Source: a virus. Taken from it: a stretch of 64,000 nt of DNA. This document shows positions 1-64,000 of this stretch, in pieces. The notes beneath the pieces are model-generated. The model made no database searches. It worked only from the letters and a program-made list of their open reading frames with translations, and was not told the DNA's origin. Numbering within the stretch: the stretch's first letter is position 1; each line of letters begins with the position of its first letter. The stretch spans positions 2,698 to 66,697 of the IMG/VR virus record IMGVR_UViG_3300030333_002409. One strand, written 5' to 3'. The translations under genes and the position numbers were made by a program.

Positions 1-3000
1 AACTTCCACGACAGAGGCAACCTTATGTTGCGTAAGTTATATTGGGAACGGAAGAAACGAAACTTAGAAGAAGCAGCCAACCGAAGAGAGGAAATGATTG
101 CTTCTGGTCGTTACGCATATCATGGCGAGTCTCTCTTCCCGAAAGAATCTAGGGGCTTTAGTCATATGTATGACATGGATACGCTCCCATTCATTCCCGA
201 TGGAAACTTTGATTTCAGAACAGAACTACTTATGGATCAGCATATAGGACATAGCCGACTAAAGGCTAGAGCTAAGAATTCATTGATTAGGTTTGCAAAG
301 CAAAATGGATTAGAGCATTGGCTTACTGAAGGAAGAGTTGCCGACCTTTGGATATTAATGAGAGTTAATACAATTAAGAGCGATCACGCTTGGAGAGTTG
401 CAAAGGGGCAAGGAAGATATAGAGAAGTATACGAGAATGCTGAGGGAATGGATAAGAAACGAATTGAACAGATGAGAAGAGAAAGAGATAGGCGAGCTTA
501 TCTAGATGACTTCTGGAGTCTGTTCCGTACTCAACACGATGCCGAGAACTTTGAATCGAGATTGGGAGAGATGTTCCCCAGTGGAGGAATCCCAGCGACT
601 AAGCCCGGCCTTTTCAATCCAGACATATACCGCAAAGAAAAAGCCCGGCTTCTTAAAGATGGTAAACTTGAAGCAAAGGAAATCGAAACCTTAGCTAGAC
701 AAGAAGCTTCAAAGCCTGAGCATAACACCTACATGAAAATCTGGGGTAGATACAACGAGCCGACAAATAATCTAAAAGCTCTTACTATGTCCTTAGTTCC
801 TAACGAACACATCATCTTAGTAGAAGGGGAAGCAGGTGGTGGTATTGATTTGACAGAGCTGGCAGAACTTCCACTGTCAGTACAAGGCAATGACATCTTC
901 GATATTATGAACTATCAGCAGGCTAATGAAGATGTCCGAAAGACTATTGATGAGTTAGTAGCAGAAGGCTTAGAGTTAACTGAAGCTTATGAAAAGACCA
1001 ACCCCGGTCAGACTCTTACATTAGATAAGCTTTCCGATCCCCATAAGCGAGCCGCCTTCGTACTTTCTAAGATGGAGTCTATTTCGAATGGGAAAGAAAC
1101 TGACATTCCTTTGAAGGAAAGATTATGGGAAATCCGAGACGCAGATGCGATGCGAGAAGTACACCGCATCGCTAAGGATAGAGGGGCCTTCACTAATCTT
1201 GATAACTTCAATTTATATGTGTACGCCGATTCCGAAGGGTCTTACAGAACGATTGTTACTAAGGAAGAAATATTAGACCCTGCGATTCCTAGGACCCAGA
1301 GTCCTAAGGCCGGTGGAGAAAGAAGAGCCGGACCTCTCGGTGGGCGAGCCACGAAGGTAAAGGGAAGTCTTTGGAGATTCCGCCTAACGCCAGAAGGTGC
1401 GTTCTTAATGATGAACGGAATTAATAATATCCGGGCTCAGGAAAGATTAGAACTAGCTACTATTATTAATACAACAGTTGGAGAAGAGACCGCTCTTTCA
1501 GAAAAGCTAACTAATCGTCCCTTCTTTAACCAAAGAAACGAAGAGGCTATACTTGCTGACGTTCTTGATGAACTAACTAGAGAGTTCTCTAACGGAGAAG
1601 TTGATGGAGTAAGGAAGGTTACTCATGGTTATCAGGGATATAGAGGACAGCAACTTAAGGTTCTTGATTCAATGAGTTACTTATTCCCAAGTGCTAGAAG
1701 ACGAGCACCCGGCCAAAGGGAACTTCATGTTGAAGCTGACTTACTGCCCTTAAGAAAAGTTCAGAGATTGCTTAATAAGTTAGGGCAAACTGAAGAAGCC
1801 GCTAATATTCAAAAGCTGATTGATAGTGATGTAGAAGCTGCGGTTGCCTTAGGTATACTCTTGAGGTTTGAAGCAGAGGCTAACAAAACCATTAAGAATG
1901 ATATTGAGAGTGGCATTCTTCCCGAAGAGTTAACAAACGAATCTATTACTCCCGAGCATTTAGAAATATTCGTTAATCTTGAGAATACAGAAGCAGCCTA
2001 TGTAAAGGCAGTGGACTTATTGCAGAGGATTAATGCTATCTCTGACCGAGGGGTAAAGGATAACCCGTGGTACTTTAGAGTAAGAAATAGACTAGAGTCT
2101 AATACTCGAATAGAAATCCAAGCGGATAAGACTGATCCTTCTCGGGGTATGGTATCTCTTCAACAGCCGGGTATTGATACTTTAGCTGAAGACTTAGGAG
2201 CTACTACACATGCTGATAGAATAGCAGTTAGAAAGGCAGTTCTTCAGATGGTCCAGCATGACCATGAGTTTGGTATTGCTGAGGGAACAGATTATGCTTG
2301 GCTAACTGAAGTCGATCCATTTGAAATGTCCTCTGACGATGGGTTTAGAACTCATTTCAATGCTCAAAGAGGAGACGCTAGATCAGATCCACATGCTATG
2401 CGGATTGCCGATCAAATTGAATCTTTACGAGAGAATGGAGTCCTGACAGAAGAACAAGCTGATATTGCAAGGCTTGTGATTTCTCAGGCCATCATTAAGA
2501 ATCCTGCAATCATAGAGAACTTACATTTAGCTTCGGATAAAAGTATTGCCGCGTTAGGACAAAAGGGATCGGCACACTTTAAGGAAGGTAAGTATCTAAT
2601 TACCTTTGACGAAACTATCGAATCAACTCCAGATCTTATTGATGTTATCTCCCATGAGTTAGCTCATATCGGTGTAATGAAGTTTATCCGAGAAGGTGGA
2701 ATGGAATGGGCTCAGGCTGAAGCAATTCTTAATACAGCCAGAGGAAAAGAAATGATGTGGGAGTTTGTTAAGACATTCCACGGCGGTCGAATGACTACTG
2801 AAGCTAGGCAATTATATGATAGGTATACCGAAAACCCAGAAGAGTTTATGGTACAGTATACCTCCTACGTAATGCAGAGAGATTCTCTCTACAATACAGG
2901 GGCTTTACGAAAGATAGAAACGAAGTATAGACCAGAGGTGGGAGCTCTTAAGGCAGTCCTTCGTAAAATTGGAGGATTCTATAGTAAGCTTCTCCATGAT

Positions 3001-6000
3001 ATTCAACAGGTCTTTGATCTATACAAAGAAACTGATTCAGTTCTTTATGATCGTATGGAAAGATTGGCTTCGCGAATCCAAGGATTAGCTTTAGATAAGA
3101 GTGCTATAGAAGCTTTAGATCCAACAGTAGAAACGGAAAGGTTCATTCAAATTAAGCCTTTTGTTCATGAAGGAACAACCCACATACTTCGAGGACAAAA
3201 CGATCTCCCGCCGGGAGCAATCTTAAACGATACTAATCCCGCTTACCTTAGAACTCTCTCTGAGAAAAAAGAGGTTACTGATTTAATTCGAAGGGCTAAA
3301 GGAAGAATTGCTCGGCTGAAAGCTCTCGATCCTCGTTCTATTACTGCCGCAGAAACTACAGAACTTAGGGGATTAGAAACTGTCTTAGCAGATTCTATAA
3401 CTAAGAAGGCAGAGTTAGATAGAATTATTTCAGAAGGTGCTTATGGTGTGGATCAGTTCGGATTAACTCGCGAAAAGTTTGAAGGCGGACTTGATCGTAT
3501 TCGTAGGAATGCTGGAGAACAGGATCCTGATACCGGAGAGTGGACCTTCCATGTCCATAAGCTTGATGGGATTGAGGACCAGAAAGTTTATATGTCTTAT
3601 ATCCTGAGGAATACCTCTTTAGAATTAGGAGATAAGATTTCCGAAAACTTAGCCGGGCTTATTAGACATGGCTTTGGCAATGGATGGGGGAAGGATATAC
3701 TTGACCAAGTACAGAGAACTTTACTTTCCGGTACAAAGGCAGGCCATACTTTCTTATCTCCCAACGCATTCTTTGTTCTTCTATCTTCAATGGTTGAAGA
3801 CGGAGGGTTCACCTCTACCAACGTCTATCATAATAAGATGGGAGTTAAATCCTTAGCAAGTGTTAGAGTCCAAATGGATAGAATTCGATCTCGTATTAAG
3901 ACAGAAGGTGAAATGATTTGGGCAGAGTTTGGAGACAATGCCCCTCGTGTTTTAAAAGCAGCGAACCTAATGTCCAGAGGTCTTTGGGAGACTAACCAAA
4001 TACCCGGTATGTCTGAAGCTGAGATTCAAGCAGCAAAAGACTATAACGATACTTATCAGTTTGCATTAGATCTTCTTTACCAAAGAGCAAAGGATGTTGG
4101 GCTTGTTTCTCAAGATCCCTCTAGAACTCCTAGTACTCCGGTTGTATATAAGATTAAGAAGGAAGTAAATGTTACTCCCGGACAGCAGAAAACTTTCCTA
4201 GACAAAATGGCTCCGCTTATTGCTGATCAGTTAAGACTTGAAAACTCTGCTAGTAGGTTAGATCATATAACTTTATTCCTGTCAGACATCATACCTAACC
4301 ATCTTAAATTCGTGCCGGGTCGCCCGACCTTTGGATTAGAGTGGGATGCTATGATGGCGAACGATCCTGAGATTGGAAAGTATTTAGAAGACCAAGCTTT
4401 CTTAAATTACGTTAAAGAACAAGATCCAAGTTTAGAAACAGTGGACGCAGAAAGCCTTCTTACAGACGTAACGTTCGAAGAGCATAGACAACGATGGTAT
4501 GGTTCTGAAGATGGAACAATACTGCCCATTGTTGATAACGAGTCAAAGCTTCATCACAGAAAGAGAACTCTTTCCAATATCTTACACAGAGCTAGACATT
4601 CTAATGCTTCGATTGATACTGTATTTGAAAACGCTTCTACAGAAATCAAGCTAAACATTATGCATCGGTATAATGATGCGATTGATTCTCCTTCGGAACT
4701 CGTTCAAGAAAAGATTAACTGGACAAGGTTACATAGAAAGACCTTCGATAGTTACTTAGGATATAAGCCATTCTCTGAAGAATTCCAATCAGATTCCTTA
4801 AGCGATGCTAAGATGCCGATAACATCTCCCCAATCTTGGCATACCGCTACGTTTTATAGTAAAGCTATTTCCTCAGCCTTTGCTCCTTACGATTCAGAAT
4901 TCTATCCATCTGCTGAGCAAATCAATGCAGATGCGGAATTGGCGGGCTTGTTTGAGGTAGACTTATCGAAGATTCTTACTGGGTTTATTACTGGACTTGG
5001 AACCGATGCTTCGCAACGGCAGTTGTTAAAAACACTCACTAAGTCTAATATTTCCTTCCCCGGTTTATTAGACATGATAGGTAACATAGCAGAAAAGAGT
5101 ACTCTCTACGATAACGAAGGTAATCCGATTCAAGGTGGAGAGGGAAGTAATCTTCAAACTTCGTTGGATGTTCAGAGACGAAAGTACAATATTATGACGG
5201 GAATCGGAGTCAACTATGTACAGAGTGGAGACCGTATCATTGATGCCTTAGGAGAGCATGGGCAGGATATGATTCGTTTAGTTTACGGCTCTAATCTTGG
5301 TACGGCTATTACAATGGTCGAGGGCAATATCGTAGCAGCTAACCAATTAATACAAATGCATGAAATTGGAAACTTTGTTACAACTCCTCTTCGCTGGATG
5401 CAGGGACTGTCTAAAGCTAAGAGAATGGAAATGGCTGAGGAGATTGCATATCTTTTAAGCCATACCTCCCGAGACTTAGCAGGCGGAGACGATCCTTATT
5501 TGAATGAGGTTCTTACTGAAGACGAGAAAGCTTCCGGTCTTATGAGTAAGCTTCAAAGAGGACATATGGCTGTTTCTAAATATGCTGACCTCCAAGCCAG
5601 AGTTGCGGCTTCTCTTACTGGACGAAGATTTGTTCTAAGGAAAATTAAGAACGGAAGTCTTGAGGCCCTTATTGAAAAGATTGAGTCTACTCCTCAAGCT
5701 GACATGCCTAAGAGTCAGAATGAGTGGAAAGGCTTCCTTAGAGACATCAAGGGGTTAGGCGTAAGAAATCATCGGATAGTTCTTATGCTGAAGAAAGCTG
5801 ACTTATTGAGCCCAAGAGCATTGAAGGTCTTTAAGAGTCTTCTTACAGAGACCGGAGGATATGATGGGGCTTACTCTTTGATAGATATATCAACCCATAT
5901 TATGGGCGGAGGAACTACAGATGTATCTTCCGATACTGAAGAAATGTTATCAATCTTATCTGGCTTAGATAGATTTGATAAGGAGTTTACTAGCCAGTAC

Positions 6001-7077
6001 TTGATTGATCATAGAGTTATGGATTCGGCTACAGATCCAACAGCGGCAGCTAAGATGATTAACGCGTACAGAAACTTCCCATATTCCTTTGCTATACAGA
6101 GGATGATTAGAGACTCTAGTAATATGTCCATTCATGGATTCCTTGCTAAACAGCTCTACCATCTTATTTGGGATGCTCTCTATATGTCTATTCTTCAGGT
6201 TGCCGCAGGTAGAGATCTCTATGAAATCATAGAAGAGTGGAAAGAACGTCCTATTGGAACAGCGTTAAAATACATTGCTCGTTACCCCGGATTTGGTCCT
6301 TGGGGTGGATTCGCGGCACAGATTATGATTGGTCTTCTACAGACCGCCATCACTGGAAAGAATACTAATCTGGCACAAGTCGTGCCTATTCAGTTAGCCG
6401 CATGGACTTCTGTCTTGCAGAAACTAGCAAGTGGAGATATGTCTAGCAGTGAAGGAATTGGCGAAACCTTCGCTAATCTCTCGCGTCTTATCCCCGGATT
6501 TGGTGAAGCACTTCCGAGAGCTGGATACCAGCTTCTCAATAACGCATTACATGGGGATATCATGGGATCGAAAACTAGACCCGGACGGCCTAGGAGAATC
6601 GCAGGACCGGGAAGAGTTGCTGATCGAATGAGACAGGAGCATAGAGAAGCAGAGCCAAACCCAATGTTCTCGACCCCAGCTTCTAGAGATCTTATGAATA
6701 AGATTAAGAATAAGGGAGCTAGGGATCATTATTGGGACGGATCAGATACAGGTCTTCTCATGGGCATCCTTAACGAAATGTCCCGGAACAACATTAACGC
6801 AGTTCCCCTTATCAATCCAGTGACTGGAGAAGAGGCGGTGAAGGGATTCTTAGGCAAGAACAGAGGTCTAGGTTCTGAGTCTTCAATACCTCAAGAAGAG
6901 ACGCAAGTTCCACAAGAGCCTCAGACAGCTCCTGAGCCATCTCAGGTTCCAAGCACTCCTCAGGCATCCTCCACTTCTGAGACGGCTCCTGAGCCATCTC
7001 AGGCCCGTACAAAGGATCCTGTGGGGACGCTAGGTGGGGAGACTGTTAAGGAGGCTCCACCTGAGATATTCACTTAA
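1..7077 (+). CDS. C-terminal part of a giant internal virion/ejection protein (gp16-position) with a zincin HExxH motif; 5'-truncated by the window
   Basis: Frame +1 is open from base 1 (AAC TTC CAC...) to the stop at 7077. HELAH at 2653-2667 with a downstream NPEEF. Probably the same gene, or the same gene block, as the ORF that runs off the window at 58804-64000. Confidence 0.7.
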   Translation, partial: NFHDRGNLMLRKLYWERKKRNLEEAANRREEMIASGRYAYHGESLFPKESRGFSHMYDMDTLPFIPDGNFDFRTELLMDQHIGHSRLKARAKNSLIRFAKQNGLEHWLTEGRVADLWILMRVNTIKSDHAWRVAKGQGRYREVYENAEGMDKKRIEQMRRERDRRAYLDDFWSLFRTQHDAENFESRLGEMFPSGGIPATKPGLFNPDIYRKEKARLLKDGKLEAKEIETLARQEASKPEHNTYMKIWGRYNEPTNNLKALTMSLVPNEHIILVEGEAGGGIDLTELAELPLSVQGNDIFDIMNYQQANEDVRKTIDELVAEGLELTEAYEKTNPGQTLTLDKLSDPHKRAAFVLSKMESISNGKETDIPLKERLWEIRDADAMREVHRIAKDRGAFTNLDNFNLYVYADSEGSYRTIVTKEEILDPAIPRTQSPKAGGERRAGPLGGRATKVKGSLWRFRLTPEGAFLMMNGINNIRAQERLELATIINTTVGEETALSEKLTNRPFFNQRNEEAILADVLDELTREFSNGEVDGVRKVTHGYQGYRGQQLKVLDSMSYLFPSARRRAPGQRELHVEADLLPLRKVQRLLNKLGQTEEAANIQKLIDSDVEAAVALGILLRFEAEANKTIKNDIESGILPEELTNESITPEHLEIFVNLENTEAAYVKAVDLLQRINAISDRGVKDNPWYFRVRNRLESNTRIEIQADKTDPSRGMVSLQQPGIDTLAEDLGATTHADRIAVRKAVLQMVQHDHEFGIAEGTDYAWLTEVDPFEMSSDDGFRTHFNAQRGDARSDPHAMRIADQIESLRENGVLTEEQADIARLVISQAIIKNPAIIENLHLASDKSIAALGQKGSAHFKEGKYLITFDETIESTPDLIDVISHELAHIGVMKFIREGGMEWAQAEAILNTARGKEMMWEFVKTFHGGRMTTEARQLYDRYTENPEEFMVQYTSYVMQRDSLYNTGALRKIETKYRPEVGALKAVLRKIGGFYSKLLHDIQQVFDLYKETDSVLYDRMERLASRIQGLALDKSAIEALDPTVETERFIQIKPFVHEGTTHILRGQNDLPPGAILNDTNPAYLRTLSEKKEVTDLIRRAKGRIARLKALDPRSITAAETTELRGLETVLADSITKKAELDRIISEGAYGVDQFGLTREKFEGGLDRIRRNAGEQDPDTGEWTFHVHKLDGIEDQKVYMSYILRNTSLELGDKISENLAGLIRHGFGNGWGKDILDQVQRTLLSGTKAGHTFLSPNAFFVLLSSMVEDGGFTSTNVYHNKMGVKSLASVRVQMDRIRSRIKTEGEMIWAEFGDNAPRVLKAANLMSRGLWETNQIPGMSEAEIQAAKDYNDTYQFALDLLYQRAKDVGLVSQDPSRTPSTPVVYKIKKEVNVTPGQQKTFLDKMAPLIADQLRLENSASRLDHITLFLSDIIPNHLKFVPGRPTFGLEWDAMMANDPEIGKYLEDQAFLNYVKEQDPSLETVDAESLLTDVTFEEHRQRWYGSEDGTILPIVDNESKLHHRKRTLSNILHRARHSNASIDTVFENASTEIKLNIMHRYNDAIDSPSELVQEKINWTRLHRKTFDSYLGYKPFSEEFQSDSLSDAKMPITSPQSWHTATFYSKAISSAFAPYDSEFYPSAEQINADAELAGLFEVDLSKILTGFITGLGTDASQRQLLKTLTKSNISFPGLLDMIGNIAEKSTLYDNEGNPIQGGEGSNLQTSLDVQRRKYNIMTGIGVNYVQSGDRIIDALGEHGQDMIRLVYGSNLGTAITMVEGNIVAANQLIQMHEIGNFVTTPLRWMQGLSKAKRMEMAEEIAYLLSHTSRDLAGGDDPYLNEVLTEDEKASGLMSKLQRGHMAVSKYADLQARVAASLTGRRFVLRKIKNGSLEALIEKIESTPQADMPKSQNEWKGFLRDIKGLGVRNHRIVLMLKKADLLSPRALKVFKSLLTETGGYDGAYSLIDISTHIMGGGTTDVSSDTEEMLSILSGLDRFDKEFTSQYLIDHRVMDSATDPTAAAKMINAYRNFPYSFAIQRMIRDSSNMSIHGFLAKQLYHLIWDALYMSILQVAAGRDLYEIIEEWKERPIGTALKYIARYPGFGPWGGFAAQIMIGLLQTAITGKNTNLAQVVPIQLAAWTSVLQKLASGDMSSSEGIGETFANLSRLIPGFGEALPRAGYQLLNNALHGDIMGSKTRPGRPRRIAGPGRVADRMRQEHREAEPNPMFSTPASRDLMNKIKNKGARDHYWDGSDTGLLMGILNEMSRNNINAVPLINPVTGEEAVKGFLGKNRGLGSESSIPQEETQVPQEPQTAPEPSQVPSTPQASSTSETAPEPSQARTKDPVGTLGGETVKEAPPEIFT

Positions 7078-7079
7078 GT

Positions 7080-7096
7080 CCCTTATATCGGGTCTT
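7080..7096 (+). promoter_or_regulatory. Class B phage promoter variant (CCCTTATATCGGGTCTT), in a position like T7 phiOR
   Basis: Matches the motif at 19541, 24099 and 30461; lies right after the last structural gene. Confidence 0.65.
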
Positions 7097-7200
7097 AAGA
7101 TATAACTTAGGTTTAGCTTAGGATTAAAAGTATATTATATTATTATATAAGGTAAGTATACCTAGGTACTTAGGATAACCTAGGTGGTACTTCCTAATGA
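7097..7200. repeat. AT-rich tract with short CTTAGG/CCTAGG repeats, like T7 terminal short-repeat arrays
   Basis: Several cttagg/cctagg units between 7106 and 7184 in non-coding DNA. Confidence 0.5.
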
Positions 7201-7232
7201 ATTCGTCGGTGAACTGAGGGGGATAAGTACCT

Positions 7233-7550
7233 ATGGAATGTGAATACTGTAAAGAACGGGAAGTTAAGAAGCTTCGAGAAGACTTAATAAAATGCCAGAA
7301 GAGCTCAAAATCTAAAGACATGAAGCTGAAGGCACTGAACAAACGAGTATTCATATGTACTCTCGTCGGCGTAGCGATAGCTGCTATCTTCGGGAAGGAA
7401 GCTCTGGATGCTATCACGGAATGGCTGGGGTCTGTCAACAGCTTCCGCTCACAGGTCCTCAGTGACGCTACTGGGGTCTATCCCTCTCCGGGTACTCTTG
7501 GGGTATTTGCCGTCGCTGCATTGGTCTGTCGGCCTCGTAGGAGACGCTGA
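7233..7550 (+). CDS. Small membrane protein: CxxC, coiled coil, TM, and a C-terminal PEP-CTERM-like sorting signal
   Basis: MECEYC at the start; TM VFICTLVGVAIAAIFG; C-terminus VYPSPGTLGVFAVAALVCRPRRRR. Confidence 0.7.
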   Translation: MECEYCKEREVKKLREDLIKCQKSSKSKDMKLKALNKRVFICTLVGVAIAAIFGKEALDAITEWLGSVNSFRSQVLSDATGVYPSPGTLGVFAVAALVCRPRRRR

Positions 7551-7647
7551 GGAAATCGGTAGGGGGTCGCGAATCTCTAGAGGGGGTGGGTAGAATAAAA
7601 GTTTTCGAATCCCCCACGTACCCCCTCTATCAAAAGGATTTTTTAAG

Positions 7648-8010
7648 ATGGACATCAAGTCACACCGTATTGCTGGACGTAGCGCTCACGATCTGTTCTA
7701 CTACACTTCCGTGGTTATTGAAACAGACACGGCTCGCTGTCCTTGGGTTTTCTCTAGGGAAGATGACTCCCACGCCATCTACCAGATGGATCCAGAGACC
7801 GTCGTAACAAAACGGAAGATTGATTGCACCTCACGGCTTAACGGTAAGTCCTACTGTTATTCCTATGTTCATCGTGTGGAACACAGTCCCATCACGGGTG
7901 AACAGATGTACATCGTCCATGAAACATTCGTGTTTCATGATGGTGATACGATACAGGAACACAAAGGCTACGTTAGCTTCACTGAGTGCATGAGTCAGAT
8001 CCCAGTCTGA
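7648..8010 (+). CDS. Hypothetical early protein
   Basis: 120-aa ORF with AAAGGA upstream; first gene of the GC-richer early block. Confidence 0.6.
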   Translation: MDIKSHRIAGRSAHDLFYYTSVVIETDTARCPWVFSREDDSHAIYQMDPETVVTKRKIDCTSRLNGKSYCYSYVHRVEHSPITGEQMYIVHETFVFHDGDTIQEHKGYVSFTECMSQIPV

Positions 8011-8014
8011 CATG

Positions 8015-8091
8015 GCCGAAACCTCATGCCGCCCTAACGGGCGGCATCGTGGTTTGTCGTGGATGAACTCACGGCACTGATGAGGCAGTTC
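8015..8091 (+). ncRNA. Type II hammerhead ribozyme
   Basis: GCC-GAAA (8015-8021); stem III ACC...GGT capped by ATGCCGCCC-TAAC-GGGCGGCAT; cleavage triplet GUU (8052-8054); stem I TGTCGTG/CACGGCA; CTGATGA (8077-8083); GGC closing stem II; loop GAACT pairs with 3' AGTTC (8087-8091) as a pseudoknot. Confidence 0.85.
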
Positions 8092-8112
8092 CCTTAACTA
8101 AGGAGGTTCACT

Positions 8113-8292
8113 ATGAACCTAGAACAAAGAGTAGAAGCTCTCGAACAAAAGCTTGACGCGTTCTTCGCCAACGAGTACCCACGAGTCCGTAACATTGTGG
8201 ACAAACGTGAGGAGGAACGCAAGGAAGAACCCTTGGTCATTCTCGGTCAAGGTGAGTACAGGATGAAGATCTACCCCTCTGACATTAAATGA
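8113..8292 (+). CDS. Hypothetical early protein (59 aa, MNLEQRVEALEQKLD...)
   Basis: Strong SD TAAGGAGGT; coiled-coil-like N-terminus; below the ORF-track cutoff and translated by hand. Confidence 0.75.
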   Translation: MNLEQRVEALEQKLDAFFANEYPRVRNIVDKREEERKEEPLVILGQGEYRMKIYPSDIK

Positions 8293-8344
8293 TGGTAGTC
8301 CCATCAAGCTATGAGCACCAGCTTAAAGGGCTTAGGAGTTTGAT

Positions 8345-8569
8345 ATGGAGAAAACCCGTATCCACTTCTGCGTCTCGTGCGGCCCTGTCGATGACGAGCT
8401 CTACCAAGAGTACGTCATGGCAGGCGAGCTCATCGAGTACCAGCATGGAGATAGTGACACCGGTCACCGTCTTCAGGCTGAGCTCGATGGGCGGTACGAG
8501 GTCGTAAAGATTCAGTGCCGTCAGTGTGCCTACCTAGAGGCGCACGGGTCTGATCATTACGACTCGTAG
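8345..8569 (+). CDS. Hypothetical Zn-ribbon-like protein (two CxxC)
   Basis: SD AGGAG; CVSC...CRQC. Confidence 0.65.
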   Translation: MEKTRIHFCVSCGPVDDELYQEYVMAGELIEYQHGDSDTGHRLQAELDGRYEVVKIQCRQCAYLEAHGSDHYDS

Positions 8570-8859
8570 CCTAACGAGACGCTACAACGTCCCTCTGACG
8601 AGCCTTCGCGGTCGAGAGGGGCCTCATACCTATGCATTCCACGGAGTGCATACGTATGAGGCTTGTTGTCTCTATACCCTACGACTACAGCCACGGAGCC
8701 AAGGAAAGGCTACCGGCTAGTAGTGTGTGCAAGAGCGGAGAAGGATCTCGCTCCGAGACCATACACACGGTTAGGAGCCTCTACTCTGGACAGGCGGACT
8801 TGAGGATGGGCGGTCCGCTTTGTCTTTCTTTTCCTGTTCCCATCGAATGGAGTTTCCTC

Positions 8860-9054
8860 ATGCCTAAGTACAATATCCAGATTCAAGTCGCCGGTCACAT
8901 CATCCTCGATGTGGTCGAGGCTCAGGATCCGCCTCATGCTGTCCGTATCCTCAACGAGATGGGCATCCGGGACGGTGAGTACGAGCTGCCATCCTCTGTG
9001 GTGGCTGAGGCTGAGGCTATGGTGCGTGAGTCTAACCGGCTCACTCATGGCTAA
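8860..9054 (+). CDS. Hypothetical early protein (MPKYNIQ...)
   Basis: GGAG before ATG 8860; the upstream part of the ORF-track frame is structured non-coding sequence. Confidence 0.6.
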   Translation: MPKYNIQIQVAGHIILDVVEAQDPPHAVRILNEMGIRDGEYELPSSVVAEAEAMVRESNRLTHG

Positions 9055-9187
9055 TGCCTGAGGGTGTGTACACCTACGGTGGGTAGGTGTACCATCCCCC
9101 ATGCATTGGTTGAAGGTCATATGTTTGACCGCCGGTACATGAGGTCCGTCCCACCGTGGGACACATTCTCTTGAAAGGAGAATTATT

Positions 9188-9676
9188 ATGAAGAAGCAGA
9201 TTATCTCTCAGCGTGGTTTCATCCTCCACAATCGTCGCTCGACGATGGTGACGGTGAACACCAGCGGCAGGTCCAACGGGATCTACACCGTCATCCGGTC
9301 CACGACCGGTACGGTGGAGAAACTGGAGGCTGCGGAGATGGTATCGCTCGTCAACGAACTGACCGCTGAGGGGTTCTCCCTCCGGTTCTGTTTCGGTGTG
9401 CGAGTCGAGGCCCGTGTGCGTCTGACGTTGAGCCATGCAGATGGCTGCGTCACCGCATCGATCAAGGGCGGCATTACGCTGTTCGAAGGTCACACTGGCT
9501 TCGAGATCGACCACTCCACCAGTGGGTCCTGTGCTCAGGAGGTCAAGGATGCTACCTACAGCTGGTTTAACGACCGGTTCGGTGGCAAGCCGCGTCTCCT
9601 GAGTGAGGATGGCGAGGCTCTTGACTTCGGGACCGAGGCTAAGGCTTCGGCTCCGCGTCAGCGTCTCCCATTCTGA
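9188..9676 (+). CDS. Hypothetical early protein
   Basis: SD AAAGGAG; high-GC3 codon pattern. Confidence 0.7.
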   Translation: MKKQIISQRGFILHNRRSTMVTVNTSGRSNGIYTVIRSTTGTVEKLEAAEMVSLVNELTAEGFSLRFCFGVRVEARVRLTLSHADGCVTASIKGGITLFEGHTGFEIDHSTSGSCAQEVKDATYSWFNDRFGGKPRLLSEDGEALDFGTEAKASAPRQRLPF

Positions 9677-10048
9677 TCCCCTTCTTCGCTCGTCGCAGCG
9701 AGCCTAAACAGGCCTTAAGCTGCGAGCGGCCTGCCCTTCGGGGCAGGTGTGGCTTACCCGCTTCCTTTGGGAGCGGTGTGTCCGCTCTGTGAGGGCGGAC
9801 TGGACGTTCCCGCCTCCGTCCTATGGCGGAGGACCGCACGATGGCGGCGGTCTGTAGGAGCCACGAGGATCCCGTCTAAGGCCATCCCTCCCTAAGGAGG
9901 GGTACGAGACCCCTTAGGGGCTTGGGAGCTCTCTATGGAGCTCTCCGGGCCTCTCAAGGCACGCTAGTGTGCGTGTGCGTGGGGGTCTGCTTTTTTCATC
10001 GTCCCTATGGGGACACAGCAGCCACCATAGGTGGCGTAAGGAGTTCAC

Positions 10049-10570
10049 ATGAACGATAGACAATACCGAGGATCTCTCTGCGGAGACCACCTCCACCCTG
10101 ATGAGGTGGAGTCGATGACGCAGACTTGGACCGGTAAGTTCCGGTATAGCGAGGATATCTCCATAAAGTGGGAGATTCTCCACTGGACTTCTCCGGATAA
10201 CCGTAGGCCAGTGCCTACTCCAAGGTTTCCGGATCCGAGCGATGACCTCATTGGAGGTCGTGATGGCTGGAACATCTATCTTTATCTTCCCGCAGATTTC
10301 ATCTGTGATTATGATAATGATGACTGGTCGAAGGTGTCGGACTACGACTTCGGTGAGCTGGTTCCCTACTCCTTTGGAGAGGTTACTTGGGCGACCCGTG
10401 TCACTGAGTTCGGAACCAAGTACCTCAAGTTGGGCAATGATTACAATCATTCGTTCAACGATGCCTACTATTCGTTCGAGGAAATCTTCAAGGATCTGTC
10501 CAAGATTCTTGCTGAGTTCCGCCCTCCTTCGGAGCCCTTTGAACTTCCAAAGGGTTTCAATGAGGATTGA
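10049..10570 (+). CDS. Hypothetical acidic/aromatic early protein
   Basis: SD TAAGGAG; followed by hairpin CCCTCCC-TGAAA-GGGAGGG. Confidence 0.7.
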   Translation: MNDRQYRGSLCGDHLHPDEVESMTQTWTGKFRYSEDISIKWEILHWTSPDNRRPVPTPRFPDPSDDLIGGRDGWNIYLYLPADFICDYDNDDWSKVSDYDFGELVPYSFGEVTWATRVTEFGTKYLKLGNDYNHSFNDAYYSFEEIFKDLSKILAEFRPPSEPFELPKGFNED

Positions 10571-10675
10571 ATCGGGCTCCCTCCCTGAAAGGGGAGGGTG
10601 TCTATTTGACCACTAACTCTTGGGTGGCTTGGTCAACCACCGAACCGTATGGTGCTAAGCACCAAGGAGGAACAA

Positions 10676-12778
10676 ATGAAATCATTTGATCTTCAACTCA
10701 AGCGTGAGGAGGCTCTTGTTGAGCCGACTCGTACTCGCTCCTTCCGTAACGCTCAGCGTGCCGGTGGAGACGGCGGCTATGCCGTCGCAGTCGTGGATGA
10801 AGTCGGTCGCTCGCTGGCTGCTGCTGTAAAGGCAGAGGTCTGTGAGGATTGGGCTGAGACCCAGCCTTGGTTCCCTATGTGGAAGGTGCTGTCACCTGAC
10901 ATTGTGGGTATCGAGATGATCGCTGCCATCCTCGATGTTGAAATCTTGGGTGAGTCTGCCCTCGAACAGGTCGTTCTCGACAGGTTCGTGGAAAGGCTCC
11001 GCATTACCCTTGCTTTCCTCAGGGCAAAGCAGGAGAATGCAGCTCTCTTCGAGGAGCACACTCAGCGCCTGCGTAAGCGTGGTGCTAAGTGGGCAAGCCG
11101 TGACTCTCAGGTCCGGTTCCTTGAGGTGACCGACACGGACTTGTCCGTTGTCGAACAAGATTTGCTCCGCCGGGTAGGGATGGTTGTGTTGGGGATCGCC
11201 GTTGATTCTGGACTCATCCAGAAGGATAAGGAGAACTCCAAGTTCTACTTGTCTCTGACCCGCTCATGGCGGCGGCGCATTCACCGGAACATGGAAGGGC
11301 GTGCCTTAGCACGACCCATTCGTCGACCGATGGTGCATCGTCCCAAGGACTGGAACGAGGCAGGTGTGGGTGGAGGATACCTGTCCAAATGGATGGCGTA
11401 CAACCTCGTTGATGGCGATAGCCTCGCCTCACCTATGGTGGTGGAGATGGCTAATCGGATGCAGTCCGTAGGGTACTGCGTCAATGAGCAGGTCCTGAAG
11501 CTCGCCTTGCGTGGGCTGAAGGGTTACCGCTCATCCAAAGATGCGGTTGATGGCAAGGTCCTTCGGGCAGAAGCCTCTCTCAAGGAGGCGGAAGCCTTGC
11601 TCAACACCACCTTCTACTTCTGTGTCAAGTGTGACTACCGTGGTCGTGTGTACTACGTCAGTGACATCCTCAACCCTCAGGGTTGGGACCTTGACCGAGG
11701 GCTTCTCCGCTATGCGGAGGGGTGCGAACGCACGCCTGAGGCGTTGCGTTGGCTGAAGATTCACACTGCCAACAAGTTTGGCTTTGACAAGGAATCCTTC
11801 GAGGATCGTGTCAAGTGGTGTGATGAGCGATTCAACGAAATGCAGGCGGATCCCGTTGCCTTCTGGAAGGGCAACGACCCCGGCGACAAGGACCGTTGGT
11901 CATCACTGGCTGCGGTACTCGACCTCGTTGGGGATGGTCCCATCACTACTCCGATTCAGGTCGACGCGACCTGCTCGGGACTTCAGCACTTGTCAGCAAT
12001 GGCAGGTGATGAAGCAGTCGCCGTTGCGACTAATGTGATGCCGTCTGAAGACGGGATGCGTTGCGATCCTTACGTTGCCACCGCTGAAGCCTGCGGTCGG
12101 AAGCGATCTGAGGTCAAGCAAGCCGTGATGTGCATCCCCTATGGCATTAGCCTCTCGGGGATGATCGATCAGTTGATCGAAGAGGGCATTGAGCCCGACC
12201 GCCTCAAGGCTACAGTCTTGGCTGAAGACATCTGGGCCAGCTGTGAGGAGCTGATGAGTGGAGTACTCTCCATTATGAAGTTCCTCAAGGCTGGAGGACG
12301 AGCGTTGGCGGAAGCCGGTGTTCGTCCTCAGTGGACAACCCCTTCGGGGTTTGTCGCTGTGATGCCAACCGCTATCCTGAAGCGGCGCATCAGCATCATG
12401 GATGCCAAAGGCAACATGGTGAAGACCCAGTTTGGTATTGAAGCAGCCGATGAGGTTGACCCCAACCAAGTTGTCCGTGGCATGGCTCCGAACTTCGTTC
12501 ATAGCTATGATGCGGCACTGGTTGCCCTTGTGGTATCCCGTTGGGATGGACCAGTTACCTGCATCCATGACTGCTTCGCTACCACTGCGGACCAGATGGA
12601 CGCACTGCGAAATCTGATCCACGAGTGCTTCGTGGAACTGTATGGAAGCGATGCGATCCAGAAGGTACGCAATGAGTTTGTCCACTCAGCTCCGCTGGGG
12701 GTCAGCGTACCGCTGCCGCCAGTCCGGCGAGAGATGGACCTCAACCGCTCGCTCGAAAGCGAGTACATGTACTCCTGA
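10676..12778 (+). CDS. T7-type single-subunit RNA polymerase 1 (compact, about 700 aa)
   Basis: DYRGRVY, motif A PIQVDATCSGLQH, motif B RSEVKQAVMCIPYG, APNFVHSYDA, motif C IHDCF, C-terminal YMYS; SD AAGGAGG before ATG 10676. Confidence 0.95.
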   Translation: MKSFDLQLKREEALVEPTRTRSFRNAQRAGGDGGYAVAVVDEVGRSLAAAVKAEVCEDWAETQPWFPMWKVLSPDIVGIEMIAAILDVEILGESALEQVVLDRFVERLRITLAFLRAKQENAALFEEHTQRLRKRGAKWASRDSQVRFLEVTDTDLSVVEQDLLRRVGMVVLGIAVDSGLIQKDKENSKFYLSLTRSWRRRIHRNMEGRALARPIRRPMVHRPKDWNEAGVGGGYLSKWMAYNLVDGDSLASPMVVEMANRMQSVGYCVNEQVLKLALRGLKGYRSSKDAVDGKVLRAEASLKEAEALLNTTFYFCVKCDYRGRVYYVSDILNPQGWDLDRGLLRYAEGCERTPEALRWLKIHTANKFGFDKESFEDRVKWCDERFNEMQADPVAFWKGNDPGDKDRWSSLAAVLDLVGDGPITTPIQVDATCSGLQHLSAMAGDEAVAVATNVMPSEDGMRCDPYVATAEACGRKRSEVKQAVMCIPYGISLSGMIDQLIEEGIEPDRLKATVLAEDIWASCEELMSGVLSIMKFLKAGGRALAEAGVRPQWTTPSGFVAVMPTAILKRRISIMDAKGNMVKTQFGIEAADEVDPNQVVRGMAPNFVHSYDAALVALVVSRWDGPVTCIHDCFATTADQMDALRNLIHECFVELYGSDAIQKVRNEFVHSAPLGVSVPLPPVRREMDLNRSLESEYMYS

Positions 12779-12848
12779 TTGAACGGGGTGCGTTACGGGG
12801 CTCCTCCCTAGGGGGGAGCCTCGATACCTGTGCCGTTCAACCAACAAA

Positions 12849-12872
12849 GGTGGGCAAAGCCCACCAATAGAA
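12849..12872 (+). promoter_or_regulatory. Class A hairpin promoter candidate 1 (GGTGGGC-AAA-GCCCACC-AATAGAA)
   Basis: One of three copies directly downstream of RNAP1; 3' part resembles the SP6 initiation region CACTATAGAA. Confidence 0.65.
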
Positions 12873-12992
12873 AGACGTATGTGTCTTTCTAAGGGAAGGG
12901 GCATAGGGTACGGGGATACCTTCATCTCATGATGAGGAGCCCCCGCCCTACTTCGGCGGACGGTGGGATGCAAAACATCTCGGCGGACCGGA

Positions 12993-13016
12993 GGTGACCA
13001 AAGGTCACCAATAGAA
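12993..13016 (+). promoter_or_regulatory. Class A hairpin promoter candidate 2 (GGTGACC-AAA-GGTCACC-AATAGAA)
   Basis: Same architecture with two compensatory base-pair changes in the stem. Confidence 0.65.
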
Positions 13017-13160
13017 GAGGGGCAGTGTTCGACTACTTACCTGTGGATTGCAGGGTCAACACTTAGATAATCCACAGGCTACCCCAGACGGCAGAGCACG
13101 GGTTTGTTGGAGGCTGGGTGCGGCGGACGTAGACCTGCCAAGAGTAACAAAGGTCTAGCG

Positions 13161-13184
13161 GGTGGGCAGAGCCCACCAATAGAA
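13161..13184 (+). promoter_or_regulatory. Class A hairpin promoter candidate 3 (GGTGGGC-AGA-GCCCACC-AATAGAA)
   Basis: Same architecture with loop variant AGA. Confidence 0.65.
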
Positions 13185-13470
13185 GAACTCGTAGCAGTGA
13201 CGGTTGTACAACCTAGGGACTGTAATGGAGTTTGCTCCACCTTTAGCGGGGTGGACTGAACGACGCCTCGGCAGAGGTACAGGTCCTGCACATGGACCCG
13301 TGTTAACTTATTCCCGATGTGCCGGGTTAGCTGATATCTGTAGGTAGGAAATCAGCTGGACAATAGGAGACGCCTCCCAGTGGGGAACTGGGTCATCACT
13401 CCCCAACTTTCTGCATCCAAGGAATATCAGACTTGACTCTGGTATCCCTTAGGTACAGAACCTAGAAAGG

Positions 13471-13683
13471 ATGTGCATTATGCGTATCAAAGTAGAAATG
13501 CTGGCTCCTTGGTCAGTCGCTGTCTATGTGGACGGTGAGATTTCAGATTGTTTCGACTGTGCGAACGATGCGGTCGAGCATATCCGTGAACTAACGGATG
13601 ACCCCGCCAACGTGAGCGTCACGTTTGACGAGGGATTCCAATGGCAATGTGAGAAAGCCGCAAGGCGTGGCTGGAAGGCTTGA
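13471..13683 (+). CDS. Hypothetical protein
   Basis: GAAAGGA upstream; first of a tightly packed run of small ORFs. Confidence 0.6.
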   Translation: MCIMRIKVEMLAPWSVAVYVDGEISDCFDCANDAVEHIRELTDDPANVSVTFDEGFQWQCEKAARRGWKA

Positions 13684-13685
13684 CT

Positions 13686-13820
13686 ATGTTTAGTGAAGAA
13701 GATATCGTGTACCTTGAGTACTGTGGTTTGAACGAGTACGAAGATTTCCTGAAGGAGTGCCAGCACTGGTTGCTGGAGAAGGAACTTCCTAATGATGATG
13801 GAGAGTTTGAAGATGAGTGA
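13686..13820 (+). CDS. Very acidic 44-aa protein (MFSEEDIVYLEY...)
   Basis: Translated by hand; abuts neighbouring ORFs. Confidence 0.55.
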   Translation: MFSEEDIVYLEYCGLNEYEDFLKECQHWLLEKELPNDDGEFEDE

Positions 13821-13953
13821 GTATAAAGATTCCGTAGTGAAGGGCATTGCCCTTAATCCTTGCGTGAAGCCTGAGACTTCGAAGGAAGCGAAGGCTGAGT
13901 GCAAGAAGCGTGGCATCAAACTTACTAAGCCGAAGGTGAAAGCCAATGCTTAA
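13813..13953 (+). CDS. Small basic 46-aa protein
   Basis: Translated by hand; GGAG upstream, overlaps both neighbours by 8 nt. Confidence 0.5.
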   Translation: MSEYKDSVVKGIALNPCVKPETSKEAKAECKKRGIKLTKPKVKANA

Positions 13954-14269
13954 GAGTTACGATGGGTTTGAGAAGGTGGGGGAGCTGAGCTACCCGTATG
14001 GTCCAGCCAAACCGTGGTTCAAGTTCCACACCCCTCAAACTATAACCAATCAGTTCGATGAACGAGTAGTAGTAGATTACTTCTTGATTTCCACTGTGTC
14101 TCACCTTGATTATGACGGGACAGACCACTGGGAAACGATGGTATTTCCTTGCGATGAACACGGAGAGGTCCCCGAAGGGGATTACTCTGGCATCTATGCA
14201 GAAGTTTCTGCGTGGAAACCTAGTGAAACAGAAGTATTGAGTAGTTTTATTTCAACTATTAAGGAGTGA
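13946..14269 (+). CDS. Hypothetical protein (ISTV...WETMVF motif)
   Basis: ORF track; the ISTV...ETMVF pattern is one I recognise from small phage proteins. Confidence 0.65.
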   Translation: MLKSYDGFEKVGELSYPYGPAKPWFKFHTPQTITNQFDERVVVDYFLISTVSHLDYDGTDHWETMVFPCDEHGEVPEGDYSGIYAEVSAWKPSETEVLSSFISTIKE

Positions 14270-14272
14270 CAA

Positions 14273-14602
14273 ATGAATACACCAGTTAGTGTACAGTTTT
14301 ACTTTGACTTGGAGACTGACGATGGCGTGTCCCTTACAGGGGAAGGCTCAATGGACGGTACTCTTGAGTATGACCGGGGAGATTACTATAATCCACCATA
14401 TACCGACATTAACCCAGACCTTGGGACATGTTGCATCGAAGGAATATGGATGGACGAGGACGAGAACGAAATTCCGATTGCGATGACCGGGAGGGAAGCA
14501 TATGATTTGCTCGAAGCCTATGGGTGGAACTATGATATGCTTGAAGTATCCGACTGGGATGAGGTTGAGTATGACTATTGTAGAGAGGATGATTATTCAT
14601 GA
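14273..14602 (+). CDS. Highly acidic hypothetical protein
   Basis: SD TAAGGAG; D/E-rich. Confidence 0.7.
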   Translation: MNTPVSVQFYFDLETDDGVSLTGEGSMDGTLEYDRGDYYNPPYTDINPDLGTCCIEGIWMDEDENEIPIAMTGREAYDLLEAYGWNYDMLEVSDWDEVEYDYCREDDYS

Positions 14603-14868
14603 GTGCTATATACGAGATTACTGATATTACTACGACCCATGTGTCACGGACTCACTGGTACATGGAAGTACAACAAGAGACGGAAGCCAGTGACTACCAA
14701 ATGGAAGCTGCTGGAGAAGCAGTGATTGATAGTATTGCTGATGATGTTTGGTCCGACCTTGATCCCCTGATTGAGGGTTGGATTGATAGATATGGTGAGC
14801 GATACAAGGACGATCTTAAAGATGCAGTCAAAGAGTGGCTGGAAAGGACTGATGAAGACTATGAGTGA
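14599..14868 (+). CDS. Highly acidic hypothetical protein
   Basis: ATGA overlap with upstream ORF; D/E-rich. Confidence 0.7.
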   Translation: MSAIYEITDITTTHVSRTHWYMEVQQETEASDYQMEAAGEAVIDSIADDVWSDLDPLIEGWIDRYGERYKDDLKDAVKEWLERTDEDYE

Positions 14869-15031
14869 ACTAGATAGAGATGGCGATGTGATTGATTGGC
14901 GTAGTGTAGCATGCTCTTTCTACCATGCATGTGGTGGTTGGCCAGCGGGATGCGGAAATTTAGAAAGCGTTGATAACCTGTGTGAATACTACAGCTTTAA
15001 CTTTGATGAGGAGGAAGAAGACGATGAGTAG
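14861..15031 (+). CDS. Small acidic Cys-containing protein
   Basis: Coupled start MSELDRDGD... Confidence 0.55.
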   Translation: MSELDRDGDVIDWRSVACSFYHACGGWPAGCGNLESVDNLCEYYSFNFDEEEEDDE

Positions 15032-15257
15032 TTGGAAAGAAATACATAAAGATAATATGATTGTAACTGTGTGCGATGAAGAAACATGGGGAGACTACGA
15101 TAATGCAACAGTAATTATCTACCCATCGGAACAGCAGGATATGCTTGACACAGATTGTGGAATCCCCCGGGATGAAGATGAGTTTGAGTACGAAGAGTAC
15201 GACCTCGAAGAGTATGTTCAGATGCGTATTGCCCACTGGGTAGAGGAGAACATGTAA
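15024..15257 (+). CDS. Acidic hypothetical protein
   Basis: GAGGAGG upstream of MSSWKE... Confidence 0.6.
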   Translation: MSSWKEIHKDNMIVTVCDEETWGDYDNATVIIYPSEQQDMLDTDCGIPRDEDEFEYEEYDLEEYVQMRIAHWVEENM

Positions 15258-15493
15258 TGAAAGAGTATCAGATTCTAATTGACGTTACCTCCACTGCATG
15301 GGAAACCTGTAGTGCATGGGTAGAAGCAAACAGTCTTGAAGAAGCTATCGAAAAGTTTGAAGAGAGTCCCTTTGATTATGATTGGGATGGTTGGGAAACA
15401 TGGGATAGTGAAACAAGGCACTGGGAAGTAAGGGCAGAAACTTGGGAGACATTAAATGGCAATCAAAGTGAACATGAAAGTACAACTGAGTGA
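15257..15493 (+). CDS. Acidic Trp-rich hypothetical protein (VEANSLEEAIEK motif)
   Basis: TAATG coupling with upstream ORF. Confidence 0.65.
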   Translation: MKEYQILIDVTSTAWETCSAWVEANSLEEAIEKFEESPFDYDWDGWETWDSETRHWEVRAETWETLNGNQSEHESTTE

Positions 15494-15683
15494 TGAGCTA
15501 CTGAGTAAGATGCGTGAGCTTGGGCTAATCCATGACTGGGCTGAAGATGGTATGGTATGCCCCTTCTTTGCTGAGCATGATACTCAGTGGACACATATCG
15601 AAGACATTCTGTGGTATATTCTGTGGCTAAAAGAAACTGCGGATGACAAGGAGGTGTGGTACAATGATAACTGTGCTTTCTAG
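15456..15683 (+). CDS. Hypothetical protein
   Basis: GGAG upstream; ORF track. Confidence 0.55.
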   Translation: MAIKVNMKVQLSDELLSKMRELGLIHDWAEDGMVCPFFAEHDTQWTHIEDILWYILWLKETADDKEVWYNDNCAF

Positions 15684-16197
15684 TGGACGAACAGGTAGTA
15701 GTTTGGTAATGCAAACTCTTTCTATCTGGGGATACGGCGTTATTGGCGACCGCTTTGGTCACCCTGTGCATAATCCTAAGTTCAATAGACATGGGTACTT
15801 TGAAGTAGAACATGAGTTACTCCCTGAGTATCTTCATCGTGGATATGAGCCCGACAATCCCGTCATTAAGGTGGGAGGCTACGGTTTGCAATGGATGAAT
15901 GATAACTGGGGTAAGCCCAGTGTCTTGATCCATACAAAGCGTGAGTTCATGGGGCAGGTTGCTTCCCTTAGGAAGTGGTCCGGCTTACATCCCGGGGCTG
16001 TGATGGATAGCATACGGAATGATGAGAAAATGTTCGCTAACTTTAAGCGAGATCATTCTGAGATTCCTGTGTGTGTCCTTCATCTTAGTGATTTAGAAAG
16101 TAATCCTCAAGGTTACTTCGAAAGGTTGGCTGAAGCAGTAGACTATCGTGGCTGCATTGCAACAGCCCTATTAAATAAGGAGCTAGGCTATGCCTAA
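15664..16197 (+). CDS. Sulfotransferase-like protein
   Basis: N-terminal 5'-PSB-loop-like LSSGRTGSSLVMQTL and NxxGYFE; SD AAGGAGG. Confidence 0.6.
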   Translation: MITVLSSGRTGSSLVMQTLSIWGYGVIGDRFGHPVHNPKFNRHGYFEVEHELLPEYLHRGYEPDNPVIKVGGYGLQWMNDNWGKPSVLIHTKREFMGQVASLRKWSGLHPGAVMDSIRNDEKMFANFKRDHSEIPVCVLHLSDLESNPQGYFERLAEAVDYRGCIATALLNKELGYA

Positions 16198-16654
16198 TTG
16201 GTGTTTGAATGAGGTCAGGGTATATTTCCCTGATGTAGAAACAAGAGATGAATTTCTCCGGGCGGTTGAGGGAGGAAGGAAAGTTACAATGGCTCTTGGT
16301 GGCGAAGAGATTAAACAAATGGAGCATACTACTATGTTGTTTAATTCTATTCTTCCTGAACCTAAGCATACAATCGAAGGGGAAGGAGTAGATCAGAAGT
16401 GGATAGGAGAAAACGGCGAGGAGTATGACTGGTACAACTGGCGGTGTCAGAATTGGGGAACCAAGTGGGAGCCAGACATCATTCACTTTGATCGAGAAGA
16501 TGATACTACCGTATACTGGGAGATGTACACAGCTTGGTGTCCGCCCGACGGAATCTACAATAAGCTGTGTGAGGATTGGGAAGACAAGGACGTTACTATT
16601 AACTGGTTCTATCGTGAAGATGGCATGCAAATCGCAGGCTGGTTGCCTGAGTAA
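16190..16654 (+). CDS. DUF1281/YubB ferredoxin-like domain protein
   Basis: MPNWCxN, WYNWRCQNWGTKW, TAWCPP. Confidence 0.75.
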   Translation: MPNWCLNEVRVYFPDVETRDEFLRAVEGGRKVTMALGGEEIKQMEHTTMLFNSILPEPKHTIEGEGVDQKWIGENGEEYDWYNWRCQNWGTKWEPDIIHFDREDDTTVYWEMYTAWCPPDGIYNKLCEDWEDKDVTINWFYREDGMQIAGWLPE

Positions 16655-16664
16655 GGAGACAACA

Positions 16665-16907
16665 ATGGGTATGATGAAGAAGCTTACAGTTCTAGATATT
16701 GGGGATGAGATTGCTATTAAGAATTCTGATAGCGAATGCCCTGATACCTACGTTGGAAAGGTAATGGACATCTTGGATTACTGGGACATGGATATATATC
16801 TCGTTGAGTACTTTGCTGAAGGAGAAACCAAAACTACTTCTGTTTGTGCGGCTGATATTGATTTGATCAAACAAAAGGAACTTTACTATGGAAACCGAAC
16901 TGATTAA
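16665..16907 (+). CDS. Hypothetical protein
   Basis: SD TAAGGAG before MGMMKK. Confidence 0.6.
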   Translation: MGMMKKLTVLDIGDEIAIKNSDSECPDTYVGKVMDILDYWDMDIYLVEYFAEGETKTTSVCAADIDLIKQKELYYGNRTD

Positions 16908-17030
16908 AATGAGTATGCAAGAAGTAAAGAATACTTACGTCTTGCTTGGATGTTTGTTAGGTGTAGGATGTGGAGTCTTGTTGTCTTCACTGGTGATGCT
17001 TATTTGGACTGATGGAAGGAGACATAAATA

Positions 17031-18023
17031 ATGTCACACGAAATGTATGAGAACGATAGTGCTATGTACTACAAAGAGAAGGCATGGCACGGGCTGGGTA
17101 CTGTGGTTGAGAAAGCATACAACCCACGCCAAGCTTTGGAGATGGCAGGTCTTGACTGGACTGTTGAGCAGTCCGATTACTTGCAGGTCCACCTCCCCGA
17201 TGGGGACAGCGTGATTGACCACAAGCATCGTGCTAATGTGCGATCAGATACTCGAGACATTCTTGGGTGGGTAGGTACACAGTATCAGCCGCTTCAGAAC
17301 CACGAGCTAGCAGAAATTGCTTACAGCCTTAACGGAGAAGACTCTGTTGTTGAGTCTTGCGGTTCACTGTTTAATGGTGGACAAGTATACTTCTTGATTC
17401 GAGGTGAGTCCTTCGATACAGGCAACGGCAACGACACAGTGGAGCGATACATGCTGCTGACTAACGGGCATGACGGCAAGCTCCGTGCTACTGCTAAGCC
17501 TACGTCTGTCCGTGTGGTGTGTAATAACACGCTGACGATGGCACTGAACCAGCAAGGGCAGAGCTTTGGCTTTACCCACAACGGAGACATGGCTGTTAAG
17601 ATTCAGGAAGCGAAGGAAGCTATGGCTATGTTCCGTGAGACTGGTCAGTTCTTCAAGGATGCTGTTAGCGTACTTAACTACCGACAGGTCACGACCGAAA
17701 GCGTTCAGAAGTTCTGGACTGAGATCTATCAGGATCTTGTTGAAGAAATTCCTATGAATCCTGAGAACAAAGAAGAAGAGAGAGCTAAGAAGAAGGCAAA
17801 GGTTACCCTGTCTACATGGGCAGAAACCTTTGACAACGAACGCCAAGTTGCTGGGACTAATATGTGGAATGCATTCAATGCGGTAACAAATTGGATGGAC
17901 CACAAGACTCGGTACAACGGCACGCCTGAGAAGAAAGCTGAGAATCGTTTGCACTCTAACCTTTGGGGTAAGAGTGAGACGAAGAAGAAGCAAGTATTCA
18001 AGGCAGCACTGGCAGCGTCATGA
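17031..18023 (+). CDS. DUF932 / TIGR03299-like phage-plasmid protein
   Basis: MSHE..., AWHGLG, QPLQN, NGHDG, RVVCNNTL. Confidence 0.85.
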   Translation: MSHEMYENDSAMYYKEKAWHGLGTVVEKAYNPRQALEMAGLDWTVEQSDYLQVHLPDGDSVIDHKHRANVRSDTRDILGWVGTQYQPLQNHELAEIAYSLNGEDSVVESCGSLFNGGQVYFLIRGESFDTGNGNDTVERYMLLTNGHDGKLRATAKPTSVRVVCNNTLTMALNQQGQSFGFTHNGDMAVKIQEAKEAMAMFRETGQFFKDAVSVLNYRQVTTESVQKFWTEIYQDLVEEIPMNPENKEEERAKKKAKVTLSTWAETFDNERQVAGTNMWNAFNAVTNWMDHKTRYNGTPEKKAENRLHSNLWGKSETKKKQVFKAALAAS

Positions 18024-18544
18024 GTAGGCTCATTGATGAGCTTATGAATGTACACGCCGAGCTCGCAAGCAGGGAGAACTTTAGCTCCCTGCTTGTGGGC
18101 CAGTGTGCTTTAGTAGAAAAGGATTACATATCTTCTATTGCGGCTGCGTTACTTACTCTTGGTGGTAGGCATGGGCCTACTGTACAAACAGTTAAGTTTC
18201 TATCTAAGATAGGAGACTTTGATCCTACAGTGTACTATAAACATGGTCTAGTTATCCCCGGATGGGGCTCAGCTTTTCATAAAGGCGAGCCTGACCCGCA
18301 TTTCGATACACTAGATGGCTTCTTGTTCGAAGATAATAACTCTCTTTGGGCAAAGATTAAGGAGTATACTAATAAGATTCACGATACAGGTAAGATACTG
18401 TACCCTAACGCTGCTTGCTATACCGCAGCTGTTGCTATAACAGAAGGGATACCAGCAGAAGTTTCTCCCTACCTACTCATTAAAGGTAGGCTAGATGTGT
18501 GGACAGATCTTTACCTAAAGAATAAAGGAACCAGACTTCCGTAG
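18020..18544 (+). CDS. Truncated citrate synthase / citryl-CoA lyase-like protein
   Basis: IAAALLTLGGRHGP, IPGWGS...DP, YPNAA align with the HG, GFGH, DPR and PNVD motifs. Confidence 0.65.
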   Translation: MSRLIDELMNVHAELASRENFSSLLVGQCALVEKDYISSIAAALLTLGGRHGPTVQTVKFLSKIGDFDPTVYYKHGLVIPGWGSAFHKGEPDPHFDTLDGFLFEDNNSLWAKIKEYTNKIHDTGKILYPNAACYTAAVAITEGIPAEVSPYLLIKGRLDVWTDLYLKNKGTRLP

Positions 18545-18608
18545 CTCAGTTGGATAGAGCAACGGTCTTCTAAACCGTAGGTCGCTGGTTCGAGTCCAGC
18601 CGGAAGTG
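18535..18608 (+). tRNA. trnR: tRNA-Arg(TCT)
   Basis: Acceptor ACTTCCG/CGGAAGT; D arm AGCTCAGTTGGATAGAGC; anticodon loop CTTCTAA; GGTTCGAGTCC; no encoded CCA. Confidence 0.95.
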
Positions 18609-18610
18609 TA

Positions 18611-18688
18611 TGTTAGGGTACAGAGAGGATCAGCGGATCCAGAAGGTAAGCAGAACGCGAGCGAGCTTCCCCTTTCTGTATCCTAACA
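18611..18688 (+). ncRNA. Putative structured small RNA (long closing helix)
   Basis: TGTTAGGGTACAGAGAGG pairs with CCTTTCTGTATCCTAACA (18 bp including G-U). Confidence 0.5.
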
Positions 18689-18690
18689 AA

Positions 18691-18890
18691 GACTCTGCCG
18701 AGTACAAAGCCTTTGGTGACCTTGATTGTCGTACCCTCCGATGGTACATATGTAAAGGCAAGATAGGTGAAGATGATGTAAGATTCATTACGGTAGTGAT
18801 TGTCGCACGGTTACTCAAGGGATAAGACCCTGCCTTCTAACGGAGGTAACAGCGTTTCAATCGGAGACACAGTGGCTTGTGTCCAGAGTC
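18691..18890 (+). ncRNA. Putative 200-nt pseudoknotted ncRNA
   Basis: Closing stem GACTCTG/CAGAGTC; internal stems; hairpin loop CTCCGAT complementary to ATCGGAG at 18860-18866. Confidence 0.55.
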
Positions 18891-18893
18891 AAT

Positions 18894-18967
18894 GGCTCCG
18901 TAGCCCAACAGGCAGAGGCAGTGGACTTAAAATCCATACAGTGTGGGTTCGAATCCCACCGGAGCTA
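18894..18967 (+). tRNA. trnL: tRNA-Leu(TAA), short variable arm
   Basis: GGCTCCG/CGGAGCT; anticodon loop CTTAAAA; GGTTCGAATCC. Confidence 0.93.
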
Positions 18968-18973
18968 TTTGTG

Positions 18974-19002
18974 TTGACTAGTTAGGTATCCTGCTATACT
19001 AT
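18974..19002 (+). promoter_or_regulatory. Host sigma70-type promoter
   Basis: TTGACT-17 bp-TACTAT, with an overlapping extended -10 TGcTATACT. Confidence 0.6.
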
Positions 19003-19100
19003 ACCCCAGAGATACCCGCATATGCAAGGTGTAGGTTGTCAACACATTGGATACACGAAGTGCTTGATCACATACATGATACTGCGGGTTGTATCCAGCT

Positions 19101-19173
19101 GGGCTGGTAGCTCAGCGGTCAGAGCACACGACTCATAATCGTTCGGTCGCCGGTTCAAATCCGGCCCAGCCTA
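19101..19173 (+). tRNA. tRNA with CAT anticodon, probably Ile2 (lysidine type)
   Basis: GGGCTGG/CCAGCCT; CACGA-CTCATAA-TCGTT arm resembling bacterial tRNA-Ile2; lacks the initiator GGG/CCC pairs. Confidence 0.9.
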
Positions 19174-19186
19174 TTAAGGAGATAGC

Positions 19187-19351
19187 ATGAAAGAAGAAGA
19201 AAAATCTAAAGGACTTGGAGATACTGTGTCTAAGGTTATTAAAAAAATTACTAGAGGAAAGGTATCAGAGTGCGAGCCTTGTCGAAAGAGACGGGAGGCA
19301 TTAAACAAAGCACTGCCATATAGGCAGGATAAAGATAAGGAGGAGTCATGA
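19187..19351 (+). CDS. Small protein of the SKGLGDTV...CxxC..R.E.LNK type
   Basis: Translated by hand; SD TAAGGAG. Confidence 0.7.
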   Translation: MKEEEKSKGLGDTVSKVIKKITRGKVSECEPCRKRREALNKALPYRQDKDKEES

Positions 19352-19518
19352 TGGCAGGTAAAGGAGATACTTATCGTAAGGTGGACCCTGATAAGTGGGA
19401 GAAGGGGTGGGAATCAGCCTTCGGAAAGATAACTCAAGAAGAAAAGACTGAAGAAACTGATAGGGCTCTTCAAGAAAAGATGACTAACAACATGAAGGCG
19501 GAGGATTTAAACGACTGA
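19351..19518 (+). CDS. Small protein (MAGKGDTYRKVD...W..AFGK)
   Basis: Translated by hand; SD AAGGAGG; TGATG coupling. Confidence 0.7.
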   Translation: MAGKGDTYRKVDPDKWEKGWESAFGKITQEEKTEETDRALQEKMTNNMKAEDLND

Positions 19519-19540
19519 TAGTACAGGAGTTATGCCAACG

Positions 19541-19572
19541 CCCTTATATCGGGTCTATGGATGCAATCCATA
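19541..19572 (+). promoter_or_regulatory. Class B promoter with overlapping palindrome (CCCTTATATCGGGTC-TATGGAT-GCA-ATCCATA)
   Basis: Repeated motif immediately upstream of RNAP2. Confidence 0.75.
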
Positions 19573-19602
19573 CACCTCAGAATGAATAACAAGGAGATGA
19601 TT

Positions 19603-22050
19603 ATGTACAAATGGAATAGTATTCCCCAGCAAGAACGTGATGATAGAAAAAATCTTCAGGTTGTTTGGGAAGAAGATCTCCTTTCTATGGGCATTAATAA
19701 ATATTGGAGTGATTTTAATAGAGCTCCAGATGAGAGTGAACCTGAACAACAACTGTTAGATGCTAGTGTTATACACTTACAGCCTCTCTTCCAAGTTTGG
19801 ATTGACGAGGCTGCTAAGAGACCTAGGACTCCGAGCTGGTTGATTCCTCTACTCAGTATTGGGTCATTCAAAGCAGCAGATATTGTTATTAGAAATGTTC
19901 TTAGATTAACACTAGAAGGATCTGCTTCTGGTGGGGTGGCTTCTTCCTTTAGGAAGGAACCAAGAGCACAAACTATTGCTTCTTGTATTGCAGATGATGT
20001 TATTAATATTGTCTCGTATCAAGCAAGCAAAGAACAATTTAGAGATGATTGGAAAAGACAGTCTAAGTTTACTAAGAACTGGTCACCCAAGAGATGCTTA
20101 GCCTTTACTAAAAAGTTAGGAAACATTCCTCAATTACCTAGGAAAGGAAAGCAAGACTTCGGACATGCTATGCTTAGGATAGCACTGCTATCTGATATCT
20201 TAGTGGCGGACAAGGTTAGAATAAAACCAAACTCACGGTGCAAAACAAAGGAGCATATATATGTCCGATTAAATGATAAGATTTTGGAGGAGCTGCACAC
20301 TAAGCACCACCTTCTAGAACTCTCTTCTCTCATATATCGACCAATGATTGCTCCTCCTTTGGACCACCTTCCAGAAGAACCCGGAGGTAATTACTTACGG
20401 TGGATTAGAAAACCTACAGTTAAACGATACGTAAACAATAGTAGGGTCGAAGAGGATAAGATCACACAGCACTGCTCAGAGCTAGTACTAAAGGGTCTGA
20501 ACTCTCTTCAACAAACTGAGTGGTCAATCAATGAACCGGTCCTCCGAGTAATGGAGGACTTCTTTGAAGGCAACACAGCTTTAGCTAATCTCCCGACCTA
20601 CGACTTTGAAGGATTCTCCATGAGGAAGTATCCTCAAGAGGGTAGTAAGGTTGAGCAGGGTCGGTGGATGGCTGAGCGTGAAGAGAAGTGGGGTAAATGG
20701 TATAGGGATGAGCAAAAGCGGGGGCGTATGTTAGTTAGAATGCATCTAGCTAATCAACTTATCCCGCATGGATGGTTCTACCACCCGTACAGCCTAGACT
20801 TTAGAGGAAGAGCATATACAGCATGCGAACTTCTATCCCCACAAGGTGCGGACTTTGATCGAGGGCTTCTGTTGTTTGCGAATGCTAAGAAGCAAACCCC
20901 AAGGGGATTGTATTGGCTTAAGGTTCACACGGCTAATCTCTTTGATCAAGATAAACTTCCTTATGATGAAAGGGTGGCATGGGTTGATGAGAATATGCCC
21001 ATGCTTATGCGTATTGCTGAAAACCCTTATGATAATAAGGAGTGGGTTTCCGATAAAGAAAAGAAGAACCCTTCCTTCCAGAGATTGGCAGCGTGCTTTG
21101 AGCTAGCCAGAAAGGATGGGCTTACTCAACTTCCTGTCCAACTCGATGGGGCTTGTAACGGATCCCAACACTGGTCAGTTATTATGGGGGATGAGACTGT
21201 AGCGGAACTTACTAATGTTATTGGAAGCCACTCTCCTCAAGATCTCTATGGATTTGTAGCTCAGCAAACCACTGACATCATCGCTAAGAACGAAGATGAT
21301 CTTGATTGGTTTGTTACATTTATGGATCACTGGCAAGAAGGCATTGAACGTGCTGTAGTCAAGAGACCTACAATGTGTGATGCTTATGGCCTAACCTTCT
21401 ACGGTATTCAGAAGTATCTTAAATTGGAGGGACACCTTGATTGGGTTCCTCGTGATGATAGAGGTGGTGCTGTAGTCGAGATGGCAAGAGCTGTCCAGCA
21501 GGGACTAGGCATGACTCTAGATATGCCTAACAAAGGAAAGGATTGGTTAAAGGAAGTAGCTTCAGTGGCCAACCTATCAGAGAAACATTTAATCTGGACT
21601 ACTCCCTCAGGATTTATTGTCGAACATGTGTATCAGCCTATTAGACAACGCCGGTCTTACACCGAGTTGTTTAATCAAAAGAAATTTGAACTGGTCTTTG
21701 CAAACTATTACGATGGTGTTAACGCAAACGGACAGGAGCTTGGGATTGCTCCGAACTTTATTCACAGTTTAGATGCTGCCCATATGTTCTTAACTCTTAT
21801 TAGATTACTACAAAAGAACGTTGATTCATTTTCCATGATTCATGACTCCTATGGTGTACATGCACCTGATGTGGACATCATGAATGAATGTTTACGTCAA
21901 GCGTTCATTGAAATACATAAGGAGAATGTACTTGAAACGTTCAAGCAGGATGTCGAGGAGTACCTCGGCATCGTCGCTCCGCCAATCCCCAATCCAGCCG
22001 GAGGACTTGACCCCGCCTGTGTCCTCGACTCCGAATACTTCTTTAGTTAA
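19603..22050 (+). CDS. T7-type single-subunit RNA polymerase 2 (about 815 aa)
   Basis: RPMIAPP, DFRGRAY, PVQLDGACNGSQH, RAVVKRPTMCDAYG, APNFIHSLDAAH, IHDSYG, C-terminal SEYFFS; SD AAGGAG before ATG 19603. Confidence 0.97.
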   Translation: MYKWNSIPQQERDDRKNLQVVWEEDLLSMGINKYWSDFNRAPDESEPEQQLLDASVIHLQPLFQVWIDEAAKRPRTPSWLIPLLSIGSFKAADIVIRNVLRLTLEGSASGGVASSFRKEPRAQTIASCIADDVINIVSYQASKEQFRDDWKRQSKFTKNWSPKRCLAFTKKLGNIPQLPRKGKQDFGHAMLRIALLSDILVADKVRIKPNSRCKTKEHIYVRLNDKILEELHTKHHLLELSSLIYRPMIAPPLDHLPEEPGGNYLRWIRKPTVKRYVNNSRVEEDKITQHCSELVLKGLNSLQQTEWSINEPVLRVMEDFFEGNTALANLPTYDFEGFSMRKYPQEGSKVEQGRWMAEREEKWGKWYRDEQKRGRMLVRMHLANQLIPHGWFYHPYSLDFRGRAYTACELLSPQGADFDRGLLLFANAKKQTPRGLYWLKVHTANLFDQDKLPYDERVAWVDENMPMLMRIAENPYDNKEWVSDKEKKNPSFQRLAACFELARKDGLTQLPVQLDGACNGSQHWSVIMGDETVAELTNVIGSHSPQDLYGFVAQQTTDIIAKNEDDLDWFVTFMDHWQEGIERAVVKRPTMCDAYGLTFYGIQKYLKLEGHLDWVPRDDRGGAVVEMARAVQQGLGMTLDMPNKGKDWLKEVASVANLSEKHLIWTTPSGFIVEHVYQPIRQRRSYTELFNQKKFELVFANYYDGVNANGQELGIAPNFIHSLDAAHMFLTLIRLLQKNVDSFSMIHDSYGVHAPDVDIMNECLRQAFIEIHKENVLETFKQDVEEYLGIVAPPIPNPAGGLDPACVLDSEYFFS

Positions 22051-22309
22051 TCATATTATCGTTGAGGTAGTTTGGTTAGATGCTGAGGCATGTGGAGATT
22101 CTGGATGGACAAACATCGAAGAGGGGATGGAGGAGGCGGCAAAAAGACCACCGCTAATGAGAACTTTGGGCTATGTGTTATATAGTAATGAGGAGTTTAT
22201 CTCCGTTACCGATAGCATAGGTCCTGAGGAATGCGGTATGATAAATAAAATTCCTAAGCAAATGATTAAGGAGCTTTACCGGTATGATCGACCCCGAGAA
22301 TTGGAGTGA
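22007..22309 (+). CDS. Hypothetical phage protein (VxWxDA...GW...IP); start uncertain
   Basis: EVVWLDAEACGDSGW...RTLGYV...KIPKQMI pattern in the ORF-track frame 21884-22309. Confidence 0.6.
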   Translation: MTPPVSSTPNTSLVNHIIVEVVWLDAEACGDSGWTNIEEGMEEAAKRPPLMRTLGYVLYSNEEFISVTDSIGPEECGMINKIPKQMIKELYRYDRPRELE

Positions 22310-22389
22310 TCTCATTTCTGATGAGGATGATGGTGACGATACCCCCGAACACAGTGGCTGGACCTATCTAGACGATGAAGACTGGATAG

Positions 22390-22662
22390 ATGAGCCGGAC
22401 ACAGGAGTATATAGTGACTAAGTTTAATAAAGATAGAATTAACAATAGAATATACAGCAAGAAAGCTAGGAAAGAAATGGCGAAGAACATAACCAACCTT
22501 GATGGGTCCGCTCCCATCACAGGAACAGAAGGTTCTCGCCCTGTTAAAAGTAATTTAAATCCAAAGGAATCAAGAGCCCGTTGGGATCTAGCCTTTGGAA
22601 AGATAACTCAAGAAGAGTTCAATGAACTCAAGGAATCAGGAGAATTTGAAGATGATGGATAA
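22390..22662 (+). CDS. Hypothetical protein
   Basis: ORF track; shares WxxAFGKITQEE with the 19351 ORF. Confidence 0.55.
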   Translation: MSRTQEYIVTKFNKDRINNRIYSKKARKEMAKNITNLDGSAPITGTEGSRPVKSNLNPKESRARWDLAFGKITQEEFNELKESGEFEDDG

Positions 22663-23026
22663 CAACCTTACAGCAGGAATGAACCCGCAACTTAAGGGAG
22701 CTTTAGCAAGAATCGAAGAGTTTTGTGAAATGGGCAGAGCCTTGGAGATTGAGATGGGGGTTAGACATGATGTAGAAAGAGGCAAAGTCCCACACTCTTG
22801 GTGGAGTACACTCAAGAAGCTTAACTGGGATGCCGAAAAGTTTAAAGAAGAATTTTTAAAGGAGATTCAAGATGGAAGTAATGACGAAAACGTTCAAGGG
22901 AGTAGCGGGGACGGACAAGACACACGAAGTGATATGTCCGACCCGGAGTGTGGACTCGGACACATGGCTGACAACTGCCCAGAAGGATGCAGTGAAGGGG
23001 AATGTGAACATCCACGAACCGATTGA
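22652..23026 (+). CDS. Hypothetical protein
   Basis: AGGAG upstream of MMDNNL; 3' end overlaps the next ORF. Confidence 0.5.
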   Translation: MMDNNLTAGMNPQLKGALARIEEFCEMGRALEIEMGVRHDVERGKVPHSWWSTLKKLNWDAEKFKEEFLKEIQDGSNDENVQGSSGDGQDTRSDMSDPECGLGHMADNCPEGCSEGECEHPRTD

Positions 23027-23192
23027 AGCCTACTATGAAAAGTGGGATCATGTTTGTGATAAGCATGGGGAGTACGTAAGTGCTTCGCCTATCCCAAACA
23101 CGAAAGAGAGGAGAGATCTTCCCCCGCTAGCAGCACAGTGGAAAGCAGATGCTAAGCGTAGGTTTGCTTCAAAGGAGGTAAGCGATGGCTAG
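22872..23192 (+). CDS. Hypothetical protein
   Basis: AAGGAG upstream; coupled to the phosphoesterase gene. Confidence 0.55.
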   Translation: MEVMTKTFKGVAGTDKTHEVICPTRSVDSDTWLTTAQKDAVKGNVNIHEPIEAYYEKWDHVCDKHGEYVSASPIPNTKERRDLPPLAAQWKADAKRRFASKEVSDG

Positions 23193-23880
23193 GGTTCTTG
23201 CGATAGGTGATTTGCATGAGCCTGCTACCCATCCCGGCTATCTAGATTTTTGTCTAGATGTGTATGACCTATGGGACTGCGATACCGTAGTATTCCTAGG
23301 GGATATTGTAGATCACCATAACATATCTTTCCACGCGAAAGATATCGATAGTTCAGATGTCAATACAGAATATAACATGGCATTAGAAGGAGTACAGAAG
23401 TGGAATAAAGCTTTCCCCAAAGCCTCGGTTACTATCGGTAACCATGACATGCGAGTATATAGGCTAGCATCTACTGTAAACATTCCCTCTCAGTTTATCC
23501 GCGACTATGCCGATGTCTGGAATACTCCTAAGTGGAGGTGGGTCCATAGTCTGGAGATTGACGATGTTCTTTACTATCATGGCGAGGGAGTTAGTGGCAT
23601 GAACACTGCCTTCAACGCAAGTAGAAGTCAAATGATTTCTACGGTTATTGGCCACCACCATTCTAATGCTGGGACAAAGTGGTTGTGTGGTCCTAACGGA
23701 CGTATCTTTGGAATGGACGTAGGTTGTGGTGTAGATATTGACAATCCTGCTATGAGCTATGGTTCTAAGTTTCTAAAGAAACCAGTACTGAGTTGTGGTG
23801 TGATCCTTGATGGGATACCGTACCACGAAATTATGCCTTGTGCTAAAGGCGAACCTTATTACAAAGGAAATTTTAAATGA
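23185..23880 (+). CDS. Calcineurin-like metallophosphoesterase
   Basis: GDLH, GDIVD, GNHD, HG, GHHH motifs. Confidence 0.9.
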   Translation: MARVLAIGDLHEPATHPGYLDFCLDVYDLWDCDTVVFLGDIVDHHNISFHAKDIDSSDVNTEYNMALEGVQKWNKAFPKASVTIGNHDMRVYRLASTVNIPSQFIRDYADVWNTPKWRWVHSLEIDDVLYYHGEGVSGMNTAFNASRSQMISTVIGHHHSNAGTKWLCGPNGRIFGMDVGCGVDIDNPAMSYGSKFLKKPVLSCGVILDGIPYHEIMPCAKGEPYYKGNFK

Positions 23881-24101
23881 CAGAAGAAAAACAAAAGTTT
23901 CAAGTAAATGAAAAGTTTAAGGACTATACTGATCAGGGAATCTCTGCTCCACAAGTCTTGACTTTTCTAGATAACATTCAGATCATGCTTAGGGCTATTG
24001 CTGGGGATATTGAAATGGCTATTAATAATATTCAAGCCACTAAACCCGAGCCTGCACCTGAAGACAAGGAAGAAAGTAAGGAAGAAGTAGACGCGACGTA
24101 A
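23877..24101 (+). CDS. Hypothetical protein
   Basis: ATGA overlap; ORF track. Confidence 0.6.
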   Translation: MTEEKQKFQVNEKFKDYTDQGISAPQVLTFLDNIQIMLRAIAGDIEMAINNIQATKPEPAPEDKEESKEEVDAT

Positions 24102-24127
24102 TATCGGGTCTATGGATACAATCCATA
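24099..24127 (+). promoter_or_regulatory. Class B promoter with overlapping palindrome (TAATATCGGGTC-TATGGAT-ACA-ATCCATA)
   Basis: Repeated motif upstream of the SSB/replication operon. Confidence 0.75.
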
Positions 24128-24157
24128 CTCATTACATTAACAAAGGAGAAAAAAGTA

Positions 24158-24685
24158 ATGGATAATAAATATGGTAAGTCTCTATTCACTGGAGACGTAA
24201 GCGTCACTTGGTCACATTTGCACAAGCCTGACGTTAAGTTCGGTAACCCACACCATAGCTTGACCGTCCAGTTGGACGATGAGCTTCTGGCTACCCTCAC
24301 CAACACAATGAAGGAGATGGGCGGAAAGAAGATCAATGGTATGGGCGAAAACAAAGAAGGAGTCAAGACCGTTAAGTTTAAGAACGTACTCAAGGCAAAG
24401 GAAGGCATGCAGACATTCCCCTGTGTCGATGCTGAGGCCAAGCCGACAAGAGCCCTGCCGTTTGGCGGAGACATTTGTCGTGTGAAGGTTACTCCATGTG
24501 TCCTCGGTCGAGACGAGTCTGTCTCCTTCTATCTTGAAGGTGTTCAGATCATCGAGAAGACCGACACATCAGGAATGACCTCAGGCTTTGAGAAGACTGA
24601 AGGGTTCCGTGATGAGGATTTAGGTACGTCCGCACCCGTGGCTGCCAATCTCCCTGACGAAGACCTTGAAGACCTTCCATTCTGA
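24158..24685 (+). CDS. Single-stranded DNA-binding protein (T7 gp2.5-like)
   Basis: WSHLHKPDVKF, GG..V, LEGVQII, acidic tail ending DLPF; position before nuclease and primase. Confidence 0.85.
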   Translation: MDNKYGKSLFTGDVSVTWSHLHKPDVKFGNPHHSLTVQLDDELLATLTNTMKEMGGKKINGMGENKEGVKTVKFKNVLKAKEGMQTFPCVDAEAKPTRALPFGGDICRVKVTPCVLGRDESVSFYLEGVQIIEKTDTSGMTSGFEKTEGFRDEDLGTSAPVAANLPDEDLEDLPF

Positions 24686-25065
24686 TGTCGGAGTTTGTCT
24701 TCAAAGTCAATCCAATAGCCGCTAGTCGGCCAAGAGTTTCTAAATGGGGTGCTTATTATACAGGACCCTATAAGAAATTTAAGATTGATGCTGCGAAGAC
24801 CGTCGCGGATACTCTCGGTCCGGAGTGGGTTCCTTTAGAGGATAACCTCCGGACTGAGGTATTCGTATATGTAACTAAACCTAAAAGAACTAAGCTCGAT
24901 TATCCAAAGGCGGATATCGACAACTACTTAAAAGCTATTTTTGATTGTCTAAACGGCAAACTTTGGGTTGATGATAAACAGGTCATTGTTGTCCACGCTG
25001 AAAAGTCGTGGACGGATCCCGGCGAAGAGGGATACTTTGTTGTAAAAGTGAATAAAATCAAATAG
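24685..25065 (+). CDS. rusA: RusA-family Holliday junction resolvase
   Basis: RPRV, DIDNYLKAIFDCLN...DDKQV. Confidence 0.88.
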   Translation: MSEFVFKVNPIAASRPRVSKWGAYYTGPYKKFKIDAAKTVADTLGPEWVPLEDNLRTEVFVYVTKPKRTKLDYPKADIDNYLKAIFDCLNGKLWVDDKQVIVVHAEKSWTDPGEEGYFVVKVNKIK

Positions 25066-25084
25066 CTAACAAGGAAACTGTACT

Positions 25085-26833
25085 ATGAACACTACAGATG
25101 ATAGTTATTGTATTGGAAAAGAGCCTTGTCCCAAGTGTAGAGAGAAGGGTAATGACCGAACTGGTGATAACCTTGCTCGATACTCAGACGGACATGGTTA
25201 CTGTTTCGCTTGTGAGTACCACGAGAAAGGTGATGGTACTACTAAGCACGAGCCAAAGATTACAGGTGATTGGACACCTTGGAAGGGCTTGATTTGTGAT
25301 CTTCCCCACCGAAGAATTCAGGACGATGTGTGTAGATTATATAACTACCGTTACGTCCGGGGTGGGGACGAAGTATATGAGGTAGCAAACTATTATGCTG
25401 AGGATGGTAGCCTTCAGGCTCAACACATCCGAGGCAAGGATAAGAAGTTTGCTTGGAAGGGTGACACCACCAAGCTCCCCATGTTTGGTCAGAACCTGTG
25501 GAGTAACAGTAAAGGTAGAAGAATTCTTGTGACTGAAGGTGAGATTGATTGTCTTACCATGTCCCAAGTTCTTAATAAGAAGTACCCGGTAGTAAGTCTA
25601 CCTAATGGGGTGGCATCCGGACCTAAATCATTTAGAGATAACTATGAATTCCTCAACTCATATGACGAGGTAATCCTTATGTTTGATGCTGATGATGCTG
25701 GTATTGATGCTGCTAATAAGTGTGCTGAAATCCTCCCGCCCGGTAAGGTAAAGATTGTGAAGGGCCTTCCATACAAAGACCCTAACGAGTGCTTGATGAA
25801 CAACGATGGGGCATCCCTCATCAAAGCGTTCTGGGAAGCACAGACATACAAACCAGATGGTATCCTACACGCCTCTGAAATCTCAGGGACAATTAGCCCC
25901 ACCATTACTCATGAAGTTTGGGACTACCCATTCGCTAACTTGACTGACTTTCTTATCGGTCAACGGGGTGGTGAGATTGTGATGTGGACCAGCGGCACAG
26001 GCTCAGGCAAGTCAACCCTTGTTCGTGAGCTTGTTAACCACCATCTAGAAAATAATAGAACTGTTGGCATGCTTATGCTTGAGGAAGCACCAGAAGAAAC
26101 TCTGGATGATTTAATCTCCTTAAGAATTAATAAACCAATTAGAAAGATTAAAGCTATGACTGCTTTGGACAACCTCCGTAAGCAGTTGGGCAAGAAGAGT
26201 TGTTTATCTGCTGGATTTGCAGAGCTCTCAGAAGATGAGTACCAGTCAGCACGGAAAGAAATCTCCGATACAGACCTATTCATCTACGATAGCCACGGCT
26301 GTCATAACTACAAGAATCTGTTGTCACGTATTGAATACATGGCTGTATCTTTAGGATGTAAGGTTATTATCCTTGATCATATTACAGCAGCAGTAATTGC
26401 TATGATGGATTCCTATAATCAGGATCAGTACGGCGGGGAAAGATTGGTCATTGACGATCTTATGAAGAGCCTTCGACAGTTAGTCGAAAGAACAGGCGTT
26501 CATATTGATGTTATTTCCCAGTTGAGAAAGACTCAGGGTAGGCAATACGAAGAGGGCGGACGCATTGGACTACAGGACCTAAGAGGTTCTGGCTCCTTAG
26601 CTTCAGTTCCTAATCTTGTTGTCGCTCTTGAGAGAGACCGACAATCCCCCGACCCTGAGATTGCTCATACCTCTGTTCTTCGTGTATTGAAGAATAGGTT
26701 TACCGGTAATGTTGGAGTAGCCACGGCTCTTCGATATGACCAGCTTAGTGGACGCATGTATGAAGTTGAGTTTGTGGTTGACCCCGATGGCAACATTACG
26801 TTTGGAGGTCCGTATGTCGAGACTGATATTTGA
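25085..26833 (+). CDS. Primase-helicase (T7 gp4-like)
   Basis: CPKC...CFAC zinc finger, TEGEID and FDAD TOPRIM, SGTGSGKST, ILDHI, LRGSG, LKNRFTG. Confidence 0.96.
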   Translation: MNTTDDSYCIGKEPCPKCREKGNDRTGDNLARYSDGHGYCFACEYHEKGDGTTKHEPKITGDWTPWKGLICDLPHRRIQDDVCRLYNYRYVRGGDEVYEVANYYAEDGSLQAQHIRGKDKKFAWKGDTTKLPMFGQNLWSNSKGRRILVTEGEIDCLTMSQVLNKKYPVVSLPNGVASGPKSFRDNYEFLNSYDEVILMFDADDAGIDAANKCAEILPPGKVKIVKGLPYKDPNECLMNNDGASLIKAFWEAQTYKPDGILHASEISGTISPTITHEVWDYPFANLTDFLIGQRGGEIVMWTSGTGSGKSTLVRELVNHHLENNRTVGMLMLEEAPEETLDDLISLRINKPIRKIKAMTALDNLRKQLGKKSCLSAGFAELSEDEYQSARKEISDTDLFIYDSHGCHNYKNLLSRIEYMAVSLGCKVIILDHITAAVIAMMDSYNQDQYGGERLVIDDLMKSLRQLVERTGVHIDVISQLRKTQGRQYEEGGRIGLQDLRGSGSLASVPNLVVALERDRQSPDPEIAHTSVLRVLKNRFTGNVGVATALRYDQLSGRMYEVEFVVDPDGNITFGGPYVETDI

Positions 26834-28517
26834 TTTGGAGGCTAATGGGTTAAATGAACTGGTACTTGACCGTAAAGGAAACCCTCACACAGAAGCTGAC
26901 CGCATCCATGTCTTGGTTACTAAAGACATTGATACAGGTTCCGTTGATGTGTATAGAGAAGATACTATTATGGATGGTGTCCGCAGTTTATGCGGTGCTG
27001 ATCTTATCATCGGCCATAATATTATGCTGTATGACATTCCTATTTTGGAGCGGAGTACTCATCGTATTCCAACTAAAGCATTCGATACGCTCATTATATC
27101 GAGGATGATGTTCCCCGATAAGAGTGATCACCCTCTTGGAGGTAACTCTCTCAGAGCATGGGGTGAGTATCTCGGAGAGTATAAGTCCGACTACACTGGT
27201 GGTTGGGAAGAATGGAACCAAGAAATGGAAGACTATTGTATTCAAGATGTCCACGTATCTGAGAAGATATTCAGATACCAGCAGGACTTTCTTCGAAAGA
27301 ACGAAAAGCCTGTACGTCTTGAGCACATGGTCACTAAGATTATTGCTGATCAAATTGAGAATGGATTTGGATTTAACTTAACAGCAGCCCAACAACTTGA
27401 GAAACAACTCATGTATGAGAAAGCAAGTGTTGAGGATAACATGAGGGAAATCTTCCCCGATAAAATCCATGTTCGTATTTCCGAAAAGACGGGAAAGAGA
27501 TTAAAGGATAAAGTAGAAGTCTTTAATCCCGGATCCCGACAGCAAATTGGGGATAGATTAAACAGCAAGTATGGTTGGTCTCCACCTCTAACAGACAAAG
27601 GCAACTACAACATAGATGCCTCTGTCTTAAAGTCGCTTGATTTTCCCGAAGCAAAAGAACTCTGTACTTATTTCGATACAACGAAGTTAATAAGTCAGGT
27701 TTCTGATTGGGTTGCAAGGGCTTCTCATAGTAGGGACGGACGCATACACGGTAGCTTGAATCCTCAGGGTACTGTGACCGGACGCATGACCGCATCTCAA
27801 CCGAACCTCCAACAGGTATCGGGAGATCCTAGAGCACGAGCTTTATTTATTCCTCGTGATGGCTGGGTACAGGTGGGAATCGATGCTTCGGGATTGGAAG
27901 CAAGGTTGTTAGCTAGCCGAATGGCTGAGTTTGATGACGGTGCTTATGCTGATGTTATCCTTAATGGAGATATCCATACAACAAACCAAGAGGCTGCGGG
28001 TCTTTCGACTCGTGACCAAGCAAAAACCTTCTTCTACGGCTTCATATACGGAGCCGGTAATAAGAAGATTGGAGAGATTGTGGGTAAGGGTGAAAGCGTA
28101 GGAGCTAAGCTTAAGAAGAAGTTCTTGGCTGAGCTGCCTGCTCTAAAGAAAGTAATGGACAGAGCAAGAGTATCTGCGGATACTCGTAAATCTGTTACCC
28201 TACTCGACGGTCGATCCGTACCTGTTCGATCCGCACATAAGGCTTTGAATACTCAGATTCAAGGCGATGGTGCAATCGTGATGAAACTAGCTCAGTGTAT
28301 CCTTAACGAAAAGATTAAGGGAAATGGACTAGCGGATAAAGCTAAGTTCATGGCAACTGTTCACGATGAGTGGCAGTTAGAATGCGATCCAAGTGTAGCC
28401 GAACAAGTCGGTAAACTTGGAGTTACTTCTATCACTGAAGCTGGAGAACGTCTCGGCTGTCGAATGAGATTAGATGGAGAATTTAAAATTGGAGAAAACT
28501 GGAGTGAGTGCCACTAA
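26814..28517 (+). CDS. Family A DNA polymerase (T7 gp5-like; Tyr at the 762-equivalent position)
   Basis: FDLE exonuclease motif, GHNI..YD, DASGLE, KTFFYGFIYG, VHDE. Confidence 0.96.
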   Translation: MSRLIFDLEANGLNELVLDRKGNPHTEADRIHVLVTKDIDTGSVDVYREDTIMDGVRSLCGADLIIGHNIMLYDIPILERSTHRIPTKAFDTLIISRMMFPDKSDHPLGGNSLRAWGEYLGEYKSDYTGGWEEWNQEMEDYCIQDVHVSEKIFRYQQDFLRKNEKPVRLEHMVTKIIADQIENGFGFNLTAAQQLEKQLMYEKASVEDNMREIFPDKIHVRISEKTGKRLKDKVEVFNPGSRQQIGDRLNSKYGWSPPLTDKGNYNIDASVLKSLDFPEAKELCTYFDTTKLISQVSDWVARASHSRDGRIHGSLNPQGTVTGRMTASQPNLQQVSGDPRARALFIPRDGWVQVGIDASGLEARLLASRMAEFDDGAYADVILNGDIHTTNQEAAGLSTRDQAKTFFYGFIYGAGNKKIGEIVGKGESVGAKLKKKFLAELPALKKVMDRARVSADTRKSVTLLDGRSVPVRSAHKALNTQIQGDGAIVMKLAQCILNEKIKGNGLADKAKFMATVHDEWQLECDPSVAEQVGKLGVTSITEAGERLGCRMRLDGEFKIGENWSECH

Positions 28518-28845
28518 AACTACATATAAGTTAAGAGTTTATATCGCCGGTCCTATGCGTGGGATCGAAGACTTTAACCGAAAGGCATTTAACAAAGCTG
28601 AAAAGAAACTTTCAAAGCTTTCTTACTTTATTCCATATAATCCAGCTAAGCAAGATAAAGAACTTAACCTCACAGATGGAGAGCTTCTGTCAAAGGAAGG
28701 TCTTAAGTCTGTAATGAGGAGAGACCTCAATGCTTTATGTGGGTGTGACGCTGTGTATATGCTTACGGGCTGGGAAAAATCCGAAGGTGCTATCATTGAG
28801 CACCGTCTAGCAACTATGCTAGGATTAACAATTTTGTACGAATGA
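28504..28845 (+). CDS. DUF4406 / nucleoside deoxyribosyltransferase-like protein
   Basis: VYIAGPMRG...NP...CDAVYML.GWEKS.GA..E; start approximate. Confidence 0.8.
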   Translation: MSATKTTYKLRVYIAGPMRGIEDFNRKAFNKAEKKLSKLSYFIPYNPAKQDKELNLTDGELLSKEGLKSVMRRDLNALCGCDAVYMLTGWEKSEGAIIEHRLATMLGLTILYE

Positions 28846-28852
28846 GGTTACT

Positions 28853-29695
28853 ATGCAAGTAATTATATTATCAGGACAAGCAAAGTCAGGAAAATCCTAC
28901 CTTGCTTCCCTAATTGCAGAGGAGGTGTTTAGACGAGGATACATTCCCGTTATAGACAACTTCGCTGCCCCTATTAAGACCGAAGCTGAAAGCGTAGGTC
29001 TTAATAAAGAAGAGAACCACGACTCTTTTCGTAGATTCTGCCAAGACTTTGGTCGGATGAAACGAACGGAGGACCCTGAATACTTTGTCCGTAAAGCTGC
29101 GGAAAGATTGTCAGAGGTTTCCAAGGAAGAGGCTCTCGATATTTCAAACAATAGAAAGCATTGGGAAAGAGTTGTAATCTTTGATGACTGTCGATACCCT
29201 AATGAATGTAAATTTGGTAAGGCTGTGGATGCAGTTCTAGTATTTGTCACTAGAGGAGATAAGCTCCCAGACCAGACGGCGGATTGGAGGGAGCATGAGT
29301 CCGAGCACATGAGTAGAATCATAGACTCAACCGGATTCGAGTCCCACTTCGATGAGGTCTTCGATGTCTTTGTCATTAATGATGGGAAAAAGAAGGACCT
29401 TGAGAAGTTGGTCAAAGAAAGAGTTCAGACTTGGCTAAGCGTACACCATCCTAACTTTGGTGATTGCTTAGCAGAAGGGTGTAATTGTCCTCTCTGTGTG
29501 GCTAAAAGAGATGGGACTATTCCAGATCCTACGGAAGTTTTAGAATACATTCTAAGGAAACTGACGGGAAGAGACTTTACTCCCGAACAACTTGATGCCC
29601 TTGAAGATCAAATGGATGAAGGCGGAACCCCTAGAATAGATATTGATTTTATGATAAGCTTTGAAGATGAGGATGAAGAAGATGAAGAAGCCTGA
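28853..29695 (+). CDS. dNMP kinase-like P-loop protein
   Basis: ILSGQAKSGKS, FAAPIK, DDCRYPNE, HESE. Confidence 0.8.
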   Translation: MQVIILSGQAKSGKSYLASLIAEEVFRRGYIPVIDNFAAPIKTEAESVGLNKEENHDSFRRFCQDFGRMKRTEDPEYFVRKAAERLSEVSKEEALDISNNRKHWERVVIFDDCRYPNECKFGKAVDAVLVFVTRGDKLPDQTADWREHESEHMSRIIDSTGFESHFDEVFDVFVINDGKKKDLEKLVKERVQTWLSVHHPNFGDCLAEGCNCPLCVAKRDGTIPDPTEVLEYILRKLTGRDFTPEQLDALEDQMDEGGTPRIDIDFMISFEDEDEEDEEA

Positions 29696-30467
29696 TTTAG
29701 CAGTACTGGATGGAGACATTCTAGTTCACCGAGCTGCTTGGTGGGCCGATGGGGAGGGCATTGATATGCTTGAACCTAGGCTACACCAAGATATTGACAA
29801 CTGGAGTGCGGGGCATAGTAAGTACATGGTTGCTTTCTCGTGTAAACGTGAAGACAATTTTCGCCGTGACTATTTCCCCCTGTATAAAGTCAATAGGGCC
29901 GGTAGACCAGAGCCTGAGTGCTTAAGCTACGCCATCGAAATAGTGGAGGATAGGTGTACCACAGTTCGTAGGCCGAGGATCGAAGCCGACGATATCCTAG
30001 GAATGATGGCTTCTGCTGGCCTAGCAACCGCAGTTACGATTGATAAGGATCTTCAATGCTGTCCCGGATGGCACTGGAATCCCGAGAAAGAAGAAGCCCC
30101 TCACTATGTCAGTGAGGAAAAGGCGGACCTCAATCTCTATAAACAGTGGATATCAGGAGACTTAACAGATAATATCTTTGGGGTATGGAACTGGGGACCA
30201 AGGAAAGCGGAGAAACTTTTAGAGAACACGCCCCGGGAGGAGTGGGATCAGGTAGTTGGAGAACTATTTCGAGAGAATCCACGCCCTGAGCACAAAAGGA
30301 TAGATGAAATTGACCGGATGGATGGAGATGAGTATGCTCTTTCCCAAGCAATTTGCGTCAGAATCCTGCGAGATGGTGAATTTAACAAGAAAAAGGAGGA
30401 AGTTAAGCTATGGGTTCCAGACCTCAATCCACAAGTAAGCGAAGACATCCACGCCCAAAGCCCTTAA
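29682..30467 (+). CDS. 5'-3' exonuclease (T7 gp6-like)
   Basis: LDGDI, YKVNR, EADD, DKDL, GDLTDN. Confidence 0.92.
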   Translation: MKKPDLAVLDGDILVHRAAWWADGEGIDMLEPRLHQDIDNWSAGHSKYMVAFSCKREDNFRRDYFPLYKVNRAGRPEPECLSYAIEIVEDRCTTVRRPRIEADDILGMMASAGLATAVTIDKDLQCCPGWHWNPEKEEAPHYVSEEKADLNLYKQWISGDLTDNIFGVWNWGPRKAEKLLENTPREEWDQVVGELFRENPRPEHKRIDEIDRMDGDEYALSQAICVRILRDGEFNKKKEEVKLWVPDLNPQVSEDIHAQSP

Positions 30468-30480
30468 ATCGGGTCTATAG
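30461..30480 (+). promoter_or_regulatory. Class B promoter (CCCTTAAATCGGGTCTATAG)
   Basis: Motif match at the boundary of the replication and late regions; no palindrome in this copy. Confidence 0.75.
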
Positions 30481-30523
30481 AGAATACCCCGAGAATATAC
30501 AAGAGGATAAGACAACCGAGGAG

Positions 30524-31015
30524 ATGGTTGATGTTGTTGTAAGATTCTACCTAACCAAGGACCTGAACTGTCTACGTTGGGTATACTGCTGGGCTGGAAG
30601 CCCTGTTCAACACTGTCAAGTCTATATTGATGGGCTTATTCACAATATAGATGCTCATATTCCTAGTCATTGGATGTGTGATGAGCTGTACCTAGGGGAT
30701 AAAGATGGGGGTGGCTATGAAAAGGCTAAGGAATTGACGTTTAAAGTCCCTAGGAGTGTTGTTGATTGGGATAAAATCCGAGCAGTAAGCGAAGGGTTCC
30801 GTATCAACGTCTTTAAGACCTTGTTCTGGGGAATTGTCAGGCACAGTAGGGGCGGAAAACATATCCCTAAGCCTTCCCCAGATTGTGTATCTATCAGTAG
30901 ACAAATCTTAGGGACCCTCGGGATATGGGGCAGCGGTGAGCTGCCTTGGGAATTCTATGAGAGTCTCGTTAATAATTACAAACCTGAAATTAAATCATAC
31001 AGGAGTTTTAAATAA
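30524..31015 (+). CDS. Hypothetical protein, possible permuted papain-like (His before Cys) fold
   Basis: HCQV near the N-terminus; DCVS...ILG...P.EFYE near the C-terminus. Confidence 0.45.
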   Translation: MVDVVVRFYLTKDLNCLRWVYCWAGSPVQHCQVYIDGLIHNIDAHIPSHWMCDELYLGDKDGGGYEKAKELTFKVPRSVVDWDKIRAVSEGFRINVFKTLFWGIVRHSRGGKHIPKPSPDCVSISRQILGTLGIWGSGELPWEFYESLVNNYKPEIKSYRSFK

Positions 31016-31287
31016 TGGCATACGATAAGTATAGAAGTGCAACAGAACTTGGCACGGGATCAATTACAGCTGAGCATGACGGATTGTGGATCGGCAGTGA
31101 CAGCAGCGGTACTGGCGGATCAACCGGAGACCTCCATGTCAAGCTTGCAAAGGACGATACTGCGGTCACGTTTAAAGGCGTTCCTACAGGTACGCTTCTT
31201 CCGATTGAAGTTAAAGAAATTATTGATGCCACTACAAAATGTGGCGACATCGTAGGTCTTGAATCTGGCGAAAGATGGAGCACCTGA
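31015..31287 (+). CDS. Head spike-base/decoration-like protein
   Basis: LWIG...GDLHV...VTFKGVPTGTLLPIEV...TT...IVGL resembles the RcGTA spike-base (Rcc01079-like) pattern. Confidence 0.6.
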   Translation: MAYDKYRSATELGTGSITAEHDGLWIGSDSSGTGGSTGDLHVKLAKDDTAVTFKGVPTGTLLPIEVKEIIDATTKCGDIVGLESGERWST

Positions 31288-31595
31288 TGGCTTATGAAAA
31301 ATATACTAAAGCCAGTGACGATTGTTATGAAGCAGCTGAACCCTCATCAACAGGAAGCCGAACGTTAACGTTCAGCGAAAAGCAGGACGCTATCTGGGTG
31401 CGTGTTGGCATAGCCACAAACCAAAAAGGAAATTGGAACTGGAGCTATGGCGGAACAAATACTTTTGAGATTGACGGAGTTACAATGGAAATCGAGAACA
31501 ATAGGATTCTTGAGATTGAAGCTAAAGAAATCGAATGTGTTGTAGGATTAGCTAAGAAATGCTGGTTTCAAATCATTGGATTAAAAAAGAAGTAG
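31287..31595 (+). CDS. Probable diverged paralogue of the preceding protein
   Basis: MAYEKYTKAS versus MAYDKYRSAT; both end in I(V/I)GL. Confidence 0.55.
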   Translation: MAYEKYTKASDDCYEAAEPSSTGSRTLTFSEKQDAIWVRVGIATNQKGNWNWSYGGTNTFEIDGVTMEIENNRILEIEAKEIECVVGLAKKCWFQIIGLKKK

Positions 31596-31601
31596 GGTAT
31601 A

Positions 31602-33497
31602 ATGGATTTATATAGACAATTTATTAGCTTGTCTCGTTACGCACGATGGAAGGATGATGATCTCCGTCGAGAGACATGGGATGAAACCGTCACTCGGTTT
31701 ATGTCCTTTATGCGTAAACATCTTAGCGAGAATACTTCGTATAAATTAGAAGACAACCTTGCTGAGGAACTTTATGAAGCTATCTTCAATCACGATGTCA
31801 TGCCTAGTATGCGTCTGTTGATGACGGCTGGAGAACCTGTAGAGTTGGATAACATTTGTGCCTACAACTGTAGCTACCTCGCAATCAACAGGCCGCAAGC
31901 CTTTGATGAGGTTCTTTACATTCTGATGAATGGAACCGGTGTTGGCTATAGTGTTGAGAAGGAAGATGTAGATCAGCTACCAGCTGTACCTCCCTATATT
32001 GAAGATGTCGACACTACTATTGTAGTAGGAGATTCGAAACTTGGGTGGGCGAAGGCATTCCGACAACTTCTTGAAAGTTTGTGGAAGGGTGAGAACCCAT
32101 CCATAGATTACTCTAAGATTAGGCCAATGGGCTCACGGCTTATGACCTTTGGCGGAAGAGCTAGTGGTCCCGAGCCTTTGAAGAAACTGTTTAACTTTAC
32201 TGTAGAAACGTTTGTTTCCGCAGAGGGAAGACAGTTAAAGCCGATTGAAGTACACGATATTGTATGTAAAATTGGTTCTTGTGTTGAGGTGGGTGGTGTA
32301 AGGCGATCAGCTTTGATTTCCTTATCCGATCTTAACGACGCTGACCTTCGTGTCGCTAAGACTGGTGAGTGGTGGCGTGATAAATCATTCCGATCCCAAG
32401 CAAATAACTCGGCTGTCTACGAGGGCAAGCCTTCAATGGGACAGTTCATGGAAGAGTGGGTATCTCTATACAATTCTAAATCAGGTGAGCGTGGTATCTT
32501 TAATCGAGATGCTTGTCGCACTGTGATCACTAAGAATGGTAGGAGATCCCCTCACCATAAGTTTGGTACTAATCCCTGCTCTGAGATTATTCTTAGGGAC
32601 ATGGAGTTCTGTAACTTAACTGAAGTAGTTATTCGCGAGGACGATAAAACGGATGCCTTAGCAAATAAGGTACGTCTTGCTACTATTCTCGGTACTTTCC
32701 AAGCTTCTTTAACTAACTTCCGACACATCAACCCTACCTTCGAAAAGAACTGTAGGGAAGAAGCGTTACTTGGAGTAAGTTTAACTGGTATTATGGACAA
32801 CCGGCTAACAGCTTCGGCAGATCCTGAATTACTTTCCAGCCTCAAGAAAGTAGCTATTACTACCAATGAGAAGTATGCTGATAAGCTTGGCATCAATAGA
32901 TCAAAGGCTATTACATGCGTAAAGCCTAGTGGTACTGTGTCCCAGCTTGTGGACTCAGCTTCGGGCATTCACCCTCGACATAGTGAATACTATATTCGAC
33001 GGGTACGCGGAGATATAAAGGACCCCATGACCAAGTACATGATGGCTCATGGTTTCCCGCATGAGAAGTGTAATTATCAGCCCGAAAATGTTGTTGTATT
33101 CTCCTTTCCTCAAGCAGCTCCTACTTCCTCAGTAATGAGGGAAGAACTGTCTGCGATTGATCATCTTAAGATCTGGAAAAGATATCAGTTGTATTGGTGT
33201 GAGCATAAGCCCTCTATTACCATCTCCATTAAAGACGATGAGTGGATGGAGGTAGGTCAGTTTGTATGGGAAAACTTTGATTTAATGAGTGGAATATCTT
33301 TCCTCCCTTATTCAGAACATACCTATGAACAAGCTCCCTATGAAGAAATAGATGAGGATTCTTATTCTAACATGGTCCATAGTCTTCCCACGTTGGATAG
33401 TTGGGATGGACTTAAGGCATGGGAACTCGAAGACAATACAAAAGGAGCTCAGACTGCGGCTTGCGTAGCAGGTCAGTGTGAGATTGTAGACATATGA
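31602..33497 (+). CDS. nrdJ: Class II (adenosylcobalamin) ribonucleotide reductase
   Basis: YNC, GGVRRSA, TNPCSEI, TCVKPSGTVS, C-terminal CVAGQCE; no beta subunit seen. Confidence 0.93.
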   Translation: MDLYRQFISLSRYARWKDDDLRRETWDETVTRFMSFMRKHLSENTSYKLEDNLAEELYEAIFNHDVMPSMRLLMTAGEPVELDNICAYNCSYLAINRPQAFDEVLYILMNGTGVGYSVEKEDVDQLPAVPPYIEDVDTTIVVGDSKLGWAKAFRQLLESLWKGENPSIDYSKIRPMGSRLMTFGGRASGPEPLKKLFNFTVETFVSAEGRQLKPIEVHDIVCKIGSCVEVGGVRRSALISLSDLNDADLRVAKTGEWWRDKSFRSQANNSAVYEGKPSMGQFMEEWVSLYNSKSGERGIFNRDACRTVITKNGRRSPHHKFGTNPCSEIILRDMEFCNLTEVVIREDDKTDALANKVRLATILGTFQASLTNFRHINPTFEKNCREEALLGVSLTGIMDNRLTASADPELLSSLKKVAITTNEKYADKLGINRSKAITCVKPSGTVSQLVDSASGIHPRHSEYYIRRVRGDIKDPMTKYMMAHGFPHEKCNYQPENVVVFSFPQAAPTSSVMREELSAIDHLKIWKRYQLYWCEHKPSITISIKDDEWMEVGQFVWENFDLMSGISFLPYSEHTYEQAPYEEIDEDSYSNMVHSLPTLDSWDGLKAWELEDNTKGAQTAACVAGQCEIVDI

Positions 33498-33682
33498 ATA
33501 ATCTAAATATGAATAACATTAACTCCCTTGAACGAATGGAGTTTGAGTATGAAAAGACGCTTCCAATGACTCAACGAGAACGGCTTGCAATGAAGGAAGT
33601 GTTTCGATTGAGAAAGGAATTGGAGGCATATGAAAAGAAAGCAATGGCCAAGAATCGATCCAAAGATTCTGGAAATTCTTGA
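33494..33682 (+). CDS. Hypothetical protein
   Basis: ATGA overlap; ORF track. Confidence 0.45.
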   Translation: MNNLNMNNINSLERMEFEYEKTLPMTQRERLAMKEVFRLRKELEAYEKKAMAKNRSKDSGNS

Positions 33683-33851
33683 GGAAATGTATCCAAAATA
33701 CGAATACTCTCCTGACCTAACCCGGGAAGCTTGGGCTTTTCGGGGAGGTCAGAGAGAGGTAATTTCTAAGTTAAGGGGAATTCTTAAATCACAAGTTTCA
33801 GGAGAAACTCTAGATCCCTTATATAAGAGACAAGGAGATAGCAATGGGTAG
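33630..33851 (+). CDS. Small pre-portal protein (P...L...P...GQREVISKL)
   Basis: SD GGAGG; position typical of T7-like pre-portal genes. Confidence 0.65.
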   Translation: MKRKQWPRIDPKILEILEEMYPKYEYSPDLTREAWAFRGGQREVISKLRGILKSQVSGETLDPLYKRQGDSNG

Positions 33852-34245
33852 TTCAAGTAAAGGCGCAGGAGCAGGCTATCAAGGCCCATCCGAAGCCGAA
33901 TTAGCGGCTCGTCGAGCTGAGGAAAGAGCTGAAGCGGCTCGCCAACGTAGAGAAGCAAGGCTAAATGCTTTGGAAGACGCACGTAGGCAGCAGGAAGCTG
34001 ACGAAGCAGCCGCCAGTAAGAAAGCAATGGACGAAGCAGAAGCTCTCGCGGCTCGTGAGAAGCGTGAAGAGATGGTTGGTCAGGAGTCAGAAGCTCAGAC
34101 CACAGCAGATCTTAAACAGCAGCAGGATATCATGGGCGTTGACCAACGGTACGGAGCAGAGACTCGACCCGGTGGGGGAGCAGAGGCTCGGCCTATGGAT
34201 AAGAAGAAACGAACGAAGAAACCCGGTACAGGAAGAGGAGCATAA
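33844..34245 (+). CDS. Putative virion assembly protein (gp6.7/7.3 position)
   Basis: MGSS start, charged helix, basic tail; SD AAGGAG. Confidence 0.6.
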   Translation: MGSSSKGAGAGYQGPSEAELAARRAEERAEAARQRREARLNALEDARRQQEADEAAASKKAMDEAEALAAREKREEMVGQESEAQTTADLKQQQDIMGVDQRYGAETRPGGGAEARPMDKKKRTKKPGTGRGA

Positions 34246-34247
34246 TC

Positions 34248-34397
34248 ATGTTAGGTAAGAAGAAGACTACCAAAAAGACCGAAGATAAAAAGGTTGAAGA
34301 TAAAAAGGTTGAAGTAAAGAAAGAAGAACCGAAAAAGAATCCCTACTCACCCGGTACTGCAAAGCATCAAGAGTGGGCATCTATTAATAGGAGCTGA
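34248..34397 (+). CDS. Small Lys/Glu-rich protein
   Basis: Translated by hand; GAGGAG SD; fills the gap to the portal gene. Confidence 0.55.
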   Translation: MLGKKKTTKKTEDKKVEDKKVEVKKEEPKKNPYSPGTAKHQEWASINRS

Positions 34398-34399
34398 TA

Positions 34400-35980
34400 A
34401 TGGCTAAAAGACCTGAAGATACTATCGCAGATAGGTTTCGAGAAATGGACACCAATCGAGAGGCTAAACTTCAGAGAGCTAGATACGCATCCTCCCTTAC
34501 AATCCCCGCTCTCCTTCCTCCTAGAGGTTCGACAGAGCAGGATCAGGTTGACCAGACCTTCTCATCTGTTTCAGCTAGAGGAGTGACAAGCATGGCAAGC
34601 CGGATATTGGCTGCGATGCTTCCGCTAAATGATGCGCCTTTCTTCTCCTTCTCATCTAAGATGGGAACCGAAATGTCGGTCGAGGTATGGAATTATCTTG
34701 ACTCCCTAAGCTATCAGGTCCATAGAAAGCTGTCATCTAAGAATCTTAGAGAGATAATCTTTCAGGCACTTCAGCATTTAATTGTTTGTGGGGATGTTCT
34801 CATGGTAATGGAGGATGATTATTCCTTCAGAACTATTAGACTCGATCAGTATGTAGTTAAGCGTGATGTGAACGGGGACATAATCGAACTTATTTTTCTA
34901 GAGTTTGTTCCGGAAGATGAAGAATCTGTAGGACACTTTGCTCAGGGCCTTGGACATCAAGGAAGAGCAGGGTATGATACGGTTTACAATCACCTGATTA
35001 AAGAGGATAAGGTCTGGAAAGTTCGAAAAGAAAAGAACGACGAAATCTTTGAGACCGGAGAGTTTACTGTTTGTCCTTTCATCCCTCTTCGATGGAGTGA
35101 GATCGCAGGAGAAAACTATGGTCGATCCCATTGTGAAGATATGATTGGTGATATTGCTACTCTTGAATCTTATACCGAGGCATTGATTGAGGGGATGGCC
35201 GCTGGAAGTGCGTTCTTCCTTTGTGTTGATCCCGCTGGTATTACAGAAATCGATGACATCAATGGTTATCCAAATGGTGCATGGGTCCCTGCAAGACAGC
35301 AAGATTTGTTTGTCATGTCTCCCTCACAAACTATGAATCCTCAGATTCAAGCAGCAGCAACTGCTGTCGAAACCCTTAGAAAAGAAGTGGGAAATGGTTT
35401 CTTGCTTAATAGTTCCGCTATCCCTAGCGGAGATCGAGTCACAGCAACCGCTGTTCGTATGGTTGGACAAGAGCTTGAACAGGTCTTGGGAGGAGCTTTC
35501 TCTGCTATCTCCAGAAATCTCCTAGTTCCTATCGTAGAACGAACAGTCTTTCTTATGTTGGACGAGGGTCTCGTTGATGAGCGATTAGAGCAGCAGTTCA
35601 CAGAAGATGGTTTATTAACTGTTGAAATTGTGACAGGACTTCAATCACTCAGTCGAGACTCCGATCTACAGAAACTTATGCAGATGGGTGAAATGGTACG
35701 TAATCTTCCTGAGCAAGCTATGGCTATGTTTAGATGGGAAGAATACGGACGAGCTCTCATTACCGCTTTAGGATTCGACTCAGGTAATTGGGTGAAGTCT
35801 GAAGAAGAAGTGATGGCACAGCAGAAGAAGCTACAAGAAGAGCAGCAACAGCAGCAGATGCAGCAGGGTATAATGCAGCAAGCACAAGGCATTGCTGGCC
35901 AAGCTGCACAGCAAGACATCCAAGAAACTGGAGGCCAAGGCATTGCTCAAATGGCCCAGCAATTAGGTATTGGAGGATAA
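34400..35980 (+). CDS. Portal / head-tail connector (T7 gp8-like)
   Basis: LTIP, ARGV..MAS, RW....GENYGRS, RVTATAVR...ELEQVLGG. Confidence 0.95.
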   Translation: MAKRPEDTIADRFREMDTNREAKLQRARYASSLTIPALLPPRGSTEQDQVDQTFSSVSARGVTSMASRILAAMLPLNDAPFFSFSSKMGTEMSVEVWNYLDSLSYQVHRKLSSKNLREIIFQALQHLIVCGDVLMVMEDDYSFRTIRLDQYVVKRDVNGDIIELIFLEFVPEDEESVGHFAQGLGHQGRAGYDTVYNHLIKEDKVWKVRKEKNDEIFETGEFTVCPFIPLRWSEIAGENYGRSHCEDMIGDIATLESYTEALIEGMAAGSAFFLCVDPAGITEIDDINGYPNGAWVPARQQDLFVMSPSQTMNPQIQAAATAVETLRKEVGNGFLLNSSAIPSGDRVTATAVRMVGQELEQVLGGAFSAISRNLLVPIVERTVFLMLDEGLVDERLEQQFTEDGLLTVEIVTGLQSLSRDSDLQKLMQMGEMVRNLPEQAMAMFRWEEYGRALITALGFDSGNWVKSEEEVMAQQKKLQEEQQQQQMQQGIMQQAQGIAGQAAQQDIQETGGQGIAQMAQQLGIGG

Positions 35981-35981
35981 C

Positions 35982-36077
35982 ATGCCGTATGGTAAAGGAA
36001 CTTATGGGAGCAAGGTCGGCAGACCCCCTAAGAAAAAGAAAGTTAAAGTTAAGAAGGCTCCCAAGAAAAAGAAGTAG
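35982..36077 (+). CDS. Small basic protein MPYGKGTYGSKVGRPPKKKK...
   Basis: Translated by hand; SD GGAGG. Confidence 0.75.
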   Translation: MPYGKGTYGSKVGRPPKKKKVKVKKAPKKKK

Positions 36078-36088
36078 GAGATATTGAC

Positions 36089-36229
36089 ATGCCGTTAGTA
36101 GGTGGAAGAGAATTTCCCTACACTAAGAAAGGCATCGAAGATGCCAAAGCTTACGCTAAAAGAACCGGCAAGAAGTTGGTTATGAATGAGCGTGATACCC
36201 GTAAGAACCCAAAAAGGAAATACAAGTGA
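36089..36229 (+). CDS. Small basic protein MPLVGGREFPYTKKG...AK
   Basis: Translated by hand; SD AGGAG. Confidence 0.7.
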   Translation: MPLVGGREFPYTKKGIEDAKAYAKRTGKKLVMNERDTRKNPKRKYK

Positions 36230-37161
36230 ACGAACCTATTCAACAAGAAACCGAAACAACGCAATTCAATCTTACGCCCGCTGATCAGCAGCATGAGCAT
36301 GAAAAGCAAGCTTTCGTCCGCCATGTTCAGGACCAAGGAGAACAGATCCCGGAGAATTTTAAGGATGCTGGAGCTTGGTTTGATTCTTTGAAGAATGCTC
36401 AGGCAGCATACACTCAAGGTCAACAGGAAATTGCTAATCTTAAGAAGCAGTATAATGAAAATGGTGTAGAAAATCCAAACTATAATCCAGAAAATACCGA
36501 AGCTACTACTACTCCAGCAGCTGAGGAAGTTCCGGATAACGTGGAATCTCTTCAGATTAATGCTCCTTCAGAAACTGAAGGAAGTCCTGAAGAAACCCAG
36601 CCCTTGATGGAGCCTCCATCAGAGGTAAGTATGGGCGAATGGAATGACTGGGGCAACATCATCGACGCAAGTGGTGGTCAAGTCCCGGATGCGTTAAGAA
36701 ATACCATCAAAGCTCGGCTCAATGTCGACGATAAAATCATTGATGATTATATGAATCAAAGACAGGCAATTCAGCAGCAGAATGTATCCAATGCCGCCAA
36801 CATTGTTGGGGGACAGGACGAGCTTAATAAGATTATGGCTTGGTCTGCTGATAATCTATCAGAAGATGAACGTATTGCAGTCAACGGCCAGCTAGCAGGC
36901 CCGGGCTACAAGACGGCTATCTTAGGGCTTAAAGCCCGATACGAGACTTCGGATAATGTCTCGGCAGCAAGGGGTCGTGAACCCGGTGCTACTCCGAATC
37001 GAACCGCAGCAGTTAATACTTATCAAAGTATTACTCCTTATGCTTCTAATCAGGAGATGTTTGCGGATCAGCGGAATCCTAGATACAAGACAGACGCTAA
37101 GTTTAGAGCTGCTGTTGAGGAAAGGATTCTTGCAACTAATCAGTTCGGTTTTAGAACCTGA
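36226..37161 (+). CDS. Capsid scaffolding protein (T7 gp9-like)
   Basis: Acidic; VGGQDELNKIMAWSADNL; PRYKTDAKFRAAVE; lies between portal and capsid genes. Confidence 0.9.
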   Translation: MNEPIQQETETTQFNLTPADQQHEHEKQAFVRHVQDQGEQIPENFKDAGAWFDSLKNAQAAYTQGQQEIANLKKQYNENGVENPNYNPENTEATTTPAAEEVPDNVESLQINAPSETEGSPEETQPLMEPPSEVSMGEWNDWGNIIDASGGQVPDALRNTIKARLNVDDKIIDDYMNQRQAIQQQNVSNAANIVGGQDELNKIMAWSADNLSEDERIAVNGQLAGPGYKTAILGLKARYETSDNVSAARGREPGATPNRTAAVNTYQSITPYASNQEMFADQRNPRYKTDAKFRAAVEERILATNQFGFRT

Positions 37162-37330
37162 TTAGAGCCACTGGAAACTACTGTTAATACCCCGCTCTCA
37201 GGAGCCTTGGCGAAAAGGCAGTAATCTTTCCAACCTACGTTAGGACTCCACTATCTAGTGGAATAATTCGAAGCAAAGGTTAGGCGATCAATTTTTATTT
37301 ATTTACTCTTAAGATAAAGGAGAAGATGCT

Positions 37331-38578
37331 ATGGCAGTATATAACCATACAAATACTCTTCACTCTGGTCTTACTGGTGTTGATCGTGTAAACCCGACTA
37401 ATGCAGTTAACGTTGACGCGACTTCCTCAAACCTTTGGATGCCTGTATGGGCAGGTGAGGTGCTCAACGCTTACGACCAGTATATTAGTTTCGAACCCCA
37501 TGTTACTCACAGGACTATTGCTAACGGTATGTCCATTAAGTTCCCCTTGACCGGTACGGTCGGACTGAAGCCTCAGTGGGGAGCTGGTGAGGAACTCGCA
37601 GGCGGCGGCGGTCCTTCGACCTCCATCACTGTGTCGCTCGATGACCGTCCGATGGCGGCTCACTTCGAGCTTGACAACCCTGACCTTATGGTTACTCAGT
37701 GGGAGTACCGTTCGGAAATGGCGCGTCAGACGGGCATGACGCTGGCTAACACCAGTGACAAGCAGATCGCTTCGTTGATCGCTCAGGCTGCATGTCAGAT
37801 TGATGCCAACTTCGCGTTGATTAAGAAGGGCGTTCGTCGCCCAGACGCAGACGGTGCTGATACCGATGGTGACGGCGGTCCTCTGGACTCTGGCGACTAC
37901 ACCGGTGGTCAGGTTTATACCGGTGACGGCATTGGCACTGGCAACGGTGGTGACGGAGGCTCGACTGGCACAACCCGTAACTTTGACTACAACAACCTCG
38001 GTCTTTCTTCAGCAGCTGCTGAGGATAGAACGGACGCAGCTCTCGGTCTTCTCGAAGACATCGAGAACTTCTTCGTCCACTTGCAGGAGATCAATGCTCC
38101 TACTGAGGGCGTAGTTTGCTGTGTTTCACCGCAGGCTTTTGCTGACATTCGTTCGCTGAACATCGCTAGAGAAGCTGGTGATTTCTCCAATGGCGGTGGT
38201 CATCCGTTCTTCGGTGGCAGTGCCACGGATATGGGCAACCTCGGTGCTCCTCTGACGGTTGGGATGCACGGCATGAACGACACTCTGATGTATCAGGGTG
38301 CTGTAATCATGAAGAGCAACCACGCTAACTTTAAGACGGACTATACTGATTCCAACTTGCAGACTACTGCGATTGGTGACAAGAAGTATGGTTGCAAGTT
38401 CAGTAAGCTTTGTGCTCTTATTTGGCAGCCTGAAGCTGTCGCCCGTCTTACCCTTCAGGGTATGAAGACTGACTCCGTTGAGGATGTCCGTCGAAACACT
38501 CACTTCACAGTGGCCAGCACCTATAAGGGTGGTGGTACTCTGCGTCCTGAGTGTGCAGGTGTCATGTTGAAGAACTGA
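37331..38578 (+). CDS. Major capsid protein (T7 gp10-like)
   Basis: WAGEVLNAY, RTIANG.S.KFP..G, G.TLA...D, G.GTLRPECA; followed by a strong terminator. Confidence 0.93.
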   Translation: MAVYNHTNTLHSGLTGVDRVNPTNAVNVDATSSNLWMPVWAGEVLNAYDQYISFEPHVTHRTIANGMSIKFPLTGTVGLKPQWGAGEELAGGGGPSTSITVSLDDRPMAAHFELDNPDLMVTQWEYRSEMARQTGMTLANTSDKQIASLIAQAACQIDANFALIKKGVRRPDADGADTDGDGGPLDSGDYTGGQVYTGDGIGTGNGGDGGSTGTTRNFDYNNLGLSSAAAEDRTDAALGLLEDIENFFVHLQEINAPTEGVVCCVSPQAFADIRSLNIAREAGDFSNGGGHPFFGGSATDMGNLGAPLTVGMHGMNDTLMYQGAVIMKSNHANFKTDYTDSNLQTTAIGDKKYGCKFSKLCALIWQPEAVARLTLQGMKTDSVEDVRRNTHFTVASTYKGGGTLRPECAGVMLKN

Positions 38579-38604
38579 TTCTACATAGTGACATACACTT
38601 TGGT

Positions 38605-38638
38605 CCCCTCCCCTTTCGGGGGGAGGGGTACTTTTTTT
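38605..38638 (+). terminator. T-phi-like intrinsic terminator
   Basis: CCCCTCCCCT-TTCG-GGGGGAGGGG followed by T7. Confidence 0.9.
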
Positions 38639-38702
38639 ACGAAGGGAGGTGGTCCGTATATCTACTCACCCCTATTAAGCTAATCTTGAACAAGGAGAAA
38701 TT

Positions 38703-39434
38703 ATGGGAGCTTTACTAAAACAGGATGCAGTAAACCAAATGCTTCTCGCTTCCGGCGAAACTATGGTTAACGATTTAACTACTGATGCTGGGGTTGATAC
38801 CTCAGTGGCCGAGTTTATGTTAGACCAAGTTACGATGGATTGGCAACTTAGGGGCATTGCGGAAAACCAAATAGAATCGTACTACCTTCCCGATTCAGCA
38901 AATAACGATAAGATTGCTTTAAAGCAGGGAACTGCATCAAGTACTAATGGTGCTACTATTTATGCAGAACTTGTCAGCACTCATTGGAGTGACTACGATC
39001 CCAATGGTCGGCCTAGTCAAAAAATCATGGGTATTATTCGCCACGATGGAGCAGGTGCTGGAGGAAACTCTAGCTACCGTCCTATTTTGTACAACATTAC
39101 GGAAGATACCAGTGCTTGGAGAACTCCTCCTAATGGAGGAAGATACCATGTTCTAGAAAGAATCAAGCTTTCGTGGGAAGATCAGAATACTTCTATCCAA
39201 CAGGGAATCACGGCTCAGGCTGCTAGGCAGTATCAGATGCTGACTACTGGCGATGGAGATGTGGATAGAATGTTAGGCATGAGAGAAGAAATGTCTAGGA
39301 TGAGAGCACGAGCAGGGGATATTTCCCATAAGCAGAGAAACATCTTTGTCGGAGGCGATAGAGCTATCAGAAGAGCAGCCGAACGCCATCAATGGGGCGA
39401 TAGATCAAGAGATATTCGGACACTAAACTCATAG
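38703..39434 (+). CDS. Tail tubular protein A / adaptor (gp11-like)
   Basis: DAVNQMLLASGE N-terminus, AARQYQ; position after capsid. Confidence 0.85.
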   Translation: MGALLKQDAVNQMLLASGETMVNDLTTDAGVDTSVAEFMLDQVTMDWQLRGIAENQIESYYLPDSANNDKIALKQGTASSTNGATIYAELVSTHWSDYDPNGRPSQKIMGIIRHDGAGAGGNSSYRPILYNITEDTSAWRTPPNGGRYHVLERIKLSWEDQNTSIQQGITAQAARQYQMLTTGDGDVDRMLGMREEMSRMRARAGDISHKQRNIFVGGDRAIRRAAERHQWGDRSRDIRTLNS

Positions 39435-39443
39435 GAGGTATGA

Positions 39444-42400
39444 ATGGCTACAGTAAGAGTACCGATATTAAATTTGTTTAGCGGTGTGGCAAGACAGCCA
39501 AGCGCTAAGCGACTAACCTCAGAATTACAAGAGGTAGATAACGCAATTCTTACTTTAGAACGCTCAGCTGAAAAGCGTCCTTCCTTAGAGTTTATTCATG
39601 GAGGAAGCTCAGGAGGATTCTTAGGTAGTTGGGTAGCTCATGCCTCCCCTAATTCGAATAACCCGGATTTAGTAGACGATATCGCATACTTCTTCTTCGA
39701 TAAGAGTACAGTTGAAAGATATATTATTATCATCAATCGAGGAGTTGATAGTGGTTCGACAGACTTAATTAAGATATTTAAGTTTAGAGAGTATACAACT
39801 GACGATCTTGAAACTACTACCCCAGATCACTGGCCTCATCTCAACGTTGGTGATATCATCATCGAGGAAGCCTTTGATAGCAATCAATCCCAAACGATTA
39901 CCTTTAGTGATGTCACAACTCCCTATACTAACAACAACCATTACATTCCGGATAGCACTCTTCCTTCTCCGTGGAACACAAAAAGAGTAGACGATATTTG
40001 GGAATATGTTAAATGGAATCCAGAAGGAAAACCAGCCCGAGATTGTCTTAAGGCTACCTTCTTCGGTAGTGCTGTGATGATTCTAAACAATCAGGTTCCT
40101 GCATGTACTTGGACCACAGCAGACCCGGCTTCTCCTTCGGTTCTTCTGAACGGTAAGAAGCTAACATATAGAGTAGCGGCAACCCCTGAGGAGACAGGCG
40201 ACTACGCTATGGGCGGTCCATATAATCCAGACACCGATAGACATGAGCCAGTAGGCGGTCACAGTGCCTCCCATCAAGTAGCCTTATTTGCCGGAGCTGA
40301 TGGTAATGGTACGATTGAGCTTTCTAAATTCTTAGTTAACAATCTTAATAGTAATGATGAACTAGGTATGGTAAATATTACGGGATCTACTTATACTACT
40401 ATTGCTCAGGTTGTCTCAGCGATTAATAGCTGTACAGTTGTAAACGACAGCGATGGAGCTTCACAGGGAAGCTTTGCATCTAACTACGGTACTTTCTATT
40501 TAGACGAAGATTCAGGAAGCTCTACTCCCCCGGGAACCGGCCCCTATACAGGAAAGTTGTGGTTTAAAACAACAAACAATGGTACTGATATCGTCCAATT
40601 CTTTGATGGAAATGGTAGAACATGTACTCACTTAGGTTTAACAGGAACTAACTCTGTATTTGATGCCGCTCGAAAGACGGGTAAGAACATGCAACCCTTT
40701 ATCGCAGCTGCGGCTGGAGACCCCGCAGCCAATACTTGCCCACTCAATTCTTTGGGAGGACCTCCCGATAATGCCGATGAAATAAAAATTACCTCGGGTA
40801 CGACGGAGACTACATGGCAGTTAGAAAATGGTCTAGACGGGGATACCGATACATGGGGAGATGTTCGAGACCATTTAGAATCGGAGACTAGCAATAAGTA
40901 TACCCTTGCGTTGAACTCAGACAGGACTGGTTCTTATATTGTACATGGTTCTAGTCCCCCAGCAGGAGAAGTCTCTGGTACTATTCCGGATAAAGTAGAG
41001 GATGAGACGGGGAATTACGCAAGACGAATGGGTTGGCTATACGACATTGGTATGCATAAGCCGGTTCGAGACGATGTACAAATATCGTCGGATATCTTTG
41101 AAAACGAGCTGGGTCAGAATATCTCTAGCTTTAATGCGATTGAGATTCCCCCAGAAGGCGATGATGTCAACAGAGTCAATGGAGAAGAAGAAGCCATTGA
41201 CTTTCTTTATGGAGGTAACAACGGATTTGGAAAGGTTTGGTATTGCCGAAGTGGATTCCTTACCTTCCCCCAAGGATTCTATCGATGTGTGGACAACAAT
41301 ACTATCCCCCACTATGACAAAGTAAGAACGGAAGACGAGCACTCTGTATTCTATGAGCCTAGTTTTCCTTTCCTAATTGTTAATGGAGGAAATAATACAT
41401 GGAATGTTGAATATCCTAAATGGACTCCCCGAGAAAGCGGGACCGCTAATAACAATCCGGGACCTCAGGCATTTAATATTGGGGATAAGAAAGGTATTAT
41501 TAAAGATATTGCTTTCTGGCGAGAACGTCTTTGGTTTGCTGTGGACGATATGGTCTTTAGCTCACGAAATAACGACTGGTTTGATTTATGGCTAGGAGAC
41601 CCTAATAATATTACCTCGGAAGATCCTATTGATATTCGGGCTTCTTCTGGAAAATACACGCGGATCAATTTCATGATTCCATTTGATGACTTCTTATTTA
41701 TTAATACAGGAGGAGAGACACAATATGAATTACAAGGCTCAAACAATATTATCTCTCCAACTACTGCTGAACTGGCTCCAACGTCATTCTACTCAGCTTC
41801 TGGAATTGTTGAGCCCTTGGTTCTCGGCACTCAGATTTACTGGTTCGATGATGAACGACTGTATCTTTATAACTCTTCAGCTGGAACTTCGGTAAACAAT
41901 ACTACAGAAGTTTCTATTCACGCTAATGGGTATTTACCTAAGAATTATAGATGTGCGTGCGTTGCTCCGGCACAGGACAGTATATTTGTAGTAGATGAAG
42001 ATAACCCCGATCATTTGTATGTCTACACAGCACGATGGGCTGGAGGAGAAATCGCTCAGAACTCGTTCTACCGATATGTTCTTCCTCAGACTATTGTTGA
42101 TAGGCAGATTTCTGGAAGCGAAGGCTGGGAATTAGGTCCTTATTGGAGCCCCACAGACGAAAAGACAACCCTTCCTAAACCAGAAATTGAGTATATCTGG
42201 TACTCAAGAAACTATCTTTACATGATTGTTATACGGCCCGCATACGAGGGTGCGAAAATGCAGAGGTTTATTGAAAGAACCTCCTTACAGTTCTTAGATA
42301 TCAATACCCCCAGATTAGATAGGCTTATGGAAGTAGAGAACAAGTCGGCAGGCGGTACTGAGGGAACTGACGATACATGGTATACAGATCCGAATACCTA

Positions 42401-42995
42401 TTGGCGTTTGCCTTATTGGGATCCGGGAGTTAAAGAGGTTGTCTTAGGTCCTGAGTGGCCGACACAAAGTGGTCAAAGGATTGCAAGCACAGCTACGATT
42501 ACGAATTTAGAAGACGGCACGCTTCCTCTTACTCAGCTCAGAGCGGCTGGAAACTGGGATGCTATCGGCAACAGCCAATACACCTCTTTCTCTGGCAGCA
42601 CTTACACTATGAAGCTTGAGCTCTCTAAGATTAACTATAGAGATCCGAGCTCTGGAGTTCCTGTAGAAGGAACCCTTGCCCTCCGTATGATGAACATCAA
42701 GCACTTTAAGACGGGGGTATATGATATAGAGATAACACGGAACCAGAGAACAGCACTTGGAGCTACTAGCGGACCTACCAGTACTACGACTCACACCCCA
42801 CTTTCTATCAACAACTCTCCTGATGCTTTAGGAGCTTTGCTTGTTGAGGAGGAAGGCGAGTTTACGACTAGAATATTCGGAAATGCAGATACTACTAAGA
42901 TTGCTATTACTTCGGACTATCCTACTCCGGTAGCTATTACTGGAATGGAGTTCATTGGTAAGTTTAAACCCTATAATGCTTCGATTCAATCTTAG
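39444..42995 (+). CDS. Tail tubular protein B / nozzle (gp12-like) with a large insertion
   Basis: NLFSGVARQP, EKRP, F..ERL.F, DPIDI, C-terminal SDYPTPVAITGMEFIG; 1183 aa. Confidence 0.85.
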   Translation: MATVRVPILNLFSGVARQPSAKRLTSELQEVDNAILTLERSAEKRPSLEFIHGGSSGGFLGSWVAHASPNSNNPDLVDDIAYFFFDKSTVERYIIIINRGVDSGSTDLIKIFKFREYTTDDLETTTPDHWPHLNVGDIIIEEAFDSNQSQTITFSDVTTPYTNNNHYIPDSTLPSPWNTKRVDDIWEYVKWNPEGKPARDCLKATFFGSAVMILNNQVPACTWTTADPASPSVLLNGKKLTYRVAATPEETGDYAMGGPYNPDTDRHEPVGGHSASHQVALFAGADGNGTIELSKFLVNNLNSNDELGMVNITGSTYTTIAQVVSAINSCTVVNDSDGASQGSFASNYGTFYLDEDSGSSTPPGTGPYTGKLWFKTTNNGTDIVQFFDGNGRTCTHLGLTGTNSVFDAARKTGKNMQPFIAAAAGDPAANTCPLNSLGGPPDNADEIKITSGTTETTWQLENGLDGDTDTWGDVRDHLESETSNKYTLALNSDRTGSYIVHGSSPPAGEVSGTIPDKVEDETGNYARRMGWLYDIGMHKPVRDDVQISSDIFENELGQNISSFNAIEIPPEGDDVNRVNGEEEAIDFLYGGNNGFGKVWYCRSGFLTFPQGFYRCVDNNTIPHYDKVRTEDEHSVFYEPSFPFLIVNGGNNTWNVEYPKWTPRESGTANNNPGPQAFNIGDKKGIIKDIAFWRERLWFAVDDMVFSSRNNDWFDLWLGDPNNITSEDPIDIRASSGKYTRINFMIPFDDFLFINTGGETQYELQGSNNIISPTTAELAPTSFYSASGIVEPLVLGTQIYWFDDERLYLYNSSAGTSVNNTTEVSIHANGYLPKNYRCACVAPAQDSIFVVDEDNPDHLYVYTARWAGGEIAQNSFYRYVLPQTIVDRQISGSEGWELGPYWSPTDEKTTLPKPEIEYIWYSRNYLYMIVIRPAYEGAKMQRFIERTSLQFLDINTPRLDRLMEVENKSAGGTEGTDDTWYTDPNTYWRLPYWDPGVKEVVLGPEWPTQSGQRIASTATITNLEDGTLPLTQLRAAGNWDAIGNSQYTSFSGSTYTMKLELSKINYRDPSSGVPVEGTLALRMMNIKHFKTGVYDIEITRNQRTALGATSGPTSTTTHTPLSINNSPDALGALLVEEEGEFTTRIFGNADTTKIAITSDYPTPVAITGMEFIGKFKPYNASIQS

Positions 42996-43004
42996 GAGAA
43001 CCTA

Positions 43005-44771
43005 ATGCCATTACCATATAAGATATATACTGGCCAGTCTGGAACAGGACCCTTTTCCTTTGCTGGGATTGACTTCATTACAGGAATTTCTCTCGCTTCC
43101 CAGATTAACGTCTATTTAAATGGGACAAAACTAACTCAGGGTACTGATGGAGCAGGAGCAGACTACCATGTTGGGGAGACAAGCCAAAGTATTACTCTTA
43201 AAAACGCTATCACTGGGACAGATGAACTGGAAATCCGCCGAGAAACAGAGGATTTAACTAGGTTATCTCTCTTCCAAGATGGAGCTAAGCTTTCCGCAGA
43301 GACTTTGAACAAGTCTTTCAACCAGCTTTTCTTCTTGATACAGGAGAAGTCTTTCTACTCCACTTCATTAGAACAGTTTCCCCAGAGCTTGATTAATATT
43401 AACGGGGTCTCTAATAGAGATACCATAACTTGGGAGGCTGCACAAGGCAAGTTTGTTCCGGGTCAGCTAAATATTGGGATAGATGAACTCAATGATGTAG
43501 TCGTATCTTCAACACCTCCAACTAACGATGTGTTAACGTGGACAGGAACAAGCTGGACCCCCTCCACTAACGTTTCTTTCGACGTAGGGGGAAACCATAC
43601 CTTTTCGGGCTCATGTTCTTTTACTAGCCCCCTCACAGTCGCGGTCGGGACAGCGGACGGACATGCGGTTAATCGAGGACAGCTAGATTCTATTATGAAT
43701 AGCCATGCCAACACCTACACACAGGGGTTAGTACAGCGTATCGAGCAGCTCGAAAAAACTAAGTCTATTGTTTTGGGAAGAGGAAGATACTACAATACAC
43801 AGGGAGATTATCATTGTAAACTAGAACCCGGAATTACGGGGACTACGTATCCAGTGTTCGATACTTCAGCTGCTCAAGCAGATTGGGAAAATATATACAA
43901 TCTTAATTGTCGAGCGGCTTATTACTTATACAGTAACTGCGATAATCACGTTCAAGGTGGCTCATTTATCAGTACAGCATGGCTCGATCACACTGCTTGG
44001 GACATATTCTCATGGGATTTTTCTTTTGAAGATACCTTAGTTGTCGATGACAAGAGCCGAGCCAATGTAAACTCCCATCAGTATCAAGTAATTGTTAATA
44101 TCGATGGGGAGTCCGATGATTTTGAAACCTCGACCCGTAACTTTAGTGGTAATTATAGTAGGTATGTAAAAACCTTTGCCGATGATAATTTACAGGATCA
44201 CGGTGAGTACGGATTCGGAACACAGAGCTCAGGCTTTAACCCCACGGCTTCTTTTAAAAAAGGAAACTGGCCTTTTTACCGAGATCTTCATATCTATGCC
44301 GGAGGTTCCGACAATCAGCCCCCAATGAGAACATGGAATGCGGACTCTAACAATGAGGGAAACGTGAGTGTAGGCGGGAGTGCGACTCGGTGGGGGGAAC
44401 AGCATTATGGACTCAATAAAGATTACTACACTAATCGAGCAACCAACCTCGGGTACATAGAGAGTCAGCTTTTCGGAATGTCAATGATGACAGAGCCAAT
44501 GACAATGTTCGGAGTCTTTAACAAAGACGATACAGGATTTACTATCATGTATGCTATTAAGCGTCCTTTGGTATGGTATGCTGCACCTGAAATTGGAAGC
44601 AGCCTCGGGAATCAAACTCCCAACTCTGCGTTTGGTTGGGAGCCAAGGGCATACATGTACAGACACACAAGCGCCCAATCTTGGAACGATGGGACTTACG
44701 ATAATAATGTACAATACGGCGGTCATCCGCTTCTTGAAGATTTTAATTTCAACGTAACAGTACTTCAGTAG
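43005..44771 (+). CDS. Tail fibre 1 (T7 gp17-like N-terminal adaptor)
   Basis: IRRET...FQDGAKLSAETLN..FNQLFFLIQE; IDELNDV; AVNRGQLD. Confidence 0.85.
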   Translation: MPLPYKIYTGQSGTGPFSFAGIDFITGISLASQINVYLNGTKLTQGTDGAGADYHVGETSQSITLKNAITGTDELEIRRETEDLTRLSLFQDGAKLSAETLNKSFNQLFFLIQEKSFYSTSLEQFPQSLININGVSNRDTITWEAAQGKFVPGQLNIGIDELNDVVVSSTPPTNDVLTWTGTSWTPSTNVSFDVGGNHTFSGSCSFTSPLTVAVGTADGHAVNRGQLDSIMNSHANTYTQGLVQRIEQLEKTKSIVLGRGRYYNTQGDYHCKLEPGITGTTYPVFDTSAAQADWENIYNLNCRAAYYLYSNCDNHVQGGSFISTAWLDHTAWDIFSWDFSFEDTLVVDDKSRANVNSHQYQVIVNIDGESDDFETSTRNFSGNYSRYVKTFADDNLQDHGEYGFGTQSSGFNPTASFKKGNWPFYRDLHIYAGGSDNQPPMRTWNADSNNEGNVSVGGSATRWGEQHYGLNKDYYTNRATNLGYIESQLFGMSMMTEPMTMFGVFNKDDTGFTIMYAIKRPLVWYAAPEIGSSLGNQTPNSAFGWEPRAYMYRHTSAQSWNDGTYDNNVQYGGHPLLEDFNFNVTVLQ

Positions 44772-44780
44772 GAGAAATAG

Positions 44781-47084
44781 ATGGCAACAGTTAAGCTTAC
44801 CTTTGCAGGGGATAGTGGCCTAAATTGGCAGACCGGTCAGCCCACCCCTAATCACTCATATGCGTCAGTCTTATTGTTAGACGATAGACCGCATAGTGAG
44901 CAGTTGAAAGCTTATTATCCCTGCGATGATGGCAAGGATACTCCGCTATTAGTTACATTTGACGAAATAAATAGAACTTTTAATGTCAATGAAATACAGC
45001 TTTCTGCTCCCTGTGGGAAAAGCGACTATGATCCACGGTCTGACGATGTAGTTTTATATAGAGAAACTCAATTAGACCCCAGCTATGTTACGTTTACTGA
45101 CGGAGCTAAGCTAACCGCAGCTACCCTGAACCTTGAAACAGATCAGTTACTCCACCTTATTCAAGAACTGGATGCGAGATTAGAAGAAACTAATCCCTAT
45201 TGGAAAGTTCTACCGGATTTTACATGCGAGCTTACGGCTTCTATACAATGCGATGTTACGGATCTTCTTGCCAGAATGACGCAAGAAGAGCTAAACGTTG
45301 ATAACCTACAGACATGGGTAGGCGGCCAGACAACAAACAACAGCAACATTCCTCATAAATGGAATTATACATTAGATAGAGATGTTATAGAGCTTGCGGA
45401 TGGTAACATGAGCCCGGCTTTCTACAACGTCGCCTCTTTATTTGATCACTCCAGAGCTTTACATCACTATGTTAGGGATCTACGAGACGATGTTAACTGG
45501 TTGTTGGGACAAGCCCCTGCTTATGACGGTGCTTATGTAGAGTCTGTGACTTCTCTTGCTCCTTGTGATGCCGAGGGAACTCCCGGTCTTCCTACAACGG
45601 GATGTTCTTATGTCAAACTTACGTTTAATATGTCACATGGGGTTAAACATGAGGTAATTTATCCAGCAAATCCTTATATCACAGATATATCTGGAAACGA
45701 TACCAGCCACCAGTTTAGCCTTACCTTTACTTACTGTGATGGGTCTACTGAATTAGTCGGTCCATTCAGTAAATTTCAGGGGCCGCAAGGAGATGTCGGA
45801 CCTGAAGGACCAAGGGGAAACAAAGGGGACGGCTTCTTCTGTTGGAGGACTGGACCTCTTATGGAACTAGGACATGAAACCCCTAATATGAATAACCTCC
45901 CCCAAAGTTACTCAAACATATGTTACTTCGTGACTTATGATGAACCTGTAGAAACTAACCCATTAAAGGGCGTAGCCGGGGGTCTTATGCAAGAACTGTC
46001 CCCTCAGTTTGGCGGTCCCGGAAACACAGTTAATGGAACTGGAGATTACTCTGGTTACATTCTACGGTATCAAGATATGGGAGGACATTTTAAGTGGGTA
46101 TCTACAGATACACAGTGGTTCCAAGGAGCCCAAGTAAGTGGAGCACCTGTAAAATACTTTTGGAATAGTACACAAGCCGACGCGCTTACGTATCCTATCT
46201 TAAACTCAGGTAGTTTTATGGTAGATACTCCGGACGATCTTACTACAGTGGAACTTCTTCGGTTGCCCTATGTGGATGCAACTGGAAATGATTTAGAGGT
46301 GTTGCTTACCGCCTATACCCAAGGAGTGCGATATCACGAAGATGATGGCATTGGCACAGTAATCTTGAGTAATGAGAAATCCCCCGGAAGGTGTGCTTTC
46401 TACAGAATAAACCACGTTATTGGAACGTGGTCTAACCTAAACGGAGAAGGCATAGATCTTGAAGTGGAACATTTAGGGAGCTCATCAAACTTTCCCTTTG
46501 ACTTACACGGAAATCCTGTTGTAGGTAGGGATAGGATTTGCTTTCATTTCCAAAAGCATGGACAAGTCCCTGCTAATACCCATTCGTGGTCTCAATTATT
46601 CTACGAGGATAATCCTAACTGGCATCCTCCCAATACGATTCTTACAACCATTCCACAAAATACTATCTTCATTGACTCGCTTATTAAAGTTCCAGATACT
46701 TGGAGTAATTTCGTTCTTAGGGCCGCGTCCGTACATACTGATCAGGAAATATTAGCAGTTAATACGGGACTAGATCCTAGATTAAAGTTTACTGTTTGGT
46801 ATACGTCAGCCTATCGAATAGAAACCCAAGAGCCTGATGATTGGACTATAGGAGCCCAAAGTATTGGAACCATTCAATCATATGTTGGTCCAGATTATGC
46901 AAACCAACATAAGTATGCTGTCAAATGTTCCCCAAACTTTCAGGAAATAACCTTATCTCCTCCCAATAATGGATATATTTTTATACAGTCGAATTCTCAT
47001 CCAGCAGGAGTATTCCCTGATAACCCTAAACGAGCAAGATTACATTTGGAGCTAGATGGTCATGTACTACTTACCGGGACTTAA
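44781..47084 (+). CDS. Tail fibre 2 (gp17-like N-terminus, short collagen repeat)
   Basis: LYRET...FTDGAKLTAATLNLETDQLLHLIQE; GPQGDVGPEGPRGNKGD. Confidence 0.8.
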   Translation: MATVKLTFAGDSGLNWQTGQPTPNHSYASVLLLDDRPHSEQLKAYYPCDDGKDTPLLVTFDEINRTFNVNEIQLSAPCGKSDYDPRSDDVVLYRETQLDPSYVTFTDGAKLTAATLNLETDQLLHLIQELDARLEETNPYWKVLPDFTCELTASIQCDVTDLLARMTQEELNVDNLQTWVGGQTTNNSNIPHKWNYTLDRDVIELADGNMSPAFYNVASLFDHSRALHHYVRDLRDDVNWLLGQAPAYDGAYVESVTSLAPCDAEGTPGLPTTGCSYVKLTFNMSHGVKHEVIYPANPYITDISGNDTSHQFSLTFTYCDGSTELVGPFSKFQGPQGDVGPEGPRGNKGDGFFCWRTGPLMELGHETPNMNNLPQSYSNICYFVTYDEPVETNPLKGVAGGLMQELSPQFGGPGNTVNGTGDYSGYILRYQDMGGHFKWVSTDTQWFQGAQVSGAPVKYFWNSTQADALTYPILNSGSFMVDTPDDLTTVELLRLPYVDATGNDLEVLLTAYTQGVRYHEDDGIGTVILSNEKSPGRCAFYRINHVIGTWSNLNGEGIDLEVEHLGSSSNFPFDLHGNPVVGRDRICFHFQKHGQVPANTHSWSQLFYEDNPNWHPPNTILTTIPQNTIFIDSLIKVPDTWSNFVLRAASVHTDQEILAVNTGLDPRLKFTVWYTSAYRIETQEPDDWTIGAQSIGTIQSYVGPDYANQHKYAVKCSPNFQEITLSPPNNGYIFIQSNSHPAGVFPDNPKRARLHLELDGHVLLTGT

Positions 47085-47478
47085 GTTCTTAGGAGCTTTA
47101 CTTATTGTTTTAATCTTAGGAGGATGTAGTATCTTCCCTAAGAATACCTCAGCAACGTCTTCAATCCCAGTAGAGTCTATTAGCGACCTTGAAAAGATTG
47201 CGGCTATTGAAAACCTCACAATTCTTAGCGGAATAGGTGGTCTATGTCTACTAAGTGGAATGGTTTTACTTACTGTATCCCGAGGAACAATGGGATGGAG
47301 GCCAATTATAGGCGGCTTGAGCCTAATTATTCTAAACTTTGCTATCAGTCGGTACGCGTCTTGGATTTTTCTTCCGATTATCGGTGCTACTGGAGCTATC
47401 AGCCTCGCGTGGGGCTATAGAAATATCAGAGATATCTTAAAAATTCGTAAGGAGAAGAAAAATGGAATTCTTAAGTAG
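47056..47478 (+). CDS. Lipoprotein with additional TM helices (lysis-cassette candidate)
   Basis: Lipobox-like LILGGC, then 2-3 hydrophobic helices and a basic tail. Confidence 0.6.
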   Translation: MVMYYLPGLKFLGALLIVLILGGCSIFPKNTSATSSIPVESISDLEKIAAIENLTILSGIGGLCLLSGMVLLTVSRGTMGWRPIIGGLSLIILNFAISRYASWIFLPIIGATGAISLAWGYRNIRDILKIRKEKKNGILK

Positions 47479-47584
47479 TGTACTAGGTACAATATTCTTT
47501 ACTATCGTCGTGTTTACAGCCGGAGCCTTGATTGGTCGGCCATTATTTGATTGGGTTGTTAAGAAACTCCCGTGGACTAAGTGA
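47462..47584 (+). CDS. 40-aa single-TM protein
   Basis: Translated by hand: MEFLSSVLGTIFFTIVVFTAGALIGRPLFDWVVKKLPWTK; SD TAAGGAG. Confidence 0.6.
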   Translation: MEFLSSVLGTIFFTIVVFTAGALIGRPLFDWVVKKLPWTK

Positions 47585-47745
47585 TGGAGGGGACATTTGT
47601 GCTAGAACTTATCGTAGGGGGCGGTATCGTAGCAATGCTATGGAAAATGTCTCATCAAATCGGGTGCTTAACAACAGAAATGAAACGAACAAACAATCTT
47701 CTTTCTGATCATGAAGTAAGAATTAGAAAATTGGAGAAAACATGA
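47584..47745 (+). CDS. 53-aa TM plus coiled-coil protein (holin/spanin-like)
   Basis: Translated by hand; ends ...DHEVRIRKLEKT; TGATG coupling. Confidence 0.55.
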   Translation: MEGTFVLELIVGGGIVAMLWKMSHQIGCLTTEMKRTNNLLSDHEVRIRKLEKT

Positions 47746-47951
47746 ATAAGAAAAGCATGGAAAAACTTGGCGAAGTACTTGTTGATTGTACTATCTTTGC
47801 CTTAGAGAATAACCCCAGTCCGGGGTGGGCGGGAATCGCTAGAGGAATTCTAACTGATTACAGAGATATGGAAGGAGTCCTTCCTGAAGAAAGTTTAGAT
47901 CAAATTCGGCAGAAGATTGCTGAAGACGCACCTTTTAAATTCGGATCCTAG
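47742..47951 (+). CDS. Putative terminase small subunit (gp18-like)
   Basis: Size, P...ARGILTD pattern, ends APF; follows the holin-like ORF as in T7. Confidence 0.5.
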   Translation: MNKKSMEKLGEVLVDCTIFALENNPSPGWAGIARGILTDYRDMEGVLPEESLDQIRQKIAEDAPFKFGS

Positions 47952-47960
47952 GAGAAATAA

Positions 47961-50900
47961 ATGGCTGGAATGCGAACTGGCGGACCTAATTTTCCAAATA
48001 CTCCCCAAGACGGTGATCAGTTTAGGTGGATGTGGTGGAGTTGGGAATATAGTACTGATGAAAGTAAATGGAATGTTATAGAAAGGTTAGACAGTCCTGC
48101 CCAAGAAACTCCGGGATTAATATACTATACGCCGGGTCCCGGCATAGGGGAAGAAGAACCAGAATTAGATTATGAGTGGTGGTGGATTCCTCATGTAACA
48201 GATCCAGAAACAGGGGTTATTACTACGCATGGAAAGATGCATGTCCGAGACAGGTCCAATGTAGATTTTAGTGAGGACGTACTGGCCACCGAGGGGGGCG
48301 AGTGGCAGGAAATTCAGTTACAAACTGATAGTGACCCAACTCTTCGGGGAATACGAGGAAAGACTATATGGGCAGACTATGGTCCTCCAGAAACGAACTT
48401 AATTATTGATGGCAATAGGCCGAACTATCCTCCGGGTACTACCGGACCTCCCGGAGCAGGAGATGTTCCTAATAACTGGCCCTACTCTGGAGACGTAGAT
48501 GATCTTATTGGAGACATGTATATTGATTTAGCAACGCTAAAGCTTTATGGACCTAAGTATTTAACTGGTGCTAACAATGACCAGCCTACGTGGGGAGACG
48601 GAATCAGTTTATATGGCGATCCTAATATGATATGGAGAGGAGAATGGGATTGTCATTATGAATACGATTATATCGCTGCTCCTCACGATGTTGTAAGTCA
48701 TAGACAGGCTGATAAAAATATTGTCGAAACTTGGATCTGTGTGGATACTGTTACTCCTTCTTGTGAGACACCAGTACTGGTCCAGAATGTCTCCGCCAGT
48801 TTTGCGGATGCTGCTGGAGATATTGGACACCCTCCAGCATGTCGTACTGGAGACTTTGTATACTTTCGACACGATAAAACAAGCACTGACAGCTACCACT
48901 ACTGGATTCAGTTCGTTAATCATACGTTTGTAGAGGACGGCAATCCCGGAACTTATGCAGGACCGCCCTCCCTTCCAAGTGCAACCCCAAACGATGAAAG
49001 CGTTACTTATGATCATACCAATGTTAAGCATCACCTTGTTCAATGTAAGGTAGGCGGTCCTCACCATAGTAGATTTAGATTCCGAACTCCCGGCACAACG
49101 ACTTGGAACTATGAAAACGGAGCGAACGATTGGTTTACTACAGGCTATACTGGAGGCTCCGAAGCCGGAGGTGGAGATGATAATCAAAACTTCGACCTCA
49201 ACGCATACCAACCTTCTTGCTGGTCGACATCTGGCGATGATGATGTAGGAGACTGGGCCGACCAAGATAATGATGGGAATGGGGAAACTCCCAGACAGTT
49301 AATACCTGAGGTCGTATCCAATGCTATTATTTGGGTGGGTAGAACTCTTTACAATAATTACACTCTAGGTGAAAACTCATGGGCAATGAATTGGTGGTTT
49401 GAGTTTGCTTGGGGAGGAACCTCATTTGGTAACTGGTCCATAACAGACCATGGGACCGGAAGTGGTCCAGCACACCCTAAATTCTATCTGAGCGTAAAGG
49501 GCATGTTTTATCATCGAGGAAACTGTAACGGACAATACAGTTATTCTCCTCCTCAAGGACAGCCATGTGCGTCTCCTCAGTCATCTATATGGGGAGTCGT
49601 GAGAAGTGTCGCGTGTCCGGGTTCTGGATCTTTATATACCTACGATCTTACCAAGAATCAAACCGATGTACTGTCAAACACTGAGCCATACGAGGGTTCT
49701 CCTTATTGGGAGAGAATGTTAGGAGCGGGAGGCCACGGAGATATTTCTGTTGGCGGAGGATTTGGATACTTCACCGCAAAACAATCCGGAGTAGAGTTTA
49801 GATTCGGGGGATTCCATTCACAAGATTGGGAAGACCTTGGACAAATCCCCTACCCCGAAGTTTATTGGAGAGATTACAAAACCTTTGATCAGATCCCTAT
49901 GCTACAAGAGGATCCCGATGGGAATTACTTATCAATGGGACAGTCATGTAAAACGGACGCTTCTGGTCCCGAGGATATTGCAATTAATTATCCCTCGATG
50001 GACCCTACTGATCCTAATTATTCTCCTTATTACAAAGAATGGGGATTTACTGGAGCAAGTGACGGGGCTAGATGGATTAGAACAGTCGGTAGAAACTATG
50101 ATAAAACTCCTAAAGCCCCTTCCAGCGGTAATGCAATAGACTGGACAGACCACAACGATACATATATTGTGTTAGAAGATGGGGAATCAATAGGGGGAGA
50201 TACTGAAGAGTATCCGTTGCCAAACCATTGGTTATGTCTGAAGCCCGGGAACACCTATAAAATTACTATAGGTGCTTGGGTAAAGCCCCAATACTACCCC
50301 ATAATTGCAGACTCAAGCGTATCTAATTTAGCTCCCATTACTTGGAGGAAAACACAATTAGGACAAACTTCCACAAGTCCTCTTGATGATTTCCAGAACG
50401 GATGGTATGAGCTTATGCTCTTTACGTTCCCCTCCGCCTTTTCTGGAAGCGGTAATAACTACGTTACTCAGGCCGCTTATGGTGCTGTTAATCCCGAAGC
50501 TGTAGAGCAGGATTTTAGATTTGATACTACTGATCCAGTACCCGGAGAAAAAAACTGGTGGGTTCCTTTTAATACCCACATCCATGGAATTGGAAGTCCT
50601 AAGGATATTCAGATGTACGATGATTGTTTAATCGATCCTCGATTCTGTCTTTCCTACAGTCACTGTACTTTTGACGCTTCTGATTTCGTTGAGCATGATT
50701 CTCAATTACCCGCACAAATTACTGTTAATCAGAATGAAGATATTTTAGATAGGTATCGAGGATCAGAAAAGCCAAGCTGGGATGGTGGTAATAATGACTG
50801 GCATACAGGGGATCCAAATACATACAACATTAGAAATAATGGTAAGTATATTGAAAACACCTTCCTATATACTCCCACGGAAGAATTCCTTGCTACTGGT

Positions 50901-51179
50901 GTTCCCGGAAGTTCTTGGATAGGTCTGTATTATGATGCTTCGTGGTGGGCTAACGGGGTGTATTCCGCAAGGAATATTTTCAATCAAACGTGGTCGGGCG
51001 AACATACCACAGATATCGGCAGGGGTACGATGGCTTTCTATCCTGACGAAGCCGATGGTTGGTACGAATCAAATCCAGATAAGGTTGTTTCTGATTATTC
51101 AAATGATGAGCCCCCAACTTCTTCTTTACACCGTAAGGGAGGATTCTTAAGGATTGAATTAGTAAATGATGTCAGTTAG
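47961..51179 (+). CDS. Large fibre/receptor-binding-like protein
   Basis: NFPNTPQDGD N-terminus, GDMYID...LYGPK, WRGEW...DVVSH; G/W/Y/D-rich. Confidence 0.65.
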   Translation: MAGMRTGGPNFPNTPQDGDQFRWMWWSWEYSTDESKWNVIERLDSPAQETPGLIYYTPGPGIGEEEPELDYEWWWIPHVTDPETGVITTHGKMHVRDRSNVDFSEDVLATEGGEWQEIQLQTDSDPTLRGIRGKTIWADYGPPETNLIIDGNRPNYPPGTTGPPGAGDVPNNWPYSGDVDDLIGDMYIDLATLKLYGPKYLTGANNDQPTWGDGISLYGDPNMIWRGEWDCHYEYDYIAAPHDVVSHRQADKNIVETWICVDTVTPSCETPVLVQNVSASFADAAGDIGHPPACRTGDFVYFRHDKTSTDSYHYWIQFVNHTFVEDGNPGTYAGPPSLPSATPNDESVTYDHTNVKHHLVQCKVGGPHHSRFRFRTPGTTTWNYENGANDWFTTGYTGGSEAGGGDDNQNFDLNAYQPSCWSTSGDDDVGDWADQDNDGNGETPRQLIPEVVSNAIIWVGRTLYNNYTLGENSWAMNWWFEFAWGGTSFGNWSITDHGTGSGPAHPKFYLSVKGMFYHRGNCNGQYSYSPPQGQPCASPQSSIWGVVRSVACPGSGSLYTYDLTKNQTDVLSNTEPYEGSPYWERMLGAGGHGDISVGGGFGYFTAKQSGVEFRFGGFHSQDWEDLGQIPYPEVYWRDYKTFDQIPMLQEDPDGNYLSMGQSCKTDASGPEDIAINYPSMDPTDPNYSPYYKEWGFTGASDGARWIRTVGRNYDKTPKAPSSGNAIDWTDHNDTYIVLEDGESIGGDTEEYPLPNHWLCLKPGNTYKITIGAWVKPQYYPIIADSSVSNLAPITWRKTQLGQTSTSPLDDFQNGWYELMLFTFPSAFSGSGNNYVTQAAYGAVNPEAVEQDFRFDTTDPVPGEKNWWVPFNTHIHGIGSPKDIQMYDDCLIDPRFCLSYSHCTFDASDFVEHDSQLPAQITVNQNEDILDRYRGSEKPSWDGGNNDWHTGDPNTYNIRNNGKYIENTFLYTPTEEFLATGVPGSSWIGLYYDASWWANGVYSARNIFNQTWSGEHTTDIGRGTMAFYPDEADGWYESNPDKVVSDYSNDEPPTSSLHRKGGFLRIELVNDVS

Positions 51180-51195
51180 TAAACAAGGAGGTAAC

Positions 51196-52896
51196 ATGTA
51201 TGATCACATTCCTGCTGAGGTTGTCGAAGATTTTAGGAACCATTTGTACTTCTCGTTCAAGCACATGGGTCTGGGTGAACCTACACCTGCCCAGTACGCT
51301 ATGGCAGAAGCCTTACAAAACGGTCCCAAAGATATGCAACTACAGGCGGGTCGTGGATTTGGAAAGTCTGTTATTACGTCTTGTCTCGCATCGTGGTACT
51401 TACTAAGGAATCCCAATACAACTGTTATGGTTATCTCCGCCACTGCTAATAAAGCGGTCGAGTTTATTTCTATGACTAGAAAGATTTTAAACCTAGTTCC
51501 CTATTGTCATCATATGATTCCGGGGGACCACACTACAGACAATGCCTTTGGGTTCAACCTTCAGTGTAGGGATATGATTGGACAAGACCTTTCATGCTAT
51601 GCTAGGGGAATAACCTCTCAGATAACAGGGTCGCACGCCGATTACCTAATCTTCGACGATGTGGAAATCGAAGGAAACTGCGAAACTCAGGTTACTAGGG
51701 ATAAGCTTATGCATAAATGTCTCGAAGCCGAGCAGATTCGAAACAAAGGTGGAAGGGTCCTCTTCTTAGGAACTCCTCAGATTCAGGACTCCATCTACAA
51801 TCAGCTCTCATCGGGATACCCTATTACTAAGTTTCCTGCCGTCATGCCAGATAAGAGCGTTCCTTCTGAGTGCGATAATATCAATGACTGGATATGGGAA
51901 CTTGGGGTAGAGCCGGGGGAAGCAACCCAACCTGAACGGTTCGATTTAGAAACTCTAATGGAGAGGAAAGCCAAGGTCGGTCCCACCCTCTTTAGGCTCC
52001 ATTATCAGCTCGATACGTCAGCTGCCGATGAGGCCCTGTATCCGCTCCGTCTGGGCGATCTCTTAGTTTTGGACGTTGACCCCCAAGTGTGTCCTGAAAA
52101 GGTCGTGTGGGCTAGCTCCGTGCCTCTGAAGGGCATCCCTTCATTCGGCATGCACGGGGATACTTTATACGAGCCTATGTGGGTCTCTAAGGAGTATACA
52201 GAATACCAGCAAACAGCCATGTTCGTGGACCCATCGGGACGGGGGTCCGACGAAACGGCCATATGTATTGCCTCGATATGTAATGGGTACGTTTGGATTC
52301 ATGAGCTTGAGGGACTGGAGGGTGGATATGACGAGGCTACTCTTATGAGGATTGCTAAGTTAGTTAATCAATATAATTTAAAACTTATTATGGTGGAGGC
52401 TAACTATGGTGACGGAATGTTTAATCAGCTTCTTCGCCCTGTTATTGCTGAACGATGTGGGCAAGTTGCCATCGAAGAATATAAGGTGGGTGGCCAAAAA
52501 GAACTAAGGATGCTCGAATCTTTAGAACCTGCCTTGGCATCTCATAGGATAGTCTTCAATAAGTCTGCCATTAGGCAAGAAGAAACACAAAAACAAATAA
52601 CCAGATTAACAGGACGTAGGGGATGCTTAAGGCACGACGATAGAGTTGATGTCTTGTCTGCTGCGGTTTCCTTCTGGAAAGATAATCTAAGTGTTAATAT
52701 CGATAATGTTATCGAAAGAAACAAAGAACAAAAGAAATTAGATGAGGTCAATCATTGGGCAAAGGACTTCAGGGCAGGCGATGCTCTTGGTCACGGTGCT
52801 TATATCGAAGTGGGTCCGTCGAATAAAGATCGATTTAATCAGCCCCATTCGAATAAATGGATTACGAAACAACAAAGGAGGTCTAGATGGGTTTAA
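51196..52896 (+). CDS. Terminase large subunit (gp19-like)
   Basis: QAGRGFGKS, GSHADYLIFDDVE, LGTPQ, VDPSGRGSDET, HDDRVD; SD AAGGAGG. Confidence 0.96.
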   Translation: MYDHIPAEVVEDFRNHLYFSFKHMGLGEPTPAQYAMAEALQNGPKDMQLQAGRGFGKSVITSCLASWYLLRNPNTTVMVISATANKAVEFISMTRKILNLVPYCHHMIPGDHTTDNAFGFNLQCRDMIGQDLSCYARGITSQITGSHADYLIFDDVEIEGNCETQVTRDKLMHKCLEAEQIRNKGGRVLFLGTPQIQDSIYNQLSSGYPITKFPAVMPDKSVPSECDNINDWIWELGVEPGEATQPERFDLETLMERKAKVGPTLFRLHYQLDTSAADEALYPLRLGDLLVLDVDPQVCPEKVVWASSVPLKGIPSFGMHGDTLYEPMWVSKEYTEYQQTAMFVDPSGRGSDETAICIASICNGYVWIHELEGLEGGYDEATLMRIAKLVNQYNLKLIMVEANYGDGMFNQLLRPVIAERCGQVAIEEYKVGGQKELRMLESLEPALASHRIVFNKSAIRQEETQKQITRLTGRRGCLRHDDRVDVLSAAVSFWKDNLSVNIDNVIERNKEQKKLDEVNHWAKDFRAGDALGHGAYIEVGPSNKDRFNQPHSNKWITKQQRRSRWV

Positions 52897-53507
52897 TAGC
52901 AGGAGCAGCAATTCTCGGAGTAGCTGGAGCAGGTGCTGGCTATATGGCTAGTATGGAGCAAACTGCCAATGCCAATAACCAAGCATGGGCTAGCTACTTA
53001 AATAAAGAGCATCAAGCTCGGCTTCAAATCCAGAGAGAGAACGACAAACAAATCAGGGGATACCAAAAGCAGCTTCTTCAGAATCTGTATATTGGAAGAG
53101 CAGCTACTCAGACCAAGATTAGAAATAAGGCTTCGCTAAAAAGAGCAGCAATGGCACAGTCCCGAAGTCTTCATAATACTAACAAAGCAGCTTTCGATCT
53201 TTTAAAATCTTCAATCGGTTCTAGAAATGTCAGTAGCTCTTCTGGAACTGCTAGGGCTTTGAAAAGACAAGCACTTCATAATTGGTCAAATTCCTCAGCA
53301 GCTTTAACTCACAACCTGAAACAGCAAGATGCTCAAATCGATTTACAATATCAAAACACTCTTGCTCAAATGGGGACAGATGAATTCTTAACTAACTCTT
53401 ATATTGGCGGACAGGCTCCTCAAATGATTGACGGAACTTGGTCGGCAATAGCTGCTGGTGTCAGTGGCGGAACATCAGCAGCCGGTAGCATGGCCGCATG
53501 GAAATAA
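52887..53507 (+). CDS. Internal virion protein (gp14-like)
   Basis: Hydrophobic G/A-rich ends and a Q-rich helical middle. Confidence 0.75.
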   Translation: MGLIAGAAILGVAGAGAGYMASMEQTANANNQAWASYLNKEHQARLQIQRENDKQIRGYQKQLLQNLYIGRAATQTKIRNKASLKRAAMAQSRSLHNTNKAAFDLLKSSIGSRNVSSSSGTARALKRQALHNWSNSSAALTHNLKQQDAQIDLQYQNTLAQMGTDEFLTNSYIGGQAPQMIDGTWSAIAAGVSGGTSAAGSMAAWK

Positions 53508-53521
53508 TAAAGGAGAACTAA

Positions 53522-56500
53522 ATGCCAGCACCCGATAGTGGTAAAAGAAAAAAGGTAGGGATTGAATCTCAAATTCAGCAGCAAAATATTCTAGAGGACG
53601 TAGCTCAATTTAACGTTTCTCCCGAGAAAGCCCCAACCGTAACTGGTGGTCACCAATATCAGGGTCAGGCATATAGAGCGAATACGAGCAATACTTGGCA
53701 GGGCATAAACGCTATGTTCCAAGCTGGAACCCAAGCGGTTAGTACCGGCAAGCAGCTTTATGACATGTCTCAAGATCAGGGTGCAGAAGACGAGCGTAAG
53801 AGAATTGAAGAAGAAATGAATAGGATGCAGGAAGAGGGCATTGGACAGCAGGAACAATGGGCTTGGCTTGAGAATCAGAAAATTGAATATCAAGATCAGA
53901 ACGGAGTATGGTTCGGGGACTTAAGAAACCAAACCCAAAATATTAGCTATGCTGATCAATACAATGACGCTCAGACTGAGTTTGCTCAAAACGCCCATAC
54001 CATGAGTCCTGCTGCAAGAGTCACAGCGGCAAAGAATATCCAAGCTAGTCTACCTGAGAATCAACGATATAGAGCAGATGAGTTAGTTACAAATGCGATG
54101 CAGAACCAGCAAAGAAGCGTAGCGGCAAATGCTTCGCAAGCTGCTTTAGTTGATGTTGGTTTAGTAATTGATCAGAGAATGAGTACCTTCGAAGGTACGG
54201 AAGAACTTCTTATAGAACTGGAATCCCCTAGACCTGTCCTTGATGCCGAGGGTAATGAAACGGAAGAGCAATTTGCTTTAATTGAGGGAGCCTACGAGAT
54301 AGCCCGAACGGGAGATGTCGAAGAATTAAAGGTATTCGATGAGTGGATTAGAGCACAAGTTGTAGATCGCCTGCACGCACAAGATCCCGGAATGGACGCG
54401 GAGTATGTAGAGGGAGTTATTAGAAACATTTCTACAAGTTTCCGAAAGGGAATCTTAGAGTGGAGAGACAGAGCTCTTATTCTAGACTCGGCAGCGGCAC
54501 AGGAGATTGGAAACCATGCTGTCCAGCTAACTAACGGACGAGGCCCACAAGAACTTGATACCGCTATAACGGCTGCTGCTGCTGCTGTATCCGAAACACA
54601 CGGAAGGGAAGAGTCTAATGCTCTGGCACAACAACTCAATCAAAAACTATGGACTAACGTGTGGGTTGAAGCCAGTGAGGATGAGTGGATTGCATGGGCA
54701 GACGAAACTAACTTACCTCTTCAGATGCAGTGGTTTGGAGGAAGTCCTGATGATTTGGAAGGATTCCTCAGCGGTCAAGAACTTTTCCCTGAGCACTTAA
54801 TGGAACCTTGGGTTATGAATCCAAATAATCCAGTACATCGTCCATTGGTTGCTAAAGCGGTAATGAAGCAAAAGTATGATGATATGTTAAGAAGAGCTAA
54901 TGAGGGAGGAGAGACTGCAATCAGAGACAATCTCCTTGCCTTAGGAGCTGAACTAGAAGACCCAAATGATCCGTCTTCTCCAATTAAGTTCGGAGCACTT
55001 TGGGATTCCCGACGTTTACAAGAAGATAGAGAGATACTTATCGCAATCTCAGAGGATGCCCTTGCGGAACAAGTCGATACTTTCCAATCTCACGCTAACA
55101 ACGGAGATTTAGGCGGGATGCTTCATGGGGCTATTAACATGGCTGACACCGAAACATGGGAGGAAGTATTTAAAGATCTTCCTGAGCCAATCAGAAGGCA
55201 GTTAATGGAAGGAGTTAGAGCAGCCGGGACTAGCTTAAACGCAGCCCAGAATTTTGTTGCGGAGCTAGATCGAAGTATGCTTAAGCATATAGAAGATAAT
55301 ATGCCTCAGTGGATTAAACAAGGATTAGATGCTACTCAAGCAGCGAACCAAGCTAGTAGAGTATATAACCAATATAAGGGCGATATTCTCAGATCTAGTC
55401 TGCCTCCATCACAGAAAGTGGAGATGATAAACGGACTCGATTCTTCTATTGGAAAGGCTGAGGGTAGAATTGAATCACGTATGAACCAAATACATACGGC
55501 CAGCCAAGCGGGGACATCTCAATCTAGGGCAAGAGACACAGCCAATGACAAGTTAATAAGCGGAGAGGGAAACACTTCAGCATCTGTTGCGGCTATGGGA
55601 GGAGAGACTGACGCTACGGTTACTCAGGTAGCGACAACTCATCCGGGAGTAATGGCAGCTCAAACATTAACTATGGAAAGACTACAGGGGTTCTTCCCAC
55701 CCTTTGAAACTCGGGAAGAAGAAGAAACATTCTTCTATAGTCAGGCTAGATCGCTATATGGGGTTAACGTTCCCGATAGAAGGGCATGGCTTTTATACCA
55801 GCAAGACAAACAAGTAATTCAAGAGTGGCAAGGAGGAGGATCCTTTGCTCAGGTCTTTAATAAATTATCTCCAGAGCTTCAGAAATCTCTTCACTTTAAA
55901 CTTGATGAGGAAACTGGGGCTGTCATTATTAACCCAGAAGAACGAATCGCTAACATGTCTATGTTTAAGGCAACTACCGAAGCTAAGTATTATATTGAAG
56001 AGCTTGATAGTGATCGTAATGATTTAACGGCAGCCCATAGAACTACTATCAGGAAGAGAGCAGTAGCCAGACTTCAAGAAGCTACCGACGTAATTGATAA
56101 ATATTATATGACACTAAAGCCCGGACAAGTTCCTTCTGCTCAAGATGCTGAGAAAGTACAAGCAGCTTTAGCATACATTGTTCAATATGGAGTTAACTTT
56201 GATAACTCTCCTACAGCCCACTCTATCATGCAGACTGTCTATAATGGAGATAGATCAAATATAACTATGAGGTCTTTGAGGGTAATGATGCCTACTCTCA
56301 AATCTCTTTACACCGCTCAGGATTTGGGAGCAGCATCTCCCTCAGAAATTCTTAATCAGATGAGAGATGGACACCAAAACTTTTTAGTAATCCGAAGTCT
56401 TCTTACTCATGCTCAAGCATCTGCTCCGGGCGAAAGAACAGAAATCTTTACCGATGCTTCTATGGCTGTGGGTTTTCTGACAAATGGTTCCCAAGATTTG

Positions 56501-58807
56501 CTAAAAGCCGCGATTACTGATGTACTAGCATTACGAGACATCGAAGGAGAAGGAACCGGTCAGGGGTCAGGATTTTACCCACAGAGTTTCTATGAGGGAG
56601 ACCTTCGAGATCTAGAGGGCATTGATTTATGGATGAACGACTCTAACTACTCTACGTCAGCATATATTTATGGAAAAGACGGAAGCGAGAGAGAAGTCCC
56701 GTTAAAGAACAATCCATGTGATATCGTCTCCCAACAACTTCAGGCTATTGTCGGGGATTTAGGAGACGGAAATAAATCTTCTGATGATATGAATAGAACC
56801 TTTAATATCACTTCTGGAAATTACGCGGCTAGCGGATCTTCGGTATATTCACAAAATGCTAATGGGGAATGGGGATGGTATCCCGCGAACGATCAGAATA
56901 TACAGAGCAACTGGGGCGGGGACGTAGACCAAGGCCAGTCTCAGCGTATCGATCCAGAAAGATTCTGCATAGATTTTCTAGGAAAAAGCGGTCGATGGAA
57001 ACCTCCGCAGTATGATGAAGTGGCTGAAAGAGAGGGAAAAGATCATGTCACGATTGCTCTTAGAGATGAAAACGGGGGATGGACTTACGAAAGTATAATG
57101 GCTCATTATATAGCAACACAGCTTTGCCCAAACGGAGACACTTCTGCATGGAACCAAGCTTGTGCTTTAGCCGCTACTATTAACGAAGGCAACCCAGATG
57201 TCAATATTTATAGAGGATGGCAAGGAATCGGCAACATCCTCGATCTTGTCGATCCAATGATGGATGACACTGGATGGAGGATTCCATCTTCTCCTTCTGG
57301 AGTAAGAGGTGTCTTAGAGCCGCTAGTTGTTGACCCCGGAGAAACTTTAAAAGAAGACACAAGTGCTCATTCTCTTTATGAGAGAAGAGCATACGAATGG
57401 TTTGAGATTACTCCTCGTCCGGGATTTGATGTTCTTATATCTCCTTCAGGGCATGAGGGGGCTAGAAGAGGAATGGTTACTTCTAACTTGACGGTTCTTG
57501 AACCGGGACAAACGACAGCTAATATACGCGATCATGAATTAGGAGGAGACTACGTTCAAACCGGAGGATACACAAGCTTCTCAGGCTTTGCGACAGCTAA
57601 TCAAAGACACGGCTTTGGTTTAATATACGGTGAAAGCGAGGCTCAGGCTCGTCGTATTAACGAAGAGGGCGAAGCAATCCCATACAATAACGAGGAGTAT
57701 TATGGCATATCTCAAGTATTAATTCCATACTATTCTGACCCTAGAAGTACAGGAGTTCTTACCGATCCCTTTATTGATACCTTACATGAAGTCACACTTG
57801 CAGATGGAACGGTTGAAGAGCAAGGCGTAACTGTTAAACGAGTTCAATACGCGGAACGTCTTTGGGGAGATCTTGTAACAAACGCACCATTGGGCTTTAG
57901 GCGGGACGGAACGCCAAAGCACACTGGCCATCATGGAATTATTACCAATGATGAGGGTCAGTTAGTAACTGAGCTTTCTTTTGATTTCGAAGCTGATGGT
58001 GTTAAATACTTCGCACCTCTGATTGTTCCTGACTCTACGCCTGAAGAGATTCAGTTTATGGCTAATGGAGGCGAGCCTACTACAGAAATGTACGAGAAAG
58101 CCCAACAATGGGCTATTTCTCAGGTATCGCAAGGAAAGAGTCCATTTAAGGAATCCAAGACTGCCCTACAAATGAGAGTTCGATATGCTCAGTTTAAACA
58201 GTTTATTGTTGATAATGTTGACGAAGAAATTATTCTAACAGAAGCAACAGAAGGAGAAGAAGGGTCGCGAGAGAGAGTGCTTAGTGGGCTCGATAATATG
58301 GCAGCTAGGCTTCTTCATATTAAACCCTCTGAGGGCTGGTATCCTGAAGGTGAAACTACTGGGTGGACTATGGAGGAAAGAATGGGCAAGCATCCTACGA
58401 TTGCTGTTTTACATGGTTTTAATAAAGTCTTACTAGATTGTGGTCTTGGAGGAAATCGAGAACTAGACAGAGCTATCGATGATATTCCTATTGGTCCTCG
58501 TGGAGGAATACACTGGGCAAACCAAGGCACATACCGCTACGACTTAAGTGAATTAGATCGAACCAGAACAGGAAGACCAACTTTAGTAATGAGTTTTAAA
58601 AGTGGAGGCAGACAGACCGCAGAGACTAGCAACATTCATTTAAGAGGAAATACTAGCATGAGCGACCCCGGATTCTTTGGGTTACAGTACAGTGGCGAGT
58701 CCACTTTACACGAACTCCGAGGAGCGGATGAAGTAACTACAATAGAAAGTAGACCAGATACCGGTAAAGTTGACGTTACCGTAGATGATGAAGGAGATCA
58801 ATCTTGA
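53522..58807 (+). CDS. Very large internal virion protein (gp15 position, 1761 aa)
   Basis: ORF track; SD AAGGAG; follows the gp14-like gene. Confidence 0.75.
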   Translation: MPAPDSGKRKKVGIESQIQQQNILEDVAQFNVSPEKAPTVTGGHQYQGQAYRANTSNTWQGINAMFQAGTQAVSTGKQLYDMSQDQGAEDERKRIEEEMNRMQEEGIGQQEQWAWLENQKIEYQDQNGVWFGDLRNQTQNISYADQYNDAQTEFAQNAHTMSPAARVTAAKNIQASLPENQRYRADELVTNAMQNQQRSVAANASQAALVDVGLVIDQRMSTFEGTEELLIELESPRPVLDAEGNETEEQFALIEGAYEIARTGDVEELKVFDEWIRAQVVDRLHAQDPGMDAEYVEGVIRNISTSFRKGILEWRDRALILDSAAAQEIGNHAVQLTNGRGPQELDTAITAAAAAVSETHGREESNALAQQLNQKLWTNVWVEASEDEWIAWADETNLPLQMQWFGGSPDDLEGFLSGQELFPEHLMEPWVMNPNNPVHRPLVAKAVMKQKYDDMLRRANEGGETAIRDNLLALGAELEDPNDPSSPIKFGALWDSRRLQEDREILIAISEDALAEQVDTFQSHANNGDLGGMLHGAINMADTETWEEVFKDLPEPIRRQLMEGVRAAGTSLNAAQNFVAELDRSMLKHIEDNMPQWIKQGLDATQAANQASRVYNQYKGDILRSSLPPSQKVEMINGLDSSIGKAEGRIESRMNQIHTASQAGTSQSRARDTANDKLISGEGNTSASVAAMGGETDATVTQVATTHPGVMAAQTLTMERLQGFFPPFETREEEETFFYSQARSLYGVNVPDRRAWLLYQQDKQVIQEWQGGGSFAQVFNKLSPELQKSLHFKLDEETGAVIINPEERIANMSMFKATTEAKYYIEELDSDRNDLTAAHRTTIRKRAVARLQEATDVIDKYYMTLKPGQVPSAQDAEKVQAALAYIVQYGVNFDNSPTAHSIMQTVYNGDRSNITMRSLRVMMPTLKSLYTAQDLGAASPSEILNQMRDGHQNFLVIRSLLTHAQASAPGERTEIFTDASMAVGFLTNGSQDLLKAAITDVLALRDIEGEGTGQGSGFYPQSFYEGDLRDLEGIDLWMNDSNYSTSAYIYGKDGSEREVPLKNNPCDIVSQQLQAIVGDLGDGNKSSDDMNRTFNITSGNYAASGSSVYSQNANGEWGWYPANDQNIQSNWGGDVDQGQSQRIDPERFCIDFLGKSGRWKPPQYDEVAEREGKDHVTIALRDENGGWTYESIMAHYIATQLCPNGDTSAWNQACALAATINEGNPDVNIYRGWQGIGNILDLVDPMMDDTGWRIPSSPSGVRGVLEPLVVDPGETLKEDTSAHSLYERRAYEWFEITPRPGFDVLISPSGHEGARRGMVTSNLTVLEPGQTTANIRDHELGGDYVQTGGYTSFSGFATANQRHGFGLIYGESEAQARRINEEGEAIPYNNEEYYGISQVLIPYYSDPRSTGVLTDPFIDTLHEVTLADGTVEEQGVTVKRVQYAERLWGDLVTNAPLGFRRDGTPKHTGHHGIITNDEGQLVTELSFDFEADGVKYFAPLIVPDSTPEEIQFMANGGEPTTEMYEKAQQWAISQVSQGKSPFKESKTALQMRVRYAQFKQFIVDNVDEEIILTEATEGEEGSRERVLSGLDNMAARLLHIKPSEGWYPEGETTGWTMEERMGKHPTIAVLHGFNKVLLDCGLGGNRELDRAIDDIPIGPRGGIHWANQGTYRYDLSELDRTRTGRPTLVMSFKSGGRQTAETSNIHLRGNTSMSDPGFFGLQYSGESTLHELRGADEVTTIESRPDTGKVDVTVDDEGDQS

Positions 58808-61800
58808 CGCAGTTAGACAAACCCGATTGGAATTCAATGAATGTTCCACTTCCCAAAACTGCTGATGAGCTTTGGGCGGAACGAATCGAGAAGCAGGATA
58901 AAGCTCGGAGAGAGATGCACTTTGCTAGAGAAAATTACTTTAGACATTCTCGCCAATACGGGGAATCTGTAGATAGAAAAGCTAACGATATTAGAACCAT
59001 GCTTCCTCAGGAATATTTTGAGGCGGCAAACTTCAAGATGAAGGCAGACAACTCAGCATGGTTAGAAACTCTCCCTGAAAACTTCCAACAAGAAGCAACG
59101 GAAGAACAAAAGGGTGAGTTTGGGGTAGCTTGGTTTAATCCTTATGAACAAAAAATGGTCTACGGTTTGATGAGTGCAAATGAAGCACTCTTTATGCACA
59201 CTGGTCTAGATCACGCGACAGGACTGGCTAATAGAAACGCTCGGAATCTGTATCTTCGTTCCTCCTTCATTATGAATGAAGATTTAAGAACCCAACTAGG
59301 CGGTGTTTTCTTGAGCGAATACGCTGAGGATAAGGATGATATTGCAGCTTATCGAACAGCTCTTTACAATATTGAGGATTGGACTAACTTAGTCACACTA
59401 GGGGATCCCGGAGTAAAATCCCCGCTCTTAAATAACGTCTTCGGAAGCGGTGTTGAAGACCGGTTCTATACGCAGCCTTCTCACTTAGAGGGGGAAAACA
59501 TTAGTGGACAGATGTTAGAAATATTCAAAACAAATGCTGAGGATCTTTACAACAATCTCGTATTAAACGGCATTGATGTAGATAACATTACTAAGCAAGC
59601 TAGAAATACGCATGAGTTTATGGGGATTATTATGGGGGCTCAGGCTGAGCAGACTATTGGACTGTCTCTTGCTTATTCTGAAATGACCGGAGGACATACA
59701 GCCGATACCGTCTGGGCATTTATACGGGACTCAATAATTGATGATCCCGACTCTGCCGCAGAGCTTGGAATAGGTTTAGCCTTATCTTGGACGGGTGTTG
59801 TTCCTCTTGCTATCGCAGCAGTCAAAGCCGGTAAGATAGCGAAAAAATTATATGAGTTTAATAAGTATATGGAAAAGTCAAGAAAACTTATGACAGCTCT
59901 TCGACTGGTTCGACAGGGACATAAAGTTCTTCCTTCCCAAATCCCAAACACCATCATGACAAAAGTTCTTCCAGATGTGGCTAAGCTTCCATGGTATGCT
60001 CCTAAGAAATTAGGTATTAGAAGTACCGCGAACTTTGTTGAAGGCGTAATGGAAGGTAGTGCTGTCTCCTACTTAGATCAACACCATAGAATTGAATACC
60101 AAGGACAAGAAGGATATCATTTAGGGGGCATGGTAGCTGAGGGTTTGTTAGAGGGTATTGTTTCTATTGGTCTTAACCCAACAATGGGGACTGTGTTTGG
60201 AGGATCCCAAGCAGCTTTAGGCTACACTGCTGGCTGGGTAGGGGATAGATTTGGTCCCTTGGCTACGGGAAGTAACATTCGGGATGCTGTTAATCTTTCC
60301 TTACAGCTAAATAGAACAGAGAGCAGTGATCAGTTCGATGAGGTGATTAGACACTTCCACTTAACTGGAGAAGTTAAATCATTCTTATCTACAGAATTAG
60401 GAAGACCAATTACCAACAAAGACTTAGCAAACGGGTCTCCTATGGGAGAAGCAGCAAGGTTCTTATTAAACACTTTAGATAATAACCACGGTAGTGAGAA
60501 TGATCCTCTCATGGATATATTCAGATCTTATCAGGCGAATAAACTACGGCAAAAACAAAGATGGGAACAACAGAACGAGCAGCGAAAAGAAAAGGGATTA
60601 GATCCTCTTCCTGAACAAAGCTCCCAGCCTGAAGACGTTATGGCTTCTCTTCTTAGAATCGGATATTCTCGACAATTAAGCAGAGGAACGGCAACGATGG
60701 ATTCCGATACCTTTGAACGTTTTGTTCAAGGTAAGTGGATTAATGCCCGTATCCAGAGACTAGCTGACCAAGCTGGAATGAAACCAGAAGAGTATAGAGA
60801 ATGGTTGATGGATCCCGATCACCAAGAGAGGCTAATCGGTCTTGTTCCAGACGAACTGCAAATGGAAGTTAGAAGACGGGTTGGAGAAAAAGAAACATCG
60901 TGGGAGACAGTTAACGACACTCTGAACCAGATTATTAGTGAAAGGTTCGCTGCTGAAATGGATCAAGAAGCCGCTGGAAGAGAGGCGGATGAAGAAGCGG
61001 AAACGGCTGTTGTAAATCTCATAGACTCTATTAGAGAGAAGCTAATCTATGGTGAGGTTCCCTTTATGGATGTCAGGCTCCCTAGTGGCCGTATTATACG
61101 AGTCAGTAACTCAGAGATGGAAGCTCCTGTTATCGATACGCTAGATAGTGTTAGAGAGAAGATCACCGCAAGAAGAGACAAAGCTTTAGAGGACGGGGAT
61201 AGCGAACTTGTCGACATCTTTAATTCGTTCCTTGAAAGATTTGAGGGAATTGCAACAGATGCCCAAGCTACTGTTGACAGCCACGGTATGGATCCGATAG
61301 TCCAAGAAATTACGAGACTTGAAGAAGAAATCGAAGCGGCGAGACAGGACCTAACGGAAACCTTAGCTAAAGAAGAAGATCCTGATTTAAGAGAGCGTAT
61401 TGCCTACATGGAGGAGGATAAGCAATGGGCTTATGGGGATACCGAAGTAATCGATACTTATTATGCTGAGAGAAAGAGAGACGTTCCTCCTCATATTCAA
61501 AGAAGAATTAAAAGATTAGCTCAATTACAGGAAACACTTGAAGGTGCTCAAAACATGTTAGAGGATGCTGGCTACTCTGATATAGTTGGCGGACCTACCG
61601 GAAGTGAAATCCTTGCTCAGCTTATTGGGGAAGAGCGAGGCTATGCTAGAGAACAAGAACGCTATGACGAAGCCCAAAGAAGGGGAACGTTATTATCTCC
61701 TCCGAGAGAAGGAGAAGCCGCAACCGAAGCCGAAGCTGCTCCTGTAGAAGAAGGTCCTAAGAGAATCTATCAAAATCTTACTAAGAGAGAATTAGTTGAT

Positions 61801-64000
61801 CGATTGATAGAGCGTGGTTTGGCGGATGAGAGTCAACGGAAATCCTTAATGAGAGAAAATAAAAACGCTCTTATGGAAGGATTAGAAGACGCAGATGCTA
61901 TGGCTATAAAAGATAATTATGCGTCTCTTAAGAAAAAGGACTTAGTTGATCAGTTAATTGAGAGAGAACTAGCAGACGAAAGTCAGCGAAGCTCTTTAAT
62001 GAGATCTACAAAAGACGAACTAATTGAAGGGTTGACCGATGCGGATATGATGGGAGAAGGTCGAGACCTTGAAGTATCTGAGTTTACTCCGACCGCTACT
62101 GCCGAATCGATTGCTGCGGAAATAGAAGCTGAAGTTGAAGCAGCAAGACCAGAGCCTACGGAACCTATTACTCTTGATGAGTTACTAGATACAAAAGTTG
62201 CTGAAGCTGTTGAGGGAGATGCCGAGCTTGAAGCAAAGGCGGATGAAGTAAGGTCTACCTTCAAACGAGCGGAAGAAATTAATGCCGCTCGAACAGAAAA
62301 AATTAAGGCACGAGAAGAGTTAGAGTTAAAAATGAAAGCAGTCGAGACTGAGCATAAGACTCTGCACGAAGAACTGTTAGGAGAAGATAGCGATTATCGA
62401 AGACTTCAGGAAATTGGAGAGGAGCAGGCTGCTCTCATCTCAGACGCAAACCAAACAACCGCCAAACTTCTTGGGGCTGAAAGAAAGTTACGAAGCAAGA
62501 GTAAAACAGATGTTGTTCAAGCAAAGCGAGAAATGGGAGAACACAATAGAACCTTACGAGACTTGCAAAAACAGCAGACGAGTTTAGGCAAAGAGAAGAA
62601 GCAGGTAGAGAAGAGGCTTAAAAAAACCAGCACGAAGTATAATAAGATGCAGCAACTTAAGTCTGAACTATCAGATCTAGTGACCGAGTGGGATAACTGG
62701 GGAATGCAGGACATTCTCCAAGCCGTCGAACATTACGAGCATGGTCTACGATACAAAGCTTTTGGTCTGATTTCTCAAAATCTTAAACTCATTAACGCTA
62801 AGTGGACTATGGTTAGAACTAATACTGATACCCACTTCGAAACCAACACCACCATAAGCAAGAAGGAATTGGCTCGAGAACTTTATGGGGACCAAGAAAA
62901 TAGTGTGGCTCAGCTTAATCACACATATAAAAAGATTAAGGATAAGAAAGACCTAACTCAGAAAGAAGCTACCGAAGTTCTTAGGAGATGGAGACAAAAG
63001 CAAGAAATGAAGGCTCTTGATCTTAAGGGAGCCCGAGATGCTATTGAATTAACGGGAGATGAGTTTGCTGAGTTAGCACAAGTTCAGTCCAATAATATGC
63101 CGGGAGAGCACATCGATGATATAGATCCCGACAATAATCTGCCTGTATATGTACAGTCTTCAGAAGATGCCGCTAAGAATTCAGAAGGGTGGAATGAAAA
63201 GGTCCACGCTACTACTAGGGCAAATGAAGCGGTACTTCTAAAGCAAGCGTTTAACTTGTTAGCTTATTTAAAGAATACTAGATTTGGTAGTCATGCTAGA
63301 CGAGAGGGAGCACAAGATTCCACTGGACAGGAGAGTAAGGTTGGTACAGCCGGTGAAAAGGAAATCTTATCCTGCCTTCCTCCTCAGCTTCAAGATATCG
63401 GTCCTCATATTTTATTTAATGAGGCTATCACAAATAAAGAACAACTTGGGGAAGCTGTTGGGGACCACAACCGACACCTCGCAAGATATGATGTAGACAT
63501 GGTAACAGATATCGTCTTTACTATGATTGCCGAAGCTACAGCTGGAGACAAGGGAAGAGCTGCTTCAGCTATTGAAGCCTCTCGAACAGCGATGGCTGAT
63601 CCGACAGATCCATACTCAGACTTCGATGTTTACGGATCTATTGCTGAAATTGAAGCTGATATGTTAGCTTCACAAGAAATCTGGAAGATAATGAATGAGA
63701 AGTATGGCTATGCTTTAACCTTGGATAGAACTTCTGGTAAGGTTACTGCACTCAAGAGAACCAGAGAACAATACGAGACACAGGCTCTTGCCTCTGCTGT
63801 TGAGTGGATGGTAGACCATACATCGCTTAGTCGCCTTTCAGAGTTAGCCGAAGAGTTTGGGGTCAATGAAAAAGCTATTCGAAATAAGTTTGGTGGAGAC
63901 CCAGAAAGTCAAAAGGAAGCTACTTCTGAATTAATTGAAGAGGTAGTAATTACTTTCCTTCAACTCAATGATTTAGAGTTAGGGGATTGGGGCGGTACGG
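58804..64000 (+). CDS. Giant internal virion protein, N-terminal part (more than 1730 aa, runs off the window)
   Basis: TTG start overlapping the upstream TGA, with SD GAAGGAG. The frame reads open wherever checked and ends ...GDWGGT. Its absence from the ORF track is consistent with no stop inside the window. Confidence 0.75.
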   Translation, partial: MTQLDKPDWNSMNVPLPKTADELWAERIEKQDKARREMHFARENYFRHSRQYGESVDRKANDIRTMLPQEYFEAANFKMKADNSAWLETLPENFQQEATEEQKGEFGVAWFNPYEQKMVYGLMSANEALFMHTGLDHATGLANRNARNLYLRSSFIMNEDLRTQLGGVFLSEYAEDKDDIAAYRTALYNIEDWTNLVTLGDPGVKSPLLNNVFGSGVEDRFYTQPSHLEGENISGQMLEIFKTNAEDLYNNLVLNGIDVDNITKQARNTHEFMGIIMGAQAEQTIGLSLAYSEMTGGHTADTVWAFIRDSIIDDPDSAAELGIGLALSWTGVVPLAIAAVKAGKIAKKLYEFNKYMEKSRKLMTALRLVRQGHKVLPSQIPNTIMTKVLPDVAKLPWYAPKKLGIRSTANFVEGVMEGSAVSYLDQHHRIEYQGQEGYHLGGMVAEGLLEGIVSIGLNPTMGTVFGGSQAALGYTAGWVGDRFGPLATGSNIRDAVNLSLQLNRTESSDQFDEVIRHFHLTGEVKSFLSTELGRPITNKDLANGSPMGEAARFLLNTLDNNHGSENDPLMDIFRSYQANKLRQKQRWEQQNEQRKEKGLDPLPEQSSQPEDVMASLLRIGYSRQLSRGTATMDSDTFERFVQGKWINARIQRLADQAGMKPEEYREWLMDPDHQERLIGLVPDELQMEVRRRVGEKETSWETVNDTLNQIISERFAAEMDQEAAGREADEEAETAVVNLIDSIREKLIYGEVPFMDVRLPSGRIIRVSNSEMEAPVIDTLDSVREKITARRDKALEDGDSELVDIFNSFLERFEGIATDAQATVDSHGMDPIVQEITRLEEEIEAARQDLTETLAKEEDPDLRERIAYMEEDKQWAYGDTEVIDTYYAERKRDVPPHIQRRIKRLAQLQETLEGAQNMLEDAGYSDIVGGPTGSEILAQLIGEERGYAREQERYDEAQRRGTLLSPPREGEAATEAEAAPVEEGPKRIYQNLTKRELVDRLIERGLADESQRKSLMRENKNALMEGLEDADAMAIKDNYASLKKKDLVDQLIERELADESQRSSLMRSTKDELIEGLTDADMMGEGRDLEVSEFTPTATAESIAAEIEAEVEAARPEPTEPITLDELLDTKVAEAVEGDAELEAKADEVRSTFKRAEEINAARTEKIKAREELELKMKAVETEHKTLHEELLGEDSDYRRLQEIGEEQAALISDANQTTAKLLGAERKLRSKSKTDVVQAKREMGEHNRTLRDLQKQQTSLGKEKKQVEKRLKKTSTKYNKMQQLKSELSDLVTEWDNWGMQDILQAVEHYEHGLRYKAFGLISQNLKLINAKWTMVRTNTDTHFETNTTISKKELARELYGDQENSVAQLNHTYKKIKDKKDLTQKEATEVLRRWRQKQEMKALDLKGARDAIELTGDEFAELAQVQSNNMPGEHIDDIDPDNNLPVYVQSSEDAAKNSEGWNEKVHATTRANEAVLLKQAFNLLAYLKNTRFGSHARREGAQDSTGQESKVGTAGEKEILSCLPPQLQDIGPHILFNEAITNKEQLGEAVGDHNRHLARYDVDMVTDIVFTMIAEATAGDKGRAASAIEASRTAMADPTDPYSDFDVYGSIAEIEADMLASQEIWKIMNEKYGYALTLDRTSGKVTALKRTREQYETQALASAVEWMVDHTSLSRLSELAEEFGVNEKAIRNKFGGDPESQKEATSELIEEVVITFLQLNDLELGDWGGT

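Follow-up and report, generated by a model that had tools for sequence, protein, structure and literature searches.

Conserved palindromic elements behind the gene for the compact RNA polymerase in a marine T7-like phage: candidate promoters that may be read as DNA hairpins

The window analysed here is a stretch of 64,000 nucleotides (positions 2,698 to 66,697 of IMG/VR record IMGVR_UViG_3300030333_002409) from a marine, T7-like phage genome of ~66.6 kb. The genome encodes two single-subunit RNA polymerases of 829 aa (RNAP2) and 709 aa (RNAP1), an ORF of ~4,950 aa, and T7-like portal, scaffold, capsid, nozzle and terminase genes. All genes of the window lie on the + strand. The contig ends share a 98-nt overlap, which falls inside the giant ORF; Pfam, PHROGs and PDB sequence searches with this ORF yielded no RNA_pol, PHROG or PDB match. 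A search of viral contigs with RNAP2 as query found no relative. The GC content is 53–60% at 8–13.5 kb compared with 41–46% elsewhere in the window, and the RNAP1 gene together with the palindromic elements described below (class A sites) forms one common GC-rich module.

By gene content the genome matches the marine Autographiviridae subgroup AG-10.1, described in 2025 in Commun Biol (PMC12361551). According to the main text of that paper, members have a large genome with a typical ~800-aa RNAP upstream of the replication genes, an extra, smaller RNAP upstream of the typical one amid small unknown genes, and a single giant gene coding for 3,274–5,566 aa; a Pfam RNA_pol domain is present on four of the giant proteins, and the giant gene has the extra RNAP gene on its downstream side. 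The large genome, the arrangement of a typical RNAP with an extra RNAP upstream, and the giant gene are all found here too, an assignment by gene content only. The word 'promoter' has no occurrence in this main text and, as far as seen, hairpins are not among its topics, so that palindromes and promoter classes seem to be undescribed there (PMC12361551). The features of the locus are:

10649–12778, + strand: RNAP1, compact additional T7-type single-subunit RNA polymerase (Pfam RNA_pol, 8e-48)
12781–12838, + strand: conserved, imperfect long RNA stem-loop between the RNAP1 stop codon and P1 (RNAalifold, six genomes)
12849–12872, + strand: putative class A promoter P1, GGTGGGC-AAA-GCCCACC-AATAGAA; palindrome 12849–12865; GGGC flavour, loop AAA
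12993–13016, + strand: putative class A promoter P2, GGTGACC-AAA-GGTCACC-AATAGAA; palindrome 12993–13009; GACC flavour, loop AAA
13017–13135, + strand: conserved, structured non-coding RNA directly after P2 (in five genomes)
13161–13184, + strand: putative class A promoter P3, GGTGGGC-AGA-GCCCACC-AATAGAA; palindrome 13161–13177; GGGC flavour, loop AGA
13185–13470, + strand: 286-nt leader from P3 to the first middle gene (in the alignment, present only in the window and relative L005)
13471–13683, + strand: first gene downstream of the class A sites, 70 aa (ORF list)

Counted from its first ATG, RNAP1 comprises 709 residues; the corresponding database protein (P0001) has 700, and we therefore place the start at 10676. 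The sequence matches T7 RNAP (1.3e-30) and N4 RNAPII (3.9e-11). The alignment with T7 RNAP spans motifs A, B and C as well as a full-length specificity-loop segment, and about 45 residues between T7 positions 566 and 622 are missing from RNAP1. An AF2 model built from a 79-sequence alignment reached a pLDDT of 90.3, and in the PDB it comes closest to T7 RNAP elongation complexes (TMq 0.82). As modeled, RNAP1 has the T7 RNA polymerase fold; N4 vRNAP is absent among the best 50 fold matches listed. The modeled likeness is thus to T7 RNAP, a reader of duplex DNA, and not to N4 vRNAP, which counts against hairpin reading. Longer proteins with an RNAP1-like domain, in a search that covered 1,242–3,545 aa, were mitochondrial enzymes and one metagenomic protein of 1,572 aa.

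P1 starts 70 nt beyond the RNAP1 stop codon. The class A element can be written as GGTG(GG/AC)C-ANA-G(CC/GT)CACC-AATAGAA, and its three co-oriented copies on the + strand begin at 12849, 12993 and 13161, with start-to-start distances of 144 nt (P1–P2) and 168 nt (P2–P3). Each copy forms a perfect 7-bp stem with a 3-nt loop; compared with P1 and P3, P2 differs in two base pairs that are changed on both arms. The P2 palindrome is followed by AATAGAAGAG and that of P3 by AATAGAAGAAC. The sequence-only reading had described three such hairpin strings with this spacing just after RNAP1, and they are present exactly as claimed: the 22-nt degenerate pattern GTGNNCANAGNNCACCANNAGA matches three times in the window, where 100 shuffles gave 0.00 matches on average. 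With up to one mismatch, GGTGNNCNNNGNNCACC occurs only at these three sites (expected 0.92; three reached in 4 of 100 shuffles), and exact matches of CACCAATAGAA in the window are confined to P1, P2 and P3. Folded as single-stranded DNA, all three copies form the hairpin on either strand (−6.7 to −8.1 kcal/mol, z-scores −4.6 to −6.3). Upstream of P2 the window carries a 31-nt insertion relative to L005, which begins with a truncated GGTGGGA arm and contains a duplicated CGGCGGAC.

Two further candidates were rejected. A minus-strand terminator at P1 is at odds with zero minus-strand genes and with P2 and P3, which have no T-run. A scan for host sigma-70 promoters showed no enrichment (27 hits, 21.4 expected), and none of the 27 falls on a class A site.

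In six genomes whose RNAP1 is 87–54% identical we found 19 distinct class A sites, and the orthologous copies begin 71–83 nt after the RNAP1 stop codon in all six. The most distant of these, L006 (RNAP1 54%), came from a metagenome scan. Among the RNAP1 homologues are P0006 (74%), P0007 (54%) and P0008 (48%), the contig of the last standing outside the 19-site count. The 51-kb relative G001 holds exactly three copies of the element and was the only genome matched when all of IMG/VR was searched with the two flavour patterns. A degenerate scan of viral contigs with GGTGNNCNNNGNNCACCANNAGA gave at least 119 single matches, of which 6 of the 119 listed were palindromic (about 7 by chance). In genome contigs the degenerate scan returned 120 single matches, 32 of them palindromic where 30 were expected, and no locus with more than one copy; this is background, with zero host or prophage leads.

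Across the 19 sites the six inner pairs are Watson-Crick throughout (114 of 114 cells), and pairing over all 133 cells amounts to 97.7% with zero G-T pairs. This level was reached in none of 500 shuffles, and slid controls were 22–50% paired. Of the inner pairs, four do not vary. The stems come in just two flavours, with two pairs changed on both sides in 9 of the 19 sites, and arms of different flavour are never combined (0/19). The outermost, seventh pair is broken in three sites: the C at −5 is invariant, whereas any of G, C, A and T can stand opposite it at −21. On the non-template strand the loop is A-N-A (AAA in 12 sites, AGA in 6, ATA in 1). The 3' arm is sequence-invariant across the class A sites, as is the A..AG after it. 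Judged from these patterns, the self-complementarity appears to be under selection. The flavour switches at P2 and P3 between the window and L005 look like cassette exchange, given the truncated arm and the duplicated flank upstream of P2, so the 19 sites are not independent, and the two flavours may go back to a single true compensatory origin. The earlier proposal of compensatory stem changes is accordingly borne out as far as the pairing goes, which is kept at all six inner positions, and weakened in that two flavours are all there is and the switch in the window resembles cassette replacement. The covariation in relatives that had been suggested as a check gave the same divided picture, with no mixed arms and no shuffle as well paired on one side, and a non-conserved seventh pair and few independent events on the other.

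Perfect 17-bp dyads around a 3-bp centre are typical in shape of operators, and the elements could be promoters read as duplexes whose palindrome doubles as the binding site of a dimeric phage DNA-binding protein that switches them off or on. Two promoters of a second class (class B, see below) overlap 7+3+7 palindromes at 19557 and 24112, which makes a phage-wide use of dyads conceivable, and a hidden regulator is likewise conceivable, since the majority of the early proteins could be assigned to no family. The palindrome is, however, the only thing conserved upstream of the start box, which makes the palindrome itself the promoter's binding region. A dimer with independent half-sites should moreover accept mixed flavours, which are absent from the 19 sites, and the conservation is asymmetric, with −5 fixed and −21 free. 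A weaker point is that no helix-turn-helix or other DNA-binding family was detected in 20 small early/middle ORFs by Pfam and in 10 by PHROGs. We consider an operator of this kind unlikely.

The spacer between the class A sites is poorly conserved, save for one stem-loop and one non-coding RNA. The stem-loop at 12781–12838 has 23 pairs, eight with compensatory changes and several of the G-U type (RNAalifold, six genomes). It lacks a U-tract and is therefore a candidate processing site, 3'-end stabiliser or terminator of the early transcript, any of which it may be. The RNA at 13017–13135 is the best-conserved part of the spacer (five genomes); 30 pairs are predicted, six of them with double changes, and they include a stem of 10–11 bp with two compensatory pairs and G-U pairs. 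From its position in the sequence this RNA is apparently transcribed from P2. No Rfam family matches the spacer downstream of RNAP1.

This richness in conserved RNA structure raises the question of whether complementarity of the class A elements is selected in RNA, the hairpin of read-through transcripts being a processing, pausing, termination or insulation signal that overlaps the promoters. The promoters stand in tandem, and transcripts from P1 would include P2 and P3. T7 offers a precedent in its units of a promoter and an RNase III site. Against this, the class A stems contain no G-U pair in 133 cells although adjoining RNA stems of the same genomes use them, and this difference favours a constraint at the level of DNA. 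The stem is also too short for RNase III and is not followed by a U-tract, and its overlap with −21 to −5 is exact in 19 of 19 sites, including the fourth site of L006 (P4) in a gene-dense stretch. An exact contig from an RNA library, described next, runs through the P2 hairpin. Selection in RNA appears slightly less probable still than an operator.

In the RNA runs the phage is represented by small shares in two metatranscriptomes only, as contigs, and uncovered stretches carry no information. A marine metatranscriptome contig of 214 nt (Logan, depth 3.8) aligns from 12869 to 13079 with zero mismatches, preceded by three unaligned letters. That it begins right after the P1 palindrome is a weak hint of a start there, as contigs of this kind are no proof of a start and may stem from DNA. 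A second contig (X2) covers 13576–13835 with four differences and thus comes from a relative; matches in the tRNA region have 4–8 differences and come from other organisms. A 5' stem-loop starting at the G was predicted for the P1 transcript in three of six genomes, and no stem-loop was found at the start in the window, L005 and L006; the fold was beaten or equalled by 42 of 200 shuffles in L005 and by 15 of 200 in L009.

Downstream of P3, the 286-nt leader is absent from L009 and L003. In these two genomes AAGGAGGTG and an ATG come within about 20 nt of P3; the ATG opens a gene homologous to that at 13471, whose product in the window has no Pfam or PHROG match. In L006, P4 is located 1.65 kb further downstream, where an ORF ends, and leads into AGAAGGAG and an ATG at 9787. 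Promoter behaviour, as the sequence-only reading had it, is supported by these conserved islands in a variable spacer, co-oriented with all genes, some of them leading into SD and ATG or into a conserved RNA.

Three repeats in a 690-nt non-coding stretch directly after a polymerase gene could also be iterons of an origin, or another site of DNA metabolism (replication or packaging), and not primarily promoters. The primary origin of T7 lies after the polymerase gene, together with two promoters. The spacing of class A sites is variable, however (144 and 168 nt in the window; 56, 527 and 982 nt in L006), and P4 of L006, 1.65 kb away, stands directly before SD and ATG. There is no A/T-rich tract (GC 51–57%), and the start box is identical to that of SP6 promoters. 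A transcription-primed origin would itself require the elements to be promoters. Of the explanations weighed here, we regard this one as the most remote.

Two promoters in the SP6 record, at 8416 and 14291, have exactly the start box of the class A sites, ATAGAAGAG. In SP6 the distance from the RNAP gene to the first promoter is 107 nt, compared with 70 nt between RNAP1 and P1. Like promoters of the SP6/T7 type, class A sites are conserved, repeated, intergenic blocks of ~23–27 bp, co-oriented with the genes and with the first copies after the RNAP gene; they have an A/T-rich −4 to −1 segment and a TATAG-like start whose predicted +1 is a purine, and a T7-fold RNAP with a specificity-loop segment, the probable cognate enzyme, is encoded in the same genome. 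They differ in the upstream half. SP6 promoters have ATTTA or AATTA at −17 to −13, the segment for the AT-rich recognition loop, whereas class A sites lack an A/T-rich segment there and carry the GC-rich 5' arm, GTGGGC or GTGACC. This half is a GC-rich palindrome whose 5' arm covaries with −9 and −10, which would be superfluous for duplex reading; no such dyad was noticed by eye in 11 SP6 promoters.

It is this half that resembles the early hairpin promoters of coliphage N4 (Schitoviridae), which its virion RNA polymerase reads. N4 P1–P3 and the class A sites are both sets of three tandem, co-oriented promoters, and in both an inverted repeat with a stem of 5–7 bp and a 3-nt loop lies just upstream of the start. 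In N4 P1 and P2 (NC_008720) an A/T spacer of 4 nt separates the stem base from a G (GCAAC-ttat-G, GCTTC-tttt-G), the same geometry as the class A stem base-AATA-G. The reader of the N4 promoters is a polymerase of the T7 superfamily, as is the reader proposed here. In N4, variable stem positions keep their pairing and conserved ones are read as sequence, according to the account in PMC4496689. Class A sites share this division into paired variable and sequence-specific conserved positions, albeit with two flavours that are probably cassettes.

There are also clear differences. The class A loop centre lies at about −13, counted from a predicted +1, compared with −11 in N4, because the stem is longer (6–7 pairs). 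N4 vRNAP contacts a template-strand G-N-A loop with a central purine (PMC4496689). The class A template-strand loop is T-N-T with a free centre (A, G or T on the non-template strand) and thus not of the G-N-A type; the N4 non-template loops are TTC and TCC. [quoted passage not shown] The proposed reader is a 700-aa T7-fold enzyme, that of N4 a virion protein of 3,500 aa. In the literature searched, hairpin-shaped promoters are confined to N4-like phages and their giant virion polymerase. Promoters of the N4 type need hairpin extrusion (negative supercoiling, SSB) or a single-stranded template for activity. In addition, supercoiling of phage DNA in the cell is perhaps too low for extrusion of a 7-bp cruciform, which speaks against hairpin reading.

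The likeness to N4, with three tandem hairpin promoters and a giant late protein, could point to a different reader, namely a polymerase delivered with the virion (candidates are the late protein of ~4,950 aa and a packaged RNAP) in place of RNAP1, for which the elements would be the earliest promoters. The four RNA_pol-bearing giant proteins of the phage group and the extra RNAP gene downstream of its giant gene, both from the main text of PMC12361551, fit this possibility. The giant ORF of the present genome, however, has no RNA_pol, PHROG or PDB sequence match, and the sites lie 5.7 kb into the region after the giant gene, away from any recognisable genome end. RNAP1 and the sites are, furthermore, co-inherited as one GC-rich module. 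A virion-delivered reader is therefore quite improbable.

We conclude that the class A elements are probably promoters of a phage single-subunit RNA polymerase, most likely, judging by position, shared composition and co-occurrence, RNAP1. N4-like reading of the hairpin is plausible and distinctly less secure; its support is limited, because the flavour switches look like cassette exchange and few compensatory events are independent. The earlier proposal of a T7-type RNAP using a hairpin promoter with an SP6-like start is sustained in so far as the elements are conserved, co-oriented, located after RNAP1 and equipped with the start box of SP6; the hairpin form, like the reader and the exact +1, is inferred. 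The boldest reading is that a compact, ~700-aa, non-virion RNAP of the T7 fold recognises extruded or single-stranded DNA hairpins and starts a two-polymerase cascade. We assign it a probability of roughly 0.38.

Based on these comparisons we propose the following scheme. The promoter would extend over ~27 bp, with the 17-nt palindrome at −21 to −5 as the polymerase-binding element, consisting of six obligate Watson-Crick pairs, the A-N-A loop and a non-obligate seventh pair. The 4-nt A/T spacer AATA would be the melting region, and transcription is predicted to start rightward at the invariant AG (A12869 or G12870 for P1). The 3' arm and the start box would be read as sequence, the 5' arm being needed only as complement; the likeliest reason, at somewhat less than even odds, would be binding of the element by the polymerase in the form of an intrastrand DNA hairpin, as with N4 virion RNA polymerase. 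P1 would give rise to a short RNA beginning with a hairpin, P2 to the conserved structured RNA, and P3 to the middle-gene mRNA, which would continue in the direction of the tRNAs and RNAP2. The canonical second class of promoters, class B (ATCGGGTCTATRGA), would then serve RNAP2.

Should the palindrome prove to be no more than an operator or an RNA signal, what is left would be a new promoter consensus of an uncultured phage group. If the hairpin reading is true, it would be the second case of hairpin-promoter recognition in the T7 superfamily, and one outside the Schitoviridae. Its use by a small T7-fold enzyme would mean that hairpin recognition is older or more easily evolved than thought, which would bear on how single-subunit polymerases, the mitochondrial one included, gain promoter specificity. 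RNAP1 and its 27-nt promoter would also be a compact orthogonal polymerase system, possibly working on single-stranded DNA templates. For the phages themselves, RNAP1 with hairpin promoters would be the first step of a cascade that leads to RNAP2 and canonical duplex promoters, and this would give marine phages with two polymerases, a globally distributed group with a so far undescribed transcription programme, a wiring diagram that can be tested.

Three palindromic elements with an adjoining start box, here called class A (P1 to P3), lie in the same orientation, 144 and 168 nt apart, within 690 nt of non-coding DNA directly downstream of the stop codon (12778) of RNAP1. This compact T7-type enzyme is one of two single-subunit RNA polymerases encoded, the second, larger one being RNAP2.

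12849-12872, plus strand: class A element P1, GGTGGGC-AAA-GCCCACC-AATAGAA
12993-13016, plus strand: class A element P2, GGTGACC-AAA-GGTCACC-AATAGAA
13161-13184, plus strand: class A element P3, GGTGGGC-AGA-GCCCACC-AATAGAA
10649-12778, plus strand: RNAP1, 709-aa ORF, Pfam RNA_pol (8e-48)
19561-22050, plus strand: RNAP2, Pfam RNA_pol (1.9e-84)

The pattern GTGNNCANAGNNCACCANNAGA matches three times in the window, compared with 0.00 matches expected from 100 shuffles, and the 64 kb contain no further copy of either the palindrome or the CACCAATAGAA box. As single-stranded DNA each copy folds on either strand into a hairpin of 7 bp and a 3-nt loop (-6.7 to -8.1 kcal/mol). The sequence-only reading had described three hairpin elements with an SP6-like initiation region. 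Reading of the sequence, shuffling and ssDNA folding upheld every detail of their sequences and spacing, and in the SP6 record two promoters, at 8416 and 14291, indeed have the identical start region ATAGAAGAG. The arrangement is also shared with SP6, whose first promoter comes 107 nt behind its polymerase gene. We consider the class A elements to be promoters with a probability of roughly 80%; that they are promoters read by RNAP1 is likely, at somewhat lower confidence.

The window corresponds to bases 2698-66697 of one 66,697-bp virus contig. A circular or permuted map of about 66.6 kb follows from the 98 bases that open this contig and are repeated at its end. All sizeable ORFs are on the plus strand and include T7-like genes for primase-helicase, DNA polymerase, portal, scaffold, capsid, nozzle, fibres and terminase. 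Two very long ORFs follow the terminase operon.

53522-58807, plus strand: 1,761-aa ORF, gapless behind the terminase operon and overlapping the giant ORF; no Pfam or PHROG match
58804-64000 and genome 1-9774 (window up to 7077), plus strand: giant ORF of ~4,950 aa spanning the contig junction; no Pfam, PHROG or PDB sequence match

The description of AG-10.1, a subgroup of marine Autographiviridae, reports a typical RNAP of ~800 aa, a smaller extra RNAP upstream among small genes and one giant gene of 3,274-5,566 aa, in some cases with RNA_pol, RNase_H or SMC_N domains (PMC12361551). The architecture of our genome matches, and the combination of two polymerases and a giant gene is thus already known.

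The GC content is 53-60% at 8-13.5 kb and 41-46% elsewhere in the genome. The GC-rich module (~8000-13500) holds small ORFs, ribozymes, RNAP1 and the class A region, which suggests that it was separately acquired or is differently constrained. A Pistol ribozyme match is located between ORFs of the early region (9688-9754, plus strand; 65.8 bits, Rfam gathering score 34.5, E 2.7e-10), and an exact RNA-library contig covers 9702-9864 in this region. A type II hammerhead match (8014-8094, plus strand; E 0.008) scores 30.8 bits, below the gathering score of 37.

Close relatives of the RNAP1 protein form only eight clusters (100-48% identity), and the next matches are generic T7-like enzymes at no more than 35%. 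The DNA behind RNAP1 was taken from one IMG/VR contig (G001, the same contig as L002 and L009; RNAP1 identity 87%) and five metagenome contigs (L003 87%, L004 87%, L005 79%, L007 81%, L006 54%); L008 is 99.9% identical to L006. Class A is present in every relative sampled and begins 71-83 nt after the RNAP1 stop codon. The window, L003, L005, L007 and L009 carry three copies each and L006 carries four, the last one (P4) 1.65 kb downstream. L004 ends past P1, which is the same as in L003. The whole 51-kb G001 contig contains exactly three copies, and a search of all IMG/VR with the exact patterns of both stem flavours (GGGC or GACC) matched this contig only.

Together with the window these contigs provide 19 distinct sites. 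Both arms keep their inner bases without exception (G-T-G..C / G..C-A-C). Equally invariant are the C closing the 3' arm, an A as first and third loop base, the A that follows the palindrome and, 4-5 bases further, an AG. The loop centre is A in 12 sites, G in six and T in one. Two stem pairs occur in two states only, G-C with G-C (10 sites) or A-T with C-G (9 sites), and none of the 19 sites mixes them. The inner six pairs are Watson-Crick in 114/114 cells without any G-T, while the outermost, seventh pair is broken in three sites; in each of them it is the 5' base that has changed, opposite a constant 3' partner. Overall 97.7% of cells are paired, a value reached by 0/500 shuffles; with partner columns slid by 1-3 positions as a control, 22-50% are paired. 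By this pattern, the 3' arm and the start box act like sequence that is read, and the 5' arm like any sequence able to pair with the 3' arm.

In the spacer alignment the three elements stand out as conserved islands, and the stretch downstream of P1 varies among genomes. In three of six genomes (L009, L003, L007) the predicted minimum free energy fold of this stretch opens with a stem-loop that begins at the G of the AG; in the window, L005 and L006 it does not. In L005 and L009 the fold is not better than many shuffles. The best-conserved stretch follows P2 in five genomes and is a structured RNA without a matching Rfam family.

13017-13135, plus strand: structured non-coding RNA after P2, 10-11-bp stem with compensatory and G-U pairs
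Counterparts in relatives: L009 8359-8480, L003 5664-5830, L005 6096-6250, L007 1234-1400

In L009 and L003, the gene whose window counterpart starts at 13471 has AAGGAGGTG and its ATG within ~20 nt downstream of P3. In L006, P4 lies where one ORF ends, with AGAAGGAG and the next ATG behind it. A leader of 286 nt (13185-13470) separates P3 from the first middle gene in the window; it is nearly identical in L005 only and missing from L009 and L003, which points to an inserted element. Between the RNAP1 stop codon and P1 lies a long imperfect stem-loop without a U-tract (12781-12838, plus strand), kept in six genomes with eight covarying pairs. It resembles an RNase III site in shape or may be a 3'-end structure. 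In the marine metatranscriptome run X1 (Logan contigs), a 214-nt contig aligned without mismatches to 12869-13079, crossing P2. Three contig letters stay unaligned in front of the first aligned base, the A of P1's invariant AG. This is a weak hint at a P1 transcript start, since a 5' end cannot be established from contigs and DNA may be present in the library.

Self-pairing of the arms could in principle act in the RNA. This is less likely, because neighbouring RNA stems in the same genomes use G-U pairs freely and none occurs in the class A stems, palindrome and promoter overlap exactly at all sites, and the stem is short with no U-tract behind it. A monomeric polymerase reading duplex DNA would give no reason for positions -20 to -15 to be the exact complement of -11 to -6, and a dimeric operator protein no reason why the two flavours never mix. 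Intrastrand pairing explains both. The geometry also equals that of N4 promoters, with the stem base, four A/T bases and a G (GCCCACC-AATA-G here; GTTGC-TTC-GCAAC-ttat-G and GAAGC-TCC-GCTTC-tttt-G for early promoters of the N4 record). In N4, according to PMC4496689, the specificity loop recognises the stem through its major groove, and a beta-intercalating hairpin marks the -5/-4 junction.

Several observations count against hairpin reading. The template-strand loop is T-N-T, as opposed to G-N-A in N4, the loop centre would fall at about -13, and RNAP1 resembles T7 RNAP, a reader of duplex DNA. There are, moreover, only two stem flavours. Relative to L005, the window carries a 31-nt insertion upstream of P2 that starts with a truncated GGTGGGA arm and duplicates CGGCGGAC; cassette exchange probably accounts for the different flavours that these close relatives have at orthologous P2 and P3. 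The compensatory changes proposed from the sequence were therefore borne out in part: the arms stay complementary across related genomes, but independent compensatory events may number one. We regard recognition of class A as a hairpin by the polymerase as a tentative reading, at a little below even odds.

RNAP1 aligns with T7 RNAP in motifs A, B and C and in a full-length specificity-loop segment, and lacks ~45 residues of the T7 RNAP fingers. An AF2 model built on a 79-sequence alignment has a pLDDT of 90.3, specificity loop excepted. The predicted structure superposes on T7 RNAP elongation complexes (TMq 0.82), and N4 vRNAP was not found among the 50 fold matches listed. The RNAP1 sequence also matches N4 RNAPII (3.9e-11). 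RNAP1 and the class A sites belong to one GC-rich module and co-occur in 6/6 genomes.

A second promoter-like family, class B, consists of an A/T-rich upstream segment followed by ATCGGGTCTATRGA.

19535-19561, plus strand: class B copy extending into the RNAP2 ATG
24090-24116, plus strand: class B copy, repeated motif
30455-30481, plus strand: class B copy, repeated motif
7074-7100, plus strand: weaker, degenerate class B copy directly behind the giant ORF

G001 has four copies in matching order along the reversed contig. Class B looks like a canonical T7-type promoter family. Palindromes of 7+3+7 across the putative start follow the copies at 19557 and 24112.

Since class B, as a canonical motif, suits the canonical RNAP2, we infer that RNAP1 reads class A and RNAP2 class B. 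In the proposed programme, early genes and RNAP1 would be expressed first. Class A would then drive two small RNAs and the middle genes at 13.5-19.5 kb, reading into RNAP2, and class B would finally drive replication and late genes. The middle genes include a DUF932 protein (17031-18023, plus strand; 6.1e-38), followed by a 174-aa ORF (18020-18544, plus strand) with a weak citrate synthase C-terminal domain match barely above the cut-off (4.5e-07). Three tRNA genes lie just upstream of RNAP2 (18535-18608, 18894-18967 and 19101-19173, plus strand; Rfam tRNA, 62-72.5 bits); metatranscriptome matches there are tRNAs of other organisms.

A full-text literature search for phage polymerase promoters of hairpin, cruciform or palindromic form gave only N4-like phages. 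The word 'promoter' is absent from the main text of the AG-10.1 paper (PMC12361551), to which searches for podophages with two RNA polymerases led. A term search of a genome-wide study of T7-like promoter specificity (PMC11880802) finds none of 'hairpin', 'palindrom' and 'inverted repeat'. The class A element is not described in the searchable literature. It joins an SP6-type start box to an upstream element that is obligately self-complementary and has N4-like geometry. Class A would belong among the promoters of phage single-subunit polymerases, and what is new is the self-complementary upstream element joined to an SP6-type start box.
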